64,000 nucleotides of DNA from Tubulanus polymorphus (taxonomy: Eukaryota; Animalia; Nemertea), in the NCBI RefSeq assembly GCF_964204645.1, contig NC_134030.1:15438110-15502109 (forward strand). The letters are read 5' to 3'. Position numbers and translations under genes: made by a program. How positions within the stretch are numbered: position 1 is the first letter of the stretch; each line of letters begins with the position of its first letter. The notes beneath the pieces were generated by a model that did not search any database, was not told where the DNA came from, and was given only the letters and a program-made list of their open reading frames with translations. Below, piece after piece: positions 1 through 64,000 of this stretch.

Positions 1-1284
1 TTTTATAAGATATTTCAGAATGCCTTTCTCTTTTTTGTGACGAATCACTCGTTCTACGTAATAGATTGGCTCAACCGGATTCGCAGGCTTATTTTGATCG
101 CCCGGATCATCCGGTGCGAGCACAGGCCTCTCCTCAGGTTTATCCCTGTCCTCCCTGTCAATAGGTGGATTCTCAGGTATGTCGTCCTCAAGCGGCCTAA
201 TGTCCGTTGAAAAGAAATGCTTCATTCTATTACAATGTACTGGGACGGCCAACTCTTGATTCCTCTCATTCTCCAATATGAAAGATACAGAAGAAATCTG
301 TCGGACAATTCGATAAGGGCCCGTCCATTGATGAAGCAATTTCTTACTTAGCCTCTTTATTTTCTTTGGAGTGAATAGCAACACTTGATCACCTACTGCG
401 AAATTTGGAGGAACGGCAGTCCTGTCGAAACGTTCCTTCATCTTCTCCTGCGCCTTTTTGATATTAGCCTTGGCCAACTTTCTGGCCTCTTTCAACTTTG
501 GCAACATTGCTTGGACAAAGCCTCCTGCATCAAAGTAAACGTCCCTCGGATTAAGTAAAGCAACGTCCATCGGCAACCTCGGTTCTCGGCCATACGTGAG
601 GTAGAATGGCGAGTATTGCGACGTATCGGAAGCTGGACTTACCCGATATGCAAATAGAATGGGGTAAAGGTATTCGTCCCAATCGGTTTGGCGTTCATTG
701 CAGTAAATGCTCAGAGCCTTGACAATCACAAGATTCATGTGCTCGACTTGTCCCTGAGTTTGTGGTCTATACGCACTGGACCGTGCCCGTGGCGTATTAC
801 ATAGCCGCGAAACCTCGCTGACTAATTTACTCAGGAAATTTGTTCCGCGATCGCTCTGCAAGACAGAGGGCGCCCCATGGCGATAAATGATTTGTTCATA
901 GAAGATCGTAGCGACCGTCGTGGCTTCTTGATTAGGCATAGCAAAAGCTTCAACCCACTTTGTAAGATAGTCGACAAAGACCAATATGTATTTATTTCCC
1001 GAGTCCGTTGTTGGAAAAGGACCACAGACATCCATTGAGACTCTATCCTACGGCCCTGTGACAGCTATGGGGTTAACCGGGGCCCTAATGGGCTTCCCTG
1101 GCTGATTCTTAGTCGCACAGTCCTTACAGGATTTAATCCAATTTTCAACGTCTCGATACATACCACGCCAGTAATACCTTGCTCGCAAGGTTTCGTAGGT
1201 CCGTTTGTGACCCAAGTGACCGCCAGTCATTGAATCATGACCAGCCTCTAACATTTCCGCATACATTCTTTTAGGTATGACCAA
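1..1284 (-). pseudogene. Gypsy integrase (HHCC zinc finger, DDE core, GPY/F motif) ending in a chromodomain
   Basis: ORF 1048..1284 has H-x6-H...CKDC. Manual translation gives KLLHQWTGPYRIV near 310-345 and YYVERVIRHKKEKGILKYLIK at 1-63, which runs off the window. Confidence 0.9.
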
Positions 1285-1302
1285 CTGACGAGGCCCATCA
1301 GC

Positions 1303-3263
1303 CTATATTTTCTTTTTAGAGTCTACATGGTAAAGAACTCCATCATCATCAACAAAGAAGTAGTCTGACTGCAAGATAATTCTTCGGGCTTCCTTGTCAT
1401 CATCTGGCAAGGTACCATCAAGTAAATAGTCTATAAGACACACTAATTGTAAATCAGACCGCTGGAGCTCGCCCATGTTCACGGGCACAGGCCGTCATTG
1501 TCAGCCTCGAGAGCACACGTGTCAATAGTGTCTTCCATACTATCAGAAATGGGATACGGGCGACGAGAGAGCCCATCGGCGTTCCCGTTTGCCTTGCTGG
1601 ACGATGCGATATGGAGTAGTCAAATTGCTCTAAGTAGAGTGCAATACGGCCAACACGACCCGAAAGTGTTTTCATGGTCTGAAGATACCGTAAGCAACTG
1701 TGGTCTGTGATAATCTCAAAATGATATCCCCGTAAGCAGGGTTCAAACTTTTTGACTCCTGCTGCAACAGCTAAGAGTTCACGGTCCGTTGTAGAATAAG
1801 TTTTCTCCGCTTTATTCAATCCTCGCCCCGCATATGCAATTGCTCTTTCTTGCCCATCCTAGACCTGCGCCAGTACCATGCCGTTACCTTCATCGGAGGC
1901 ATCAGTATATAATAAAAATGGCGATGCCCCATAAATGGGGAAGGCCAATACTGGGGCTTCGAGCATCGCTTGCTTAAGGGTGTCGAAAGCCTGTTGACAA
2001 GAAGCGTCCCATCTATACGGCACGCCTTTCTTAGTCAACTGGTGTAAGGGGGCGGCGATAGAGCTGTAACCTCTACAAAAACGCCGATAATAATTGGTGA
2101 ACCCCAGAAAACTTCGTAGTTCTTTTTAAGTCGTGGGGACAGGCCATTCCTGTACGGCTGCTACCTTTTCCGGGTCAGTAGCGATCCCGTCCTTTGATAT
2201 TCGATGTCCAAGGAAGTCAATGGTTTTGACCGCAAACCGACATTTCTTGGGATTTAGGCGAAGGCCTGACTCACGAAATCGATCGAAAATTTGAGCCAGG
2301 TGAATTAAATGACCATCAAAAGAATTCGAGTAACAGATAATATCGTCCAAATATACTAGACAAAATATCCCAACCAAGTCTCTCAGCAGACCGCCAGTCA
2401 ACCTCTGAAAGGTAGATGGCGCCGATTTCAGACCAAATGGGAGTACCTTAAATTCCAAAAGAGACGAACTGTGTTATAAAAGCAGTCTTATCCCTACTGG
2501 CCTCGTCAACTTCAACTTGCCAGTAGCCACTCAGAAAATCAAGTGAGCTAAAGAATGTAGGTGCCGCTTGACCAACCTGAGCCAAGAGATCATCGATTCT
2601 AGGCAGGGGAAAAGAGTCTGAACGGGTGACAGCATTCAATCCCCGATAGTCAACACAGAATCTCCACTTAACCTCTCCGTCCGGGCTCTTTTTCCGAACG
2701 AGAACGATCGGGGCAGCCCATGGGCTAGTACCATGTACTATCCCCATGTCTAACATTTGTTTGACATGCGTGTCAATAACTTCTTGCATGGCCGGAGAGG
2801 CTCTATAAGGCCTTTTCCGAATTGGGGCCGCGTCCCCTGTGTCAATGACGTGTTTGACTAAGTCAGTTTTACCAAGTTCGTCCGGTGTTCGTGCAAAAAT
2901 GTCCCGATACGATCGTATTAGTTCAAGAAGTTTCGCTTTCTGTGATGGGGAAAGGTCCGAGTCTGACATATCTATTTCCGGTATCCCAATGTCAGCAGAT
3001 GTCTGAGGGTAGTCCACATGAGTGACAGACACCTCTGGAGGTCGGGTCATCTGTCCCGAATTCCCTTCATTCTTCAGGGATTGGTCAAGTGACCACCCAT
3101 CTGTCCATAAGTGGCCAAGACACATATCCTCATAGAGGGTGACATGTCGTGACGCGGGATTCATGACCCGAACTGGAATTCCTGATTGCGTAACGTCGTT
3201 TACTGACCTTGCACTCATAAGATCATGTGCCCTTAATTGATTTGCCGGCTCAAAGACTGCCAC
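1303..3263 (-). pseudogene. Gypsy reverse transcriptase and RNase H, frameshifted
   Basis: SPWAAPIVLV, WRFCVDYRGLN, LDFLSGYWQV, LPFGLKSAPSTFQR, YLDD, DFLGH; RNase H motifs YSTTDRELLA and TDH; split over several ORFs. Confidence 0.95.
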
Positions 3264-3287
3264 CGATGCTTGTGTCCTGTCAATCGA

Positions 3288-4901
3288 TTATTTTCCGTCT
3301 ATGATGACCTCACATGAGGGGGGAATGACAGTCATTCGCGTAACCTTGACGGACGAAGACTTGCCCAAATTGACAGTATTGTTGAAGTAAATTGCATCGG
3401 CCCCTGGTAACAAAAGGGCCTTTCTTGCATAATCAATAACTGCCTGGTTTTGTTCTAAGAAATCAGCTCCAAGAATTACATCGGACGTGATACCGTCTAC
3501 CACGTACATAGAGTGCGTAATTTCCAAATTGCCTAACACAAAATCCACAGAAATAACTCCTCTCAGGTCAAATTTAGTTCCATCTACCCCACGGGCAGAT
3601 TGGAATTGACCCACCTGCAAAGGGCCATTTGACATCTGAGGATGAGTCGTAAAATAATCATTCGATAATACAGAGATTTCGGCGCCCGTGTCGATCAAAA
3701 TACTTAACGGTGTCCCCGAATGGCTACCTGTCACTCGGTTAGCGACAGTTGCCATGATTGACGGGGAATAAACCTCTTGTTCAATAGGAATATTCTGACT
3801 AGAAAGAGACCCTATGTCGTTGGTTGGCGTGTTACCTAAAGTCGTCGTAATAGGTGGAAGTTGTTCCTGACAGTGAATAGTAGGTTGAAACTCGGAGTTC
3901 GAATCTCCTATTCCAACATTGTCGTTGGTTGGCATAATCGGTTTAGACGTTGGGACAACCTGACCTCTGTCCTGTACGTTGGACATTTCATTACCGATTG
4001 GTTGATGAAACCCGCTGGTATTCGAGGTGACAGGACGATCCTGTTCTTTTTCGAATAACTGACAACAATTTTCCGATGTTGACACCTGATTTGATACATT
4101 TGATACGACAGTCTCCGTATCATGATGATCATTACGACATTCCGACCGTGAAATGTTATTACTTAAATCAACTGACACTAGGTCACATTGTACCGCTGAT
4201 TCGGAGGTTACCGGGTACTTATACTGATCAGGAGTGCGTTCGTGACAATTCAATTGAGACTTCTTATCTCTAAAAAGGTCATCTTCTGCCGAATCCGTCG
4301 GACCATTAACCCCTCTAGGGTGTAACCTATCAACACTAATATTGTCACCCGAGCACGCCATATCTGCACGTACCTCCTGCAATTCAACCGGATCGCTAAA
4401 TGTGACCCTCCTGTGTCTTTCTACAGGCTCTCTAGTAACCGACAACTGGGAATTATTCCTCCAGCTGTCCTCAAAATTGGATCCCCGATCCATATAAAAA
4501 TTTCCATCAAACGACAACTGGGTATTGTCCCTCCAGCTGTCCCCAAAGTTACGATCTTGAATGTCATAAACGTCATCGGCACCCCATGAAGGAGTGTAAT
4601 CAATAAACTTATTTAAATGTAAAGGTTCATTGTCATCTAAGTAATCTGCATTACAGTTCCCCTCAGGTTCAAAATAAAGAGAAAATGAGTCAGCTAGCAT
4701 GTTGCCCTGATCAAATGACATGTCGAATATATCATCCCTATCGTCCTCAAAATAATCATCAACATCATCAAAAATATAATCGTCAATTACTGGACTGTCA
4801 TCGTCATATCTATGATATGAATATGAGTCGTCCCACCAAAAATCACTCCTTATCGCCGAATCGGGCGAGGGCTCTGTTGACCATTCATTGCGCGACCCCA
4901 C
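3288..4901 (-). pseudogene. Gypsy aspartic protease preceded by a long acidic/low-complexity linker
   Basis: LIDTGAEISVL and DVILGADFL motifs. The stop at 3288 is in frame with the RT ORF at 3263, so it is a single nonsense codon. Confidence 0.9.
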
Positions 4902-5972
4902 CCTTGTCGGTCTATAGGATGAGGTCTCCTCGTTTCCCTGACTAATGTTCGATTAGCCCCTTGGGAGCCACGCCCAATATTCTGTGGCCGAAAGTGACCC
5001 CTACTAGCATTTTGGGGACGGCGATTATCACGCTGAAATGCGTCCCGGTTTGGTGACCTTTGTTGGTCGTAACGCCACGTCGGGCAATTCCTGGCGTAAT
5101 GACCAGGGGCGTGACATTGAAAGCACGCCACCTGGCCATCCTGTGACCTTTGTGACGGGCGGCTTTCGCTATAAAATGTGGCTCTATCATTCCACTGAGT
5201 AGGGCAGACTTCTGGATGTCCATAATTTGGCGGAACATGTCCCGTAATTCAGCCATAACGTCACCCATCGCTTTATTTGGTTCGGTCCCAATTTGCGATA
5301 CCTTGGGAGACGACAGAGCTTTACGTTGTTCGATATGCTCCGCCATTCTGGCTGCCTCCCATGCATCCCTAAATGTCGTCGGACGCTGTGACAACAGGTA
5401 GACAGAGATGTCAGGGCGAGAGTTGTTAATTAGTAACATCTTTTTCTGGTGGTCCGAAAATTTCAAACTCGAGGCCACACGATCAATCTCTTCCGCAAAC
5501 CTATCGACCGGTTGTGTCTCCCCCTGTCGCATCGTCGTCAAAGCCGACTCCTTGACCAAAGCCCACGAGGTGGGGCTAAATTGCGCGCAAAACGCACGGA
5601 CAATATTTTCCCAGGGAGTGACAACTTTGCCACCGGCCGCATCGGTTCCCTGATCAATGCGGAGGTCATTGAATAGAACTAGGGCTGGGCCAGCCAAAAA
5701 CCAATATAATTGCTTCTTTTTTGCAATTTCGTCCCAGCCCCTCTGAACCAATCAGAGACGCACTGACTATCTCGTCCCGTGAATTTGGGGAGCATAGAAA
5801 AATTCATAAAAGCGGTGGCCGTGTCCACCTGCTCGCGTAGGCCTGAGAGGGCCTCCAGGACCGTGTTATCATTAACGGGGGGATGACCCTGTGGAACCCC
5901 TTCGGCAGGGGGTTGCCCCTGCAAGCCGCCCGCACCGTCCTGCCCGTATGCAGTGCCGCTTCTAGTAGCCAT
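4850..5972 (-). pseudogene. Gypsy gag (capsid and CCHC zinc knuckle), frameshifted
   Basis: MATRSG start, LPKFTG, MRQGETQPVDRFA (major homology region-like), CFQCHAPGHYARNC knuckle; three frames. Confidence 0.88.
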
Positions 5973-6190
5973 AATATTGTTGAAACGGAGTAATTCTAAT
6001 TATATTTAAGTATTTCTATACTACTATGTTAAATACTAAACTCGATCCTGATGATCGGCCCAACAAAGCAGCTGTTTCCAAATGCGGTCAATGTCCGCCA
6101 CAGTCAACTCTTCGTTTGACGACGACAAAAGAATGTCGTCAATCCCCTCAAAATTCCACGAAAAGGAAGGGCTGGGGACAGACTGCTTCT

Positions 6191-6844
6191 CTAAAAATGG
6201 CTTAAACACTGACCAGGTGAAAGATCTAATGGCTGGTCAACCGCAGACACACCCAAGGACAGGTCCAGTGGGAAAATTTGTACAGATGTGCCCAAAGATC
6301 CGCCCAACAATTGCCCAGCTGCAGTTGTGTCAACAGACGATGGTCTATCCGCCAACAATGGGGACAGGTCTAATGGCTGCTCTGTGTCCAATGGACGTTC
6401 GGCATCCCCTGTAGGTGAATCAGGTGGCACCGAACAACAGCACGAAAAACTCGAGCAGCCTGAGGTCGAACCAGCCGATGAAGCCCGCGTGATAAGCCGG
6501 TCAGTCCCTATCGGGCTACCACGGTTCGAATCCGTACCCGATGAATTCAGAGTGGGGAAAGAGGGTGCTGAGGGCGGACAAGTGCACCGTATCCGGTCGT
6601 AAAAGACTGCTAGCGTTGGGCACGTGCAGTATAAACAAGTGTCTTTTAACTCAAAGTCCGTTAGCTGGGAATACGGAGTCCCACTATTGTCCCTAGAAGG
6701 TGACCGTGCTGCAGCTATTGATGTCGGAGCTGCGGGTGTCAAGCGCACCGCAACGAGACACCTCTTTCGGGGTGGGGCACCCAAATAACCAGCGCTACGG
6801 CGTTTGGTTGTAACCCTTACCGTTATCGGCCCCGACATAAACAA
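6191..6844 (-). CDS. Accessory ORF upstream of gag; Cys cluster, basic NLS-like segment and three PLDLS motifs
   Basis: 217-aa open frame with an AT-rich leader; PPRKRC, CLYCTC...CTC, QPLDLS, FPLDLS, QPLDLS and a PLDTE variant near the C-terminus. Confidence 0.65.
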   Translation of the reverse strand: MFMSGPITVRVTTKRRSAGYLGAPPRKRCLVAVRLTPAAPTSIAAARSPSRDNSGTPYSQLTDFELKDTCLYCTCPTLAVFYDRIRCTCPPSAPSFPTLNSSGTDSNRGSPIGTDRLITRASSAGSTSGCSSFSCCCSVPPDSPTGDAERPLDTEQPLDLSPLLADRPSSVDTTAAGQLLGGSLGTSVQIFPLDLSLGVSAVDQPLDLSPGQCLSHF

Positions 6845-6912
6845 TTGATAATAATATTAATAGAAAGAAAATGTATGATCATCAGTGTTAAGCAATCTAG
6901 AATCCCTCAAAG

Positions 6913-7230
6913 TCACTCAAAGTAGCCGTATACCCGCGACCTGTCGGCTACCAATATGTTGTGATCAGGGATATCGCACAAACTAAAATCCCCCTGATCC
7001 CAGAAAGACGTATCGCTATCGGTTAATCCACCGGGTGGAGGGTTCGAATCCCTCACTGGCTGTCCCACAGCCCCGACGGTGGTGGTACCTTTGGTGCTGG
7101 TTGGGTTCGATTCCCACAGCGGCTCCCTTAGATGGGCCGGTATTTCCCACCTAGACTTGGGAGCTGGCGAAAGTGTATGTGTTTTATAAACCGTAGCCCC
7201 GCAGTGACCACACTTCAACCCAACCGACAT
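6913..7230 (-). CDS. Accessory ORF (CxxC plus EPLWESNP), paralog of 7430..7972
   Basis: Likely start MSVGLKCGHCGA after an AT-rich leader; WEIPAHLREPLWESNP matches FEIPEEHREPLWDSNP in the neighbouring ORF. Confidence 0.6.
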   Translation of the reverse strand: MSVGLKCGHCGATVYKTHTLSPAPKSRWEIPAHLREPLWESNPTSTKGTTTVGAVGQPVRDSNPPPGGLTDSDTSFWDQGDFSLCDIPDHNILVADRSRVYGYFE

Positions 7231-7429
7231 ATAAAACAATAGTGAAATATTAAAATAGCAAACCAATTATAAATTAAATTTGGTTGTATAATAATTAAAT
7301 CATTAATCGATAATTAAATACTTAAATGATAATATTAAACCAATTTAAAAATAGTAATAAATAATTAATTAACAATTAAATACTTGAATGATAATATTAA
7401 GAAAATTGACGCCCTCTAGCCAACTCTAT

Positions 7430-7972
7430 TTAAGCTGGGCAAAGAAAATAACCATTCGCGTCTTTATCCCCAAAAATGAAGTCGTTCGGGTTCGCGAAAT
7501 CCCGAAAAAAGTGTACCCAGAACGGGTCGAACTTGTCTGGCACCTTAACCAGCCGTACTCTGCGCCGGCGTTCCGAGGGGTTCAAATCCCCAAAGGTGAC
7601 CAGAGCTGGCGCCTCGTGCTGTGTAGCACGTTGGTTTGGTTCCCACAAGGGCTCAGCGGAGGCGACCGAGGTGAGCGGTGGGTTCGTATCCCACAATAGC
7701 TCCTGATTATCTTCAATCAAACCCAATGCCTTTGGTATCGGTGGGTTAGAATCCCACAAAGGCTCCCGGTGCTCTTCCGGTATTTCGAAAGGCTTAATCG
7801 GTGGGTTCGAATCCCACAATGGTTCCCGATACTCCTCCGGGATCTGAAATGGTCGTGCACGGGGTGGGTTCGAATCCCACAATGCCTGTGTCGGCCTGTT
7901 TACTGGAGTGCGGCGCTTCTTTGAGAAAGCGTTCTTCGCACCACAGTGTGAACAAATAAAAATTCGAACCAT
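7430..7972 (-). CDS. Accessory ORF (CxxC plus tandem EPLWDSNPP repeats)
   Basis: 180-aa ORF MVRIFICSHCGA..., about five 20-21-aa repeats, first substantial ORF after the PBS. Confidence 0.65.
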   Translation of the reverse strand: MVRIFICSHCGAKNAFSKKRRTPVNRPTQALWDSNPPRARPFQIPEEYREPLWDSNPPIKPFEIPEEHREPLWDSNPPIPKALGLIEDNQELLWDTNPPLTSVASAEPLWEPNQRATQHEAPALVTFGDLNPSERRRRVRLVKVPDKFDPFWVHFFRDFANPNDFIFGDKDANGYFLCPA

Positions 7973-8024
7973 TAAAATTAATAAATTTCAAATAATAAAA
8001 GCTTGACACAATAATTAATCAATA

Positions 8025-8038
8025 CGGTTTCGGCACCA
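8025..8038 (-). other. Primer-binding site, tRNA-Phe type
   Basis: Minus strand TGGTGCCGAAACCG one base after the LTR-terminal CA; matches the complement of the tRNA-Phe 3' end (TGGTGCCGAAACCC). Confidence 0.85.
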
Positions 8039-8039
8039 G

Positions 8040-8583
8040 TGATACACCGGTCACAATCCTCTCTTTAATCGTTATCTATAAAATACTTGAGTAAGGCCCT
8101 GGCGAGAGAACGTGTCCGTGCACAAATCCGAATGAATAAATTGAAATAACGGATGATAATATTGAAGATAATATATTTTATTTACCTTGAACAAAGAATG
8201 ATTTTCCTAATCCCTATTGCATATGAATCCCTATCGTTCCGAAGCTTCTCCTGTCCTGCTGTCGACACTCGTCTTACTAAGGTACAGATTCTCCCGATTG
8301 ACTGCTCTCTCAAGATGCGGGTCCCTTTTATAGAAAGAATCGGCATTCTTAAAATACCGACTCTCCCACTCGACTTTTTGGCAAGGAGCAACAACCTTAC
8401 TGTCATGACTGTTTTGGTCATATAGAATTTGGCCTTAATGATTCGCTGATCTAAAATTATTTTCAAAACTGATTTGCTAAACTAACTTTTTCCTTCCAAC
8501 CCTCCTGTCATGACGCGTTGTGATTTACTCACTCCTTGCTAGTCGTTGTTGAGAGAGCAGCTATAGCTCCGTTCCATCTTACA
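8040..8583 (-). repeat. 5' LTR of the Gypsy element (outer boundary tentative)
   Basis: Ends ...GTGTATCA next to the PBS; candidate start TGTAAGATG at 8583; TATAAAAG (~8325-8332) and AATAAA (~8167-8172) in the expected order. The partner LTR is outside the window. Confidence 0.7.
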
Positions 8584-8634
8584 TGATATTGTTGAGTTCT
8601 ATACCAAAATAAAAGTATCCTAATCAACCTACTA

Positions 8635-10569
8635 TTAATTTTTAGTCTCCTTAAGAACGAATAAACAATGTTGAGTTGAATGACGCTTTTTAAAACCGAA
8701 CTGATTGTCGGTGGTAATTAACAGATCCTCACAAATAAATAAAACTATTTTCTCAAACACTTTAGATATGACTGTCACTAAAGCTATGGGCCTGTAATTA
8801 CTAACACTGGACATATCCCCAGTCTTGTTTTTTGGTATTGGATTAATTATAACTTTTGAGAGACGTTGGGGAAAAAACGAGTGTTGTAGCATAAATGTAA
8901 AACACATTGACAGTAATATAACGATAATCGGTGACGCATTTACTAGACTTTCAGCTTGCAAATTATCAATACCTGGAGCTTTTCCAGTTTTAATTGACTT
9001 TATTGCACGATCCACGTCGTGGGGCGAAATCACGAGGTGGTCATCTAAACTAGAAGAGAGAAATTCCTCTACATCTGATCTATTTCTATCATTAGTAACG
9101 GAGTTAAACAATTTCTGATAATGATCTCTCCATAATTCGGTTATTTCCTTATCACCAGTAGCGTGATCGATAGACGTTGATACAGGTGCGCACTTATTAT
9201 TGAAACATTTAACTTTGTTCAAGAATTGACACGGGTCCTTGGCGTATAGGCTATTTGCTAAAGAATCGGATTTAAAAGTTTCCTCCTGTGTCCTACATTT
9301 TCGCAACGCCAGCTTGAAACGCGATCTCAGTAAGCGCATGCGTTGGTATTCATAGCCTTTTTTTGGACTACCGACTGTACGCCATGCCAGGAATGCTTCC
9401 CTGGCACGCTCATGATCTTCTCGCAGTAAGTCGTTCCATCCCGGTATATTGAATTGGTTTTCAGTATGTGCGGTAATGCTCGATATGTCATGTTGCGCAG
9501 ACTGAATTGCGTCAATGATGTTTCCGTAAAAAGTATCAACAGCGATCAAATGAGTAGGATTGGCACAGCTATGGTCTTTACAGCATATTAGTTCTGAAGG
9601 GATTGTGATTGCTGACAGATTGTCGTCTGTTTTAAGTTTATATCGCGAGATTTCAGTATCAGATAGTTTGCCCCATCGAACACAACGGTTCGTTGACCCA
9701 TCTGTTTTCGTCGATGGAATTTGTTTGACTTTTTTTGACAGCGAAAGCTCGAAACACAGGGGTCTATGATCGGAGATAATATATTGATATTTAACTTCGT
9801 ACTTTGTTATTTTTCGATAAATCTGATAACTAGTCAGAATGTGATCCAGCCATGATGTTGTTCCATGCGCATCACTAATAAACGTATAGGTATCTGGTGA
9901 GAGATTTTCTAGGTCGGCAGAAATAAGACTGTGATCCTCGGTAAAGCGTCGGAGAATATTTCCAAAGTTGGCAGACGGTGACGCGTTAAAGTCTCCCATT
10001 ACCAAGAAATGAGCGCATGTTGATTCGTCGATTATACTTTTAATTTTACACAGATAATCTTTAAATAGCGGCACGTTTTCGACAGTATCGGTCGGCAGGT
10101 AGACACAAAGAATGAGGATGTCTCCACCTGCGTCGTTAAGTTTGATTCCGATAATTTTCGGATCACCATATGATATTCGATGTATTTTCGGAGTTAGACA
10201 TTTGCGCCATAGAAAGGCTGTGCCGCCGTATGGACGGCCAACCAAAATATCACGAGAAGTATCGACTGCAGATTCCCCAAAATGAGTGAAATTGGGGTGG
10301 ACCTTGTCCATGAAATTAAGATCTTGGGGTAAAAGCCAGTGTTCTTGAAGAAGAACGATATCACTTTCGTTACAAAGTTTGTTTACATCTAAGATGTTGT
10401 TTTTCAGAGAGTGACAGTTGAGCGTCGCTATTCTAATTGTGTTCGTACCAGTCGTTGTCGTATCGTTCATATTGCTGTCCATATTGGTGATCATACCTGT
10501 GTTCATCATCTGACATTTCATAGCCTTGCCACCACGCGTCTCTGTTTTCTGTTTTCTGTAGTTGTACAT
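8635..10569 (-). pseudogene. LINE ORF2 (APE endonuclease and N-terminal part of RT), 3'-truncated
   Basis: IATLNC, LLQEHW, GRPYGG, CVYLP, GDFNA, WLDHI, SDHRP; RT motifs KAPGID, NYRPIAL, SKVFEK, QFGF. Ends before the catalytic YxDD motif. Confidence 0.93.
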
Positions 10570-10588
10570 CTCTGTCTTGTCTCGGTTT

Positions 10589-11704
10589 TCAAAATCTTTT
10601 TATGAATGTATATTGCGGCCACATTTCAAGGTTCGTGACCTGTTCGTAATTCCCGCCAGGTATTTTAACCCTGAAGGAGGAGTAAGTATCATATTTGGTC
10701 TTAAGTTTTGTGCACCAAGAATTAATGCCGCACTGTTCCCGTATGTGGTTCGAGACATCATCGGCCGTAGTTCCAGGTCGCAAGCGGGTGATAAACAGCT
10801 CGACTGGGGGCTTTGCGCGGTGCACTCCCTGTATCTTAAAGCTCTTCTCAGTTTTTTTCGGATGATTCGATTTTCGACGCTGGCGATTAACTTCAGTCCA
10901 AGGGGTTGCTTCATCGTCAGTGTGAGGATCAGTCTGCCCATGTTTAACGACATCGCTATAAGTAAGACCGGCAGCAAAGTCTTGCAGGTTCGATTGATTC
11001 GGCACAGGGAATGACTGTGGCCGAAATTCGGGAGGTTATCTTACAGTTGTGCTTTCTAACGTTTTCGTATCCGGAAGACTAACAGTCGCACTGCATTGGA
11101 CCGTAGTCTCTGGTGTGAGTACTGGCATATCATGATCTGGAATAATAACAGTTTTGTTGTGGTTCTCTACAGCACTTATATCAGCATTCATACTGGTCAG
11201 TTGGAGTTGGAGCGAAGTTATAGTCTTTTGAAGGTCTTTCATTTGTTGTGATAGCGAAGAGACGTCCGTGTGACGTCCATCTAGTTTTGGTAGTTTAAGT
11301 CGCTCACTGAGGAAACTCGGTAGAATATTTTTATCAGTCGATACAATCAGTAGAAACATATCTTCTAGATTTTTAAGGGACTTATTCGGGCCCTGGCGTT
11401 TCCTAATTCGCGTTTCCGCTGGGTCAGTTTCACAGACTTTTAATAGAATCGATTTTGCTAGTTCAATCTCAGTATCCGAAAAAGAATCGACGCACATTTT
11501 GACCAATACGTCCTGTTTGAATGTGTCAAGGTTATTGTAGAGAAAGCATAACAGATCATTTACTATAATGTTTCCGGTCCTAATATTGTTGCATAGGTGA
11601 CATGAGTGCGTGTCATTGTTCCGCAGTTCAGCAGATTCTTCTTGCCCGTTTGGACAGGGGCAGTTAAGAATTGCTGCATTGCCGTTGCAGGTAACAGTTG
11701 TCAT
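10589..11704 (-). pseudogene. LINE ORF1 (CR1/L2-group type) with one in-frame stop at 11036
   Basis: SFSDTEIELAKSIL...RKRQG motif, coiled coil, RRM-like ELFITRL...YSSFRV...WP...IKRF. The two ORFs are in frame and lie directly upstream of ORF2. Confidence 0.85.
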
Positions 11705-11984
11705 GTTTATTCATGCGTAACCAATCGTTGACCGTATATCGTGTATGTATTACGAACGATTATATACACGTCTTGCAGTAATTGTAGAAATTGGCAAAGT
11801 CAACGAAACACAGTTAATAACACAGTATTTGCGAAACAATATCAAAAATAGTATATAGGAAGCACAGTCACCTTTTTTCGCGATTGAGAGTTTGCAGGTC
11901 TTCAACAAATTAAATCCCTCTGGTCGGAATTTAACATTTTCCAGTTTAACCTCCAAATATAACACTTAGCGAAGTTCCCGAATC

Positions 11985-12064
11985 TCCGTTTTCACATGAC
12001 AGTCAAAGTTTTAATCCAAATGTCCCGTTTTCACATGACAGTCAAAGTTTTAATCCAAATGTCC
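11985..12064. repeat. 39-bp tandem duplication
   Basis: CCGTTTTCACATGACAGTCAAAGTTTTAATCCAAATGTC occurs twice. Confidence 0.9.
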
Positions 12065-12487
12065 ACTACGGTTGTTTCAGAGCTTCAAAGTCTTGTTTTG
12101 ACATCAGATTCAAGTACTTATAAGACCGAAGTTCAAAAAGCGACCAACACTTGCCGCAATTATTATTATTCAATCAGAAGTAATATAATATAGAAGCGGC
12201 CAACCTTGTAGGTCATATCTATTTGTAGTCTAGATTTATAACTTGATGATGGCGTACAATATTTTGCGATTCCAGCTAGGCAACATGATGAAGCAGCAAA
12301 AGTGTTAGGCGAAACACTGTCAGTCCGCCTTGCGAATGAACTATCCCTCAAAAAGTCACCACAGTGAAGATCAGATAAGAGTCTACCATAGTCTGCTGGA
12401 TGACTTGTGGATTTTTTTGAAATAAGTTTTGGGTTACCCCGTTGACAGTTATATACCTGTTGACGATTTCGAGGAATGTCACCGGGA

Positions 12488-12856
12488 CTATTGCTTAACA
12501 GATTTACAGATCATGACTAATTGCTTACGACATTTTGGTGATTTTTCTTCCGCAAGTTTTCCTATCTTATTAAATACACTTGGCTTCGTTCTGTTATACG
12601 GCTCTTTTCGTTTTTTCGCATTGCCATGTGGCTTTTCATAAGGGGCCATTTGCAAATACTGTACAATGGCATATCTGTGAAGACCATTTCTTGAGTATAC
12701 CCTAGATATAATCCGTTTGGTCAATTGGTTTTCAGCATATTGCCTCTTGAGTTTTATTTTAAAAATTCCGTCTATATCAGCTTCACCTGCCATCTCATCT
12801 AGATCATCAATGTCAACTTTACCCCGACTTAACATTTTAACTTGGCTGATTTTCAT
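12488..12856 (-). pseudogene. Fragment of a probable transposon-derived protein (PHGNxK...PYxRTxPS motif)
   Basis: Motif recalled from uncharacterised MULE-associated invertebrate proteins; the ORF is truncated. Confidence 0.4.
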
Positions 12857-13044
12857 ATTTCATGGTCAAATTCTACCTCAACCAAACTAGATGGAGATGA
12901 CACTTTGTCATAAGTACCGCTACTATCTGATGTAAGATCACTATCGCACACTGACTCTAGATCAATTACAAAAACGGAATAACAATTATTTTAAATTACA
13001 TAGTCAATGAAATTACACTCAAATCAAGCGTGATAACCAGTAGA

Positions 13045-13585
13045 CGAACCACTGTCAACAGTATGGTCACTACAGTCTTCCAACGAATCCAGAGAGCTTG
13101 TTACTTCTTTGATGTTATTTGATTCAGCAAAATCAGTTGGTCGAGATTTCCGATTCTCGGTTTGCAGTAACGCACCTTCGTCAACAGTATGGTCACTACA
13201 GTCTTCCAACGAATCCAGAGAGCTTGTTACTTCTTTGATGTTATTTGATTCAGCAAAATCAGTTGGTCGAGATTTCCGATTCTCGGTTTGTACTAACGCA
13301 CCTTTGTCAACAGTATAGTCACCGCAGTCCTCCAACGAATCCAGAGAGCTTGTTACGTCTTCGATGTTATTTGATTCTCGGTTACCACAAGTAACGTGCC
13401 TTTGTCATCAGTATCGTCACCGAAGTCTGCCAACGAATCTAGAGAGCTTGTTAATACTTCTACGTTGTTTAATACAGCGGACTCATTTGGTCGAGACTCC
13501 CGATTCTTTTTTCGGGGAAGTAATGAACCTTTATCAAAGGTATGGTCACCACAGACAACCAATGAATCCAAGGAATCTATGTTGC
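13045..13585 (-). repeat. ~120-bp coding-like tandem repeat (SLDSLEDCxDxTVDxG...RxSRPxDxAExNN), about 4.5 units
   Basis: Two near-identical units at ~13055-13175 and ~13180-13295 plus diverged units up to ~13585. Confidence 0.9.
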
Positions 13586-13652
13586 TTGATACAGAAGAAG
13601 TACGTGGTTCCGGTTGAGGATCCAGATTCCCTGATTGAGGTAACTGTGTAAA

Positions 13653-15801
13653 CGGTTCCTGAACTTCGCTGAAAAAGCTGAAACACTGAAAAGCCGAACC
13701 GCTGAAATAAAAACGCTGAAATTTCAGGGAATTTCTGAAAAACGCTGAAATTTCAGGGAATTCCCGAAAAACGCTGAAATCGTGCGAGGTACCGACAATA
13801 CACGTTTTGAAATGTTTTCCGGGCCGGTGTCCGCTGAGGAGTCCTGAACCGTGTTTTATGCTCTAGCTTCGGTTACAGAGACATGCCTTAAGGTCGTCGT
13901 CATGATCGACTTGATCGATTGCGGATTGCGTGGATTGTTAGATGTGTTTTTTGCCATAGTTTTATGTGCATATACCGGTACGATCTAACAATGAAGTTAG
14001 CACTTCATTTGAATAAATTCTTAATTACAGTAATATTAATTCACAATATTTTTTCTTATGTTTGGTGATTTCTTGCAACTTATCATTGCCAAGTCTCATA
14101 CAAGAAGTAGCTGAATGAAAGTACAGTTAGGCTGAACCTGATAACCCAAATTAAGTGCTAGCATGGAACTAAAGATTATTTTGATTCTATTTTCGGTGTC
14201 ATTGAAATTCGTTAATAAAGGTTCAACCGTCATAGTATACTGTACTTAGCATTGCTACGATTGGGTGCCATATTTCTACAATTTCTACAAGGAGGAAGGA
14301 GTCTTTAAGTGTCTTTGTTCCCTGGTAGGGTACGGGGTAAAACCTGGTTTACTTTCTCTTTCGACTTGCCGGAGACTACTATCTGCAATGTATTGCATGC
14401 TTTGATTTGTCTGGCCTATAGGAGTCGAACGATATTTTCCCATACACAGGCTTGGCTTTAGTGTAGATGAAGGCTAGGCACTGCACATTGTGGATTGACT
14501 GGAACTCTTAACTCACAAAATTAAACGAGTCAACAAGAAAGATCCAATAATTGGACGTTTGTCTAACTATATTATTTAACAGCTTGAAATAATACATAAC
14601 ACATTCTGCAAGAGTACACAAAGGAAATCAGTTCTTACATTATATCAGAATCAATAGTTCGCTTAACTCTGGCTAGAATTCTGGTTCCATTGCTTCATAT
14701 TCTAATGAAATCCACTAGCATACTTTAGAATATCGCTTAGCTTAAGACTAAAAATTTGGTACCAGGAAACAGGGAAGAAAAAGTGGGTGTACTGTACATT
14801 CGCAATTGACTTATTTCTCTCTGGTTGAATAAAGTTATTATTGAAATAGCATTCGAATAGCCATTTTAAAATTTTTTAAAATTGTGTCGTTCAGCTATCC
14901 TGCTGCAAATACCGCAGTTGAAGTTTACTGGTGCCAGTTGATTTCTCAGTATCTCAAAAAATTTGCACATTCTAAAGCCTAGCGCACATCGACACTGCGA
15001 TTGGGGACAACTAGTTGCAAGGCAGTTTTCGGCGCATGAGAGGAACTGGCTGGATACGATCAGTTGCTTGAATGTGTCGATGTGAGCGAGCTTACGATTG
15101 GTAAGCGTCGATCTATCTCCAGTTCCAGCCAGTTGCCCATGTTCTACTTTTGAGCAACTGGCAAATCGCAGTCATATCCGTCGATGTGCTCGCTCTGGAT
15201 CTCGACGATCGACATGCGCCATGCAGTTGCTGCAACTGACCGGTTGTAACTAGATTTCGATGTGCGCGGGGTAATCATTTATAAAACTAGCTGTCAAATT
15301 TAATTTACCTCCTTCAGAGAATACCATGACATAGTCCGTCGCCCATCAACGTGTTGACAAAAGAAAAGTTGCTTCATGTTTTATACATGAACGTTCAAAT
15401 AAGATATTTTGCGTCTTGCAGGGAATATTGAGCATAGTGTTTAAGTTGGCTTGCACGGTTTGTTGATGGGTTTTCCTCATTATGCTGCCTGTATGCATTA
15501 AAAATCCGGATTTCAAGCGAATTAATTTGTCCAACAAGTGGCCCTCTAGAAGTATACTCCACACATACTGTCCATGCATGTCTCTGTAACCGAAGGTAGA
15601 GACTAAAACACGGTTCAGGACTCGGCAGCAGACACCGGCCCGGAAAATATTTCAAAACGTGTATTGTTGGTACATAGCACGATTTCAGCGTTTTTCGGGA
15701 ATTCCCTGAAATTTCGGCGTTTTGCAGAAATTCCCTGAAATTTCAGCGTTTTTATTTCAGCGTTTCAGTGATTCAGCCTTTTCAGCGAAGTTCAGGAACC
15801 G
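13653..15801. mobile_element. Non-autonomous Mutator/MULE-like TIR element
   Basis: ~230-bp TIRs (CGGTTCCTGAACTTCGCTGAAAA ... TTTTCAGCGAAGTTCAGGAACCG) and a perfect 9-bp TSD CTGTGTAAA at 13644-13652 and 15802-15810; no transposase ORF. Confidence 0.9.
14981..15267. mobile_element. Small MITE-like insert nested in the MULE element
   Basis: Inverted GCGCACATCGA / TCGATGTGCGC ends and internal CAGTTGC/GCAACTG repeats. Confidence 0.5.
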
Positions 15802-16010
15802 CTGTGTAAAAGACGATCCATCACATGATACATCTGTAATGAGAAAAGACCAATATTTTTTGATAGACATCAAAACAAAACGGGACTATTTAAGAGCAAG
15901 GACAAAACAAACAAAAATATTTTTCGGATCAGCGGTGGGGTATTTTTAAGTCTAGAAATTGAGAAACAAAATTTATCTTTTGTAGCCGTTCCCATGGTCG
16001 TTATGCTTAC

Positions 16011-16671
16011 CTGAAGTACTTTGATCTATAAAAACCAATTCTACGCTCAAGCATGTATTTTCCTCCCTGGCAATTCTCTTGACAATCCATTTACTTATAA
16101 CGTTCACAGTCTGACTAAATATAACAGCACCGTTTCCATTACCTCCAAATGTGGTATTGAGGGGGTGAGTATCGACGATGAAGATCTTTTTTCCTTCCAC
16201 AATGACAAGAAGACTGTAGGGCGGACAGGTCAAAATAAAAGATCTGCATGTCGAATCAGTACAATACATCTGCAAAACTTCTTCGAACTGAGTTTGGAAC
16301 CGAGCTTTGGTTGTGATGCCATTAAGAACTGTTAGAATTCCCTTACAGCTAAATAGTCTGTTTTGGCTTAAGATTTCTGCAGCATCTTCAACTGTGTACA
16401 TGCGTCTGTGATCACGTACACTGCTGTGGATAGATGGAAAATTTAGTATTTTATCGGTGGTCACTTCTTTTATGACGTCAACCTTTAAAACAGAAGGAAT
16501 ATTTTGAACATCTGCGGCCGTAAGCAAACAAAGAAATGTGCACGCATTCACTGTTCCATCGTGTGTTTCTCTCGATAACTGTCCGTAGTCCAGAAGAGCA
16601 ATGCTTAATTGTTCCAGGTATGAAACTTGACTTATGGGAAGATGGTGTATTTCAGGGAATTCGCCGTCAAC
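16011..16671 (-). CDS. Internal exon encoding a papain-like cysteine protease/deubiquitinase-like domain
   Basis: Acceptor cttcAG at 16672 and donor GTAAGC at 16010. Motifs NACTFLC ... YSLLV ... FIVDTH resemble the Cys...DxH arrangement of herpes tegument (C76)-like proteases. Confidence 0.55.
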
Positions 16672-18156
16672 CTGAAGATATAATTGTAAACACATGAAAC
16701 GAAAACCAAAGGAATAGTTGAAAAATAGATTCTGCCCTCGTGTATTGCGTTACAGAAACGTACAGAATGGAATGTTTCCTCTTGACACTCATTGGATGCG
16801 TAGTGGACCGTAGTACCAGCGCTTGGAAACCCCTGCCACAGAAAATCCAGACACTAGAATGATTACAGAATTACCTATTTTGAATAATTTCGAACTGACC
16901 TGTTGCAGTTCCAGCCTACAACGCCTCAGTGAACTGACCGTTTGTCTGGTTCAAGAGGATCCTTTCAAATATGTTTCCCCTACTCCCTAAAAGTAACGAT
17001 AGGTCACAATTATAAGGGGTCGGATTATTTGATTAGTAAATGCAATTTACTGCAAGTCGACGGGGTATAAAACATCGAGAAAATTGCATTATTTTTTTCT
17101 ACACGTAAATCAATCCCGGTGAAATAAGAAAGGGTATAACCCTTACGATAAAAAATATATATTGTTATCACTTTAAAATTGATACAGCTTTTCATTAAAT
17201 CCATACGTTATATATTTGTAATATAAAGAGTGAGTTGGCATGAGCTGAATACAAAACTAATGGCGGCATAGATTTGTTGTCAATCTTAGTCATTATGATT
17301 TATGTGAGATGGTGTTTTTACAGATTTTAGGTCACCGGATGCTTGAAATACTGCTATAAAGCTGTTATATGACCATTTTTCACGAATGTTTATATTGTCA
17401 CGTATCACTGCACATCTCAAAAACATATGTGGTGGTTAGCAAGACTTCTGCCAGTAATTTCAAAACCGTTCTATATACTTTCCAGTGGAGTTTTCAAAAT
17501 GATGTTTTGGAAGCTGCAGCTGTCGCGGTAATAGTTGCTATTACGAAGTAACTATTGAAAAAGGTTTCGTTAGAATTAAATCAAAAATATGTTTTATTTC
17601 GTATAGAATGGAGACGAATGGAAGTAAAGCTCACGGTCGAAATGAGGCGCAGCGTGACATCTTTAAAAACCATTGCCCATCGTATTCGAAAACGTATTAC
17701 TTAAAATGCACTGGCCGAAATTGGGTATTGAAATAAGTGAAAATGGACAGAGGCATCTGACTTGTGATGGATCGATATAAAATGAATGAGTGTTATGTCA
17801 TACCACTGTAGCGGAAAATCCCTTGCCGTAGTTGTTTTTCGGGGTGTTTTCTTCTGCAAAGCTCCTCCGCCGCCCTGCGCGTGGTTGATTTTATAAATTA
17901 TAGTTTTGTATTTCCGGTGTTGGAAATGGTCGGTCGGTTTTGGGCGGTAATTAGCGCAACTTTTCTAAATCTCCCCTTTTTGCAATTTTGTCCGATCATT
18001 TCCCACACCTTTAAATTATCGTATCGCTTTGAAATTTGTACAGAATGTATAAACCTTGGATCAAAATGTTTTCACGTATTTTTCTTATCGTTCCGTCCAT
18101 TTATAACTTAATTATATTAGGTTTTATATAAAAATTACCTCCTCTCGCTCTAATGT

Positions 18157-18249
18157 CCGCCATTTTGTTGTAATGTGACGTCACGTTGCTCGCATTCCTG
18201 ACGTCATTGTGGCACTCAGCCAATCAGCGCTGAGTGCAGCGTGACGTCA
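18157..18249. promoter_or_regulatory. Pol II promoter-like cluster: YY1 site, three CRE palindromes, CCAAT box
   Basis: CCGCCATTTT at 18157; TGACGTCA at 18176, 18199 and 18242; CCAAT at 18220. Confidence 0.65.
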
Positions 18250-18385
18250 CCTTGCACTTTTTTTTGAATTGAGAAAGTGAGTTCGCTCAAATTATCTGAG
18301 GTACGTAGTTCAACCCGGCGCCGAGTCCTCTTGGCGTCGGGTAGGACCCTCGTTACGAAGTCTATTGCTTAATGATCTTGTGCTC

Positions 18386-18547
18386 TGGGTCAACTTGGCG
18401 ACCTATAATCACTTTGATTCCCTTTTGACTTTAATAGATCAACCTGGCGATCTATTAAATCTCGTTTTATATAGGTCAACGTGGCGACCTATATATAAAT
18501 TCCGAGATGCCGTCAGTTCAACGTTATCGGGGTCAACTCGGCGACCC
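18386..18547. repeat. Four stem-loops with a conserved AACNNGGC loop
   Basis: Stems TGGGTC/GACCTA, TTTAATAGATC/GATCTATTAAA, TATATAGGTC/GACCTATATA and GGGTC/GACCC. Confidence 0.85.
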
Positions 18548-18831
18548 GGTTCTGTCAATTCTTTTCTTGACACATGATCTTTGAGCTTAATTTATGTATA
18601 TATCCGTAGACATAATAAGCTCGACCTTTTTAAATTCCGGGCAAATGCAATAATTAGATTATTTATTAGATTGTTAAAAATAATGAATCAGAGCAAGTTT
18701 TCTACGTTGATTTTTAAAAGTTTATTCTGTTTAATTATAGAATATAATATACATTTCATTTATATGAACGTACGAGTTAAATTTGGAAAATATTATTAAT
18801 ATATATTGAATTTTAAAACTCTCGTTTTCTC

Positions 18832-19469
18832 TGTCGCGAGTAGAGGAGGAGGCCTGTGTCCCTTTTATTCCCCTAATTTGTGTGTCACATGAGTCCATAG
18901 TAAGCTGGGGCAAGCCAAAGAAGCCGGTTGCGAGAGCTACGTGCTGGAGGCACTTGGAATGACACTTTACACCAGAGGATACCAGAGGAAAAGTAGGCGC
19001 CGGTGCTCGGGTGACCGTGTGATCTCGCGTCTTGTCAAGGGCCCTGACTTGACTGATCACACGGCGGACACTCGTCCTGACTGGTCTGGTGACCCATTCA
19101 TCCAGCCATGGGGTTGTGGGGTACGATTCGCACTCACCTCTGACACTATTTTAGCCCTCGTGGAACCCCTTTTTCCCTTGAGTCAGCCGCTGTCCATTTA
19201 TCAACCTTCGGAGGATGACTTTTCCCCTTTGCAGTCCTACTACCCGGGATTGTTCGACGAAAGCGGACCCTTGTAGCCATGCCCTGACGAAGAAGCCTTG
19301 GAACTCGGACACTTTGAGATCGTACCATCCTTTATTCCGTAAACGCTACCCTGGCGCCACCTCTCCGTTGAGTCACCCACCTCTCCGAGGGAGGCTCCGG
19401 GCGTCGCGGCTACACCACATACATTGATTTGGTGAGTAGAGACATTTTATAGTCTCGCGGAACGTGACA
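18832..19469. repeat. Possible solo LTR
   Basis: GC-richer block bounded by TGTCGCG...CGTGACA; no TSD, PBS or PPT found. Confidence 0.35.
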
Positions 19470-20091
19470 AAAGAACTTGTAGGGCGCTTGTTTTATTTAA
19501 AAAATTTAATATTTTCTTGTAAAATAGAACAATATTTAAATTGGGGTTTCTCGTGCTTTACCGCAATATTCTCAGCGGTACAAAAATAGTTACAAAATTA
19601 GCTCCGTTGTGAATATTCGTCAGTTGAAATTTAGAACTTCAAATTAAACTCGTTTTTAAAATAGATGGCATGGTAACTAGAAAAGTGTACTCACCTAATC
19701 CAGAGAATCCGTCTACCAAAATCCAACGAGCCAATCCTGAATATCCTCAGTAGCACTAGCATAGAGTGTAAAATGCGTCGGTAGTCCATCAATAATGAAA
19801 CAAGCATGTGTGTCCACAAAGGGGTGGTGGGTGTGGGTTGCAACAACAACCCCCTTTCGAGCAAAATTGCCCTTTTTGAAATGATATACGCAATTTTTCC
19901 ACTATGACGACAATTGAGATTTAGAATATCGGCACTATTATTTCAAGGAAGACTTTTAACCTCTACAAAACGAGTACCGGGTACACATGTATTATGTGTT
20001 TGTTATACGGACTGTATTATGGTTAAAAAATGATACCCTGTTTCTCAACTTTGCTGATCTTACACTAACTTGACCCGACCGGCCGCCTATC

Positions 20092-20415
20092 CAGGGGCGG
20101 ATCTAGAGCCCAATTTAGGGGGGGGGGCACCTCATAAATGTAGCTATGATGATACTGTATTGACACCGAGCAGCGTTGGCGTGAGACGTTCCTACCCTTC
20201 GCGCCGCAGGCGCGAAGCTCCTGTGGGGGGTCTGGAAAATTTTTGAAATTTAACTCTGTTTTTGGGCCATTTCCTGCATTCTGAGGCAAGAATTCATGAA
20301 AAATACTACACAGCGCGTTGTTAATATTAAGCGAGTGGCGGGAGGTCGGTCGAAAAAAACGATCTTCACTTAAAGTAGGGACGGGGCCCGGGCCCCCTCC
20401 CTAGATCCGCGCCTG
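20092..20415. mobile_element. hAT-like MITE with a 5-bp TSD
   Basis: TIRs CAGGGGCGGATCTAG / CTAGATCCGCGCCTG; flanking CTATC at 20087-20091 and 20416-20420. Confidence 0.75.
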
Positions 20416-21189
20416 CTATCTACACTGTAAATTACTTTTTTAAATCATGATCAGGCATACAATAACCGACCGGGTGTTTGAACTTTTCCGAATCACAAAA
20501 TCACAATCGGTTGGAAATACGCTGATTAATAAAATTTACTGACGGGACATTCTACCGCTATAATGAAGCTATTTCTCAGTGCGTTTAGCCCGTTCGCGGT
20601 TTTGAATGCGTTATCCTCTTAATTGTTAGGACTAATATTTTACATCCATATGTATAAATAGTAGTGTAGCCATGGAACGACCCTATGATGGCACGAAAAA
20701 AAACAATGTAGTGTTATCTAACCGTCAATCATTACGTCGTATAGTTTTAAAAGTTGGACCGTTCCGTCTATCTCAATTGCAAATTTTATATATTTTTTTT
20801 GCATACATTTGGCTACTAATTGTTTAAGTGACTTGATCGAATTCGGCGATATTCGAACACCGTAACAGACCGGGCAGCTATATAAATGAACTGATTACAA
20901 ATTTTATTGCGATTTACAAAATGACGGAGAAACATCATGCTTTAGCGTAAGTTATAAAATGTTATGGCCCTCTCTTAAAGAGAATTCAAATTTAAAGAGA
21001 GAAGGTGTCCGCAGAATATCTAAAATATTTATTCCCTGTATTTCCAGTCATTATACGACTTTCTTTGTTTGTGCGTTTATTTCTTTTAAAAATAATACTC
21101 ATTATCCCGGGAGTCGGACAATATTACAAATGGCGTCCCTATCGATAAGAACTTATGCATGCACGTCATCAACCATTTTTTTGTAAGAT

Positions 21190-23280
21190 AAATGGCATCT
21201 GCAATTATAACTAGTATAGGATTGGCAATTGTTAACGCTTTAGCATTTAAAGGTCGTGGTTATTTATTTAAACATATTGATAAAAATGGTTCATTAACCG
21301 AGCAAAAAGACATAATTAATTAGAAAAATATAATAAAGCAGCAGAAGAATGTAGAGAAAAAAGACAAAATTATTGAGATTATATTAGTAAAGAATTATAG
21401 AATCAGAAAATTTCACATAGAGACTTCATCAGTTGATGAAGCGATGAGTTTATAAAATCAATATTTAAATCAGTAACAAATCGTGAAAAATTACATTTGT
21501 ACGAACCTAAATTATCAGATTATTATACACTGAGTAAAGAAAAACAACAATATGAAATAATTTGGATTTTAGGTGGAACAATTATTGTTATATTTGTTGC
21601 TTATAAATTTACTAATAAGTAATTTTTTTCACAATATAAATGGAAGATAAAATTGATGGGGTTAATATTATTCCTCATGATATAGATAAATCTAAATTAA
21701 AATCATATTTAGAAAAACAAATATTAGAATTTGAAATACATTTGAAAGTTAAAAAGAGAAAATATTTAAAAAGTAAAATTATATATTATTTCATTATTAG
21801 TGATTCTGTTACAGTTAGTTCTGTATTAACATTTTTAGCAATACTCAGTCCATTAACACATTAGGTACATCAATTGGCGTTTTAGGTTTAGGTTCTAGTG
21901 TTTTAATCGGAATAAGTTCAAAAATTAAGCATAAAAAGTAATAAAGAAAAAATAAAATCTGATATAAAAGAAATTAATGAATAAGAAAATGCATTAGATT
22001 ATATAATTAGTTTAAATTGAAATATAACAATTGAAGAACACGATAAATTATTTAAAGAATTAATTAATTATTGACTTTTTTATTATATAAATGGTAGATA
22101 ATGTTTATTATGCAACAACAGGATGTGGAAGAAGTTGGAATAATCATTTAAGTAAATTAGATGAAAATTTAAATTATTCCGATTTGAAATGATTTCATAC
22201 ATATTTTCAAATCAGAATTATTTTAAATGACTTAGAATGTCCCTTACAGGGATCAAAATATTTTAATGAAATAAATAACGATATTAACCTAAGTTTGATA
22301 AAATATGTAATGAATATAATATAAATATAAATAATTTTGATTTAAAGCTCATGGTAAATTGCATGGTGTTGGTGAACAGAATGAAATAATGAGTATCAAT
22401 TATATGCACGTCATAATTATAAAATTGATAATGATAATGGTTGGATTAATTGTATTTTAGAAAATAGTGAAGGTTTTACAAAATCGGGCATACAGCGAAT
22501 AAAGCAATCTATTAGAATATATCTTATTTGCATATTAACTAATTTGTATACTAATTTGTATATTAGGATCACAATTTTAAAGATCACCAATAGTTGGAAA
22601 TAATAATACCTCATTTGATACAAAAACACAATTTGAAATTCTATTTGAAGATGCAATTCATAATGATAAAAATATATCAATTCCAGAAAATATAGTAAGA
22701 TATCAAAATTGTTTAGATAAATCTCATGTAAGATTAAATTATTGTATAGGGCTTAATCCATTAATTATATCTAATGATTTAGTTTTGAAAATAGAAAATA
22801 TGATTGGGTATAATAATTTGATTAAGACTGCCGGAATGAATAATAAATTTGGATTAAATTATATTAATAAAAATACTGCTCCGAAATTAATGGAAGAAAA
22901 TAAAAACGTATTCAATCAACTGAAATTAAAACTCAAAATAACAAATTAAATGATAATAATTTTAAACCAGATTGTAATACTACAGAAAATAATAAAACTG
23001 ATAATATTTAGCAAAAGTTAACTTAAGAAATTAGAAAAAGTATGATATTCCAAGAGTATGAATTCAAACAGAAAATCAAAATAGATTCAGATCGAAGCTA
23101 ATAATGCAATAATAACTAATGCCGCGGATAATTTAATCAAAACGATCTATGGAAGTAAATATAAAATTCCATTAGACTTTGATTTAATAAGTAATAATGC
23201 ACCTTTATAAAAATATGTAATTCAAGAAGATATTATATTTAAAATAACTTTTGCAACTGTGAATAAAGTTTTATTAGCAT
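21190..23280 (+). mobile_element. Degraded relic of the AT-rich Polinton-like family, ending in a major capsid-like fragment
   Basis: Colinear, diverged homology to 26517-28700 (same MASAII, MEDK and CATTGCG genes). 23100-23260 translates to IYGSKYKIPLDFDLI...IIFKITF, which resembles Polinton MCP. Confidence 0.8.
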
Positions 23281-24332
23281 TGGTTGACGTATATGACGTC
23301 ATGCCAATGCTAGTAAAATGGATCAGAAATAGTAGTACGAAAAAATAGCGCCGACTCTTCTCATTTTCATAGTAACTTCAAACTGTCACTCCGTTCACGT
23401 AAAACATTAGAAACAGCTGAAAATGATTAAAAATGTTTCAATTATTCCCCACAACATAGCGTCGCCAGATTTCTGATTTAATGGTCCAAAAAATTATTCG
23501 ATCGCATTTTTCTCGTTCATTATCTGGTAGATGAGAGCGGGTTAAACAATCGCGTTGCGATATGTCCGCATTGACATTGGAAGTAAAGAATGGGGAACAG
23601 CCTGTTCTGAATAGAAAAAGATAAAATTACGCACTCGGCAGAGATTCGCTTTGTAATGCGCGCCGGGAAAAATACCTTTTATTATCTTTTCCATGCGTTA
23701 AACCACAGCGATTGAATTTACGCGTTGTTTGTCGTAAATTGCAATATTGCGATGGTTATTTGCCACTGCTGTAGTTTTTTGGAATTGAATCGAGCGGCCT
23801 CGGTAGCTCAATGAGATAAGGCGTGATGCTGTTGAATCCACTATCAATGCTGAGTGACAAGTGGGTCCGAGTCCTGCTGGCTGCGAACAGTTTGCGGGCA
23901 ACACTTCAAAGGCCGTACCGTATTGAGGTTAAATGAACAATCCAATAGGAATAGTCTTGGGAAACCAAGATCCAAACGACGTACGTAAAGCCAAACAAAC
24001 AAAAAGACAAACAAACAATCATCAGCCGGCCTCAGTGACACCAACGCCAGCATCGCTCTCTGCGACGTTTTGCATGCGTACATGCGGGTCTTGCAATTTC
24101 ATTCAGAAAAATCGTTCTGTTTTTGTTTTCATTATTCAGTGGGGCCTAACAGTTCATGCGTAAAATTCCTGCCAGTCGGCCATCTTGATTCTGACAGGGC
24201 CAGTTTTTGGGCTGAAGATGTTGTCTAGGGTAGATACATGTATAAACCAAATATCAAGACATTACCTTGAAGCGTCTTCAAAACTTCCCAAAATAACTGG
24301 ATTCCGTCTACGGACGGACGGACGGACGGACG

Positions 24333-24454
24333 AGTAATAGGGGTTTAGTTGTTCTATACCAAAGGTCGAAGGGTCGAAAAATAAATTCTCGCACACTCGA
24401 AATTATTTTTCGACCATTCAACCTTTGTTATAGAACAACTAAACCCCTATTACT
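24333..24454. repeat. 122-bp imperfect palindrome at the probable left end
   Basis: AGTAATAGGGGTTTAGTTGTTCTATA... pairs with ...TATAGAACAACTAAACCCCTATTACT over ~52 bp with few mismatches. Confidence 0.9.
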
Positions 24455-24550
24455 TCTATATAATCACGAGTTTCATAAATTTACAAGCATCAACACGCTG
24501 AGTATTGCGTAATACATGTTGATTCTAGATGGATGGTTCTAGAAAACTAC

Positions 24551-24720
24551 ATTAGCCAATCACAGTTGAGTATTACTCTAGCCAATCACAGTTGAGTATT
24601 CCCTATTACTCTATCCAATCACAGTTGAGTATTCCCTATTACTCTAGCCATCATTAGCCATCATAATTTACAAGCCTCAACACGCAGCTGGGTTTTCCCC
24701 ACTATTGAGTAGTATAAAAA
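24551..24720 (+). promoter_or_regulatory. Tandem CCAAT-containing repeats followed by a TATA box
   Basis: CCAATCACAGTTGAGTATT three times, TATAAAAA at ~24713, disrupted ORF starting at 24811. Confidence 0.55.
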
Positions 24721-25176
24721 CGACGCACACGTGGTAGGCTTATACGTGGCGGCGGGACGCGTTGAGAGTTAAGTGTTATATTCAATTTGAATAAAAAATT
24801 TGATATTAAAATGGAGAGTAAACAAGTACACAGTGAGAACAACAAATCATTCTTAGATCATAAAAGATACTTCAAATGCTAAATCAGTAGATTATAAATT
24901 CAAAAAGTTAACAGAATTAACAATTCATAAGAAATATCTAATTACAAATATTGATACAGTTACTAATAGATATGGAGATAAATTAGTTATCCACTTAGAA
25001 TATGAAGGATTAAAAGGAAATAAATATAAATTCAGAACATATTTACCAGATAGATTGCATAGATTATCAAGTGAAGATTTAGAAGAATTATGTTCTGGTG
25101 ATTTCTATTTCATATATAAGGGTAAGAATGAAAAAGGGCACCATGAAATAGATTTCGAATAAAATATGTAAAATAA

Positions 25177-25934
25177 ATGGTAGAATTAAAAGAATACAGA
25201 ATATTTGTTGATTCAAGAAGACTGACAAATCATAAATCTCATAATTTACTAGTACAATTAGGTAGAGAATTTAAGAATTGTGTAGATTTAAAATTAGTAA
25301 ATACTAGTTTATGTAACTCATTTTACAATATATCGGATAAAAGTATTGAACATAGAGTCTTTTTAATTCATGACAGAAATAAGAATAGATGGTTTCATCA
25401 TTATCTAAAACCAGGATTATATAATTTAGAAACATTAGCTCAAGAAATTAATAAAAGAGCACGCTCAAAAATGGGTGCATCTGCTGGATTTTGATTAAGA
25501 CTTATTAAAAGTGATAGCTCTGATAAAGTAAGAATACAATTAGGAAATGAAGACCAACATCAATTTCTAGTTAAAAAACCTTTAGCTAAAATTTTAGGAA
25601 TAACCCAGATGTAAGGATACGTAATGCTGATGCTACACCAAACTTAATACCCTTTACACATTTTTATATTCATTGCAATTTAATTGAACCTACAAAGACA
25701 TTTGAAGCAACTAAAGATACAATTTGTAGTTCTGGTTTATTGAATATTTTACCATTGAAGAATGTTAAAGAATTTGGAACGCAAATAAATTATAATTTAG
25801 CTGAGTGTGATTTCAAACCATGCATTCCTCAATTTAATAATTTTAGATTAGAAATTAGAAATCACAATGGATATTTAATTGATTTGAATAACTTTCCTGT
25901 AATTCATGAATTAGTTATAAGATGTAAAGAGTAA
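25177..25934 (+). pseudogene. Minor capsid (penton-like) protein, disrupted
   Basis: IFVDSR, SFYNI, PGLYN, FYIHCNLI, IDLNNFPVIHELVI motifs typical of Polinton minor capsid proteins. Confidence 0.7.
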
Positions 25935-26519
25935 TTTTTCACTATATAAATATGAATATAACTGTTGGACCGAGTATATGTTTTGGGTTTGATTTTAAAC
26001 ATGGTAAAGAAATGAGAATTAAACTTAATGATGTAATTACTGATATTAAACGTCAATCATTTAATAATGCATCAATGATTAATAAAGGAAATTATAATAT
26101 AGAAAAAGTAATTGATTTAATCAAAACACCTTTAGAATATTATGAATTAAATGAAGATGGAATTATCGATGATATTAAAAACATATTATCTAAAATATAT
26201 GATAATCATAAAAGTAGTAATAAAAAAATGTTGAAATAATTATCACTAAGATAACTAAATATTTTGAAGAAGGTGATTTTATGATGAGTGGATAATAACT
26301 GGTTTATATAATGGAGCATTACTATCAGTTGGAACTGTTGGTTATTCAATGGTATTTAAAAAAGTATTTAAAATGGGAAGTGTTAATGTTGATAGATTTG
26401 ATATAAATGATATTTTAAAATTAACATTAGCAGTAACCCTATCTAATTTAACTATTGATTATTTGGAAAAACTAAGATATATTCCTCCCATATAAATGCG
26501 TAATTTTTTTGCTAAATAA

Positions 26520-27395
26520 ATGGCATCTGCAATTATAACTATTATAGGGTCAGCAATTGTTAACGCTTTAGCATTTACTGGTGGTGGATATTTATTTAAA
26601 CATATTGATTCCTAAATAGTTCATTAGGAGAACAAAGAAGACATAACTTAGCATTAGAGAAATACAATAAAGAAGCAGAAGAAAATAAAGAAAAGAGGCA
26701 AAACTATATGGATTACATCAATAAAGAATTATATAATCAGAAAATTATACATAGAGATTTTCAATCAGTCAATGATGCAATGAGTTTATATAACGCAGTA
26801 ACAAATAAAGAAAAATTACATCTATACAAACCTAAATTATCAGATTATTATACCCCAAGTAGTGAACAACAAAAATATGAAATAATTTGGATTTTAGGTG
26901 GATTAGTTATTGTTATATTTGTTGTATATAAATTTACTAATTAGTAATTTCTTTTCTAAATAAATGGATGATAAAGTTGATAATATTTATATTATTCCTC
27001 ATGATATAAATAAAACTAAATTGAAATTATATTTGGAAAAACAAATGTTAGAATTTGAAAATGAATATAAGATAAAAAAGAAAAAATATTTAAAATCTAA
27101 AATTATATATTATTTTATTATTAGTGGTTCAGTTACAATAAGTTCTGTTATAACATTTCTAGCAATATTCTCACCATTAACACCTTTAGCAATATTAATT
27201 GGTGTGTTAGGATTAAGTTCAAGTGTTAACCGGAATGAGTTCAAAATTAAATATAAAAAGTAATAACGAAAAAATAAAATCTAATATAAAAGAAATTAAT
27301 AAATTGGAAAATACATTAGATTATATAATGAGTTTAAATGGTAATATAACAGTTGAAGAACAGGATAAATTATTAAAAGAATAAATGCATTATTA
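26520..27395 (+). pseudogene. Two small membrane proteins of the element
   Basis: MASAIITIIGSAIVNALAFTGGGYLF... and MDDKVD... with hydrophobic segments; homologs in the 21190-22070 relic. Confidence 0.6.
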
Positions 27396-27412
27396 ATTTT
27401 TTTATTATATAA

Positions 27413-28793
27413 ATGGCAGAAAGCTTTCCAAAAGCTTTTCAATATGATAAATCAATTAAATATAATATTCCAGCAATAGATTTTAATAAAGATATTTCAT
27501 ATAGAAATGAAGTTTTGAATTCATTAATTAATTTAGATATTTATGTTACTGAAACTTATAATTTCAATGCAAAAATGGAAAATATATTTCATGTATATTT
27601 AATTAATTTAAAAAAATTGAAAGATGAAAAACAATGGTTTTTAAAATCTAATATGAAATATTGGCAGAACCAATTTTGCAGTTTATTGTGCTACAACAGG
27701 ATGTGGAATAAGTTGGAATGACCATTTGAATAATTCTAAATATAAATTAATTCAAAGTTTATTTAGATTCCATACATACTTTCAGATAAGATTAATATTA
27801 AATGAAATAGAGACCCCTTTACCAGGATCTAGATATTTTAAAGAATTAGATAATGATATTAATTTGTCAAAGTTTTATAAAATTTGTAATGAATTTAATA
27901 TAGATATAAATAATTCTGATTTTAGAACAAACTTGGAACAATAAAGATCACTTCCTTGCCCTAAAAAGATTGCAGAATATTGTACACTTCCCATACCATC
28001 CAATACTTTTTATAATATCTATAATAATAAATTAGGTTATGGTAAAAAAGAAACTAAGGATTTAGAAACATTAAATTTCAATAAATTACCGACATTTTAT
28101 GATCATTTAAAACAAGAAAACAATAATGGTTGGGTTTATTTTATTTTAGATAATAGTGAAGGATTTACGAAAGCTGGTATACAAAGAATAAATCAATCAA
28201 TTAGAACTTATTTAATGTGTATTCTAGGTGCACAAGTTGAAACAAGATCCCCAATAATTGGAAATTTAAATACATCATTTGATACACAAAAACAATTCAA
28301 AGTTTTATTTGAAGATTCCATTCATAATGATAAAAATAGATCGATTCCAGAAAATATGGTTAGGTAACAAAATTATTTAGATAAATCTCATGTAAGATTA
28401 AATTATTGTATAGGGCCCAATTTATTAATTATTCTGATGATTTAATATTAAAGATGGGAAATATAATTGGTTATAATAATTTGATTAAAACTGCAACAAT
28501 AAATAATAAGTTTGGATTGAATGATATAAATAAAAAGATTATCACTGCTCCAAAATTAATGGAAGGTGACAAAATTAAAAAACATATTCAATCAACTGAA
28601 ACTAAAACTAAGAATATCAAATTAAATAATAATTCTAAAATAAAAGATTACAATACGTCAGAAAATATAAAAACTGATATTATTCAACATGAAATAATTA
28701 AAACTAATAATGATAACAAATCACATTAAAATACGAAATTAGCTATAACTTGTATAGGAATTGTAATAGGAGGAATATTATATTTTAAATTTT
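27413..28793 (+). pseudogene. Conserved hypothetical Polinton-like protein, frameshifted
   Basis: WQ...CATTGCG, FRFHTYFQIRLIL, GFTKAGIQRINQSIR segments, also present in the relic copy. Confidence 0.6.
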
Positions 28794-28810
28794 AATTTTC
28801 TATTATATAA

Positions 28811-31023
28811 ATGGATGAAGAAATTCCATTGTATGACATGGATCCTTTAGATGAACCTGGTATAAGTGATGAACCACAACCTGAATTTAATGAAACTAAT
28901 ATTGATAATGATGATGGATCAGCATTTAATACTAATTTAGGTGATGATGATTCTAGTGGGCCTATATTGTATGATTATGATGAATTTAAAGATGATACTG
29001 AAACAGATGAAATATTAAAAAATTATTTAGAATCCCACTATGAGATAATAATTAAAACTAGACCAGAAAGAACAGATCTAATTAATAGATTAGAAAGAAC
29101 AGAAAACCCTGAATTGAAAAAAGAATTATTATACATAAAACATAGTGTAACAAATATAGTTATTGAAGAATTATTACCAAAAAAATATAACAGATAACAT
29201 TGAACCAGAAGATATTTCAGAACAAATTAGAGAAGATGGTCCACATTTCATGAATAATTTAGAATTTAAAAATGATTCATCGTATTATAATGTTGAACTA
29301 AATAACAAAACTGTATCAATTCAATTATCTAAAATGGGACCAGAAGATCTGTACCATCCTGAAATGCGAGCAAGATCTTCAATTGAACATTCAAAAGGTG
29401 GTAAAGAATTTCTCAAAATTATATGGAATGCAATCGATAGAATAAATGAAGAAGAACCAGATCCGAATATTGATATTAACAAATATTCACCATTTAAAAA
29501 TCCAAATTTAAATCCTACTTATGTTGATCCAGAAATGGAAGAGTATGGAGATCGATTAGATAAATTAAGATCTTCAACACCAGAACCATCGAGAAGAGAT
29601 ATCCAACAAATTGATAATGATTCAAGTCAATTACAATTAGTAAAACATTTTGATAGCCTATTAGATACAGTTCTTTCATTTGAAGAAGAGATGAATAGTA
29701 TTTTAGATACACCTGGTACTGAACCTGGAACAAATCAAATAGAACATTTATTAAAAAAGGATTACTTGATTTAAATGAGGAACAATTAAAAATATCTCCT
29801 GAACAAGCACGTAGAGAAATTAAAGGTATGCAAGAATCAGCTGGTGAAATTGCTTATATTAAGATGATATTTTCTAAAATAACCATGTTAGAAAAATAAT
29901 TAACTGATACCAATGAAGAATTAAAACAATTAGAATTAAATAAAGATCTTCAAGTAATTGATGAAGCTGAATATGAATGCAGAAAGTTAGCTTTAGAAAA
30001 AGAAATTGATGATTTAAAATATAACAAAGAATTACAGGAAAAAGAAATAGATATATTATTGAAATCATATGATCTTAATCATATTAAAAAATTAAAAGTT
30101 ATTTTTAAAGATTTAATAATAAAACCAGATTCTAATATATCATTGAAAGATAATGTTATACCTTCTACATCGAATGATGATAGGATTGAACTTGATATCA
30201 AAACCAAAAAGACAAATGAAAAATATTGTGACGTATGTAAGAAATATATATCATATAAAAATAGGGCAACTCATAAGAAATAAAAGAAACATGTAGAAAA
30301 AGAAAAGAATAATAATATCATAGATTATGTTAATACAATTGAAACTAATGATACCATAGATAATATAACGGATAATGTCGATACAATTGAAACTAATGAT
30401 AATGAAACAATTGATGATTCTAAAAAACATTGTAATATTTGTGATTTAGATATTTCTAAAAGTAATTTTTCAAAGCATAAAAAATCTCAGGGACATATAG
30501 AAAATGAAAGGGAGCTAGAAGAACATGAAAAGAAATTAGAAGAAATAGAAAGAAATAAAATGTGTCAATATTGTAATAAGAAAATTGAACCTGTTGATGA
30601 AAATACTCATTATAAATCAAAATTACATCTAATTAATGTTTATAAAAATGAAAGTATGATACCATTGTTAAATAACCCAAAGAAATATATCAAATATTTT
30701 GATCCTTAAACTAAACAATATTATATATTCTATAAGTTTTTATTTGATAAATTATTAGCTTATGCAGAAGATAATCCTAAACAAATATATAATTATTATA
30801 TTCGAGAAAAATAGATTTACGTTATGTAACAAAAAATTTTGGATATCATTTTGATTTCTATTTTGATGATTACTTTGAAAAATTAAGAAAAGAAGGAAAG
30901 ATACATACTAATTATTATTATCTGATGGCTCAACTAAAATTAATAAATCTACCTAAGTATTACTATGAATTAGATATAAACCAAGATGATTCTATAAATT
31001 TATTAGAAACAAAATTAGAATAA
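28811..31023 (+). pseudogene. Large acidic protein with C-terminal C2H2 (U1/matrin-like) zinc fingers, disrupted
   Basis: ORF pieces 28811, 29163, 30059; YCDVCKK...HKK, HCNICD...KHKKSQGH, CQYCNK...HYKSKLH. Confidence 0.55.
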
Positions 31024-31029
31024 TTATTA

Positions 31030-31520
31030 TAAAACTAATTTATATATCTATGTACAAGACGTACGTAAGAATCCAAGAAAGTAAGAATTCTTACGTTCTT
31101 ACTCATACGTCTAGTACATATATATATGAATTATTTTTTTATAAAAATATAAATTATGAATTGAAGTATAGAAATAGTTATAACACAATCTATTTTTATT
31201 TTTATTGAGTGAAAACATATAATTTATTCATTTTTATATATTTCATTTAATAATTTATATTTGTAATTATTTTAAATATATATTATATATATAGTTGTAC
31301 CCCTGTGTAAACATAAATTATAAACATAGTTTTAATATATAATTTATTCATTATTATATATTTCATTTAATAATTTTTATAAAAACTAATTTATATATCT
31401 AGATACTAGACGTATGAGTAAGAATCCAAGAATTCTTACTTTCTTACTTTCTTAGCAAGAATCTTGGATTCTCACTCATACGTCTAGTACTTAGATATAT
31501 AAATAGTTATTTTATAGATT
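31030..31520. terminator. Two large related hairpins between convergent gene blocks
   Basis: Inverted repeats at ~31030-31148 and ~31375-31520 (TACTAGACGTATGAG...CTCATACGTCTAGTA), separated by an AT-rich direct repeat. The terminator role is inferred. Confidence 0.55.
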
Positions 31521-32066
31521 TATATTCATAAGGAAATTGAAGCCTCAGTAATAATTTTGAGCCTTTATTATTCTTTAATTTATTCATATATTCATCATGT
31601 AATTCAGTAGGTATAATTTGATTCTCTCCCAATGATTGTTGCATAGATTTTCTATCTTTATTATTGAATAAATTTTATATTCTCCCTAAAATCTTTAACA
31701 ATTGAATTATATTTTTGATTTAAAACCCATGTTGTTATTCCAAAATGTCTTCCAGAGAAAGCTGAATAGCATAGTTCACTTTCTCTAACTTTTGAATCAA
31801 GTAAATTAGCACAATCATCTATAATGAATAAAGTATTTGTTCCTTTATAAATATCAATTGCTATTTTTATACAATTATCTAAATTTTCTTTCACTGTTAT
31901 AGGATCTAATATAATAAACTTTTTTATCTTAAAATAAAACATATAATAGAGATATAGTTAAGTGGGGCAGAATAATATTATATTATCAAAATGATTCTTA
32001 TAAATAGTTTCTAACAAATCTAATACAAAATGTGTTTTAACACAATTTGTTACTCCAGTAATAAAT
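31521..32066 (-). pseudogene. A32/FtsK-like DNA packaging ATPase, disrupted
   Basis: Degenerate Walker A ITGVTNCVKT, Walker B LFIIDD, GRHFGITTWVLNQKY. Confidence 0.85.
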
Positions 32067-32068
32067 CT

Positions 32069-33156
32069 TTATTCATTTATTCTTTTAATTTTACTAGATA
32101 AAATCCATTCATTAAATATATCATCATACCCTTTATATTTCACCGAAGAATACTTTTTTCCTTTTAAGAGTTTTTGTTTTCAATACTTTTTCTATTTTAT
32201 ATTCTATATCATCTGGATTTGGCACGAGTGATAATTCTTGTTCATAGAAATAACCTAATATTTTTCATCTTTTAAATCTTCTAATTTATAAACAAAAGGT
32301 TTAGTTATTATTATCTTTTTTATCTTGAATATTTCTTCCGTAAAATTTGGAGTATAACCTTTATAAAATGTTTTTCGATATTTAGATATTCTTACATGTT
32401 GTCCTATTTTAAATTTAGGTCCTCCAAAATCATGTGTAACAAATGCTCCATATAAATTATTCCAAACTATTTCTGAATTATCTTCTTTTCTAGCTTATAT
32501 CGGTTTCATATTTATAGAACTTTGCTTAGAATTATTATAACCTTTCACTAAATCATCTAATGCATCGATATATTTATATGTTTCATTAGCACTAAAATAT
32601 TTCCACATTCTAGTTTTCAATGTTTTATTAAATCTTTCTATCATAGATGCTTTTTTATCTGAATGTGTTGAAAAATAATCTACATCGTTATCAGATAATA
32701 ATTTTTTGAAATGTTTATTATAAAATTCCTTACCTTCATCAAATTGTATCTTACCTGGAATAGCTTCTCTAAATATTAATTTGAACGCATTTGTTACTTC
32801 TATACCAGTTTTATTTTTGATTGGAATTGACCATGCGTATCTGCTGAATATATCTATAACATTTAATATCCAGAAATATCCTTTGTTGTATTCTTCTAAG
32901 TTCTTCATGTCAATTAAATCAGCTTGCCATTGCTGATCAATATATGAAACCATAACTTTTCTTGTTAAATAATTCTTATCAATTTTCTTATGGATCTGAT
33001 ATGTTGGTTGGTTTTGTAACCATAATCTTAGTTCACTATATTTTATATTTTCTTTATCAGATTTAATTTTATCCCATAATTCTGAAACACTAGAAAATAT
33101 GATACTTCACTCTCTGGGTTATAATATAACTCTCTTAAATATTGTTCTTTTTTCAT
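32069..33156 (-). pseudogene. Polinton-type rve integrase with a C-terminal chromodomain-like tail
   Basis: QWQADLID, VIDIFSRYAW, FDEGKEF, IERFNKTLK; downstream KFKIGQHVRISK, FYEQELS, VKYKGYDDIFNEWI. Confidence 0.9.
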
Positions 33157-33162
33157 CTTATT

Positions 33163-33519
33163 TCAATCCATTAATAATAATCTTGGTTTAATTTCAATGA
33201 CTTTATCATTTGATTTATTTTCTGGTATAATAGGTTTATCATCTTTATCATCAGATTTATACTTATATTTATATATGACACCAGAGAATATAATAACTGT
33301 TACTAATCCAATTGTAATATAAAATTTATTATTACTTCCAGCATAAGAAGCATCAGATGGATTATCATTCGAATCAATATCAGATAATTTCTGTGATTCA
33401 TTTATAACATTTGATTTTTTTTTCTTAGCTTTTTTTAATTCTGAAGATCTTTTACCCAATTCCCTAGCCCATTTAATTTGTTTTTCAGATCTAGGCTTCT
33501 TCTTAACATCATCACTCAT
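33163..33519 (-). CDS. Hypothetical protein with one transmembrane helix
   Basis: 118-aa ORF, basic N-terminus (RSEKQIKW), single hydrophobic segment, TAAATG start. Confidence 0.65.
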   Translation of the reverse strand: MSDDVKKKPRSEKQIKWARELGKRSSELKKAKKKKSNVINESQKLSDIDSNDNPSDASYAGSNNKFYITIGLVTVIIFSGVIYKYKYKSDDKDDKPIIPENKSNDKVIEIKPRLLLMD

Positions 33520-34084
33520 TTATTTTTCTTAATTTTTGTTCTGATTCAATATCTTCTGATTTATATTTATCTTTATATTCTATAGGTTTGATATTAGAAA
33601 ATGTTATAACTCCAGTAGAAATCAATGTCATTATTCCTCCTAATTGGAATGAAGCGTATCCAACCCATTTTTGAAGTTCCGTCATAACTAAATAATCATT
33701 TTTCAAATCACTATATAATTTATTTTCATCATCAATTGGTATTACTCGGTTACATAATTTAGAGTAACATTTTACTATTCCATCACTTAAAGAGTCGTTT
33801 ATTCTAGCTAATCTAGCTCCTTCATATATTTTGAAATGTTTGATTACTTTATCTGGTTTCATGGCATCTAATTCTTGAAAAGTTATAATTCTATTTAAGA
33901 ATTCCTTAGATTTGCTGCTAGCAATCAATAGTTCTAGATGATGCTTACACGTCAAATAGTATTCATAATCAATATTATCATTTTGAATACAATTAGAAAC
34001 AACTGTATCATTATTGTCAGTAATACCTAAATCCTCAATTGTCTTTTCGATATCGGTATTATTTTTACTCGATTTCTTAGACAT
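33512..34084 (-). CDS. Hypothetical protein
   Basis: Intact 190-aa ORF with a TAAATG start, overlapping the next gene. Confidence 0.65.
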   Translation of the reverse strand: MSKKSSKNNTDIEKTIEDLGITDNNDTVVSNCIQNDNIDYEYYLTCKHHLELLIASSKSKEFLNRIITFQELDAMKPDKVIKHFKIYEGARLARINDSLSDGIVKCYSKLCNRVIPIDDENKLYSDLKNDYLVMTELQKWVGYASFQLGGIMTLISTGVITFSNIKPIEYKDKYKSEDIESEQKLRKINE

Positions 34085-34336
34085 TTATATTAGAGAAAAA
34101 AGGAAAAAAATATTATAAGTATTCTTCAAATGATATTGATAACTCTTTGGGTTAATACTAGTTTAGTTAAGTTAAAGAATTCTAGTATTAGTTGTTTTTT
34201 TAGTATTTTTTATTTGTGATATAAAGTATTCCCTTTTTGAAAAGAAATAATAGATTTTTGAAAAAAATAAAAAAGAAATAATGGCTAGTTAAAGGTATGT
34301 AATTTTTATTATATTTTATTTGAGAAATATTAATCT

Positions 34337-35086
34337 TTAACCACTCAATAAAGATCCAACATATTGTTCATTATTTGGATCATTGTTCCATAATTCAATT
34401 AATTTCTTTGCCTTTGTAAACTGTTCTAAATATAACTGTAAATCTAGTTTGTCATGTTTAATCATATTTTCTTTCTTTTCAAGAGGTCTTAATTTCTTCC
34501 AATTCCAAATTAACTTTTTATCATATTCATCATTCATGTCAAATTTAGAAATAGGCAACACATGATCAATATGAAAATAATTGCCATAATTATTCATATT
34601 CATTTTATCATCGAATTGAAATATTATCCATGATTTGAGAAATTCATCCGAACAATCTAGTAAATTAGATAGCGTTTCCGAGTGACTATCTTTGCTAAAT
34701 GATTTTGATATTTTAGATCTTAAACATTTTTTCAATTTGTAATTAAAATCTGTTTGATATCTTTCTTTCTTATAATTATTTTGATACGCTTTATAATATT
34801 CTCTATTATTATCCCTCCATTCTCTCGTATATTCTGTTATATAATCTGGGTTATTTTCTCTCCATTGTTTATTACAAGCGTTCCACTTTTCACTATTATC
34901 TATATAATAATCTGGATTATTTTTATGAAAATTTTTACAATTTTGTTTATTACAATTTTTGCAATAATAACCTTCACCATCTTTAGTCTTTTTATCATTA
35001 TAATATTCTGATAATGATTTATCTGATTCACATTTTGAATATTTCTTATGGTGAATATTGATAGTTTGTGTCTGTTTACTTTCCAT
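34337..35086 (-). CDS. HNH-like endonuclease of the type common in large DNA viruses
   Basis: N-terminal CKNC, helical repeats, then MNMNNYGNYFHIDHVLPISKFD...LRPL...EN..K. Confidence 0.75.
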   Translation of the reverse strand: MESKQTQTINIHHKKYSKCESDKSLSEYYNDKKTKDGEGYYCKNCNKQNCKNFHKNNPDYYIDNSEKWNACNKQWRENNPDYITEYTREWRDNNREYYKAYQNNYKKERYQTDFNYKLKKCLRSKISKSFSKDSHSETLSNLLDCSDEFLKSWIIFQFDDKMNMNNYGNYFHIDHVLPISKFDMNDEYDKKLIWNWKKLRPLEKKENMIKHDKLDLQLYLEQFTKAKKLIELWNNDPNNEQYVGSLLSG

Positions 35087-35114
35087 TTATAATATAGATT
35101 TTAATCAAAATTGA

Positions 35115-36134
35115 TTAACATGCAAGAATTCTTTTCATAATCTCATTCTCTTTTGTTTCTTCTCTTTTAAGTTTTAGATATTCTTCTAAATTGTCACCAT
35201 AAGCAACTGTATGAATTCCATTATCTAAAATATATCTTTTATCATCAAATGGGTTCAAACTAACCTTTTCAATTTCTTCAATAAACATTTCGTGGTATTC
35301 AGATCTTAAACATTTCATCTTGTGTTTTCTAACTTCTTCATTGAATATACAATTGATGTAATCTTTGAAATGAAAATTCTTTTCAACAACGCTTTTGGTA
35401 ATTCCTTTTAACTTTTTAGCTTCATGAGTTTTAGTTCTATAGCGATACATTTTAGATCGAATACCTATAAATTCTATCATTTCTTCACCTCCTAATTCAT
35501 CTTTGAATTTACCGGGCACCTTTTTATCATCATTGTTAAACAATTCATGATTTTTAGGATAATTACTAAAGTAGAAATGATGTTTTAATGTTTTTAAATC
35601 ATCTGTTATGTTATTATTAGTTTTTATCTTTAATATGTAACGGTATATGTGTCGGTATCAAAATATAAGATTTCTATATGCTTTTCTCCAAAATGAGGTT
35701 GTAATACGTTATAATAGAATTCATACATTAATAATTTTGATATTTCTAAAACTAAAGCACCAACATAAATTGGTTTATTAAATATCATAGAAGTTCTTCT
35801 CATTTTAACTGCAGCTAAATTTTTATCTAATATTCTGTTACCAATAAATTTAGGATATGTTTGTAAATGTCTAATTCTTTTACCATTACTAACTAACTCA
35901 ATATCATTTCTATTTCTTATATTTTCACAAGTCTTAGCATAGAATGCATTATTCATTAGTTTGAAGAAATCATTCTCAAAATCAGTTTTAGCTTTAGTTC
36001 TCTGTTTGGTGTTAAAATCTATATATTTTTCCAACCATTTAGATTGACTGAATGAAATATATGTATGTACTTTTTTAGAACCATTCCTTGATTCAAATCA
36101 ACATTCTATAATGCACTACATAATTATATTAATC
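35115..36134 (-). pseudogene. Protein-primed family B DNA polymerase, C-terminal half
   Basis: NYVVHYRML, FKLMNNAFYAK (motif B), YFDTD (motif C), PGKFKDE, KKLKGI, DDKRYI; frameshifted and cut at ~36134. Confidence 0.92.
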
Positions 36135-39000
36135 GCAGTATTGTTTGCTTATAGAGAGGTGCCTCAGGAAAGTACAGGATTCTCCCCGTTTGAATTAATA
36201 TATGGATTCAGAGTAAGAGGTCCAACCGCAGTTCTTAAAGAACTCTGGACGAAAGAGTTTCCAGATCCAGATGTGCAAACTGTGTACCAGTATGTATTAG
36301 ATCTTAAAGATCGGTTTGAATTTTCTGTTAAATTAGCACAAGAAAATTTAACAAGTGCTACTAAAAAACAAAAGAAGCAGTACGATCGTAAATCTAAACT
36401 GCGTAATCTGAAGGTTGGTGAAAGAGTTTTACTTTTACTACCAAGTAAGACAAATAAATTGCTTCTACAATGGAGGGGTCCATACTCTATTGTTGAGAAA
36501 GTTAATGATCTCGATTACAGAATTAGGATAGGAAAAAAAGTTAAAGTGTATCATATAAATATGCTAAAACTTTATGTCGAAAGGGAACCAAACTGTGGAT
36601 CAGTTGGAGTTGCAAATGTATCTGTTATTACATGCTCTACGTCAGAGGACGAAGTAAGTGATGACTTAATTGAATCCCTTTGTCCAACAGTTAAATCTAG
36701 TGAAACCCTAGATGATGTTAAGTTTGGTTCAGATCTGAGCCCTGACCAAGTGGTGTTAGCCAAACAAACTTTGACCGAGTTTACTGATATATTTACTGAT
36801 TTGCCTGGTAAGACTGATGTTGTTCAGCATAACATTGTTTTAACTACGGAAAAACCTATCCGTACCAAACAGTATCCTCTTCCATTTAAGTCGCAGGATA
36901 TATTGGAGAATGAGATCGTGAAAATGGAAAAGTTAGGTATTATAGAGGATTCATATTCTCCATATTGCTCTGCATTATTATTGGTAAAGAAACCTGATGG
37001 AACGAATAGGGGATGCATTGATTTCCGCCCTATTAATCGTGTCACAGTATTCGATGCCGAGCCCATGGGAGACCCGGAGTTGCTCTTCACGAACCTAGCT
37101 GGTGCGAAGTATTTAACTCAAATCGACTTGACTAAAGGATATTGGCAAGTACCATTACATCCTGATGCAAAAATATATACCGCTTTTGCAAGCAGCAAGG
37201 GTTTAAAACACTTCAAAATGATGCCTTTTGGGCTGGTCAACGCTGGGGCTACATTCAATCGATTAGTTCGGCAGGTCATCAGCGGTTTATCATGTGTAAG
37301 TAATTTTGTAGATAACATTATCGTCGCAACGAAAGAAACCTGGGAACATCATTTGTCCGTCATTGTAAGCCTATTTATTCGCCTGCGAAAAGCTGGTCTT
37401 ACAGCTAGACCTAGCAAGTGTGAGGTAGGGTTTTCTAAGTTACCATGTTTAGGATTTGTTGTAGGTCAAGGTTCGTTAGAACTTAATGCAGAGAAAGTGG
37501 AACCTGTTATTCGGGCACAACGCCCAGTAACGAAAAAACAGGTAAGATCGTTTATTGGAATGGTTTCATTTTACGCACGATTTATACCAGATTATGCTAT
37601 GATTGCCACACCTTTAACGAATCTTACACGTAAAGGTGAGCCAAATAAGGTGATTTGGGGCCCAGAAGAATATAAAGCATTTGAGACTCTTAAAAAAGCT
37701 CTTTGTTCAAGCCCCATACTTAAATTACCAGACTTTGAGAAAGTTTTCATTTTGCGCACCGATGCTTCTGATATAGCGCTTGGCGCAGTACTCTTACAGG
37801 AAAGTAATGAGGTCAAATTCCCTATCTGTTACGCCAGTAGGAAGTTAAAGCCCAGTGAAAAGAATTATGCTGTCATAGAAAAAGAGTGTCTGGCCATCAC
37901 ATGGGCAGTTAAGAAGTTTGAGCGATATCTATATCTATCTCAGTTTATTTTAGAAACTGATCACCAGCCACTTATTTACCTCAATCGTTCGAAAGTGAGC
38001 AATACACGACTTATGCGATGGGCACTAACTTTGCAACAATTTCAATTCACTGTTAGGGCTATTAAAGGTTCTGAAAATGTTGGAGCCGATTATCTCAGTA
38101 GAATATATAGTGCTGAGTAAAACTAGAAATATTAAACTATAATGAATATAGATTATTCAAATTCTGGGTGATATTATTGTTTAAAGTGTATATTGTGTTT
38201 TTCCTTTCTTGTTCTAATACAGACCATGGATTGAACATTGTGACAGGTTGAACATTGGTGGTGTATACAGTTTTATATTTTGATACACATGTATATTATG
38301 TTTATTGCTTATATTGCTTTAGGTCGTGGTATTAAAATTGTGGGACAATTTTCTTATTGCGGGGGCATGTGTCACGACCTTGCATTCATAACTTCATATA
38401 TTCATGCATTCTGCATGCATGCATAGCTTATAGCTAGCTGTGTGTTTGTTGGGATCGGCGCACCTTTCTCAATGTGACCATTCAACCCTAGCGGTCAATT
38501 CTATATAAGATTTGGTTTAAGCGCCGTTTCACTAGACACGACAAACCCGTCCAGCTGTTAGGACACCGTATTGGGTGTAGTATAGTAACACATGTATGCT
38601 GTTCACGGGTTTGTGAATTATATCCACTCAGATACGTCAAGTGAGTGCGTGTCTCGAAACCTCCCGTACTCAAGCTACGTCAGTTAGTGCGGTTAACGTC
38701 TGAGCGCCTGATATTTCAGTTACTAACGGACGGTCGTCAACATTCGCAATATCCTGGGAGACTCGTCATACGTTGATCAGTGTGCACCCATCAAGGTCAC
38801 GTCTCACTCGGATACCACCACGGCTCACTACTGGAGAAGTGTGATCAAACTCTAACTCTAACTCCATTCTAATTAACTGTAGAAGTTACGTTGGAATAAA
38901 TTTGTAATTCGTTTTGTTTTAATTTAAGAATTCTTGTCGTCCGTTGTTGATTCTCTGCTATCGGATATCCTATTGGGGTTTTCCACGGACCCTCGTTACA
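36135..39000 (+). mobile_element. Gmr1-like Gypsy retrotransposon 3' fragment (INT before RT-RH) with 3' LTR
   Basis: A single ORF carries the INT C-terminus (FAYREVPQESTGFSPFEL, WRGPY), then RT (FVDN, catalytic DD mutated), then RNase H (TDAS, EKECLA, TDH); G-rich PPT at ~38359-38365. Confidence 0.92.
38370..39000 (+). repeat. 3' LTR of the Gmr1-like element
   Basis: TGTCACGA...TCGTTACA termini, TATATAAG at ~38503, AATAAA at ~38895, directly after the PPT. Confidence 0.85.
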
Positions 39001-39199
39001 GTTACAATAATCTTCGTATCATATTACTGACCGCAATTTTCCTTCGTTGAACTCTGAACGTTTTGTATGGGGCTTTCACTCAGAAAAAGTCGCTCCTTAT
39101 GATGTCGCGGCGATGACTGATGATCTTCAACATCAAGGGAAAATATTCCTGCAATTTAAACGGACAATTTCAAATATCCACGAATCAAAATTAATAGCA

Positions 39200-39340
39200 A
39201 ACTCTGACGGAATATTATGACCAACACTGGTTTTTACTGTGGCATTGGGATTATTATATTTACATTATACCAGCAACAGTAAAAAGGTTTCAATATACTC
39301 GAGAAATCCCATAATAATTCAATTTACCCAAAAACAGAAA

Positions 39341-39375
<35 letters not shown>

Positions 39376-39521
39376 TCTATATCGAGTGTAGTGTCAAAAT
39401 ATTATCAAACCGAATCAAAGGTCCAACGATTTGGAACAATATACCACTTAACATAAAAAATGGCTCCTCTTTAAACTGTTTCAAAAGAAACGTTCAGCAT
39501 TTACTTGCTTTGTATTATTAA
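39200..39521 (+). pseudogene. 3' end fragment of a CR1/L2-like LINE containing a short (TA)n
   Basis: Translates to GPTIWNNIPLNIKNGSSLNCFKR, a typical ORF2 C-terminal tail motif. Confidence 0.55.
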
Positions 39522-42500
39522 GGTATTTTTCTAAAATTACCTCAGACTAATTTAATCATAAGAAATAATATTTCTACATGATCGTTTTATAATTTGTTTA
39601 GGAAATAAAATGATGATGAATGAAAGAATATACGAAGCAACCTGAAATATAGATGATAGCAAAACTCACCCGATATGTCAAAGACGTCCATTCTCCAGCG
39701 AAAATTCAATCAGCTATTAAAAATGTTCATGTATTCAATATTTCCCGCGAAATTTTGGTTCGTTCTCTCTGCGCATGTATTTTTCCGCCAACTCCGTTGG
39801 TTGGATAAACCTTAGGCAGTGCTGTCAACATTTTGATGGATAGAGGCAAATCGTTAGAAACAGTGTGCCTCACGAAATTACTAATATATATTTAGCTTAC
39901 ATACTGTAGTATATTCTTTATCCAATTGTATTACAATAATTCTTTAATAACAATGAACTCTTTTATAAAATGAAATGTAAGTTGCCATAACAAAATTGAA
40001 TAATGGAATATTAAATTCACGCGGATACAAGCTCCTGCCAAATGTTTTCGCGAGGCATCTTGAAATGATTGAATTCAAAATGTAGCCTCTGCGATGTGAC
40101 CGTAACGAACATGTATAAACAACCAGTCGAGTTTTAGTTAAAGTGAACATTATGGTTGTACGTATTTTATCACGTATGCTCTTCGATTCCCGCAACGATA
40201 ATAGAATTCTGTTTCATAGAATATATCACTCTCATCTTCTAAAATAGTCCTTTATATTACGGGGCACAATGAGTCAAATGGAGTATACGGCTATACGCAA
40301 TTTATATCAGTAATCTTTAAACTAATAATCCCTTATTACAAGCATGTTGCTTCTCTGGCACCTTAATCGATATTATAACTTCTATAACTTATTTATATAT
40401 CTATCTAACTATGTATCTAAAAAACTGAGTCATTTCAATGAAAATAAAGATTATTATCATTATTATTATTATCATCATCAATAATAAGTAGGGATTGTGA
40501 GTCCCCCAGCCCCTTCCACGAGCCTGGATACAGGGTTAATCTTTCAAGTGCTCCTACGCTTACAGAATCCCTTTGTACCAAAACTGCCAAATGAATTGCG
40601 AATGAAATTTTTATCAAGTTTACGTTGGCATTAAATGTATACAGCTAGCACTCGACATTCCTGACACTCGAACTCCTTAATTAGTTCTTCCTCGGTCAGT
40701 GTTGGCTAAAATGCAGGGACCATTTCACCCAGGATTTTTCAAAGCGTTCTACTAGTAGGGAACAAAAATGAGTAAAAATGGTACTCATCGGCAATCTTCA
40801 TATTATCTTAGGTGTGTCCCCTTACGATTCGTTCCTACGGCCTGGGTACCTAACACGATATAATACCAAGGATGCAAGTTCCGTATTGACCTTATCACGT
40901 ATGCGTTTTCGATGTAACGCGAGATGATTTTGACCAATCGACAGTTACATGTAAGCCCGGAGCTCAATGCTTTCTGGAATTAGTCCCCAGTTAAATGCGG
41001 TCGATTCTTGCTCAATAAAATACAAAATACCCAAATTTTTTTGGGAAATAGATATGTCATTAGATGTAACATCCATGCGACTTTCGGCTAATCTTGTTGG
41101 CAAGTTTATGCATAAAATCCAAACGAATTTGAAACAATATTCGACGTTTGAAATCGTTTTTTATCTGATTTCAGCCACAAAGCAATACTTCATTCAGCAG
41201 CTGGACCCGCTGAGTTAATCTAAACATCTTCTAATGTTCAACACTTGAAAAGGGCACTTTGTTCCAAAAAACGCGATCTAGGTGCTCTCCTGCAGTGAAA
41301 TGCACCATTTTTGTTATTAACAAAATGAAAAGGAGCACTCATGAATTGATCGACTAGTACAATCAATCTCACAAGTCCCACTGGGTCCGCCTCAGCCTGA
41401 AACAGTTTAAAATGTCTGACTTTAAACTCAGAATAATTCCACACTGAATTCACTCTGTCGATTCGACCCATTTTATTTTGATCTTGATGGGGACTGCTTA
41501 TGGCCATACCTGTGACTCATGGTTTGGGACATAGACAATTTTTGGTTTTTGTGCAGTACATTTTTACTGCCATTACGATACAATGATTGATTTTCTAAAC
41601 TCCTAATTCTAAATTAGAATTATGGACGATCACTTCAAGTTGATGTAAGTTTCATCACAGATTCTCAGTCTTTTTATTTCCCATTTTAGTCGGGGTCCAA
41701 CTATCGAGGGAGCAGACCGCGACCTAGTTTCGTCGAGGGTAGTAATTTTTGAAATTATAAAGGCAATCGCATTACGGGTAGAGAGTTATGTTTTAAAAAG
41801 GCACCATGCCTTAAATCACCTTTAGATAAAATACCGTATGATATGCCTAATAAGGCGATTTTAGTGTATTGGACACATTTTCAGTAAAAAGTGCATACGC
41901 AATTTCAATTCAAATCATTGCTCAATAAAGAAAATGTGTGCAGAGCAAAAACTAAACATTACAATAATTACAATAAAACATACAATATGGCTTGACATGA
42001 GTAAGTGAAAAATTTCAATCCCTTTTTGCTAAAAATGATCAATTTTTGGCACAGATTAACTTTTAAAATTTTTCAATTAAGTCCTATAATAAGTTCCTCA
42101 ATTCGGATAGGAATGGAGACTGTAAAAAAATGAAATTTGTTGCAAACTTTGATCTGCCTGTTTCGACAAATCCCCTTTCGGTTTTGACAAATTTATAAGA
42201 ATCGGCTATAGAAGAGATGGAGCACAACGTGTACCAGTCTTAAATATATTGGTATTTCAATTCAATGAGTAACGTGAAATAAAGCTTGGAACAATAATTT
42301 TTCATGCAGGCTAAGTATTCGCGCATAAGTAAATGGCTTTTTGAGCGAGTATGACGGTTCTGATATAATAGGCTACGACCCTGAAGGTTTCCATCTTATA
42401 CCCGTTTTCGTAGCTGAAGCAGATAAGGAGCATGGCTATCTAGAAGTCTTTTTTCAGGTTGTTGAAGCTTCTAATTCACTCTAATAAACCAGCAAAACTT

Positions 42501-45299
42501 GGCTTGTTATTCGGAAAAAGATATGGTATCAAGTTACTTATATATTCGTTACATATTCGTTACGCTTTTTGAAAACTTTCCTAGGAAAAAGACTATGTGT
42601 GATGCTAGTCCGTGTCTGATACGCTTCGACTGGTTTCTGTCACTCTGGCGACTGCGCGCTACGGTGTTCGAACGTCGCCGAACCACCAAATTCAATCAAA
42701 ATCTAAAGCCTATTTAATCAATACAGCCAAATAAATGCAAAATGTAAATTTGCTATCGAGATTGAAGGGCGATTTCATGTAATGATTGACGGTAAGATAA
42801 CACGTACGTATCTATGTTGTTTTGCTGCTTGCGATGATTAGTCCAATTTAAGTAATTTCTTGATTTATGAAAGACTAAATTACCCTAAAGAAAGGGAAGA
42901 TTCTCCCGACTGGACTTTATACATTGTTTTGCACCAGCAGGGCCGTCGCATGTCCCACTAATATTTATGCATGGATATAGAATATCAGTCCTAACAGGAA
43001 GAGAACATTCGAAACTGCGAACTATGAATTTGCCAAGGTGCTTTAGAAAGCGCTGAGAAATAACTCATTTATCGCGGTAAAAATGTCCCGTCACGAGATT
43101 TATGTACGATTCCCGCCGTGAAACGAACAAATTCTTAGTAATCTATTTGTAGGTGTTTTCGGTGTGTCAGCGTTTTTAGTTGCTTCGGCAATTTTCAAAT
43201 TCCCTTAGAAAAATACAACGTTAAAACGGCCTATTCTTAGTGATGCATTATTTATTTAATCAAAACATTTATTTGTACCTTGCACTTGTACTTTCTAGAT
43301 AATTAGTTTATTCTTCTCTTTAGTTACTTGGGAGCTGCTTAGAATACAGGAATAAAACAGCCCAACTGTTGAAACGATAAACAACCATAGACGTTCTTAT
43401 TTACGACAAGGTGTGCCTGGAGTGCGTTGCTTGCGTTGATAGATTCAAACTTGATACGTAATCATCGGTATTTCAACTATCAGAAAAAACAATTCTTATC
43501 AAGCCAGATTTTTCGAAATATCAGATCAACTAATGACTTATGTGCCATATTCTATTCGACGAAATAACTATTTGGATAACAACGAACAGGTTGCATTTAA
43601 AACACAAATTCGGAGATGAGACCGATCATTTTCCTTCCTATCGCACCCTATCGTAAATGAATACTTATTTTATTGCAAATGAATCTCGTGATTTTTTTTA
43701 ATTCGTCTGCTGTAAGACACGGTGAAATTCATGCATGTAATGTATCGTTTAACCCAAATATCTGTGAAACTGTTGCTTATTGATCACCTTGGTTCCTTTA
43801 GAAAGAACTAAATCTAAATTTCGAATGTACCGTTTACGTGGAATGGTATTGTATTACTTTTTCCGCCATCTGTTTAAACAGCATTTTGTCAGTTGAGAAG
43901 TCTTAGGATTAAATGACAGACAGTACACATAAAGTCACAAATCTGTAAATATCAACGTATTTCGAAACATAGAAACTGTTCAAACAATCATGAGGCGCAA
44001 TAACCATTCACGTATTTTATTTTTCAATTTGTGTGGACTGAGCTGGAACTTTTTTTAGCGAATTGTTTGTTTCCAATGAATTTTGAGTGATTTTTCAATC
44101 AAGTAATAAAATCAGCTGGTTTCGGTGTGCTTTCATCCAACTAACAAGACAAAAAGAAAAGAAATTCCAACCTTATTTCAAATTCAAAATTTAAATTTTA
44201 TTGCAAAATACAGATTTTAAATGAGTAGTTATAGCAATCGACGTGTAAAATATACATTTATATATACATGTTTGAAATTTTACCATTAACAATGAAAATG
44301 TAAAAATTCCCCATTAACATTCGCCCACTTCAACATCCCCGGCAGTTCGTTCAATTCAAATAGACCTTCCGATAATTAAATGTTACATGCTACAAAAGTT
44401 GGAGAAGATTTGAGACCACCACTATATTGAATAGGTTTCTATAAAAGCTGTTGTTTCACTGACAAATTCAAAAAGTGTTACTGTTTTGTTCTGCATGAAG
44501 TTTCAATACAATTGATGATAATGTTAATCATTAATAGTGTTAAAATATTGATAATGATATATAACAATTGTTTTTTTAAACTGTAATTAAGACTGAAAAA
44601 TCCTAGACAGTCAGGTCAGATTTCCTAACGCTTTTGAATACAATAATTTTTAGTCATGAAAGTTATACAGAAATACGATCATATAAACAATGACCCCAGA
44701 GCCGCGCTGGCGGGAATGAATATATGGTCGACTTTTTGTGAGATGTGTGTAAATGTATTGATATCTATCTTTTTCTTTCATATGTGTATTGATGGAGGTG
44801 CAGTGTTCTTTAATTGCGAATGCGCAGACTAGGAATCACTAAGCGCTCAGAAACCCAAGCTGTATTCATATACGCAGTACTGTTTAGTCTTTAAACACAC
44901 ATGAATTTTTCATCGCGTTCCCGCTTACCGCTCTTGAAACAATTTTGGCAAGATTCTGAAAAAACCCATTTTACTCATCTATTCGTGAAACTGCCGCTAA
45001 AAGGGTGCTGCTACTATTGCTGCTGCTGTTAAATGGACTTAGCTTGTCACTTACAATGCTTATGTTGATATCGTGCACTAAACCATTGAAACTAATTTTG
45101 TCAATGCAAATTTTTTTGTGGAAAATAAGATTATCTCATCTTATCATAAATCCATAAGATTCAATTTAGCCCAGGGGCAAGTATTAATCCTGCATAATTG
45201 TGGTGTAAACCCTACCGTAAAACACTACTTAAATCTTAATAAACAATAGCATGTTCCACATACAACGATCATCGGGATATGCATAGTGTAGAGGAATGT

Positions 45300-45765
45300 A
45301 GGTAAAAAAGTCCCGGAATATATGTCCCCGGAAAAAAATCCCATAAGGTAGAAAAAAATGTCTCAGTTTATCATTACTGATTCAGTACATTTTACATCAA
45401 AATAACCAGAGAACAAACTTGGTAATTATTGTGATAAATTGCACGTTAAGCATTAAAAAAAATTCATTGAGTGACCATGAGAATTGTAGGCCTAGAATTT
45501 TGGCATTAACTGATTTTGCCTATTGAGAACATGTGAACTCATTACATGATACGTCAAATCTATAGTACAAAAAAATTAAAGTAGAGCCATTAGTTGTAAT
45601 CAAAAGTTAAAATTGTAACTAAGAATGTATTACGAAGTTTGTTCTCTGGTGTTATTATGATGTGAAATTGACTACATTACCAATTTAGTGATGATAGACT
45701 GGGACATTTTTCCGGGGATATCTTTTCCCTGGGACATTTTTTTCCGGGGACATTTTAACCGTATA
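45300..45765. mobile_element. MITE-like inverted-repeat element
   Basis: ATGTCCCCGGAAAAAAA...ACCAGAGAACAAACTT is mirrored by AAGTTTGTTCTCTGGT...TTTTTTTCCGGGGACAT. Confidence 0.65.
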
Positions 45766-46119
45766 CCGGCGTAAGGATGATTACCTAAACGGGAATGTAG
45801 GCCCAAATCCCCCGTAAATCCCTGGATGGGGGATATTTACCGGGGGATTTTTACCTGTTACCGCTAATCCGGTAATACAATCTATATAAATGTCTTGCTT
45901 TTTCTCCCTATACCCCCAAGTTCAGTTTTCTATCAAATTTAAGTATGAAACCTGAATGAAATAGATACTGCTTTATACAGTAATATTTACGGGCTACTAG
46001 ACAGTGTAATAATGAGCAGTGAATTGATTAAATAGAAAAGTTCTACGTTTGAAAACGTCCGTGGTTTCCGCAGGTATTCTGCGAGTATATATAGATCAAA
46101 GTAAGATATCTCAGTGGAT

Positions 46120-49625
<3,506 letters not shown>

Positions 49626-51469
49626 TAAAAAGAAAGGAAAAAACTTGTGGTTTATAATGTTTGATAAATGTTGCAAGCATTCTAATTCAATACTGCTGAG
49701 TGTTTCATAAAAAGTAGATCCTCATAGAATGGCCCACAACCTCAGTTGAAGTCGATAAATGCAGCTAAATCTTATCAAGATTTCAGAGGGGTTTCTGGGC
49801 AGCCAGCCATCCACAAACAAAATAAATGATGCATGATGAACAAATTGGGAGAAACAGATTTTGTCTTAACTCGGTCGAGTTTCGACTTGCAAAGTGTTGA
49901 CCACAAACGGTTGGAACCAATACTGTATAATTGATTAATGTATTACAATGTTCATTCAATATAAATTGATAGTAACTTGGCTTGGATTTTCGCTGGTCAC
50001 TCAGATTTTAATTCCTCAGGATATAAATAACAGTGCAATCCCTTTTATTGGGAAAGCGTTTATGAAATAGAATGTGAATAATCAAGTTGCAAGAATTACG
50101 AAACTATTCAGCTCGTCGATTTAAGTTACAACTGCGAAAATTTGTTAGTTCTGATACGCTAAAGCGAGTGCGACGAGTTTAAATCGCATCGGTGGACAGT
50201 GTACAGCCTTCTTCTAAAATGTTTATATTTTGTTATTATGGACACTAAAGTGGATTGAGGAACTCATCCCGAAGCCAAAAAAAACCCATAACTGAACTAT
50301 TTTCTGATGACTTTTTGTTATGTTCTCTAAGTTCATAATGCAAAGTGCGCATCGATCTAATTAGGACTATATCTTGTTGATTACTTTTTCAATGACTCGT
50401 GCTCAGCCTCGCGCAAGTGTAAATTGGTTGATTTTCCAAACTCTGTTTCTCTCGAATGGTTTGTCACACTCCAATCACACCAATTTTTTCCTGTGGTAAG
50501 CTACACAACAACCCCTCGAATAGCTTCCTACGCTGCGCTCCTATGCCGACTTCCTTTTTTTATGAAACGCTCTGTAAAAAGTACAAAACGGCGAAACATT
50601 GTAACGGGTTACTGCGGTCTGGGTGCGCCTTGTATTAAGTTTTGTTATTTTCATGGAATGAAAGATATATACTGGCGTGTATATTTTAGTATTAATTTCT
50701 TGCCGATACGATATCAAATAGATTTCTAATTCTGGACCATTTAGCTTTGACGCTCTGCATGACGTCACTGAGCGCACGTATCAAAATAAGTCCTGCTGTG
50801 AGCATCAGCTGTGAGCACGCTCTGGGCATGCTTGAATATAGACCACTACTCCCGTTTCTTATTTCGACCAACTCAAAGTTAATTATGGAACCAACCAGGA
50901 CGGGTTCTTTGCTGGTGTATCATAAACTCTAAAAAAAGTATTTAAAAAATCCCATTCAATACGCAGTGAGTTTTTCCTAATGTATGCATATTATTCCTTC
51001 CAGGTCTTTTAGCAGAGCTTTATTAAGATGCATATATTGAATCATAGGACATTATGTACTTCCTGCAAACTAGAATTCTAAACGAACATAAGATATTATC
51101 AGTTAGGTTTTCTATAAGCCTACAGCACACCAAGGACCAATGAGCAAGAGATAATCATCGCACTATAGCAGAGAATGTTTATGTTTCCATCTGAGTTAGA
51201 CTAATCACAGAGGTGGAGCTGTCATGGCCAATTAAGTTGCTCACATTGCAAGTTCAGTTTCATCTAGAGTCCATAGTTTCTGCCTGTTTTCATTAACTTA
51301 TTCTTAATTATTGTAACCCATGGAGACCACACTGTTTCTTATGTTTGAACTTTGATATTTTTGATTCATTGCCGTGAATTTAACAAGGAACAAATTTTAG
51401 CACAATTGGTTTGTGGTATGCGACCTCATCAAGGCTATAAAAACCATCCGGAATACCCGAAAATGTTTA

Positions 51470-51910
51470 AAGCTAGGGACACACGAGCGTATTTTTTCGC
51501 CCGATCGCGACGATTAAATTCGCCAGCGAATTCGCCGACGAAATAATACGCCCGATACGAGCGGGCACACATAGCGATCAAACCGAAATTCGGTCAGCGA
51601 CTGGCACTAAGAGGGAGAGAGTTAACGAATCACATGGTATCAACAATGCATCCTATTGGTTGATAAAAATGGATCGCTCGGCGAAATTCGCTGAGTGCGG
51701 GCAGACGAACGAATTTGCGGGCGATCCGATCGCCGGCGTAAATAATCGGCCGAAAATATCAAACATGTTTGATAAGGTAGGGGCACACGAGCGTATTTTT
51801 TCGCCCGATCGCGGCGAATTTATAAATCGCCCGAAAAATTAGCTCGTGTGGCCACTCACGGCGACGACGATTTCGTCGGCCGACTCGATCGCCCGGCGAA
51901 TCGCCCGTAT
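51470..51910. mobile_element. Degenerate MITE-like element
   Basis: CACACGAGCGTATTTTTTCGCCCGATCGCG occurs twice, with an inverted GCTCGTGTG at ~51842; CpG-rich relative to flanks. Confidence 0.5.
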
Positions 51911-53058
51911 CAAACATGTTATATATATTATTATCTTTAACCGTTAAATTTTGAAATCAGTAAACTTCTGACAAGTTTTATCAGAGAGAGAAAGAGAGAC
52001 GTTTATGTTATGCGTTCGTTATTGCGTGGTCATTAGATTGAAAATACACATGTACCTTATAATACCAAACTCTCTAAGTTACTACGGAGTATTTCAATCG
52101 TTTTATTTTAGTGCTTAATAAGAGAGCGGAGGGGCCCATTTGGCACCCGTGTGAACGGATGGGGGCTTAATACAACGCTAGAGTGTACTAATCGAGTAAA
52201 CTAATATCATTTTCCATAGGGACAATTTTAGTGAAACATAACCCGTAGACTCAAATGCACGCATTAGAACGAAAACGCTTCATCTCGCATTTGGCAATAG
52301 ACGCGCTGCGATTTAGTTATTGAATAAAAACTGAGGAGGATAAATTCTATTTGGAAAGGGTTACAGTTCCTGATATGATTCTTTTTAAAAGTATCCTATT
52401 CTAGGAGAGTATAGTAGAAAATGATCACTATTTTTATATATCGTCGTCAAGCGGCATGGTTGCAAATTTGTGAAACAAATTTCTCAGGAATATTTTCAAC
52501 GAGAGATCCATGCGGTTAGAATGTTGTCAAAATCCATCAAAGGACAAGTGAAATAAATGTATGCACGCATAAAAAAAGAAAAAAGAGAAAAATGACCAAA
52601 CAATACGGGACGAAAGTATTCTAACAAAATCTAACGATCCATTAACTGGTGCGTATGTTGTCAACTTGAAATGCTGAGTAGGGAATCCGTTAGATATTTA
52701 CATTGATACTAATGTGTAAGGGACAATTTGACAATTTTACACTTGGCCTTTGGTTACATCGATATTTAAGTTTCACTTATTTCCCTCTTCCCACTAATTG
52801 CGTTATTTTGTCTATTGAGCCATATCCGTGACCAGGTAATATTCATTTTTTTGAAATTGTGAAAACATCCTTACTCCAACCGATGTTCAGGAGGTCAATA
52901 GTTAAGTAAACAACGACCTCAGTGACACCTGGCTGAATGGAATGCATAGGTTATCTTACATTACATTAGAACATATTGTATCAAATACATTTAGAAAGAA
53001 AAATATTATATCAAATACATTATTTAAATACACTTACCAGAAAGAGTTTTAAGCTGTT

Positions 53059-53290
53059 AGTAGTATGTGTTGTGGCACCCATGGTTGAGTGAACACGGTG
53101 GTGGCGGTGTGGTGGTGGTGTAATTGCCGTAATTAAGCCGTTAATCCCTCTGATAACAATGAACACAGCGGGTGGTGGTGTACCGTTAATCCTTAGCGGT
53201 GGCAATTAAGTTAATCCTTAGCGGTGGCAATTAAGTTAATCCTTAGTGGTGGCAATTAAGTTAATCCCTAGCGGTGGCAATTAAGTTAAT
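53059..53290 (+). repeat. Left TIR with four 25-bp subterminal repeats
   Basis: TAATCCTTAGCGGTGGCAATTAAGT x4; reverse complement at 62866-63096. Confidence 0.95.
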
Positions 53291-53431
53291 TATTTGAGGT
53301 TAGTGGTGGTGGTGGTGGTAATTAAGGAATTATTAATCCTGTGCGGTGGATTGGGTATATAGATGAGGGTCCTTTCCCACCGAAGTGTATAGCTCGAAAC
53401 GACAACAGAGACAACAACACATCACCGTAAA

Positions 53432-54226
53432 ATGGAAAACTCATTGATAATCGACGAAGCGTACAATACACCGGCGATGAAACGTTGTATGGAAGATTTA
53501 TCCAATGCCCCGGTGAAAAAGCTGAAATTCTCATATGGTAAGTGTTACGTTATTTCATTTTGCTTATTTGCTTAGCGATATTAAACTATGTCTCGACGAT
53601 GTATAATTTAAGTCGTACTTTTTTCTATTATAGGTTTATCTGAAAATTCCGATCGTGGTCCGGAAACCGGTGCAGAAGAATATTGCAGGAATATCGGTAT
53701 GATGGTGTACGCCACGTTAACGTCTTGGAACGATTGTAAGCGGATCGACATCCGAAAATTTACGTCCGCCGAGAAAGTAAAGAAGATAATTCCTACGAAA
53801 TCCGGTGTTTCGTTACACTACCAGGAATGGTTCCATCTAGAGTCGTGTTTCACGGACATCGAACACGAAATATCGCGGATAAAAAATGACAAGGCCCATA
53901 TTTTTGTCATGCATCTCGGGCGTGCAAACTTTCTAAAAATCTTTTCGCACCCCGTGACTCAGCGTATTTACGTCGACATACGGTGTCACATGGGTGATGA
54001 CGGCAAAAGAATACCGACGAAAAAGGGTGTTCGTTTGTCGCTGATACAGTGGAAGAACCTACGTACTCTCAACTTGCACGATATCGATCGTGATCTTTCG
54101 AAACTGAGACCGTGCTACTTTTACGACGATCATCACCAAGAACCTGGTTATAAGTGCATGTACTGCCCCGTTGATGATAAGCCTGTAAAAAACCAAGACA
54201 TGGAAGCGTTCCTCAGGTTATGGTAG
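53432..54226 (+). CDS. Tandem-PC4-like ssDNA-binding protein, two exons (intron 53538-53633)
   Basis: RIDIRKF...PTKSGVSL...W and YVDIR...PTKKGVRLSLIQW motifs; GTAAGT/TAG phase-1 intron joins an upstream ATG exon in frame. Confidence 0.85.
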
Positions 54227-55221
54227 CAGTAGTAGGATTTAGTAGGGGTATAACGACGACGAAAATTAAGACGATGGGGATTTATACGAATAAGCGTAGA
54301 TTGTGATTTAAATTTTTCGATTTTCTGTAAAATGTAGAAATTTTAATGGTTATTTTTGTATTTCAAAAAATGAATAAATAAAAACTTTAAAAAAGTCATA
54401 GTAATATACATAAAACATAATCTTATTCTTACATATCATTCGTTGGACATTTTATTTCTCTCTGAGGAACTCTAGGTATAACCCACCTATTAAGAAAATC
54501 CGGTGTTTACCCGCACTATCGGGAATGACGGATTCATTTAAAGTCGTGTTTCACACGGATAAAAGAATGACAATGAGGATCATATTCATTGGAAGAAATA
54601 ACGGAGTTTAATATAGTAGAAAATTGATATTAGATATTTATTTCGAGTGTAAAATTTCAAAAAATCGATTTTCTCTAAAATGTAAAAAAAAGTTAATGTT
54701 AATTTATGTACAAACAAATATTTCAATTTCTAAATCATAAAGAAAAAACATTTTATGTAAAACGTTATTCTTCCTCTCTGGTTATTGGTAGTAGGGAAAT
54801 ATGATGACAAAAAAACAAAACGAAGATTCGATTTATGTAAATAGAAGTAGTAAAAAGTGATAGTAGATATTTATTTCGAGTGTAAATTTTAAAAAAATCA
54901 ATTTTCTGTAAAGTGTAAAAATGGTAATGTTAATTTATGTATATACAAACATTTCAATTTCTAAATAATATAATAAAATGCGATTATTATCATTATACCG
55001 TTATGTACATACGATTATTTTAATTTCTAAATTATATAAGAAACTTTAATTATTATCATTATTATTATTATTATTCCGTTATTCAACGAATGTTTGCGGG
55101 TATAAAAAATGAAATAAACGTCAAATAAATAAATAAATAAATAAAAAGGTTAAAATGACGGAATTAATATAAACGCGTATATAGATATTCTTATTCGGAC
55201 GGTAATATTGGGATTATGCGG

Positions 55222-58200
55222 TTAATACCCGTACGGTAGTGTTCTATGATTGTCCAAAAACGCTCTTTTCGTGTAAACGATACGATATCGTTTCCTTTCT
55301 ATTGCGGACCTGACTATATAGTTTTTAGTATCGCGTTGGATAGCCGAAGGGTTGATCACGGTAATAGGATCGTCGTCGTTGTTTCTGCCGGACACTACGA
55401 TGTCGCGCATAGAGTCGAAATTGATCAATTGCGAATTCCGAAAGTTTAAACATATACCTTTGACTTTACAAACGGTTTTCTCCGTGTTGTATTTGGTCGA
55501 TTTTACTTTATACGCGTAGTTCTTCGCTCCTCCCGACACGAATTCCGTGATGTAAGATCCTACACCGTAATCACCCTCTAATTCGTCGGTCATGTCGCCT
55601 AGGAAAATCCCGGTCGGCGGGTCGTACATTCCGGGTTTGGCGATATAGATAACCGAGTCTGTGTCCATGTAAAGAACGCGACTATCCAACGGTTCGATAT
55701 AAGAATACAGCTTCAGCCGAGCGTGAGCGGTAGTGAACGCGGCCAACACTACGTTCGATTTCGAGTCCGGGGTAACGAATTCGCGCGTGTTTTTGAACTG
55801 CACCTTCAACAGTTCCTCATTGAGGATAATAACGTCCGATACTTCGACGTCGTCCGACAGAAGCATGTCGTTGAGTTCGAACGGTTCCGATACGAATTTC
55901 GTTTGGGTCTTATTAGGTTTGATACCCAAACGACCCCACATCGAGTTCAAACATAGCTTACTGACGGCACGCAATCCCGGGTTGAAGCAGACTTTTTCAC
56001 ATTCGATCTCGACGCCCTCGCGATCTTTGTACGCTTTTACGAAGCGGGACTTATCTGCGTCGGTTTTAACGTTTTCCGGCCAGCCGTTCGCTTCGACTTT
56101 GATTTTTAAAAACTTGTCTATATATTGCGCGAACAGACCGGTCTCTCTCTCTTCCCAATGCCACACTTCGTTGACTCGCACGATTCGATAGCCCCGTCTA
56201 ATCGCGGCCATCAACTCGACGGTTACCCAAGTGCCGGTGATACACCGTTCTTCGTCCGCGTGCCGACATCGTTCGTGCTGTTGCATCGTGTCGCAACAGG
56301 TTCGACACAACGGAAACGTCAGCTTCGAATCCGGCGAACGATACGGCAACACCGGCAAAAACAATTCTCTCGGCGGCAGAACGACGCATTTGACGATACC
56401 GTAATAGTCGGATATCGCTTTAAAGTTCTCCGTCACGATGATAGGATGTCCGATCGGATAACTGCAGTGTTTATTGACGAACGGGTACAGAGAACAAATG
56501 TCTATATATTTGATACGCTCATCGTTTTCGACAACGTGGTGAAGCTTGATAGCGTTGGTACGACCCCCGAAAAATGCATCTCGAGGGTCGATACCGTCCA
56601 CGATGTCCGTATTACCGACGACAAACTCCCTAAACCCGACGTCGTTGGCCAACATTTCGATATACGCGTGTTCCCACAACGTTACGACGGTGTAGCCTCG
56701 CGATCGAAGAAAGTCCGTTTTTTGATTCGTCGATTGATAAAGTTCTTCCATGGTTCGACCGCAAACCGGGTTGACGGTTTCGCGTTTATAACAACGAACG
56801 CAACCATGGTAGAAACAGCCGTTAAATTCGTAGACCGTGTTCGTTTATCTGTCGAAACCGTCGCATCTGTACGGACCTATGCGTACTTCGCCGCCGTTCA
56901 AGGCGTGTTCTAATCGTACGTTCTCCGTTTCGGCGACGAATTTCAACCAACGGGCGGCCATCTTCGACGTCTTATCCCCGCGCCGGTATCCTCCGATCGG
57001 GATCAAACCTATTTTATTAGGTTGCAGGAATGACCGCCGTAACGCTTCGTTGCACGCGGATGCTATCGTCGCGCAGTTTTCGTACGGGTCGACGTTGGTA
57101 ATCGAAAAAAACAGTTCTTGAAACTCGACGACCGACCTATGCAAAATATCGACGTCCGATCGACAGTACTCGTCGAGTTCCGTCGCCATGCGGAAACGTT
57201 TCCCCGTATTTTCTATATACCAGGTCGTAAAGTTCTGCCTTTCTTTTACGTCCATACCGTCCGGGTTGTAGAACCGCGCGTCTGGTAACGGTCCGTCGTA
57301 GTCCATGTTTTCTGGCCTACAAAACACGTAAGGGAAGTAACCTTTTTTCAGTTCTTTGAACCCGAGCGTCTTCGGTAATTTAGCCAACTTCATCGGTAAG
57401 AAGCTAAACGAGTCCACGAATGTCATTTCGAGATGTTCGACTCTCATCGACAGAATCTTACCGCCGACCGGTATAATCGACGGGATTATCCCGTTCTTGA
57501 TCAGGTATTGTAATACGAAAATACCGTCAAACGCCTTAAAGTTATGGGCGAATACGGTCGCCCCGCGATGAGTTTCCGTAAAAACCCATCGGCAAAACTC
57601 GTCCAGCGTTTTACATCGGAACATATTTCGCCCGCCGCATTCTTCGCACTCGCTAATTTCGGTGATACGATCGTGTTTGCATTTGTAGCAAAAACGATAC
57701 GCCACGCAGTACGCCACGGTATGTACCGACGACGAGAAGTCCGTCTCAAAATCGAAAACTATCGTTTTCTTGGTAACCGTCGAATTGATCTTCTTCGATT
57801 TAAAATGGGGTGCGAGACCCGCCGATTCATTTTCATTCGTCGCCGTGCGATCAACCGAACCTGTCTTAATATAACAATCGTGGTTGATCGGTTTATAATC
57901 TTTACACGGTTTACAGTATCGTTCGCCGCAGTGATGCGCGTTTATTTTCTTCCGATCGACGATCTTGGAACACGAGTTACACCGCATCTGAGTCTGGCAC
58001 ACCGACTTGCCGCTGATAGCGCTGACGACCGAGTGTCGGTTATAACAGTCTTCGTTGTAGAAAAATATGCCGCATCGGTCGCAACGGAGACTCAGCGCGG
58101 TGAACTCGCATTTCGGTGTATGTCGACATACTTTGCACACGTCTTCGCACGGATGCGCTAATCGCGACGAATACCCCTTATCGCACCGGTAACAGTAGTA

Positions 58201-59212
58201 GGATCGGGCCACGAACCCCGTAATCGACGTGATAACGTCGAAATGTTCGTTCGAAAATAACAGATTTATATAACGTTCATTTCTACCGCAGACTTTAGAT
58301 TGATACAGTTTATGTCGGCGTTGATCGTCACCGGTAAAAACAGTCACCAAATAACGATCGTCTAACACGTTTTCGACGATCTTCTTAAGATCTTCGATGC
58401 CGCACATTCGCATCGGTATATCTACGGTTCTATGCAGATTTTCGGCCTCGAATCGTTGCTTATAACTTTCTTTATTACGAATTTCCGCGTATTCCGGGGC
58501 ATTATCGGCGAGCGCTTTTGCAACGACGAACGCTCGCGCTAAACATAAATTATCGTCGTTAGCGATTTCTAAGACCGATGTCTTACGCGTTTTGAATTCA
58601 TCGAGTTTCAACGCGGTCGACCTTTTCTTGAAGGCCCCGCCGAGAATTTGTCTTATTACGACGCAATGTATCGTCATCGACGATAACGGTAAGAATTCGT
58701 GACTTTGCATCACCCGTTCAATGGCCGCCAGTAAAAAATCAACAGTCAATCGCTCGTAAGGAATAAAGCATAGATTTATATTGTTGGCCAATGACGGGTG
58801 ATGTATCGATAACCGGATAAAATCACGAGGGTTTACGTCGAGTCGATTGCCGATACCGTCGAGTACGTTTTCGAATGTCCGGTGTATTAGTCGCAACGCG
58901 TCGACGGATGCGTCATTTCGTTCTTCGTCGTCGATTGTTATTTCGTACCGAGTGCCGGTCGTCTTAAATTTTCGGCTATATTGCTCGCGGATCTAAAATT
59001 ATAAACGAATTTGCTGTATGAAAAATAGAGCATTATTAAATAGGTTATCGTCCTGTTTTTGCGTTAGAAAAAATAATGGTTGTTTCAGTACTCACTTCGC
59101 GAAAGCGTACGTTTTGTACGGTAAACTCTGACGATTGCGGTTGTTGTTGCTCGTGGGCGAACGATGGATCGCGAGAGGGTCCCGGTTGCGGCATACACCG
59201 CCGCTCATCCTC

Positions 59213-59245
<33 letters not shown>

Positions 59246-59582
59246 TCTTCGAGATACGGGGTGGGACGAGTACCCCGGATCGCGAGAAGGACCCGGTTGC
59301 GGAGTTCCTCCTCCTCCGATGCCGTCGTAAACGTCCCCGTCTATTGCCTTCAAAATGTCATCGATCGTGTCCGGATCGATTTCGACGATATCGGCGGGTT
59401 GTACTGGCGGCGGGGTCGGCAAAATGTCGACTTCCCGCATAGCTCGTTCGAGCAAATCCGGCTGGGGTAGAATCGGTACAATCGGTCGCTCGACCATCGC
59501 CGGACGGGTATTCACCGAGATCGGTTGCAACACGTTTTGGCGATGGACAGTGCGATAGTGACGCTTCAGGCAGTCCAGCCGG
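55222..59582 (-). pseudogene. Protein-primed DNA polymerase B with an intron (58993-59095), one in-frame TAA (56845-56847) and a truncated N-terminus
   Basis: vOTU-like NLCLARA...HFD, Cys-rich Zn region, exonuclease VFDFET / AHNFKAFDG / YCRSDV, VSR-like VYEFNGCFYHGC insert, DICSLYP, KLCLNSMWG, YMDTDS, KVKGI, TLPYGY. Confidence 0.95.
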
Positions 59583-60154
59583 ATGCTAAGACCTTAAAAG
59601 ATACTACGGCTAAATATTCTATGACTAGGACGGAGATTAATTCTTTAAACATTCCGCAAGGTCATCGCACGATAGTCAAAGATTCAGTTATTCTAGGCGA
59701 AATGCCTAAATCGTTAATCGTTTGTTTAGTTAGGGACGAGGCTCTTTCGGGAAACTATAAACTAAACCCGTATTGTTTTTACGATTATACCTTGAATTAC
59801 GTCGGAATTACGATAAACAACAAACACGTTCAAAATTCCCCTTTACTGATCGACAGCGAATCGGACGCCGTCGAGGCGTATCACGGACTTATGATTGCCA
59901 ACGGTCGATTGTACAAAAATTCGAGTTTCGGTATCAGTAGAGAGGAATTTAAAGACGAAAACTTTCTATGTTATTTCAATTTAACGCCAGAATTCGGCGA
60001 CCAACCGCATTTATCATTAATTAAAAGAGGGTCGCTAAAGATCGAGTTACGTTTCGATAAAGCATTACCTCACAGTACAAACTTGATTTTGTACGCCTGT
60101 TACGACGAAACTATCGAAATCGACAAAAATCGTATGGTCATTATAGATTATTGA
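59583..60154 (+). pseudogene. Polinton major capsid protein, C-terminal fragment
   Basis: AKTLKDTTAKYSMTRTE, GNYKLNPYCF, ISREEF, FNLTP, GSLKIELRFDKAL, IEIDKNRMVIIDY. Confidence 0.9.
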
Positions 60155-60161
60155 TCTAGCG

Positions 60162-60635
60162 ATGTTGTCTAGTATAGATATCGATAACTTTACCTGGAAA
60201 GATGGATGTATGATGCCTAGTTTTAGAGGTGTATTCGCTAGCGACACGATTCCCGAAATTGATTCCGTACCGTACGGTATTATCGTGAATAATCAAAAAC
60301 ATTTTCAACCCGGCCAACATTGGTTGAGTATTCATATATTCGAACAGAAAAAGACTCGGAAAATTACCGGTGTATTTTTCGATTCATTCGGATTCGACCC
60401 TGGTCGTTATAGCGAAGACATTTTGAAGTTTATGGAGGATAATTGCGATACGTGGTATTATAATACGATTCAATATCAAAATATGAATTCTACGGCTTGC
60501 GGATACTACGCCTTATTCACTCAGATTTTGTTCAGTCACGGCTATTCGAGATCTTTTTTAAGTAAAATGCTTTCGGGGTGTGACAATGATGCGTACGTTA
60601 CGAATTTTGTAAATGACTATTTCAAATACGTTTAA
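60162..60635 (+). CDS. Adenain-like (adenovirus-type) capsid maturation cysteine protease
   Basis: FRGVFASD, PGQHWL, FFDSFG, YQNMNSTACGYY catalytic motifs; directly after MCP. Confidence 0.92.
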   Translation: MLSSIDIDNFTWKDGCMMPSFRGVFASDTIPEIDSVPYGIIVNNQKHFQPGQHWLSIHIFEQKKTRKITGVFFDSFGFDPGRYSEDILKFMEDNCDTWYYNTIQYQNMNSTACGYYALFTQILFSHGYSRSFLSKMLSGCDNDAYVTNFVNDYFKYV

Positions 60636-61067
60636 AATAGACGAATAAAATCTCATTGAAATAAAACAAAACATATTTCATTTTTTTCTTACCTCGGTCT
60701 TGCGAATCGTTGCTCCCAGAACTGTATCCTCGCGGTTGTTGGTTTTCCATTATGTCGTGATGAAAATTTGCGCGTTGTAAACTGGTACTTGAACGTAATG
60801 TCGTCGTCGTTGTTATCGTTCGAATCGTATCGAATAATAATATTTTTTCCTCATTAAATTTGGTATATATAATCGGTTAAGCGTTTGTTTGGGCCATAAT
60901 TAGTGCTTTATTAACGGTAGCGGTGGCGGTGGTGGTGGTTGTGATGCTCATCCTAATCCGACTTACATTCCGTTACGATTCATCGCTAATCTCAAACAAA
61001 CAAACAAATAGCAAAGACAATACTTCGATTTGAAAGGATGTAAATTGGTTTATTTTATTTTTCGAAT

Positions 61068-61727
61068 TTATCTCAAACACGCAATACTTTTACATCTAGG
61101 ACATGCGGGAACGTGTTTTGAAGCTAAAAAATCGTTCATACACGCAGCGTGCGTTGCCACTCCGCAGTATTCGTCGTCGTATGTCGAATTTCCATATTCA
61201 CGATGTTCGTTTGCAATCGTATTGCAAAGGAAACAAACGCCTAAGCCGCAAACACCGCAAAAATCCGATCTTTCGCTACAACCGTTACAAATATGGCTTG
61301 AACAGCAAACGGTGATTTTGTCACCAGTTTCACCGCAGTCGTTTCGTCGACATTGTCGTGCCCATATCGGTTTCCGGTCAGACCATTGAAAATCGGTCAT
61401 CTCGTAATCGAACTGACAAACCGGACATCTAGTCTTACCGGATACGTAGTTCAAACAACAATACGCCTTACAGCACCCCAATATCATCCTCGGAATATCC
61501 AAAACGTTTATCTCGTTCGGAAAATCAATTTTAAATAACGTATCTTCTACTGCGGCGTCGCACGATGAACAATAGTTTATTCCGTAGGCATCTCCTCGGA
61601 TATAGAATTTACCGCATTTAAACACCTCGTCCAGGTCCATATACCAGTCGTGCGGTTTCGTGTCCTGTCGTAAACCCCTATAGTATTTACAGATGAGGTA
61701 TGATTTGAAGTCTTTATAGACGGCCAT
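61068..61727 (-). CDS. Cys-rich protein with a C-terminal RING-like domain
   Basis: Intact 219-aa ORF; CFLC...CGVATHAAC...CPRC at the C-terminus and several CxxC pairs. Confidence 0.7.
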   Translation of the reverse strand: MAVYKDFKSYLICKYYRGLRQDTKPHDWYMDLDEVFKCGKFYIRGDAYGINYCSSCDAAVEDTLFKIDFPNEINVLDIPRMILGCCKAYCCLNYVSGKTRCPVCQFDYEMTDFQWSDRKPIWARQCRRNDCGETGDKITVCCSSHICNGCSERSDFCGVCGLGVCFLCNTIANEHREYGNSTYDDEYCGVATHAACMNDFLASKHVPACPRCKSIACLR

Positions 61728-62034
61728 TTTCTAGTTGTCGATTCGAATGAATACAGGAAACGATTTGTAAATTGTGTCCAACGAGGTACGTTTATATCTT
61801 ATTTTGCTACCACGTTTGAGAAGTAGTTATAATTATTGAGGAAACGTTTGAATACCGGGATGTTAGAGTCGTTTTATAACTCCCCCACTTAATTATCGAT
61901 TGCCTCGAAAAACGATTGTTATAATATCATGATCGCGAACAATAGAACTATATAATCGAACAAACTAAAACGAACGCAGCGTGTGATCACAGAATAGAAA
62001 AAGTTTTATTATTCGATTTACACTCTCGTCTACA

Positions 62035-62740
62035 TCAGCGTTGACAATAACCGCATCTATATTCCTGGTTAGCGTGATCATCGTAGAATTTGCAAGGTCC
62101 CATTTTATCTAGCTCGGGTAGTATTTTTGTTAAGGGTAACTTTTTAAAACGTCTCCATTGTAGAATGTTGAAACCAATTTTACAAGCGTTTTGATTCTTC
62201 CGTAAGACATCGTTTTTTGAATCGAAATTCCTGAGATCTATACATACACGGTCATAAAGCGAATTGTGATATACGTCCACGTACGTCGTACGCCCTAAAT
62301 GTTTCGAAAATCTATGCATGTTATCACGCGTTATTCTTTTAATTTGTTCGTCGATTGTCTCAACGCATGCCATTAGGTGAACGTATTCTTGAAGATCCAA
62401 CACGATTCCGCACCGGGTAGGAATAAACGTTCTCGATTTCATAGAACATTCGAAAAGTCTTATGTCTATTCGGTCGTAATCACGCCTTTCGTCATTCACC
62501 GTAACATACGTAAGACCACCGATATGGAATATTTTCACCCCCATTCGTCCGTTATTTCCTGAAAATGATTAGAAAAAAGAAAAAATATATACAAGTCATG
62601 TTACTAACATCGTAAATCAATAAAAAGAAAAAAAACAAAAACAAAAAACAACTACCTTGGTCATCATCATCGTCATCATCGTCATCATCATCGCTTCTTT
62701 TACGTTTTCCTGAAACCATACAGTCGTTAGTATGGTCCAT
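62035..62740 (-). CDS. Second PC4-like protein, two exons (intron 62559-62655)
   Basis: RIDIRLF...PTRCGIVL, HLGR, CIDLR, C-x-FYDDH...YRCxYC shared with the left paralog. A phase-1 GT-AG intron joins an upstream KRKR/poly-Asp exon in frame. Confidence 0.85.
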
Positions 62741-62865
62741 TACGATTACCGAATACGAAATCACCGCAGCAGCAGCAAAGAATGAATACCCTTAATTACA
62801 ACGCCTCTAATTACAATAACCGAATGGCCTTACCTTTTACTTAATTGCTACCACCACCACTAAGG

Positions 62866-63096
62866 ATTAACTTAATTGCCACCGCTAGGGATTAACTTAA
62901 TTGCCACCGCTAGGATTAACTTAATTGCCACCGCTAAGGATTAACTTAATTGCCACCGCTAAGGATTAACGGTACACCACCACCCGCTGTGTTCATTGTT
63001 ATCAGAGGGATTAACGGCTTAATTACGGCAATTACACCACCACCACACCGCCACCACCGTGTTCACTCAACCATGGGTGCCACAACACATACTACT
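62866..63096 (-). repeat. Right TIR
   Basis: Reverse complement of 53059-53290. Confidence 0.95.
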
Positions 63097-64000
63097 GCTG
63101 TTCAGACGTATCACCGCAGCCAATGAATTCAATTTCTGGAAACTCATCCCCATTCTTCTTTAACGCGCGGTTTCCAGATACGAAGAGGAATGTTTTTTTG
63201 CGTGCATCGTCATATTCTAGTGCCCAAGACATGTCGTGGATAAAGTAGATATTTTCAAGTAAGATAAGTGATTTTGCTGTAAAGCTAGTACCGAAGTGGC
63301 TACGAATTAGGTTAGAGCTGATCTTTTATACCGCTTAATATATTGTAACATGTGAAAAAAATTATACGTTCATCAATCATGTCAGGTATGGACAGTTTCC
63401 ACGAATGATAGCAACGGAAAACACATCTAATATATACTGAACGAATGATTAATTGCGTGCTAACTGAGAAGTTGCTTAGAACTGATCTACAGAAATATAA
63501 ACATTTTCAATTGATGATCAGCCGACGGAGTATCAACGGGTGTTGTCAAGGTTTACACCTGCTGGCGATGTAGGAAGCTATGTAATTAGTTCTAATGATT
63601 TGACAAACCCCGAAAATTGCCCAGCAGTATTTTTTCTCCTTTGATGAAAATGACCACTAAGCTTTAACATTGTAAAAAGTATGCCAAAAATGACACCCGC
63701 AAGTGTATATTAAAAAATTCATCTTTTACTTGTGATCAGCAGAACAAGATTGATACAGTAAGTGGATTACCGAAAACTTAGTATGTGGTGGCGTGGTCTA
63801 GCAGCAGCCTTGCTGGAGAAGCAATCAGCGAATCATTGTTTAATCGTCAATCAATAATCTAAAGATTACTCTCTACACTTAATGTTCTTTGCAAAAATAT
63901 CAAGGACCCAGCAGTTAATCTTTTTTTTCACATTGAAAATAAAAAAGGTACCGTGATCTGTTCGTGACTTTTCCAGCGAGCTGTCTCGAATAAAAGGAGC

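Follow-up and report, generated by a model that had tools for sequence, protein, structure and literature searches.

A pre-gag cassette in a Ty3/Gypsy element

The window (the whole 64-kb stretch of Tubulanus polymorphus DNA that was analysed) contains an LTR retrotransposon on its minus strand, with three sense ORFs between the primer-binding site (PBS, 8038-8026) and the gag ATG (5972). The leader holding this cassette is 2,053 nt long. The features are as follows.

8040..8583, minus strand: 5' LTR, 544 nt, inferred ends TG...CA (from sequence and read depth)
8026..8038, minus strand: PBS, one base past the CA of the LTR (from sequence), which we take to be of the tRNA-Phe type
7973..8025, minus strand: spacer 1, 85% A+T
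7430..7972, minus strand: ORF1, 180 aa, weak start context, no internal Met
7231..7429, minus strand: spacer 2, 82% A+T, with an internal 62-nt duplication and one 2-codon uORF
6913..7230, minus strand: ORF2, 105 aa, weak start context, no internal Met
6839..6912, minus strand: spacer 3, 74% A+T, with one 19-codon out-of-frame uORF overlapping the ORF3 start
6191..6838, minus strand: ORF3, 215 aa in the window copy, broken near 6198
6376-6362, 6271-6257 and 6232-6218, minus strand: three PLDLS motifs within ORF3
6036..6236, minus strand: stop-free frame (from a frame scan and read lengths at 6198)
5973..6035, minus strand: spacer 4, 81% A+T, directly before gag
4850..5972, minus strand: gag (Retrotrans_gag and zf-CCHC), broken in the window copy
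1..4952, minus strand: pol (long spacer, protease, RT, RNase H, integrase), broken in the window copy
6520..7880, plus strand: eight tRNA T-arm/B-box-like hairpins, antisense to the element and inside the ORFs

The gag domains (Retrotrans_gag, E 1.2e-5; zf-CCHC, E 2e-4) and the pol order protease, RT, RNase H, integrase (RNase H was recognised in the sequence itself, no Pfam match covering it) identify the element as a Ty3/Gypsy LTR retrotransposon. Pol leaves the window in a chromodomain-like start (about 13 residues before the edge, read from the sequence, with no Pfam hit), and many top matches bear the chromodomain PF00385. In a quick tree the element sits on a long branch (2.0) inside no starred group, and neither the gag search nor an RT search of viral contigs found relatives. 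The window includes the 5' LTR and the PBS; the 3' LTR lies outside it, and the LTR ends given are putative. The 5' LTR has a read depth of about 960x (bin 8101-8550) and contains TATAAA at 8332, AATAAA at 8182 and a donor-like AGGTAA at 8187. A LINE nested inside the LTR was considered and dropped: the probable start of the LTR is 8583, and the point at which the LINE is cut lies immediately beyond that. Polinton-like elements are also present in the window.

The three sense ORFs described in the initial annotation are real beyond chance: three ORFs of at least 100 aa arose in 10 of 2000 block-wise dinucleotide shuffles (blocks taken from the ORF edges), and ORFs of the observed lengths in none. 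ORF3 starts at 6838, not at 6844 as first given, and the A/T-rich spacers noted before each ORF ATG and the gag ATG are there in all four cases (74-85% A+T). The argument that the cassette frames are intact while gag and pol are broken does not hold, as ORF3 itself is broken near 6198. With about 10 gag-pol breaks in about 5.9 kb (counted by eye), some 2.8 would be expected in the 1.65 kb of cassette coding sequence and one is seen, so the contrast provides no evidence. All three ORFs are hydrophilic (maximum 19-residue hydropathy 0.23, 0.17 and 1.28), and single-sequence AlphaFold models have low confidence (mean pLDDT 37 and 46).

The leader is strongly depleted of ATG. It contains 7 ATGs as compared to a shuffle mean of 27 (none of 2000 shuffles was that low), and ATG is its most depleted triplet (z -5). 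Internal Met occurs at 0 of 497 residues in the cassette ORFs as compared to 22 of 810 in the gag/pol pieces. Two out-of-frame ATGs lie within the ORFs, a count reached by 27 of 5000 synonymous redraws under the codon usage of the cassette and by none of 5000 under that of pol. All three ORFs have T at -3 (a weak context), whereas gag has A at -3 and G at +4 (a strong one). Among the routes of expression, the ATG purge and these start contexts favour leaky scanning, which was not among the routes proposed earlier (alternative splicing, reinitiation or internal initiation); of these, splicing and internal entry keep some plausibility, splicing on account of the donor-like site at 8187 and of AGs that lie 23-90 nt before each start. 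Leaky scanning across 900 AUG-free nt has been reported in RTBV (PMC5902531); scanning about 2 kb past hairpins and three starts exceeds that length, which counts against this route. A coverage hole over spacer 2 in X2/X3 is not taken as an intron, since such holes prove nothing.

Protein-level constraint and copies of the cassette

ORF1 has an N-terminal CxHC knuckle, a KKRR basic stretch and six degenerate [EQ]PLW[DE]SNP repeats. ORF2 has a CxHC knuckle and two repeats, and judged by its sequence it is a paralogue of ORF1 (BLASTP E 1e-9). Repeats b and c of ORF1, a pair picked for protein likeness, differ by 9 synonymous and 2 replacement changes (pS 0.79, pN 0.05), distributed 2/0/9 over the codon positions (Fisher p 5e-7).

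ORF3 has a basic N-terminus, a Cys cluster (CxxC) and a Ser/Pro-rich middle, followed by PLDTE at residue 149 and PLDLS at residues 155, 190 and 203. The three PLDLS motifs are written in different codons: the pairs show 2, 3 and 5 synonymous differences and no replacement (10 vs 0 in total), and none of 100000 residue shuffles gave three such motifs. A motif search of ORF3 found neither LxCxE nor the E1A CR1 Rb-binding motif. Near 6198, a one-base difference in length sets 57 of 72 reads apart from the window, and in most copies the frame 6236-6036 probably forms the acidic C-terminus of ORF3. Several PLDLS motifs are reported to increase CtBP binding (PMC2749851), and CtBP is reported to repress transcription of canonical transposons in Drosophila (PMC7061269). 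Judging from its motifs, CtBP-directed anti-silencing is a likely function of ORF3. Neither the PLDLS motifs nor the ORF1/ORF2 paralogy appeared in the initial annotation.

The cassette is family-wide and its frames show signs of protein-level constraint, two points on which the initial reading of a complex retrotransposon has gained. Sequencing depth in the WGS run X5 is 62-93x over the cassette, 94-120x over pol and 4-9x in the flank, and no direct repeat of at least 7 nt flanks the cassette edges; the cassette thus belongs to the Gypsy family, as first proposed, and is not a private insertion. Diverged families carry it as well, with repeat units spaced 60 and 63 nt apart (by arithmetic on the joints). 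Length changes that keep the frame are seen at 6462 (3 nt, with two alleles, in 56 of 82 reads), at 7020 (3 nt) and at 7889-7894 (3 nt net), along with a duplication of 63 nt in 24 reads and a deletion of 123 nt in 8. Frame-breaking changes comprise, besides the break near 6198 in the window copy, a 1-nt loss at 6830 (sample-S2 contigs; 0 of 83 X5 reads); one X2 contig has both a 50-nt deletion and a 23-nt insertion (seen in 3 and 6 X5 reads), and in a related family of high depth the units are spaced 62 nt apart (X3 contig; 13-19 X5 reads). Among the 40 variants listed of 184, synonymous SNVs make up 5 of 13 at a share of 0.05-0.75 and 4 of 11 at a share of at least 0.75; the neutral expectation is about 0.25-0.31, so there is no synonymous excess among the variants listed. 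These counts come from 29 coding variants, less 2 that X5 lacks and 3 that belong to diverged families, with 7 at 7785-7799 unclassed. Several copies are frameshifted, the window's ORF3 among them, which together with the SNV counts speaks against a coding role; the in-frame length changes speak for one.

Homologue searches returned little. For ORF3, a word search covering lengths 118-377 gave 0 of 1018 candidates at E <=1, Pfam gave no match, the best PDB match had E 0.2, and the ESM atlas gave weak leads (E1A at a score of 0.79, under the usable range). For ORF1, the one HMMER match among 1.84 billion representatives, a tandem-repeat protein, was judged spurious; the ESM atlas gave none, and the best PDB match had E 0.7. 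The search for ORF2 covered Pfam and the fetched loci. The tblastn comparison suggested with the initial annotation, in which 94 fetched loci were searched with the three ORFs and the tail frame, gave one match (E 0.2); as the fetched elements are distant (integrase identity <=54%), this says little about the range of the cassette.

The E1A lead, the Polinton-like elements in the window and the broken copies would suit a captured or inserted foreign fragment (e.g. of a small DNA virus that carries E1A-like genes) that is now functionless. We consider this very improbable: the edges lack a direct repeat, depth is near that of pol, diverged families share the cassette, the ATG purge and start contexts are fitted to a position before gag, and the ORF searches found no viral homologue.

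Antisense T-arm-like hairpins within the frames

The eight antisense hairpins, a feature absent from the initial annotation, have stems at about 6520, 7038, 7101, 7576, 7678, 7741, 7801 and 7864, and six of them fit the strict pattern. The hairpins match the B-box of the Pol III type-2 promoter. We rejected a canonical Pol III gene, a tRNA or a mascRNA-like unit as their identity: the best A-box matches 28-95 nt upstream of the hairpins have 1-2 mismatches, which is the background level, ARAGORN found 0 tRNA genes, and every Rfam match is far under the gathering score.

Could the leader be mainly a cis-acting T-arm/B-box array (a TFIIIC barrier or RNA hairpins) within a 5' UTR poor in ATG, with ORF1 and ORF2 as in-phase by-products and at most ORF3 a gene? 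The whole window has 7 strict T-arm hairpins, 6 of them in the cassette, and synonymous redraws of the same proteins gave at most 4 in 5000 draws. Of the cells in the stem alignment, 91% are paired (0 of 500 shuffles were as high; slid controls were lower), and the stems covary (UA 4, AU 2, GC 1 at one pair) while W in the repeat becomes R, G or T. The 62-nt spacing in the related family and the neutral SNV test point the same way. Against it, nearly all differences between repeats b and c of ORF1 fall on third codon positions beyond the hairpin; a change that is silent in ORF1 disrupts the loop of one hairpin, and two contigs that span it match the window exactly; one repeat retains EPLWExN without a hairpin; each GC-rich block opens with an ATG; and a CxHC knuckle stands at the N-terminus of both paralogues. 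We regard an array without ORF1 and ORF2 as genes as quite unlikely.

The hairpins also bear on another alternative, in which the accessory genes are real, their expression relying on splicing, on subgenomic RNAs with starts of their own or on internal entry in the A/T-rich spacers, and act through the array in RNA export or packaging, like CERV/Rev. The donor-like AGGTAA at 8187, the T-rich spacers and a TATAAA at 7188 within the leader agree with this, as do the zinc-knuckle-like N-termini and basic stretches of ORF1/ORF2 beside a conserved hairpin array just past the PBS, and CERV provides a precedent (PMC10309623). Splicing, however, leaves the ATG purge inside the ORFs unexplained, no AG immediately precedes any start, and the three PLDLS motifs indicate chromatin rather than RNA. 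This alternative has some standing, and we think it rather unlikely.

Proposed explanation and known systems

On balance, we think it somewhat probable that the pre-gag frames encode small, probably disordered regulatory proteins, likely translated by leaky scanning of the unspliced genomic RNA, with ORF3 a predicted CtBP binder that likely eases silencing. Ribosomes would load at the cap, within the LTR; some would start at each weak ATG and the remainder would go on to gag. The three exact PLDLS motifs, the Cys cluster and the basic N-terminus suggest that ORF3 binds CtBP, which might then (this is a guess by analogy with adenovirus E1A) be titrated or redirected off the LTR. The hairpins, which are retained at the nucleotide level, would be a second, cis signal overlaid on the ORFs. 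We favour, if weakly, B-box sites of the TFIIIC type or RNA hairpins through which the element acts on its chromatin or its RNA, for which ORF1 and ORF2 may serve as knuckle-plus-repeat adaptors, the weak part of the proposal. A more ambitious version, which we hold to be doubtful, is an early region in the style of a DNA virus, built by an animal LTR retrotransposon apparently unaided: a leaky polycistronic leader, an E1A-like triple-PLDLS CtBP decoy, a duplicated knuckle-repeat protein, and repeat codons doubling as antisense T-arm/B-box mimics, together a trans anti-silencer and a cis chromatin barrier.

Whether animal transposons encode counter-silencing proteins is an open question of long standing. 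ORF3 is a specific candidate, a putative short-motif mimic aimed at a co-repressor reported to restrain fly transposon promoters. If the explanation is right, the leader would bring leaky scanning of the pararetrovirus kind into an animal retrotransposon, over a length of about 2 kb. In the T-arm array the same bases keep both a peptide repeat and a tRNA-like nucleic-acid signal, which is rare, and 'WDSNP'-type ORFs, readily dismissed as antisense-tRNA artefacts, can hold real coding signal.

In MDG1-group Ty3/gypsy elements of Drosophila (412, mdg1, Stalker, Blood, Tabor), as here, small sense ORFs lie between LTR and gag, and sORF1 and sORF2 are translated from there, on unspliced LTR-to-LTR RNA, with sORF1 nuclear (PMC11952523). 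The claim that the system is undescribed was therefore too strong for the layout: ORFs before gag are already known, and the version bearing CtBP motifs and T-arms is what appears new. No such pre-gag cassette was found among the titles and abstract openings that full-text searches returned (outside subscription journals, Repbase reports and supplements). The MDG1 group has two ORFs, about 110 and 70 aa long, one of which encodes a membrane protein, whereas the cassette has three hydrophilic ones, two of them paralogous; the transmembrane trait of sORF2 was not found in the cassette ORFs by 19-residue hydropathy. CtBP motifs and T-arm hairpins set the cassette apart, and its leader lacks AATAAA.

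RTBV and badnaviruses (Caulimoviridae) likewise place long ORFs without internal AUG and with weak starts before the main polyprotein, and tolerate short uORFs, as the cassette leader does (PMC5902531). RTBV is a plant pararetrovirus with two ORFs over about 900 nt and a shunt, whereas we describe an animal LTR retrotransposon with three ORFs over about 2 kb and predicted translation. Small, motif-bearing ORF3 resembles adenovirus E1A and the adintovirus 'Oncoid' proteins in its PLDLS (E1A) and CxxC (PMC2749851, PMC8502044), but it lacks LxCxE, CR1 and sequence homology and is retrotransposon-encoded; its three PLDLS motifs also recall the cellular repressor ZEB, which has three motifs like PLDLS. 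Cer1 of C. elegans, an animal element of the Gypsy type, likewise encodes an accessory protein with a regulatory role, CERV, which is made from a spliced mRNA and acts in RNA export (PMC10309623).

Helenus TRIMs, whose hosts include marine invertebrates, have a tRNA-derived B-box inside an LTR retroelement as well, but they are non-autonomous, with a tRNA-derived Pol III promoter whose A and B boxes lie in the LTR (PMC10886601), whereas the eight B-box/T-arm units here are without A-boxes, internal, antisense and within coding frames. Rotifer and other metazoan Gypsy elements carry extra 3' ORFs (env, GDSL, DEDDy; PMC5408684, PMC13524379), as do the distant relatives L003, L007 and L008; these are enzymes or fusogens 3' of pol, whereas the cassette lies 5' of gag, and the window ends in pol.

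The Gypsy element and its cassette

The minus strand of the window contains a Ty3/Gypsy element from 8583 to 1, with the following features:

8583-8040, minus strand: LTR, with putative TG...CA ends
8038-8026, minus strand: PBS, one base past the LTR, presumably of the tRNA-Phe type
PBS to gag, minus strand: leader sequence of 2,053 nt
7972-7430, minus strand: ORF1
7230-6913, minus strand: ORF2
6838-6191, minus strand: ORF3
downstream of the leader, minus strand: gag (Retrotrans_gag and zf-CCHC matches)
minus strand: pol, by domain order (protease, RT, RNase H, integrase)

The window copy is dead, and its gag-pol has about 10 breaks (counted by eye). The integrase shares at most about 50% identity with database proteins. 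Many of its matches contain a chromodomain; among the few with organism names are two corals and one brittle star. In a quick 74-row tree, the element's branch is long. An acidic low-complexity stretch (4952-3760, minus strand; about 400 aa, unusually long) precedes the protease and is open in the window copy.

The initial annotation had reported three sense ORFs between PBS and gag (the cassette), each directly behind an A/T-rich spacer, and we found all three, with ORF3 starting at 6838 instead of 6844. In block-wise dinucleotide shuffles (n=2000), three ORFs of at least 100 aa were seen 10 times and ORFs of the observed lengths never, while the first frame of each block was still open in 4, 32 and 2 of 2000. 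The same annotation noted the contrast between an open cassette and a broken gag-pol, which is uninformative (about 2.8 breaks are expected in the cassette at the gag-pol rate, and 1 is present).

The cassette belongs to the Gypsy family and is no separate insertion: its read depth is near that of pol, and no direct repeat of at least 7 nt flanks it. Depth was taken from about 12% of WGS run X5: the flank (12151-13500) has 4-9x, the cassette (5851-7650) 62-93x and pol (1-3150) 94-120x, with 242-342x over gag plus the protease spacer and about 960x over the LTR. The depths of flank, cassette, gag and LTR suggest roughly 10-20 cassette-bearing copies, provided the flank is single-copy, and also related families having LTR, repeats and gag in common with the element. 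Between 3601 and 5850 (gag and the long acidic pre-protease spacer) reads are 2-3 times as deep as over pol, a hint of related or non-autonomous families in which LTR, repeats and gag are retained.

Coding signal and predicted roles of the ORFs

ORF1 and ORF2 are paralogous (E 1e-9); each has a CxHC knuckle at its start as well as [FW][QE]IP-x3-REPLW[DE]SNP units. Units b and c, two of the degenerate [EQ]PLW[DE]SNP repeats of ORF1, show 9 synonymous and 2 replacement differences (2/0/9 by codon position, Fisher p 5e-7, with a less strong skew in every other frame); the pair was picked for peptide likeness, which inflates the p value and does not create the third-position pattern. ORF3 encodes PLDLS three times in differing codons (10 synonymous and 0 replacement differences over the three pairs), and three PLDLS occurred in 0 of 100000 residue shuffles of ORF3. 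Many length changes among copies keep the frame. Two of them are 3-nt changes, at 6462 (48 + 8 of 82 reads) and at 7020; a family with about 79% identity shows a net change of 3 nt at 7889-7894; 24 reads have a 63-nt duplication and 8 reads a 123-nt deletion. Unit spacings, from joint lengths, are 60 and 63 nt.

Evidence against coding includes an SNV test among copies that is flat: synonymous changes make up 5 of 13 shared SNVs and 4 of 11 that are private to the window copy, compared with about 0.25-0.31 under neutrality (counts from 40 of 184 rows, with 29 coding rows classed, 5 of them left out, and 7 poorly aligned rows skipped). In a small integrase control, 4 of 7 intermediate-share variants are synonymous. 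ORF3 of the window copy is broken near 6198, where 57 of 72 reads differ. There are other frame-breaking forms. Sample S2 alone shows a 1-nt loss at 6830, a contig of WGS run X2 combines a 50-nt deletion (3 X5 reads) and a 23-nt insertion (6 X5 reads), and a related family of high depth, which may be non-autonomous, spaces its units by 62 nt. Database searches returned no homologues of ORF1 or ORF3, and structure models were uninformative. On balance, we consider it quite likely that at least two of the three ORFs are functional genes.

The leader contains 7 ATGs against 27 expected (as few in 0 of 2000 shuffles), and no triplet in it is more depleted than ATG (z -5). The ATG density of gag and pol is 19-25 per kb. 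Three of the seven are the ORF starts and four open uORFs of 2-19 codons. None of the 497 ORF residues is an internal Met, compared with 22 of 810 in gag/pol pieces, and the two out-of-frame ATGs are fewer than in synonymous redraws (as low in 27/5000 and 0/5000). Because a plain scanned UTR is also expected to be ATG-poor, the purge supports scanning to gag and does not by itself support coding. The starts of ORF1, ORF2 and ORF3 have T at -3, and the gag start combines A at -3 with G at +4; ribosomes would pass the weak starts by leaky scanning and then reach gag. Possible alternatives to leaky scanning are internal ribosome entry in the leader and splicing that uses a donor-like site at 8187. 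The leader resembles RTBV and badnaviruses in having AUG-purged ORFs with weak starts upstream of the main frame; there, ribosomes scan 900 nt to the polyprotein through AUG-free, weak-start ORFs (excerpt of PMC5902531).

The canonical CtBP motif in E1A is PLDLS, and binding is stronger with several copies (excerpt of PMC2749851). ORF3 also has a basic N-terminus and a Cys cluster containing CxxC, and we found neither LxCxE nor CR1 in it. Since these two E1A features are missing, ORF3 at best resembles the CtBP-binding part of E1A and is not a member of the E1A family. Its weak ESM neighbours (a Znf238 fragment, 0.85; E1A, 0.79) are leads only. Drosophila CtBP suppresses transcription of canonical transposons (excerpt of PMC7061269). 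As a CtBP decoy, ORF3 would ease silencing of the element; as a CtBP recruiter, it could instead serve self-limitation, and the direction is a guess. The proteins of all three ORFs lack a membrane segment.

Antisense T-arm hairpins

Read on the opposite strand, the repeat codons give the T-arm of a tRNA (GG-TTCRANY-CC, with 4-5 closing pairs). The 64-kb window has seven strict matches; six fall in the cassette, all on the plus strand. In synonymous redraws of these proteins the count never exceeds 4. Over eight units, one stem pair has three pair types and another has two; 91% of stem cells are paired, a level reached in 0 of 500 shuffles (the units are few and related, so this figure is no probability). 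At changed stem pairs, R, G or T replaces the encoded W, so nucleotide structure is retained at the protein's expense. In the other direction, a silent change, also present in contigs of two runs, disrupts one loop. From these patterns, nucleotide-level and protein-level constraint both seem to act on the repeats.

A-boxes near the T-arms show no excess over background, and the T-arms match no tRNA gene or Rfam family. They may act as TFIIIC-binding B-boxes, as RNA hairpins, or through complementarity to host tRNA T-arms (the PBS polarity). Helenus, in contrast, has tRNA-derived A and B boxes in its LTR (excerpt of PMC10886601), whereas the T-arms here are internal and without A-boxes. We lean slightly towards the full explanation, in which leaky-scanned accessory ORFs include a CtBP-directed ORF3 and the hairpins are an overlaid cis signal.

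Precedents and other elements

Pre-gag ORFs are already known as a kind: Drosophila MDG1-group elements have translated ORFs upstream of gag (excerpt of PMC11952523), plant elements have extra ORFs both upstream and downstream (excerpt of PMC7264820), and Cer1 has the accessory CERV (excerpt of PMC10309623). Within reach of the library searched, we found neither a retrotransposon ORF bearing CtBP motifs nor an internal array of antisense T-arms. The proposal of an undescribed system is thus too strong for the layout, given the MDG1-group precedent, but this variant (three hydrophilic ORFs, a triple PLDLS, a leaky-scanning layout and dual-coded T-arms) appears to be new.

Among fetched loci with distant relatives, the leader is below 1 kb up to the contig start and extras are mostly 3' of pol. 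In three of them (L001:199-669, L005:284 onward, L063:243-944), a basic ORF with CxxC lies between PBS and gag and has no similarity to the cassette; L001 and L063 have it as a separate ORF, and L005 has it fused to gag-pol. Two others (L003:6682-9776, L008:7401-10724) have 3' multi-ORF cassettes with env-like, GDSL lipase, RING finger and unknown ORFs.

Other elements in the window include a LINE (11704-8635, minus strand; ORF1 and an AP-endonuclease ORF2; depth about 20-30x) that is cut at the RT start immediately outside the Gypsy LTR, and a second Gypsy pol (36048-38120, plus strand) with the integrase C-terminus apparently before RT, a Gmr1-like order (by eye). A 2.1-kb element with 206-nt inverted arms (13681-15781) is nested inside a decayed transposase-like region. 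Two regions look Polinton-like by eye: an A/T-rich block (about 21000-36100) with a 5.3-5.7 kb internal duplication and integrase-, HNH-endonuclease- and polymerase-like frames, and a 9.7-kb Polinton/adintovirus-like element (53059-63096) with perfect 185-nt inverted ends, 25-nt subterminal repeats and type-B-DNA-polymerase-like frames at 55222-58992.

Follow-up and report, generated by a model that had tools for sequence, protein, structure and literature searches.

The window analysed here, 64,000 nucleotides of the genome of the nemertean Tubulanus polymorphus, holds a Ty3/gypsy LTR retrotransposon whose leader contains an open reading frame, ORF-C, with three PLDLS motifs. From the depletion of ATG triplets in the leader and its cover by open reading frames, ORF-C looks like a translated accessory gene. 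It very probably specifies a real protein and, to judge from its motifs, this protein probably binds the host corepressor CtBP. The explanation that we prefer, and offer tentatively, is that ORF-C is a disordered nuclear protein, likely reached by leaky scanning, whose PLDLS motifs are predicted to bind CtBP; as a decoy it would free the LTR from repression.

The host element

By its sequence the element is a Ty3/gypsy LTR retrotransposon, present in multiple copies and decayed in the window. ORF-C lies in sense orientation between its primer-binding site and gag, which confirms the attribution of this frame to a retrotransposon in the first-pass annotation. The parts of the element are as follows.

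8040..8583, minus strand: 5' LTR (TG...CA), with TATAA at 8332 and AATAAA at 8182; ends read from the sequence
8026..8038, minus strand: primer-binding site of 13 nt, one base past the LTR, read from the sequence
5973..8040, minus strand: ATG-depleted leader, with GC-rich ORFs and AT-rich spacers before the starts
7430..7972, minus strand: ORF-A, 180 aa, with an N-terminal CxxC, a basic KKRR and six repeats of the W-D-S-N-P type
6913..7230, minus strand: ORF-B, 105 aa, a paralogue of ORF-A with CxxC and two repeats
6191..6838, minus strand: ORF-C, 215 aa, the flagged accessory ORF, with 70% disorder-promoting residues and without a homologue in the searches described below
1..5972, minus strand: gag (CCHC knuckle), protease, RT, RNase H, integrase and the start of a probable chromodomain, from Pfam and the frame map

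The inner end of the LTR is backed by the adjacent primer-binding site, which we take to be of the tRNA-Phe type, and by a read depth of ~930, compared with ~50-250 in the leader bins; the outer end presumably lies at 8583. After gag, Pfam gives protease, RVT_1 and rve in this order, and RNase H was recognized by eye in the frame map only. The gag-pol region of this copy is interrupted by several frameshifts and stops, and the element runs past base 1 of the window, which ends the integrase ~17 residues into a chromodomain-like stretch where Pfam gives no Chromo match. Among related integrases (39-51% identical), all three that were scanned carry PF00385, a chromodomain after the integrase. 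A chromodomain-bearing gypsy/errantivirus clade has been described from Cnidaria, Mollusca, and Annelida (PMC13524379; this and the other sources are cited for the parts of their text that were available), and it shares with the window element the invertebrate type of gypsy and a chromodomain after the integrase, which is probable in the window element. However, the available text describes no 5' accessory ORFs in this clade, whereas the window element has three. An env gene of the window element, if there is one, would lie past the window edge.

An acidic low-complexity stretch of several hundred codons (3291-4952, minus strand) separates the zinc knuckle of gag from the protease. A LINE on the minus strand (8635-11704; endonuclease and the start of RT) ends ~50 nt before the gypsy LTR, and the gypsy element was thus likely inserted into the LINE.

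A leader depleted of ATG

ORF-C is the third of the three sense ORFs that precede gag. The three ORFs have a GC content of 52-54%, and an AT-rich spacer of 15-26% GC (7973-8025, 7231-7429, 6839-6912, and 5973-6035) precedes every start, that is, those of ORF-A, ORF-B, ORF-C, and gag. ORFs cover 1,509 of 2,058 nt of the leader, compared with a mean of 80 in shuffles, and none of 2,000 block shuffles reached this cover; an ORF of at least 215 codons appeared in 1 of 2,000 leader shuffles. Over the 2,068 nt from the end of the LTR to gag there are 7 ATGs where 31.7 are expected (Poisson P ~1e-7), a count from which an ATG at 8222, within the LTR past the putative TATA, is left out. None of the other 63 trinucleotides is as depleted as ATG, and block shuffling of the leader gave no sequence as poor in ATG in 5,000 trials. 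In the controls the observed and expected numbers were 27 vs. 37.5 for the antisense strand, 127 vs. 116.3 for gag-pol, and 37 vs. 38.3 for the neighboring LINE, none of which lacks ATG to a similar degree.

Three of the seven leader ATGs are the starts of ORF-A, ORF-B, and ORF-C (105-215 codons), and the other four open frames of 2-19 codons. A pyrimidine occupies position -3 in six of the seven, while the gag start has A at -3 and G at +4. The depletion of ATG, the weak ORF starts, and the strong gag start are the signature of leaky scanning and point to a leader built for ribosome scanning, from which ORF-A, ORF-B, and ORF-C would be translated. A comparable arrangement has been described in rice tungro bacilliform virus, in which consecutive ORFs with weak starts precede the polyprotein and no other AUGs occur over ~895 nt (PMC3542737). 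The upstream depletion of AUG and the weak upstream vs. strong downstream start context are alike in both, according to the available description; on the other hand, this pararetrovirus of plants has two upstream ORFs, whereas here three ORFs are spread over ~2 kb of an animal LTR retrotransposon and four short upstream ORFs remain.

It is possible to dispense with a protein altogether. In such a case the ATG-free leader would serve access to gag, local repeats and T-arm-like hairpins (described below) would be selected as nucleic acid, and the PLDLS copies would have arisen by duplication. We consider this improbable. The leader, otherwise purged of ATG, retains three that follow AT-rich spacers and head long frames without stops, and the nine repeats of the D-S-N type (six in ORF-A, two in ORF-B, one in ORF-C) all lie in the same reading register (9/9); both observations argue against a leader without genes.

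ORF-B resembles ORF-A in BLASTP (E=1e-9, 30 of 96 residues identical). One pair of ORF-A repeats differs by seven synonymous and two non-synonymous changes over 11 codons, and ORF-A repeats paired with a copy in ORF-B show 6 vs. 10 and 3 vs. 8 synonymous vs. non-synonymous changes. ORF-A found no homologue among 67 candidates, no Pfam family, and no usable language-model match. The repeated EPLW(D/E)SNP of these orphan paralogues may be an unknown short linear motif. At 7750-7965 read depth is ~190-250 vs. ~90, and many reads continue into unlike sequence, which suggests that other, more abundant families share the repeat region of ORF-A.

The PLDLS motifs of ORF-C

ORF-C is read from the minus strand, from an ATG at 6838 to a stop ending at 6191 (215 codons). 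The first-pass annotation had drawn it as 6191..6844; the ORF itself stands, and its upper boundary is corrected, as 6844 lies 6 nt past the ATG. The features within it are given below.

6755..6805, minus strand: predicted bipartite nuclear localization signal, residues 12-28, by pattern match
6578..6637, minus strand: cysteine cluster C68-x2-C71-x-C73 ... C85-x-C87, a possible metal site, with no Pfam family and no confident fold
6380..6394, minus strand: PLDTE, a degenerate motif copy at residue 149 that fails the PxDLS pattern
6362..6376, minus strand: PLDLS motif 1 (QPLDLS), residue 155, read from the sequence; Asp to Asn in 10 of 81 reads
6257..6271, minus strand: PLDLS motif 2 (FPLDLS), residue 190, read from the sequence; the single variant among the sites listed is synonymous (14 of 103 reads)
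6218..6232, minus strand: PLDLS motif 3 (QPLDLS), residue 203, read from the sequence; a synonymous variant in 10 of 97 reads and a 12-nt in-frame deletion in 9 of 99

The three PLDLS copies and the PLDTE variant noted in the first pass are thus all present. Their placement in the last ~70 residues is right for this copy, where all four fall within the final 67 residues, and does not extend to the family, since the stop shifts among copies. The linkers between the PLDLS motifs are 30 and 8 residues long. PxDLS occurs three times in the 127,996 six-frame residues of the window, each time in ORF-C; its background in 120 related integrase proteins is one in 45,210 residues, and only 1 of 200,000 residue shuffles of ORF-C contained at least three. 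The codons and flanks differ between the motif copies, as had been claimed: the five nucleotide differences are all synonymous and the flanks align poorly. Under random change an all-synonymous outcome has a probability of ~0.006, a value to be taken with caution, since identity was what the motifs had been picked for. Motif copies that differ only synonymously while their flanks diverge again argue against simple duplication of non-coding sequence.

The N-terminal half is basic and rich in cysteine. The PPRKR segment pointed out earlier was located at residues 22-26, and K12-R13, ten intervening residues, and R24-K25-R26 make up a classical bipartite nuclear localization pattern. The cysteines that had been described as a cluster are situated at positions 68, 71, 73, 85, and 87 and again at 128 and 133-135. 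The zinc finger of E1A CR3 has the spacing CxxC-x13-CxxC; the CxxC-x13-CxC of ORF-C comes near this four-cysteine finger, a near match that may be due to chance. In a motif scan of ORF-C no LxCxE, PxVxL, WRPW, eh1, or RRT motif was found. A single-sequence fold model (pLDDT 36.6), uninformative without an alignment, gave no confident fold.

Variation among genomic copies

The variation among copies was read from genomic reads, with ~12% of run X5 giving a depth of ~90 over ORF-C. Reads from 4 of the 10 listed runs were aligned; the library type of X1 and X2 is unrecorded, and these may include the source of the window. Run X7, presumably RNA, gave no aligned reads, which speaks neither for nor against expression. 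Leader reads span 80 to 100% identity, and several copies must therefore exist. The counts given here concern the variant sites listed, 40 of 63 in one table and 40 of 298 in another.

Among the sites listed in X5 for codons 138-212, 10 of 20 changes are synonymous (expected ~30%, P=0.048) and 12 of 20 fall on third positions (P=0.013), while the other two frames over the same codons give 1/20 and 3/20 synonymous at the sites listed. A third-position bias in the ORF-C frame that is absent from the other two speaks against selection on nucleic acid alone. The more diverged reads point the same way (six of eight listed sites synonymous). When both sets of sites are pooled, codons 183-207, which include motifs 2 and 3, show 9 of 12 listed sites synonymous (P=0.002, for a block chosen post hoc), and this block differs from the rest of ORF-C at the sites listed (Fisher P=0.006). 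Over the whole of ORF-C the excess is not significant (12/29 listed sites, P=0.13), as would be expected if no protein were made, and codons 1-137 show no sign of selection (2/8 listed sites). A synonymous bias that may reflect conservation of the motifs across copies, on which the first-pass proposal depended, is seen in the block of motifs 2 and 3 and does not reach significance over the whole frame.

Two of the three variants inside motifs, among the sites listed, are synonymous, and the third turns motif 1 into PLNLS. PLNLS is itself a CtBP-binding variant. Motif 3 loses its proline through the 12-nt in-frame deletion. Length changes are frequent elsewhere in the frame. Of 82 reads, 56 have 3 nt inserted in frame near codon 126, and a frame-changing 23-nt insertion is carried by 6 of 101 reads and by the main contig of run X2. 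Further frame-changing deletions occur in X2 contigs; frame changes are a minority of the X5 reads. The stop also varies: in 57 of 72 reads a difference in length changes the frame a few codons ahead of where the window copy stops, and 9 of 72 have a stop at codon 212. A longer C-terminus was considered as the functional form and found no support: the sequence past the stop is synonymous at 5 of 20 listed sites, with no sign of selection. Shifting stops and frame-broken copies are also what a leader without a gene would show. In our view, held with moderate confidence, the variation fits a disordered protein under low constraint with selection concentrated on the motif block, together with neutral decay in dead copies.

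T-arm-like motifs in the leader

6520..7880, plus strand: nine tRNA T-arm/B-box-like motifs, antisense to the element and overlapping the ORF repeats, one of them inside ORF-C at 6523

Six of the nine contain an exact B-box, and eight fold as stems of 4-5 bp around a 7-nt loop. The 64-kb window has no exact B-box other than these six, which lie within 1.35 kb and all have a stem of 4-5 bp. Within clusters the motifs are spaced by 48-63 nt, and the stems vary yet stay paired. Several changes keep the stem and the box while altering residues, and one copy breaks the box synonymously. Hairpins that keep their stem and B-box while residues change indicate that selection at the nucleic-acid level is present, in favor of a leader without genes; protein-level and nucleic-acid-level constraints may both act on the repeats. 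The array could be a relic left by the capture of a tRNA, or its motifs could serve as TFIIIC sites or as signals in RNA. Rfam returned three sub-threshold T-loop fragments only for the array, and the window contains no tRNA genes. The tandem-hairpin pattern was met at 37 loci in viral contigs, of which 27 match inside an ARAGORN tRNA and none matches the proteins of the element.

Homologue searches

ORF-C matched no Pfam family at E 0.1, DNA-binding families included. A phmmer search of 1.84 billion representatives gave no match at E up to 0.001, and among 1,018 candidates sharing words with ORF-C (lengths 118-377) none was homologous at E up to 10. The pattern of ORF-C was found 17 times in viral contigs, in no case in a homologous sequence. 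Related integrases were likewise found at none of six loci in viral contigs, and none of 10 metagenome loci with a related integrase reaches a leader or holds PLDLS. The failure of these searches to return homologues would be natural if the leader encoded nothing.

Twelve nanobody or antibody matches to ORF-C in the PDB were rejected as weak (E 0.2 or worse). Language-model look-alikes (Znf238.2 0.85, E1A 0.79, TBR1 0.76; recognition 1187) fall below the level of evidence and are leads only.

The first look-alike raises the question of whether the tail of ORF-C was captured from a host gene for a repressor that has several PxDLS motifs, and is either passive or only recently put to use. Its cluster of chordate Znf238.2 fragments heads the language-model list, as a lead only, and the capture of extra ORFs by gypsy elements is documented (PMC4408406). 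The empty phmmer search stands against such an origin. In addition, ORF-C shares its in-register repeat with ORF-A and ORF-B and has one internal ATG where 7.8 are expected, implying that it was shaped by the element. We regard capture as very unlikely.

CtBP as the probable target

PLDLS is the canonical CtBP ligand of adenovirus E1A, Epstein-Barr virus (EBV) EBNA3C, and Marek's disease virus Meq (PMC11209466, PMC2883600). The E1A motif disrupts CtBP-CtIP complexes (PMC11209466), and two sites in EBNA3A act in synergy (PMC2883600). Like the E1A C-terminus, EBV EBNA3A/3C, and Meq, ORF-C carries PLDLS in a small parasite protein with a basic, NLS-like signal. However, those are proteins of DNA viruses, whereas ORF-C belongs to a retrotransposon leader, has three canonical copies, and shares neither sequence homology nor LxCxE with them. 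The earlier label "E1A-like" does not hold as a family assignment (no match to PF02703 in Pfam, no homology, no LxCxE) and should be kept as an analogy.

A parallel in architecture is the host protein RAI2, in which two ALDLS motifs, separated by 21 residues or, in a shortened variant, by 10, polymerize and inactivate CtBP (PMC11187106). From the available account RAI2 and ORF-C both carry more than one CtBP motif, with short linkers between them (21 or 10 residues vs. 30 and 8), in a chain that is disordered in RAI2 and predicted to be so in ORF-C. They differ in that RAI2 belongs to the host and its two motifs are non-canonical, and the 8-residue linker of ORF-C is shorter than those described for RAI2 in that account.

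These likenesses suggest how a decoy could work. Ribosomes would scan the genomic RNA and start weakly at ORF-A, ORF-B, and ORF-C and strongly at gag, and with weak starts on one scanned RNA the accessory proteins would be made whenever the element is transcribed. The three PLDLS motifs would fill the PxDLS clefts of CtBP oligomers, and ORF-C would either compete with host repressors, as E1A does, or cross-link CtBP into inactive polymers, as RAI2 does. Germline knockdown of CtBP in Drosophila leads to over-expression of 13 transposon families and increases transcription from LTR promoters (PMC7061269). Because CtBP represses LTR promoters in that species, titrating it would give the element a positive feedback, with the caveat that the link between CtBP and transposons rests on Drosophila and not on the Tubulanus host. 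A broad block of CtBP could be costly to the host, a point against the decoy, and the TE anti-silencers that have been described act narrowly (PMC6719617).

The same motifs could instead serve recruitment. ORF-C would then bind CtBP while its N-terminal half, basic and rich in cysteine, anchors the protein on chromatin or on a host factor, and CtBP would be brought to the element's own LTR, as self-restraint, or to host defense genes, in the manner of Meq and EBNA3A/3C. All evidence for a real protein selected for its motifs serves this possibility equally, and the cysteine cluster and the basic patch upstream of the motifs suit it. Viral PLDLS motifs are used for repression (PMC2883600, PMC11209466), and self-limiting TE proteins exist (PMC6719617). 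However, no DNA-binding domain is recognized in ORF-C, which favors a decoy over a site-specific recruiter. The lack of synonymous bias in codons 1-137 is unlike what is expected of a folded tether, and three closely spaced motifs would suit, by analogy with RAI2, the cross-linking of CtBP. Recruitment is thus unlikely in our estimation, and the decoy is retained as the preferred reading.

Relation to known systems

Several elements of this picture are already known: ORFs upstream of gag in plant Tat elements (PMC4408406), anti-silencers of plant TEs (PMC6719617), and CtBP mimicry in DNA viruses. The extra ORF 5' of gag in plant Tat/Ogre gypsy elements (PMC4408406) contains plant mobile or transposase-28 domains, its function is called enigmatic, and no CtBP motifs are described in the available text. 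VANC of VANDAL elements is a TE-encoded accessory protein that counters silencing (PMC6719617); unlike ORF-C, it comes from DNA transposons of plants and acts in a sequence-specific way, with no CtBP motifs described in the part of the source available. A search of the main texts of open-licence papers in PMC and bioRxiv found none that describes an LTR retrotransposon with CtBP motifs, although the supplements of PMC13524379 may list this lineage. The words "retrovir" and "transpos" do not occur in the available text of the CtBP review (PMC11209466). Similarly, the same open-licence texts gave no paper in which ribosomes reach the gag of a gypsy element from an animal by leaky scanning past 5' ORFs.

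Protein counter-defenses of transposons are rare in print and come mostly from plants, as far as the available text of PMC6719617 goes. piRNA factors have repeatedly gained CtBP motifs, including PLDLS in Deadlock of D. erecta (PMC12992792). This recurrent gain invites an antagonist on the side of the parasite, for which ORF-C is a concrete candidate. To judge from the leader, a gypsy element of an animal may also translate three accessory proteins before gag from one RNA, implying that other long gypsy leaders regarded as non-coding may hide unannotated genes that bear motifs; the depletion of ATG offers a simple screen for them. A bolder proposal, of which we are rather doubtful, is that an LTR retrotransposon of an animal has acquired by evolution an "early region" in the style of a virus. 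Its RNA of four cistrons would be read by leaky scanning, and the third product would be a multivalent decoy that polymerizes or titrates CtBP, the corepressor that guards LTR promoters. If this is true, ORF-C would be a protein anti-silencer from a gypsy element of an animal, and its target would be a factor that the piRNA pathway has repeatedly come to recruit in new ways.

Other elements in the window

A Polinton/Maverick-like element occupies 53059-63096, with perfect terminal inverted repeats of 185 nt, subterminal repeats of 25 nt, and a type B DNA polymerase. The region 21000-36000, mostly of 20-27% GC, contains a diverged duplication of 5.3-5.7 kb and an rve integrase (32495-32953) and is possibly a second Polinton-like element. 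A gypsy pol fragment at 36111-38120 (plus strand) has the integrase C-terminal domains before RT and RNase H, which is the Gmr1-type order according to the available description (PMC2774666). At 13681-15781, a 2.1-kb element lies between inverted repeats of 206 nt that are 91% complementary.

What the first reader, a model, noticed from the sequence alone, without database searches (positions are those of the whole stretch)
6521..7880. Array of tRNA T-arm/B-box hairpins with covarying stems in the retrotransposon leader
Seen on the + strand (antisense to gag-pol): stem-TTCGAAT-like loop-stem units at 6521 (ACGG/CCGT), 7038 (GAGGG/CCCTC), 7102 (TGGG/CCCA), 7577 (GGGG/CCCC), and 7678, 7741, 7801, 7864 (GTGGG/CCCAC). 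A longer-loop variant sits at 7485 (TTCGGG/CCCGAA) and an outlier in pol at 3894 (GGAG/CTCC). Stems differ in sequence but keep pairing, which a peptide repeat alone does not require. Known: this is the tRNA T-arm and the TFIIIC B-box consensus (GGTTCGANTCC). Inference: dual-coding DNA that could recruit TFIIIC as an insulator or Pol III antisense promoter, or let the genomic RNA pair with tRNA T-arms for primer capture, packaging or sponging of tRNA fragments.
Basis: partly seen in the sequence, partly recalled or inferred. Interest (0 to 1): 0.8.

Follow-up and report, generated by a model that had tools for sequence, protein, structure and literature searches.

The report
Codon-embedded T-arm-like hairpins in retrotransposon leader
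A broken gypsy-type retrotransposon carries, between its tRNA primer site and gag, small genes for a repeated peptide whose codons also keep a row of short hairpins that look like the T arm of tRNA; the double constraint is real, but its purpose is untested.

Summary
Nine hairpins with a stem of at least 4 bp and a TTCGAAT-like loop lie on the + strand at the stated coordinates. Eight cluster in 6521-7880, against about 1 expected per strand. They are not tRNAs or SINEs: there is no cloverleaf, no A box and no terminator.

A 13-nt tRNA-Phe primer binding site at 8038-8026 (minus strand) places the array in the PBS-to-gag leader of a degenerate chromovirus. The leader holds three ORFs. ORF A and ORF B are paralogues encoding the repeat (R)EPLW(D/E)SNP(P). 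Differences between units fall mainly on third codon positions (pN/pS 0.2-0.3), so the peptide is under selection.

The stems are kept beyond what the peptide requires. The flanking codons are reverse complements (TGG/CCA, GGG/CCC, CGG/CCG, AGG/CCT, ACG/CGT), and Asn is always AAC against a 29% background. An exact synonymous-recoding null gives P of about 1e-7 to 5e-5.

The covarying outer pairs lie outside the B-box, and the primer's own T arm does not match. My best reading, at modest confidence, is a stem-loop array on the genomic RNA in the usual packaging/dimerisation position. TFIIIC binding and a neutral palindrome-preserving process remain open. No related copy could be retrieved.

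The parts
8040..8626 (-). Probable 5' LTR of the Ty3/gypsy (chromovirus) element. The end at 8040 (...GTGTATCA) is well placed. The start is uncertain: TGAT at 8626 or TGT at 8583.
   Evidence: The LINE ORF2 reverse transcriptase breaks off at about 8640 with no continuation in any frame. The LTR-type ...CA end lies one base before the PBS. The 3' LTR is off the window, so the LTR pair could not be compared.
8026..8038 (-). Primer binding site, TGGTGCCGAAACC, complementary to the 3' end of tRNA-Phe(GAA).
   Evidence: It is the only occurrence in the window, with 0.002 expected by chance. It is identical to the first 13 nt of the oligonucleotide used to capture Drosophila tRNA-Phe (PMC7038984). 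The same string is used for human tRNA-Phe probes.
7430..7972 (-). ORF A, 180 aa, the first ORF after the PBS. It starts M-x5-C-x-H-C-G-A and has five in-frame (R)EPLW(D/E)SNP(P) units every 20-21 aa, then FGDLNPS and FRDFANPN variants. It ends in GYF.
   Evidence: No relatives were found in the word search, in 1.84 billion representatives (one spurious satellite hit), in Pfam or in PDB. The single-sequence AF2 model has mean pLDDT 46, i.e. low confidence.
7864..7880 (-). Unit U1 hairpin, GTGGG/CCCAC, sense loop AUUCGAA (LWDSNPP).
7801..7817 (-). Unit U2 hairpin, GTGGG/CCCAC (LWDSNPP).
7741..7757 (-). Unit U3 hairpin, GTGGG/CCCAC. The + strand loop is TTAGAAT, a change at T-loop position 56 (Ser codon TCT).
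7678..7694 (-). Unit U4 hairpin, GTGGG/CCCAC. The + strand loop is TTCGTAT, a change at position 58 (LWDTNPP).
7630..7646 (-). Unit U5, degenerate (LWEPNQR). Only 2 bp pair; peptide and hairpin are lost together.
7577..7591 (-). Unit U6 hairpin, GGGG/CCCC (FGDLNPS). Trp TGG has become Gly GGG, with Pro CCA changed to CCC.
7485..7506 (-). Unit U7, long-loop variant TTCGGG/CCCGAA (FRDFANPN). The flanking codons are Arg CGG and Pro CCG. The loop core UUCGCGAA is self-complementary.
   Evidence: It is a marginal hit to the array model (E=8.7).
7231..7429 (-). AT-rich spacer between ORF A and ORF B, with a 62-nt internal duplication (7288-7407). It carries the motif AATATTATCAT-YAAGTATTTAATT, parts of which recur before each leader ORF and gag.
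6913..7230 (-). ORF B (ATG 7230; 105 aa from that ATG), a paralogue of ORF A. It shares the M-x5-C-x-H-C-G-A start, IP..REPLWESNP, VRDSNPP, FW, and a GYF ending.
   Evidence: Pairwise blastp of A against B gives E=1e-9.
7102..7116 (-). Unit U8 hairpin, TGGG/CCCA (LWESNPT).
7038..7054 (-). Unit U9 hairpin, GAGGG/CCCTC (VRDSNPP). Trp TGG has become Arg AGG, compensated by the synonymous change Pro CCA to CCT.
6191..6838 (-). ORF C (ATG 6838; 215 aa). It holds one hairpin unit and a separate in-frame repeat [EQ]PLDLSP / FPLDLSL that has synonymous variation and no hairpin (6209-6406).
   Evidence: PLDLS is the CtBP-binding motif (PMC2749851).
6521..6535 (-). Unit U10 hairpin, ACGG/CCGT (GTDSNRG). 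A fifth pair is U.G on the sense strand only (6520-6536).
   Evidence: The peptide flanks are not conserved, so membership rests on the hairpin alone (ascertainment caveat).
1..5972 (-). Degenerate gag-pol of the same element. The gag ATG is at 5972. It includes a CCHC knuckle piece (5131-4850), protease (within 4901-3288), RT (3263-2126), RNase H (1819-1454), and integrase with the start of a chromodomain running off the window. It is broken into several frames, and the integrase has in-frame stops.
   Evidence: Pfam hits; translations.
3894..3908 (-). Isolated GGAG/CTCC hairpin in pol (GDSNSE). It is probably chance.

Best explanation
What is shown. The array is the nucleotide face of an in-frame 20-21-aa peptide repeat, (R)EPLW(D/E)SNP(P). 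The repeat is encoded by two paralogous small ORFs that lie between the tRNA-Phe primer binding site and gag of a degenerate chromovirus-type LTR retrotransposon. Two constraints overlap. The peptide is kept: substitutions between units fall on third codon positions. Independently, the codon before Asp/Glu and the codon after Asn are kept as reverse complements of each other, and Asn stays AAC. Each unit therefore retains a 4-5 bp stem closing a loop built on UUCGAA.

What is inferred. The hairpins most likely act on the sense (genomic) RNA as a reiterated cis element in the PBS-to-gag interval. This is where retroviruses and LTR retrotransposons usually place their packaging and dimer-linkage stem-loops. 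The self-complementary loop could support loop-loop kissing between genomes or units, or binding by the CCHC nucleocapsid of Gag. On this reading, the likeness to the tRNA T arm / B-box is either a by-product of Trp-Asp-Ser-Asn-Pro codons plus a palindromic loop, or a trace of a tRNA-related origin. It is not the working feature.
For: Position:
- The PBS is at 8038-8026, the gag ATG is at 5972, and the array spans 7880-6521 on the same strand.

Coding:
- pN/pS is 0.2-0.3 with pS 0.66-0.83 in the minus frame, and about 1 or more in four of the five other frames. The exception is the antisense frame that shares the minus frame's third codon positions, where it is 0.24-0.9.
- 26 of 48 differences between units fall on third codon positions, P=0.002.
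- ORF A and ORF B are paralogues, E=1e-9.

Pairing beyond the peptide:
- Under an exact synonymous-recoding null with local codon usage, 8 of 9 units have at least 4 bp against 0.55 expected (P=8e-11).
- Counting U1-U4 once gives 5 of 6 against 0.26 expected (P=9e-8).
- Dropping U10 as well gives about 5e-6, and treating U2 and U8 as one gives about 5e-5. These two figures are my products of the per-unit probabilities.
- Asn is AAC in all units against a 29% background. Asp is GAT in 8 of 8 family units (also in U7 and the pol outlier) against 48%.
- The flanking codon pairs are TGG/CCA, GGG/CCC, CGG/CCG, AGG/CCT and ACG/CGT.
- 93% of cells are paired, 3 of 5 pairs show double changes, and the covariation score is 0.367 against 0.097 in shuffles, reached by 0 of 500.

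Strand hints:
- The extra U.G pair in U10 and the G.U self-pairing of the U6 loop work only on the sense strand (reading).
- The sense fold has z=-3.0; the antisense fold has z=-1.1.

Loop:
- The third base of the Ser-position codon is G in 8 of 10 units, even where the residue changes (ACG Thr, TTG Leu). Asp GAT keeps the first U of UUCGAA, which a B-box (N at that position) would not require.

Gag:
- Gag has a CX2CX4HX4C knuckle.
Against: - There is only one, degenerate, copy. No other copy or relative could be fetched, so all covariation comes from paralogous units inside one locus. These share ancestry and may exchange sequence.
- The stems are short. In the minimum-free-energy fold of the region only some form, and neighbouring units can pair with each other instead.
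- Four of ten loops are not fully self-complementary.
- An exact 11-nt match to the universal T-arm/B-box consensus is an unlikely coincidence for an unrelated hairpin, and this explanation does not use it.
- No binding, dimerisation or packaging data exist.
Confidence: 0.4

Rival explanations
1. Neutral by-product. The peptide repeat is the only selected feature. The palindrome is maintained by mutation rather than selection, for example by short-tract gene conversion among units plus hairpin-templated (quasi-palindrome) correction, which copies a change in one arm into the other.
For: - The W-type units share one core, so the conservation of CCA and AAC could be homogenisation (U2-U4 pS is only 0.17).
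- Comparing stem with non-stem synonymous sites among the five W units is not significant on its own (0 of 3 variable against 4 of 5; my count, Fisher about 0.07).
- The peptide motif can be conserved without any hairpin: PLDLSP in ORF C.
- The copy is dead.
Against: - Three family units with a changed first base at the Trp position (U6, U7, U9) each carry the matching Pro third base, about 0.01 by chance.
- AAC is kept in every unit, including diverged ones, against a 71% AAT background.
- Flanking synonymous sites in the same units are near saturation.
- Templated correction is known mainly as a rare mutational event, not as a mechanism that would maintain ten units.
Confidence: 0.25
2. DNA-level array of B-boxes. 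The units recruit TFIIIC without Pol III (extra-TFIIIC-like sites). They would act as a boundary or insulator that shields the provirus, in the way the Su(Hw) site array in the leader of Drosophila gypsy does.
For: - Four exact and four one-mismatch matches to GGTTCGAATCC lie within 1.36 kb.
- The two inner G-C pairs (tRNA 52-53/61-62) are invariant in all nine aligned units.
- There is no A box and no terminator, as expected for B-box-only sites.
- A leader position for an insulator array has a precedent in gypsy (general knowledge).
Against: - Covariation occurs in the outer stem pairs, which are not part of the B-box.
- Asp GAT is invariant at the position the consensus leaves free.
- Units at 7741 and 7678 change C56 and A58, positions that are critical in B-boxes.
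- No occupancy data exist.
- Whether the host's TFIIIC recognises this consensus is assumed.
Confidence: 0.15
3. Intermolecular pairing with tRNA. The sense RNA units are 17-nt complements of T arms of cellular tRNAs with a GTGGG/CCCAC-type arm. They would capture tRNAs or tRNA fragments for packaging, priming help or decoy.
For: - The orientation is that of a PBS: tRNA-sense on the strand opposite the element.
- Units complementary to real T arms would automatically be hairpins with different but paired stems.
- Retroviral leaders are known to contact the T-psi-C arm of their primer (general knowledge: RSV U5-T-psi-C, HIV-1 PAS).
Against: - The element's own primer is tRNA-Phe, whose T arm does not match the array.
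- The acceptor/CCA complement is absent, so 3' tRNA fragments would not pair.
- m1A58 and the folded T arm hinder such pairing (general knowledge).
- No host tRNA set was available to test for matches.
Confidence: 0.08
4. Decayed tRNA genes or a tRNA-derived SINE or minisatellite lying antisense in the leader, with the minus-strand ORF incidental.
For: T-arm-bearing tandem arrays do exist as non-coding repeats. For example, metagenome contig L025 has 8 copies of a 58-nt unit with the same GTGGGTTCGAATCCCAC arm.
Against: - ARAGORN finds 0 tRNAs, and Rfam matches only T-arm-sized fragments.
- There is no A box.
- Spacings of 63/60/63 nt keep the frame.
- Substitutions are biased to third positions and pN/pS is low in the minus frame.
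- Sequence next to the arm does not form an acceptor stem (read).
Confidence: 0.03
5. Antisense Pol III promoter, or T-arm mimic on an antisense transcript: a substrate for T-arm enzymes such as the Psi55 or m1A58 writers.
For: The + strand carries GUUCNANNC-type T loops in stem-loops.
Against: - There is no A box or upstream element, and terminators are scarce.
- The antisense fold is not unusually stable, z=-1.1.
- There is no evidence of antisense transcription.
- The wobble pairs favour the sense strand.
Confidence: 0.03

Closest known systems
Packaging (Psi) and dimer-linkage stem-loops in retroviral and LTR-retrotransposon leaders, such as the HIV-1 DIS hairpin with a 6-nt palindromic loop and the MoMLV DIS-1/2 and GACG hairpins
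   Same: It lies on the genomic strand between the PBS and gag. It consists of several short stem-loops with a conserved, partly self-complementary loop and variable but paired stems. Gag has a CCHC knuckle.
   Different: There are eight to ten reiterated copies rather than a few distinct hairpins. They sit inside translated-looking ORFs and in phase with a peptide repeat. The loop and inner stem equal the tRNA T-arm consensus on the opposite strand. No functional data exist.
Extra-TFIIIC (ETC) sites / B-box-only boundary elements, and the Su(Hw) insulator array in the Drosophila gypsy leader
   Same: It is a cluster of consensus B-boxes without an A box or a Pol III gene. It is an array of reiterated sites in the 5' leader of a gypsy-type element.
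   Different: Conservation extends to stem pairs outside the B-box. The sites lie inside coding sequence. Binding is untested.
tRNA T arm (positions 49-65) and tRNA-derived SINE or minisatellite arrays
   Same: It has a 5-bp stem with G53-C61 and a TTCGAAT loop, identical to common T arms. Tandem arrays of such units occur elsewhere (L025).
   Different: There is no cloverleaf, A box, acceptor stem or terminator. The unit length is a multiple of three with a coding substitution pattern. Two units break T-loop invariants.
Reiterated packaging stem-loops inside coding regions of RNA viruses, such as the alphavirus nsP1/nsP2 GGG-loop hairpins (general knowledge)
   Same: It is an array of short hairpins with a shared loop motif superimposed on an ORF through the choice of synonymous codons.
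   Different: The replicon type is different. Here each hairpin coincides with one copy of a peptide repeat.
Extra ORFs upstream of gag in some Ty3/gypsy lineages, such as plant Ogre ORF1 (general knowledge), and PxDLS (CtBP-binding) motif arrays in viral and cellular repressors
   Same: There are additional lineage-specific ORFs between the PBS and gag. ORF C has three PLDLS motifs.
   Different: There is no sequence similarity to any known protein. Expression and partners are unknown.

Membership tests
tRNA gene / tRNA-derived SINE | Cloverleaf detectable by tRNA finders or the Rfam tRNA model | tested here: not met
   ARAGORN finds 0 genes in the window. Rfam gives no tRNA hit at E<=1 over 64 kb, and only T-arm-sized tmRNA/plastid-hairpin fragments at E<=10 over 1.6 kb.
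tRNA gene / tRNA-derived SINE | A box 30-60 nt upstream of the B box, and an oligo-T terminator | tested here: not met
   The best A-box matches have 2-5 mismatches, the same as at random positions. There are two T4 runs in 6400-8050.
tRNA gene / tRNA-derived SINE | T arm / B box GGTTCGANTCC | tested here: met
   Four exact and four one-mismatch matches; hairpins.
Extra-TFIIIC (B-box-only) site array | Consensus B-box without an associated Pol III gene | tested here: met
Extra-TFIIIC (B-box-only) site array | Constraint confined to the B-box core, with no need for stem complementarity outside 52-62 | tested here: not met
   The outer pairs covary: UA, AU and GC at one pair, GC and CG at another. 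Two units alter C56 or A58.
Extra-TFIIIC (B-box-only) site array | TFIIIC occupancy in vivo | not testable with these tools
   Needs ChIP or CUT&RUN in the host.
Retroelement leader cis-acting RNA (Psi / dimer linkage) | Located on the genomic strand between the PBS and gag (or early gag) | tested here: met
   PBS at 8038-8026, array at 7880-6521, gag ATG at 5972.
Retroelement leader cis-acting RNA (Psi / dimer linkage) | Stem-loops supported by covariation | tested here: inconclusive
   Support is strong among paralogous units within one locus. No orthologous or independent copies were available.
Retroelement leader cis-acting RNA (Psi / dimer linkage) | Self-complementary loop able to kiss | tested here: inconclusive
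   UUCGAA or an equivalent is present in 6 of 10 units and broken in U3, U4, U5 and U8 (read). No dimerisation assay was possible.
Retroelement leader cis-acting RNA (Psi / dimer linkage) | Binding by Gag/NC and requirement for packaging | not testable with these tools
   Experimental.
Ty3/gypsy chromovirus | gag, protease, RT, RNase H and integrase in that order, with a C-terminal chromodomain | tested here: met
   Pfam hits for Retrotrans_gag, aspartyl protease, RVT_1 and RT_RNaseH. The integrase and the start of a chromodomain-like tail were read in translation; that domain itself was not scanned against Pfam.
Ty3/gypsy chromovirus | Paired LTRs with a target-site duplication | not testable with these tools
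   The 3' end lies outside the window. Only the 5' LTR end next to the PBS is seen.
Primer binding site | A TGG-initiated complement of a tRNA 3' end, 0-3 nt after the LTR end ...CA | tested here: met
   A 13-nt identity to the tRNA-Phe probe, unique in the window, preceded by ...ATCA-C.
CtBP-binding PxDLS motif protein (ORF C) | PLDLS-type motif | tested here: met
   Three PLDLS plus one PLDT, in frame, with synonymous variation. The motif definition is from PMC2749851. Binding was not tested.

The most novel reading that the evidence does not exclude
A retrotransposon has evolved leader genes whose repeat peptide is encoded so that every repeat is also a functional tRNA T-arm/B-box. The array would recruit TFIIIC as a self-carried insulator, a Pol III-factor analogue of the gypsy Su(Hw) array, or would act as a T-arm decoy or complement engaging the tRNA machinery. 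That would make it a protein-coding repeat and a tRNA-mimicking nucleic-acid array in the same bases.
Probability: 0.12. Interest if true: 0.85.

Novelty: new variant of a known kind. Interest (0 to 1): 0.55.

Why it matters
If the hairpins work, this would be a compact example of overlapping codes. A short linear peptide motif and a reiterated nucleic-acid element would occupy the same 15-17 bases, with the amino acid at one position (Trp/Arg/Gly/Thr) yielding to base pairing. It would give a testable candidate for the little-known packaging or dimerisation signals of Ty3/gypsy elements in animals. Alternatively, it would be a first case of a retrotransposon carrying its own B-box array. It also flags an uncharacterised set of leader ORFs: two Cys-x-His-Cys proteins with the PLWDSNP repeat, and one with three CtBP-type PLDLS motifs. 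These have no relatives in very large protein collections.

Tried and rejected
- **Whole tRNA, tmRNA or SINE.** ARAGORN and Rfam were negative.
- **Relatives of ORF A.** Nothing was found in the word search, the full representative search (one spurious satellite translation, P0001), Pfam, PDB, metagenome contigs or viral contigs.
- **Relatives of gag and of the 537-aa gag-protease piece.** These were sought to fetch sister elements with their leaders. All searches were empty. The pieces were searched apart, not read through stops.
- **Exact-protein look-ups for ORF A, the LINE ORF2 and a second gypsy ORF.** None is on record. Only the Polinton polB ORF is, which identified the source record.
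- **Papers on the assembly or record.** None found. Papers on WDSNP were irrelevant. Papers on B-boxes in LTR elements held nothing pertinent.
- **DNA scan of metagenome contigs for two identical T arms 55-70 nt apart.** The hits are bacterial tRNA genes with duplicated 3' halves, plus a few SINE-like arrays. None is related to the window.
- **Other copies in the window.** None by blastn, tblastn or the covariance model.
- **Pseudo-PBS reading.** I checked whether each unit is preceded by TGG-N-acceptor complement. It is rejected: the triplet is CGG, CAG or AGG, and the spacing is wrong in U9 (read).
- **Acceptor-like or minihelix extension of the stems on either strand.** No pairing (read).
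- **AT-rich spacers as introns joining ORFs A, B and C.** No conserved GT donor exists before the stops, and joining shifts the frame (read).
- **Antisense overlapping ORF as the source of the synonymous constraint.** The + frames carry stops across the array.
- **Structure prediction of ORF A.** Confidence was low, so no fold search was run.
Full report
**1. What is in the sequence**

I scanned the window for a 7-nt loop within one mismatch of TTCGAAT closed by at least four Watson-Crick pairs.
- 3894
- 6521
- 7038
- 7102
- 7577
- 7678
- 7741
- 7801
- 7864

The minus strand has none. A first-order Markov null gives about one such site per strand per 64 kb, with a maximum of 3. The 11-mer GGTTCGAATCC with up to one mismatch occurs eight times in 6523-7877. 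The whole window is expected to hold 1.1.

The long-loop variant at 7485-7506 is present. A tenth, degenerate unit without a hairpin lies at 7630-7646. A covariance model built from nine units finds no further unit anywhere in the window. It scores the pol site at 3894 at E=1.6, which is chance level. The pol outlier should be dropped.

**2. Not tRNAs and not a SINE**

- ARAGORN finds no tRNA in the window.
- Rfam gives no tRNA hit. In a sensitive scan of 6400-8000, only T-arm-sized fragments match tmRNA or a plastid hairpin.
- A-box matches upstream of each B-box have 2-5 mismatches, the same as at random positions.
- The + strand has only two T4 runs in 6400-8050.
- The bases flanking the arms do not form an acceptor stem on either strand (read).

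**3. Context**

The minus strand of 1-5972 is a degenerate Ty3/gypsy element. It has gag, a CCHC knuckle, aspartyl protease, RT, RNase H, integrase, and the start of a chromodomain-like tail at the window edge. It is broken into several frames, and the integrase has in-frame stops.

Upstream on the same strand, a LINE ORF2 (endonuclease plus RT) stops abruptly inside its RT at about 8640. The LTR element therefore appears to have inserted there.

At 8038-8026 the minus strand reads TGGTGCCGAAACC, one base after ...GTGTATCA. This 13-mer is unique in the window, with 0.002 expected by chance. It is identical to the start of the oligonucleotide used to capture Drosophila tRNA-Phe(GAA) by its 3' end (PMC7038984). 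The same string is used in human tRNA-Phe probes. I take it as the primer binding site.

On that basis:
- The 5' LTR is roughly 8626-8040, with an uncertain start.
- The 2.05 kb from 8025 to 5973 is the PBS-to-gag leader.

The window comes from NCBI assembly GCA_964204645.2, record OZ123231.1, a 23-Mb chromosome. The tools did not name the organism. I do not take the contig for human. It is dense in LINE, gypsy and Polinton sequences of invertebrate type.

**4. The leader is not empty**

The leader holds three ORFs on the element's strand. Each is preceded by an AT-rich spacer carrying variants of AATATTAT(CAT).

- **ORF A** (7972-7430, 180 aa) and **ORF B** (7230-6913) are paralogues, with pairwise blastp E=1e-9. 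Both start M-x5-C-x-H-C-G-A, share IP..REPLW(D/E)SNP, and end in GYF.
- **ORF C** (6838-6191) is not detectably related to them. It carries its own in-frame repeat: ERPLDT, EQPLDLSP, FPLDLSL and DQPLDLSP.

ORF A has no relative in any search:
- the word-indexed search;
- 1.84 billion cluster representatives, where the only hit is a translated satellite;
- Pfam;
- PDB;
- metagenome or viral contigs.

The single-sequence AlphaFold model has mean pLDDT 46. That fits a disordered array of short linear motifs.

**5. The peptide is under selection**

- Between repeat units and between the two paralogues, the minus frame has pN/pS of 0.2-0.3, with pS 0.66-0.83.
- Four of the five other frames give about 1 or more. 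The exception is the antisense frame that shares third positions, an expected artefact.
- 26 of 48 differences between units fall on third codon positions (P=0.002). The short strings in that script were copied from the output.
- In REPL the Pro codon is CCA, CCT, CCC or CCG in different units, Glu is GAA or GAG, and Leu is TTG or CTG.
- Unit spacings of 63, 60 and 63 nt keep the frame.

**6. Pairing exceeds what the peptide requires**

In the sense strand each unit reads [pre][X][Asp/Glu][Ser][Asn][Y][post]. The five stem pairs, from the loop outward, are:

| Pair | 5' base | 3' base |
|---|---|---|
| 1 | Asp/Glu position 1 | Asn position 3 |
| 2 | X position 3 | Y position 1 |
| 3 | X position 2 | Y position 2 |
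| 4 | X position 1 | Y position 3 |
| 5 | pre position 3 | post position 1 |

The observed X/Y codon pairs are:

| X/Y codons | Units |
|---|---|
| TGG/CCA | U1-U4, U8 |
| GGG/CCC | U6 |
| CGG/CCG | U7 |
| AGG/CCT | U9 |
| ACG/CGT | U10 |
| TGG/CAA | U5, the only exception; its peptide is also degenerate |

Where Trp is replaced by Gly or Arg, the synonymous third base of Pro changes to match.

Codon choice is skewed in the same direction. Asn is AAC in every unit, although the element's ORFs use AAT 71% of the time. Asp is GAT in 8 of 8 family units against a 48% background.

I enumerated all synonymous recodings weighted by local codon usage. Each peptide has a 0-10% chance of a stem of at least 4 bp.

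| Unit set | Observed with ≥4 bp | Expected | P |
|---|---|---|---|
| All 9 family units | 8 of 9 | 0.55 | 8e-11 |
| U1-U4 counted once | 5 of 6 | 0.26 | 9e-8 |
| Also dropping U10 (found by its hairpin) | – | – | about 5e-6 |
| Also merging U2 and U8 | – | – | about 5e-5 |

The last two figures are my own products of the per-unit values.

On the 9-unit alignment, 93% of cells pair and three of five pairs show double changes. The covariation score is 0.367 against 0.097 in column shuffles, reached by 0 of 500. All slid registers score lower.

Caveats:
- The units are paralogues in one locus.
- The structure was derived from these same sequences.
- A test restricted to the five Trp units is not significant alone (stem against non-stem synonymous sites, about 0.07).
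- The covariation-only evidence from U6, U7 and U9 is about 0.01.

**7. What this says about the proposed functions**

*B-box / TFIIIC.*
- The consensus match is real. The inner two G-C pairs are invariant.
- A B-box spans only tRNA positions 52-62, so it does not need the outer pairs that covary.
- It leaves position 59 free, yet Asp is always GAT.
- Units at 7741 and 7678 change C56 and A58.
- TFIIIC binding remains possible as an effect, but it does not account for the pattern.

*Antisense Pol III unit.* There is no A box and terminators are scarce.

*Primer T-arm capture.* The primer is tRNA-Phe, whose T arm differs from all array stems.

*Sponge for 3' tRNA fragments.* The acceptor/CCA complement is absent.

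*RNA hairpin on the sense strand.*
- This reading fits the outer-pair covariation.
- It fits the extra U.G pair in U10 and the G.U-dependent self-pairing of the U6 loop, both valid only on the sense strand.
- It fits the more unusual stability of the sense fold: z=-3.0 against -1.1 for the antisense fold.
- The loop core UUCGAA is self-complementary. The enlarged loop of U7 (UUCGCGAA) keeps that property, and the invariant GAT supplies its first U.
- The PBS-to-gag interval is where retroviral packaging and dimer-linkage hairpins are found.
- I therefore favour a reiterated cis-acting stem-loop array on the genomic RNA, acting through kissing or nucleocapsid binding, at confidence about 0.4.
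- Against it: in the minimum-free-energy folds only some unit hairpins form, and adjacent units can pair with each other. The evidence is suggestive only.

**8. Rivals**

- **Neutral by-product (0.25).** A palindrome-preserving mutational process (conversion among units plus quasi-palindrome correction) acting on a selected peptide repeat cannot be excluded with one copy.
- **B-box array acting on DNA (0.15).** This has the gypsy Su(Hw) leader insulator as a functional precedent.
- **Pairing with cellular tRNAs (0.08).**
- **Decayed SINE (0.03).** T-arm minisatellites do exist. Metagenome contig L025 carries eight 58-nt copies with the same arm at 95% identity, and that period is not a multiple of three. 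They show what a non-coding version looks like, and the window's array differs from it.
- **Antisense Pol III or T-arm-enzyme substrate (0.03).**

**9. Limits**

- All three word searches and the single representative search are spent.
- No sister element or second copy was retrievable. None exists in the window.
- The decisive comparison is the set of copies of this leader across the source assembly, and it could not be run here.
The intron reading of the AT-rich spacers was rejected by inspection only.

**10. Verdict**

This is a real and statistically well-supported overlap of a peptide repeat with a T-arm-like hairpin array in the leader of a chromovirus. Its mechanism is unproven. I rate it a new variant of a known kind, with interest 0.55.

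Noticed in passing
window 6209-6406 (minus strand, ORF C 6838-6191): ORF C carries three in-frame PLDLS motifs (EQPLDLSP, FPLDLSL, DQPLDLSP) plus ERPLDT. They show synonymous codon differences and no hairpin. PLDLS is the classical CtBP co-repressor binding motif, so this leader ORF may engage host CtBP.
   Followed up: partly
window 8026-8038 (minus strand): A 13-nt primer binding site complementary to the tRNA-Phe 3' end lies one base after an LTR-type ...CA end. It fixes the 5' LTR end at 8040.
   Followed up: yes
window 8153-8166, 7388-7401, 7326-7339, 6848-6861, 5975-5990: An AT-rich motif, AATATTAT(CAT), is often followed by YAAGTATTTAATT. It recurs in the LTR and before each leader ORF and gag. 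Spacer 7288-7407 is a 62-nt tandem duplication. Its role (initiation context, promoter or processing signal) is unknown.
   Followed up: partly
window 8635-11704 (minus strand): A LINE with an ORF1-like ORF (11704-11036) and an ORF2 (endonuclease plus the start of RT, 10569-8635). It is cut off inside RT at about 8640, apparently by the insertion of the LTR element.
   Followed up: partly
window 4437-4550 (minus strand, within ORF 4901-3288): An in-frame 72-nt-spaced repeat (about 86% identity over 42 nt) in the acidic region between gag and protease. It encodes NFGDSWR.N.QLS-type units.
   Followed up: no
window 55222-58896 (minus strand): Two adjacent ORFs (509 and 683 aa) match protein-primed type B DNA polymerase (PF03175), indicating a Polinton/Maverick-type element. 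The 509-aa ORF is on record in NCBI GCA_964204645.2, OZ123231.1, which identified the source of the window.
   Followed up: partly
window 36111-38120 (+ strand): A second, unrelated Ty3/gypsy fragment: a 669-aa ORF with an integrase C-terminal SH3, then RT and RNase H, suggesting nested or rearranged copies. It has no T-arm array.
   Followed up: no
window 21000-36000: A 15-kb block of 20-27% GC with strong GC and AT skew that flips sign at about 31.2 kb. Imperfect inverted repeats lie there (31066-31182/31338-31454 and 31370-31431/31462-31523), with weak miRNA-precursor-like Rfam hits. It looks like two divergently oriented AT-rich units.
   Followed up: partly
L025:3986-4450 (metagenome contig Ga0123355_10082858); also L001, L003, L010, L031: Non-coding tandem arrays (periods 58-70 nt) of units holding the same GTGGGTTCGAATCCCAC T arm. 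Some follow a tRNA-like head that ARAGORN does not call. They are probably tRNA-derived SINE or minisatellite DNA of a host organism in these metagenomes.
   Followed up: partly
L004-L042 (many, e.g. L005, L009, L022, L034): Bacterial tRNA genes (for example tRNA-Leu in L005 and L022) followed 55-70 nt later by a duplicated 3' half of the same tRNA. This is the usual footprint of integrative elements at tRNA attachment sites.
   Followed up: no
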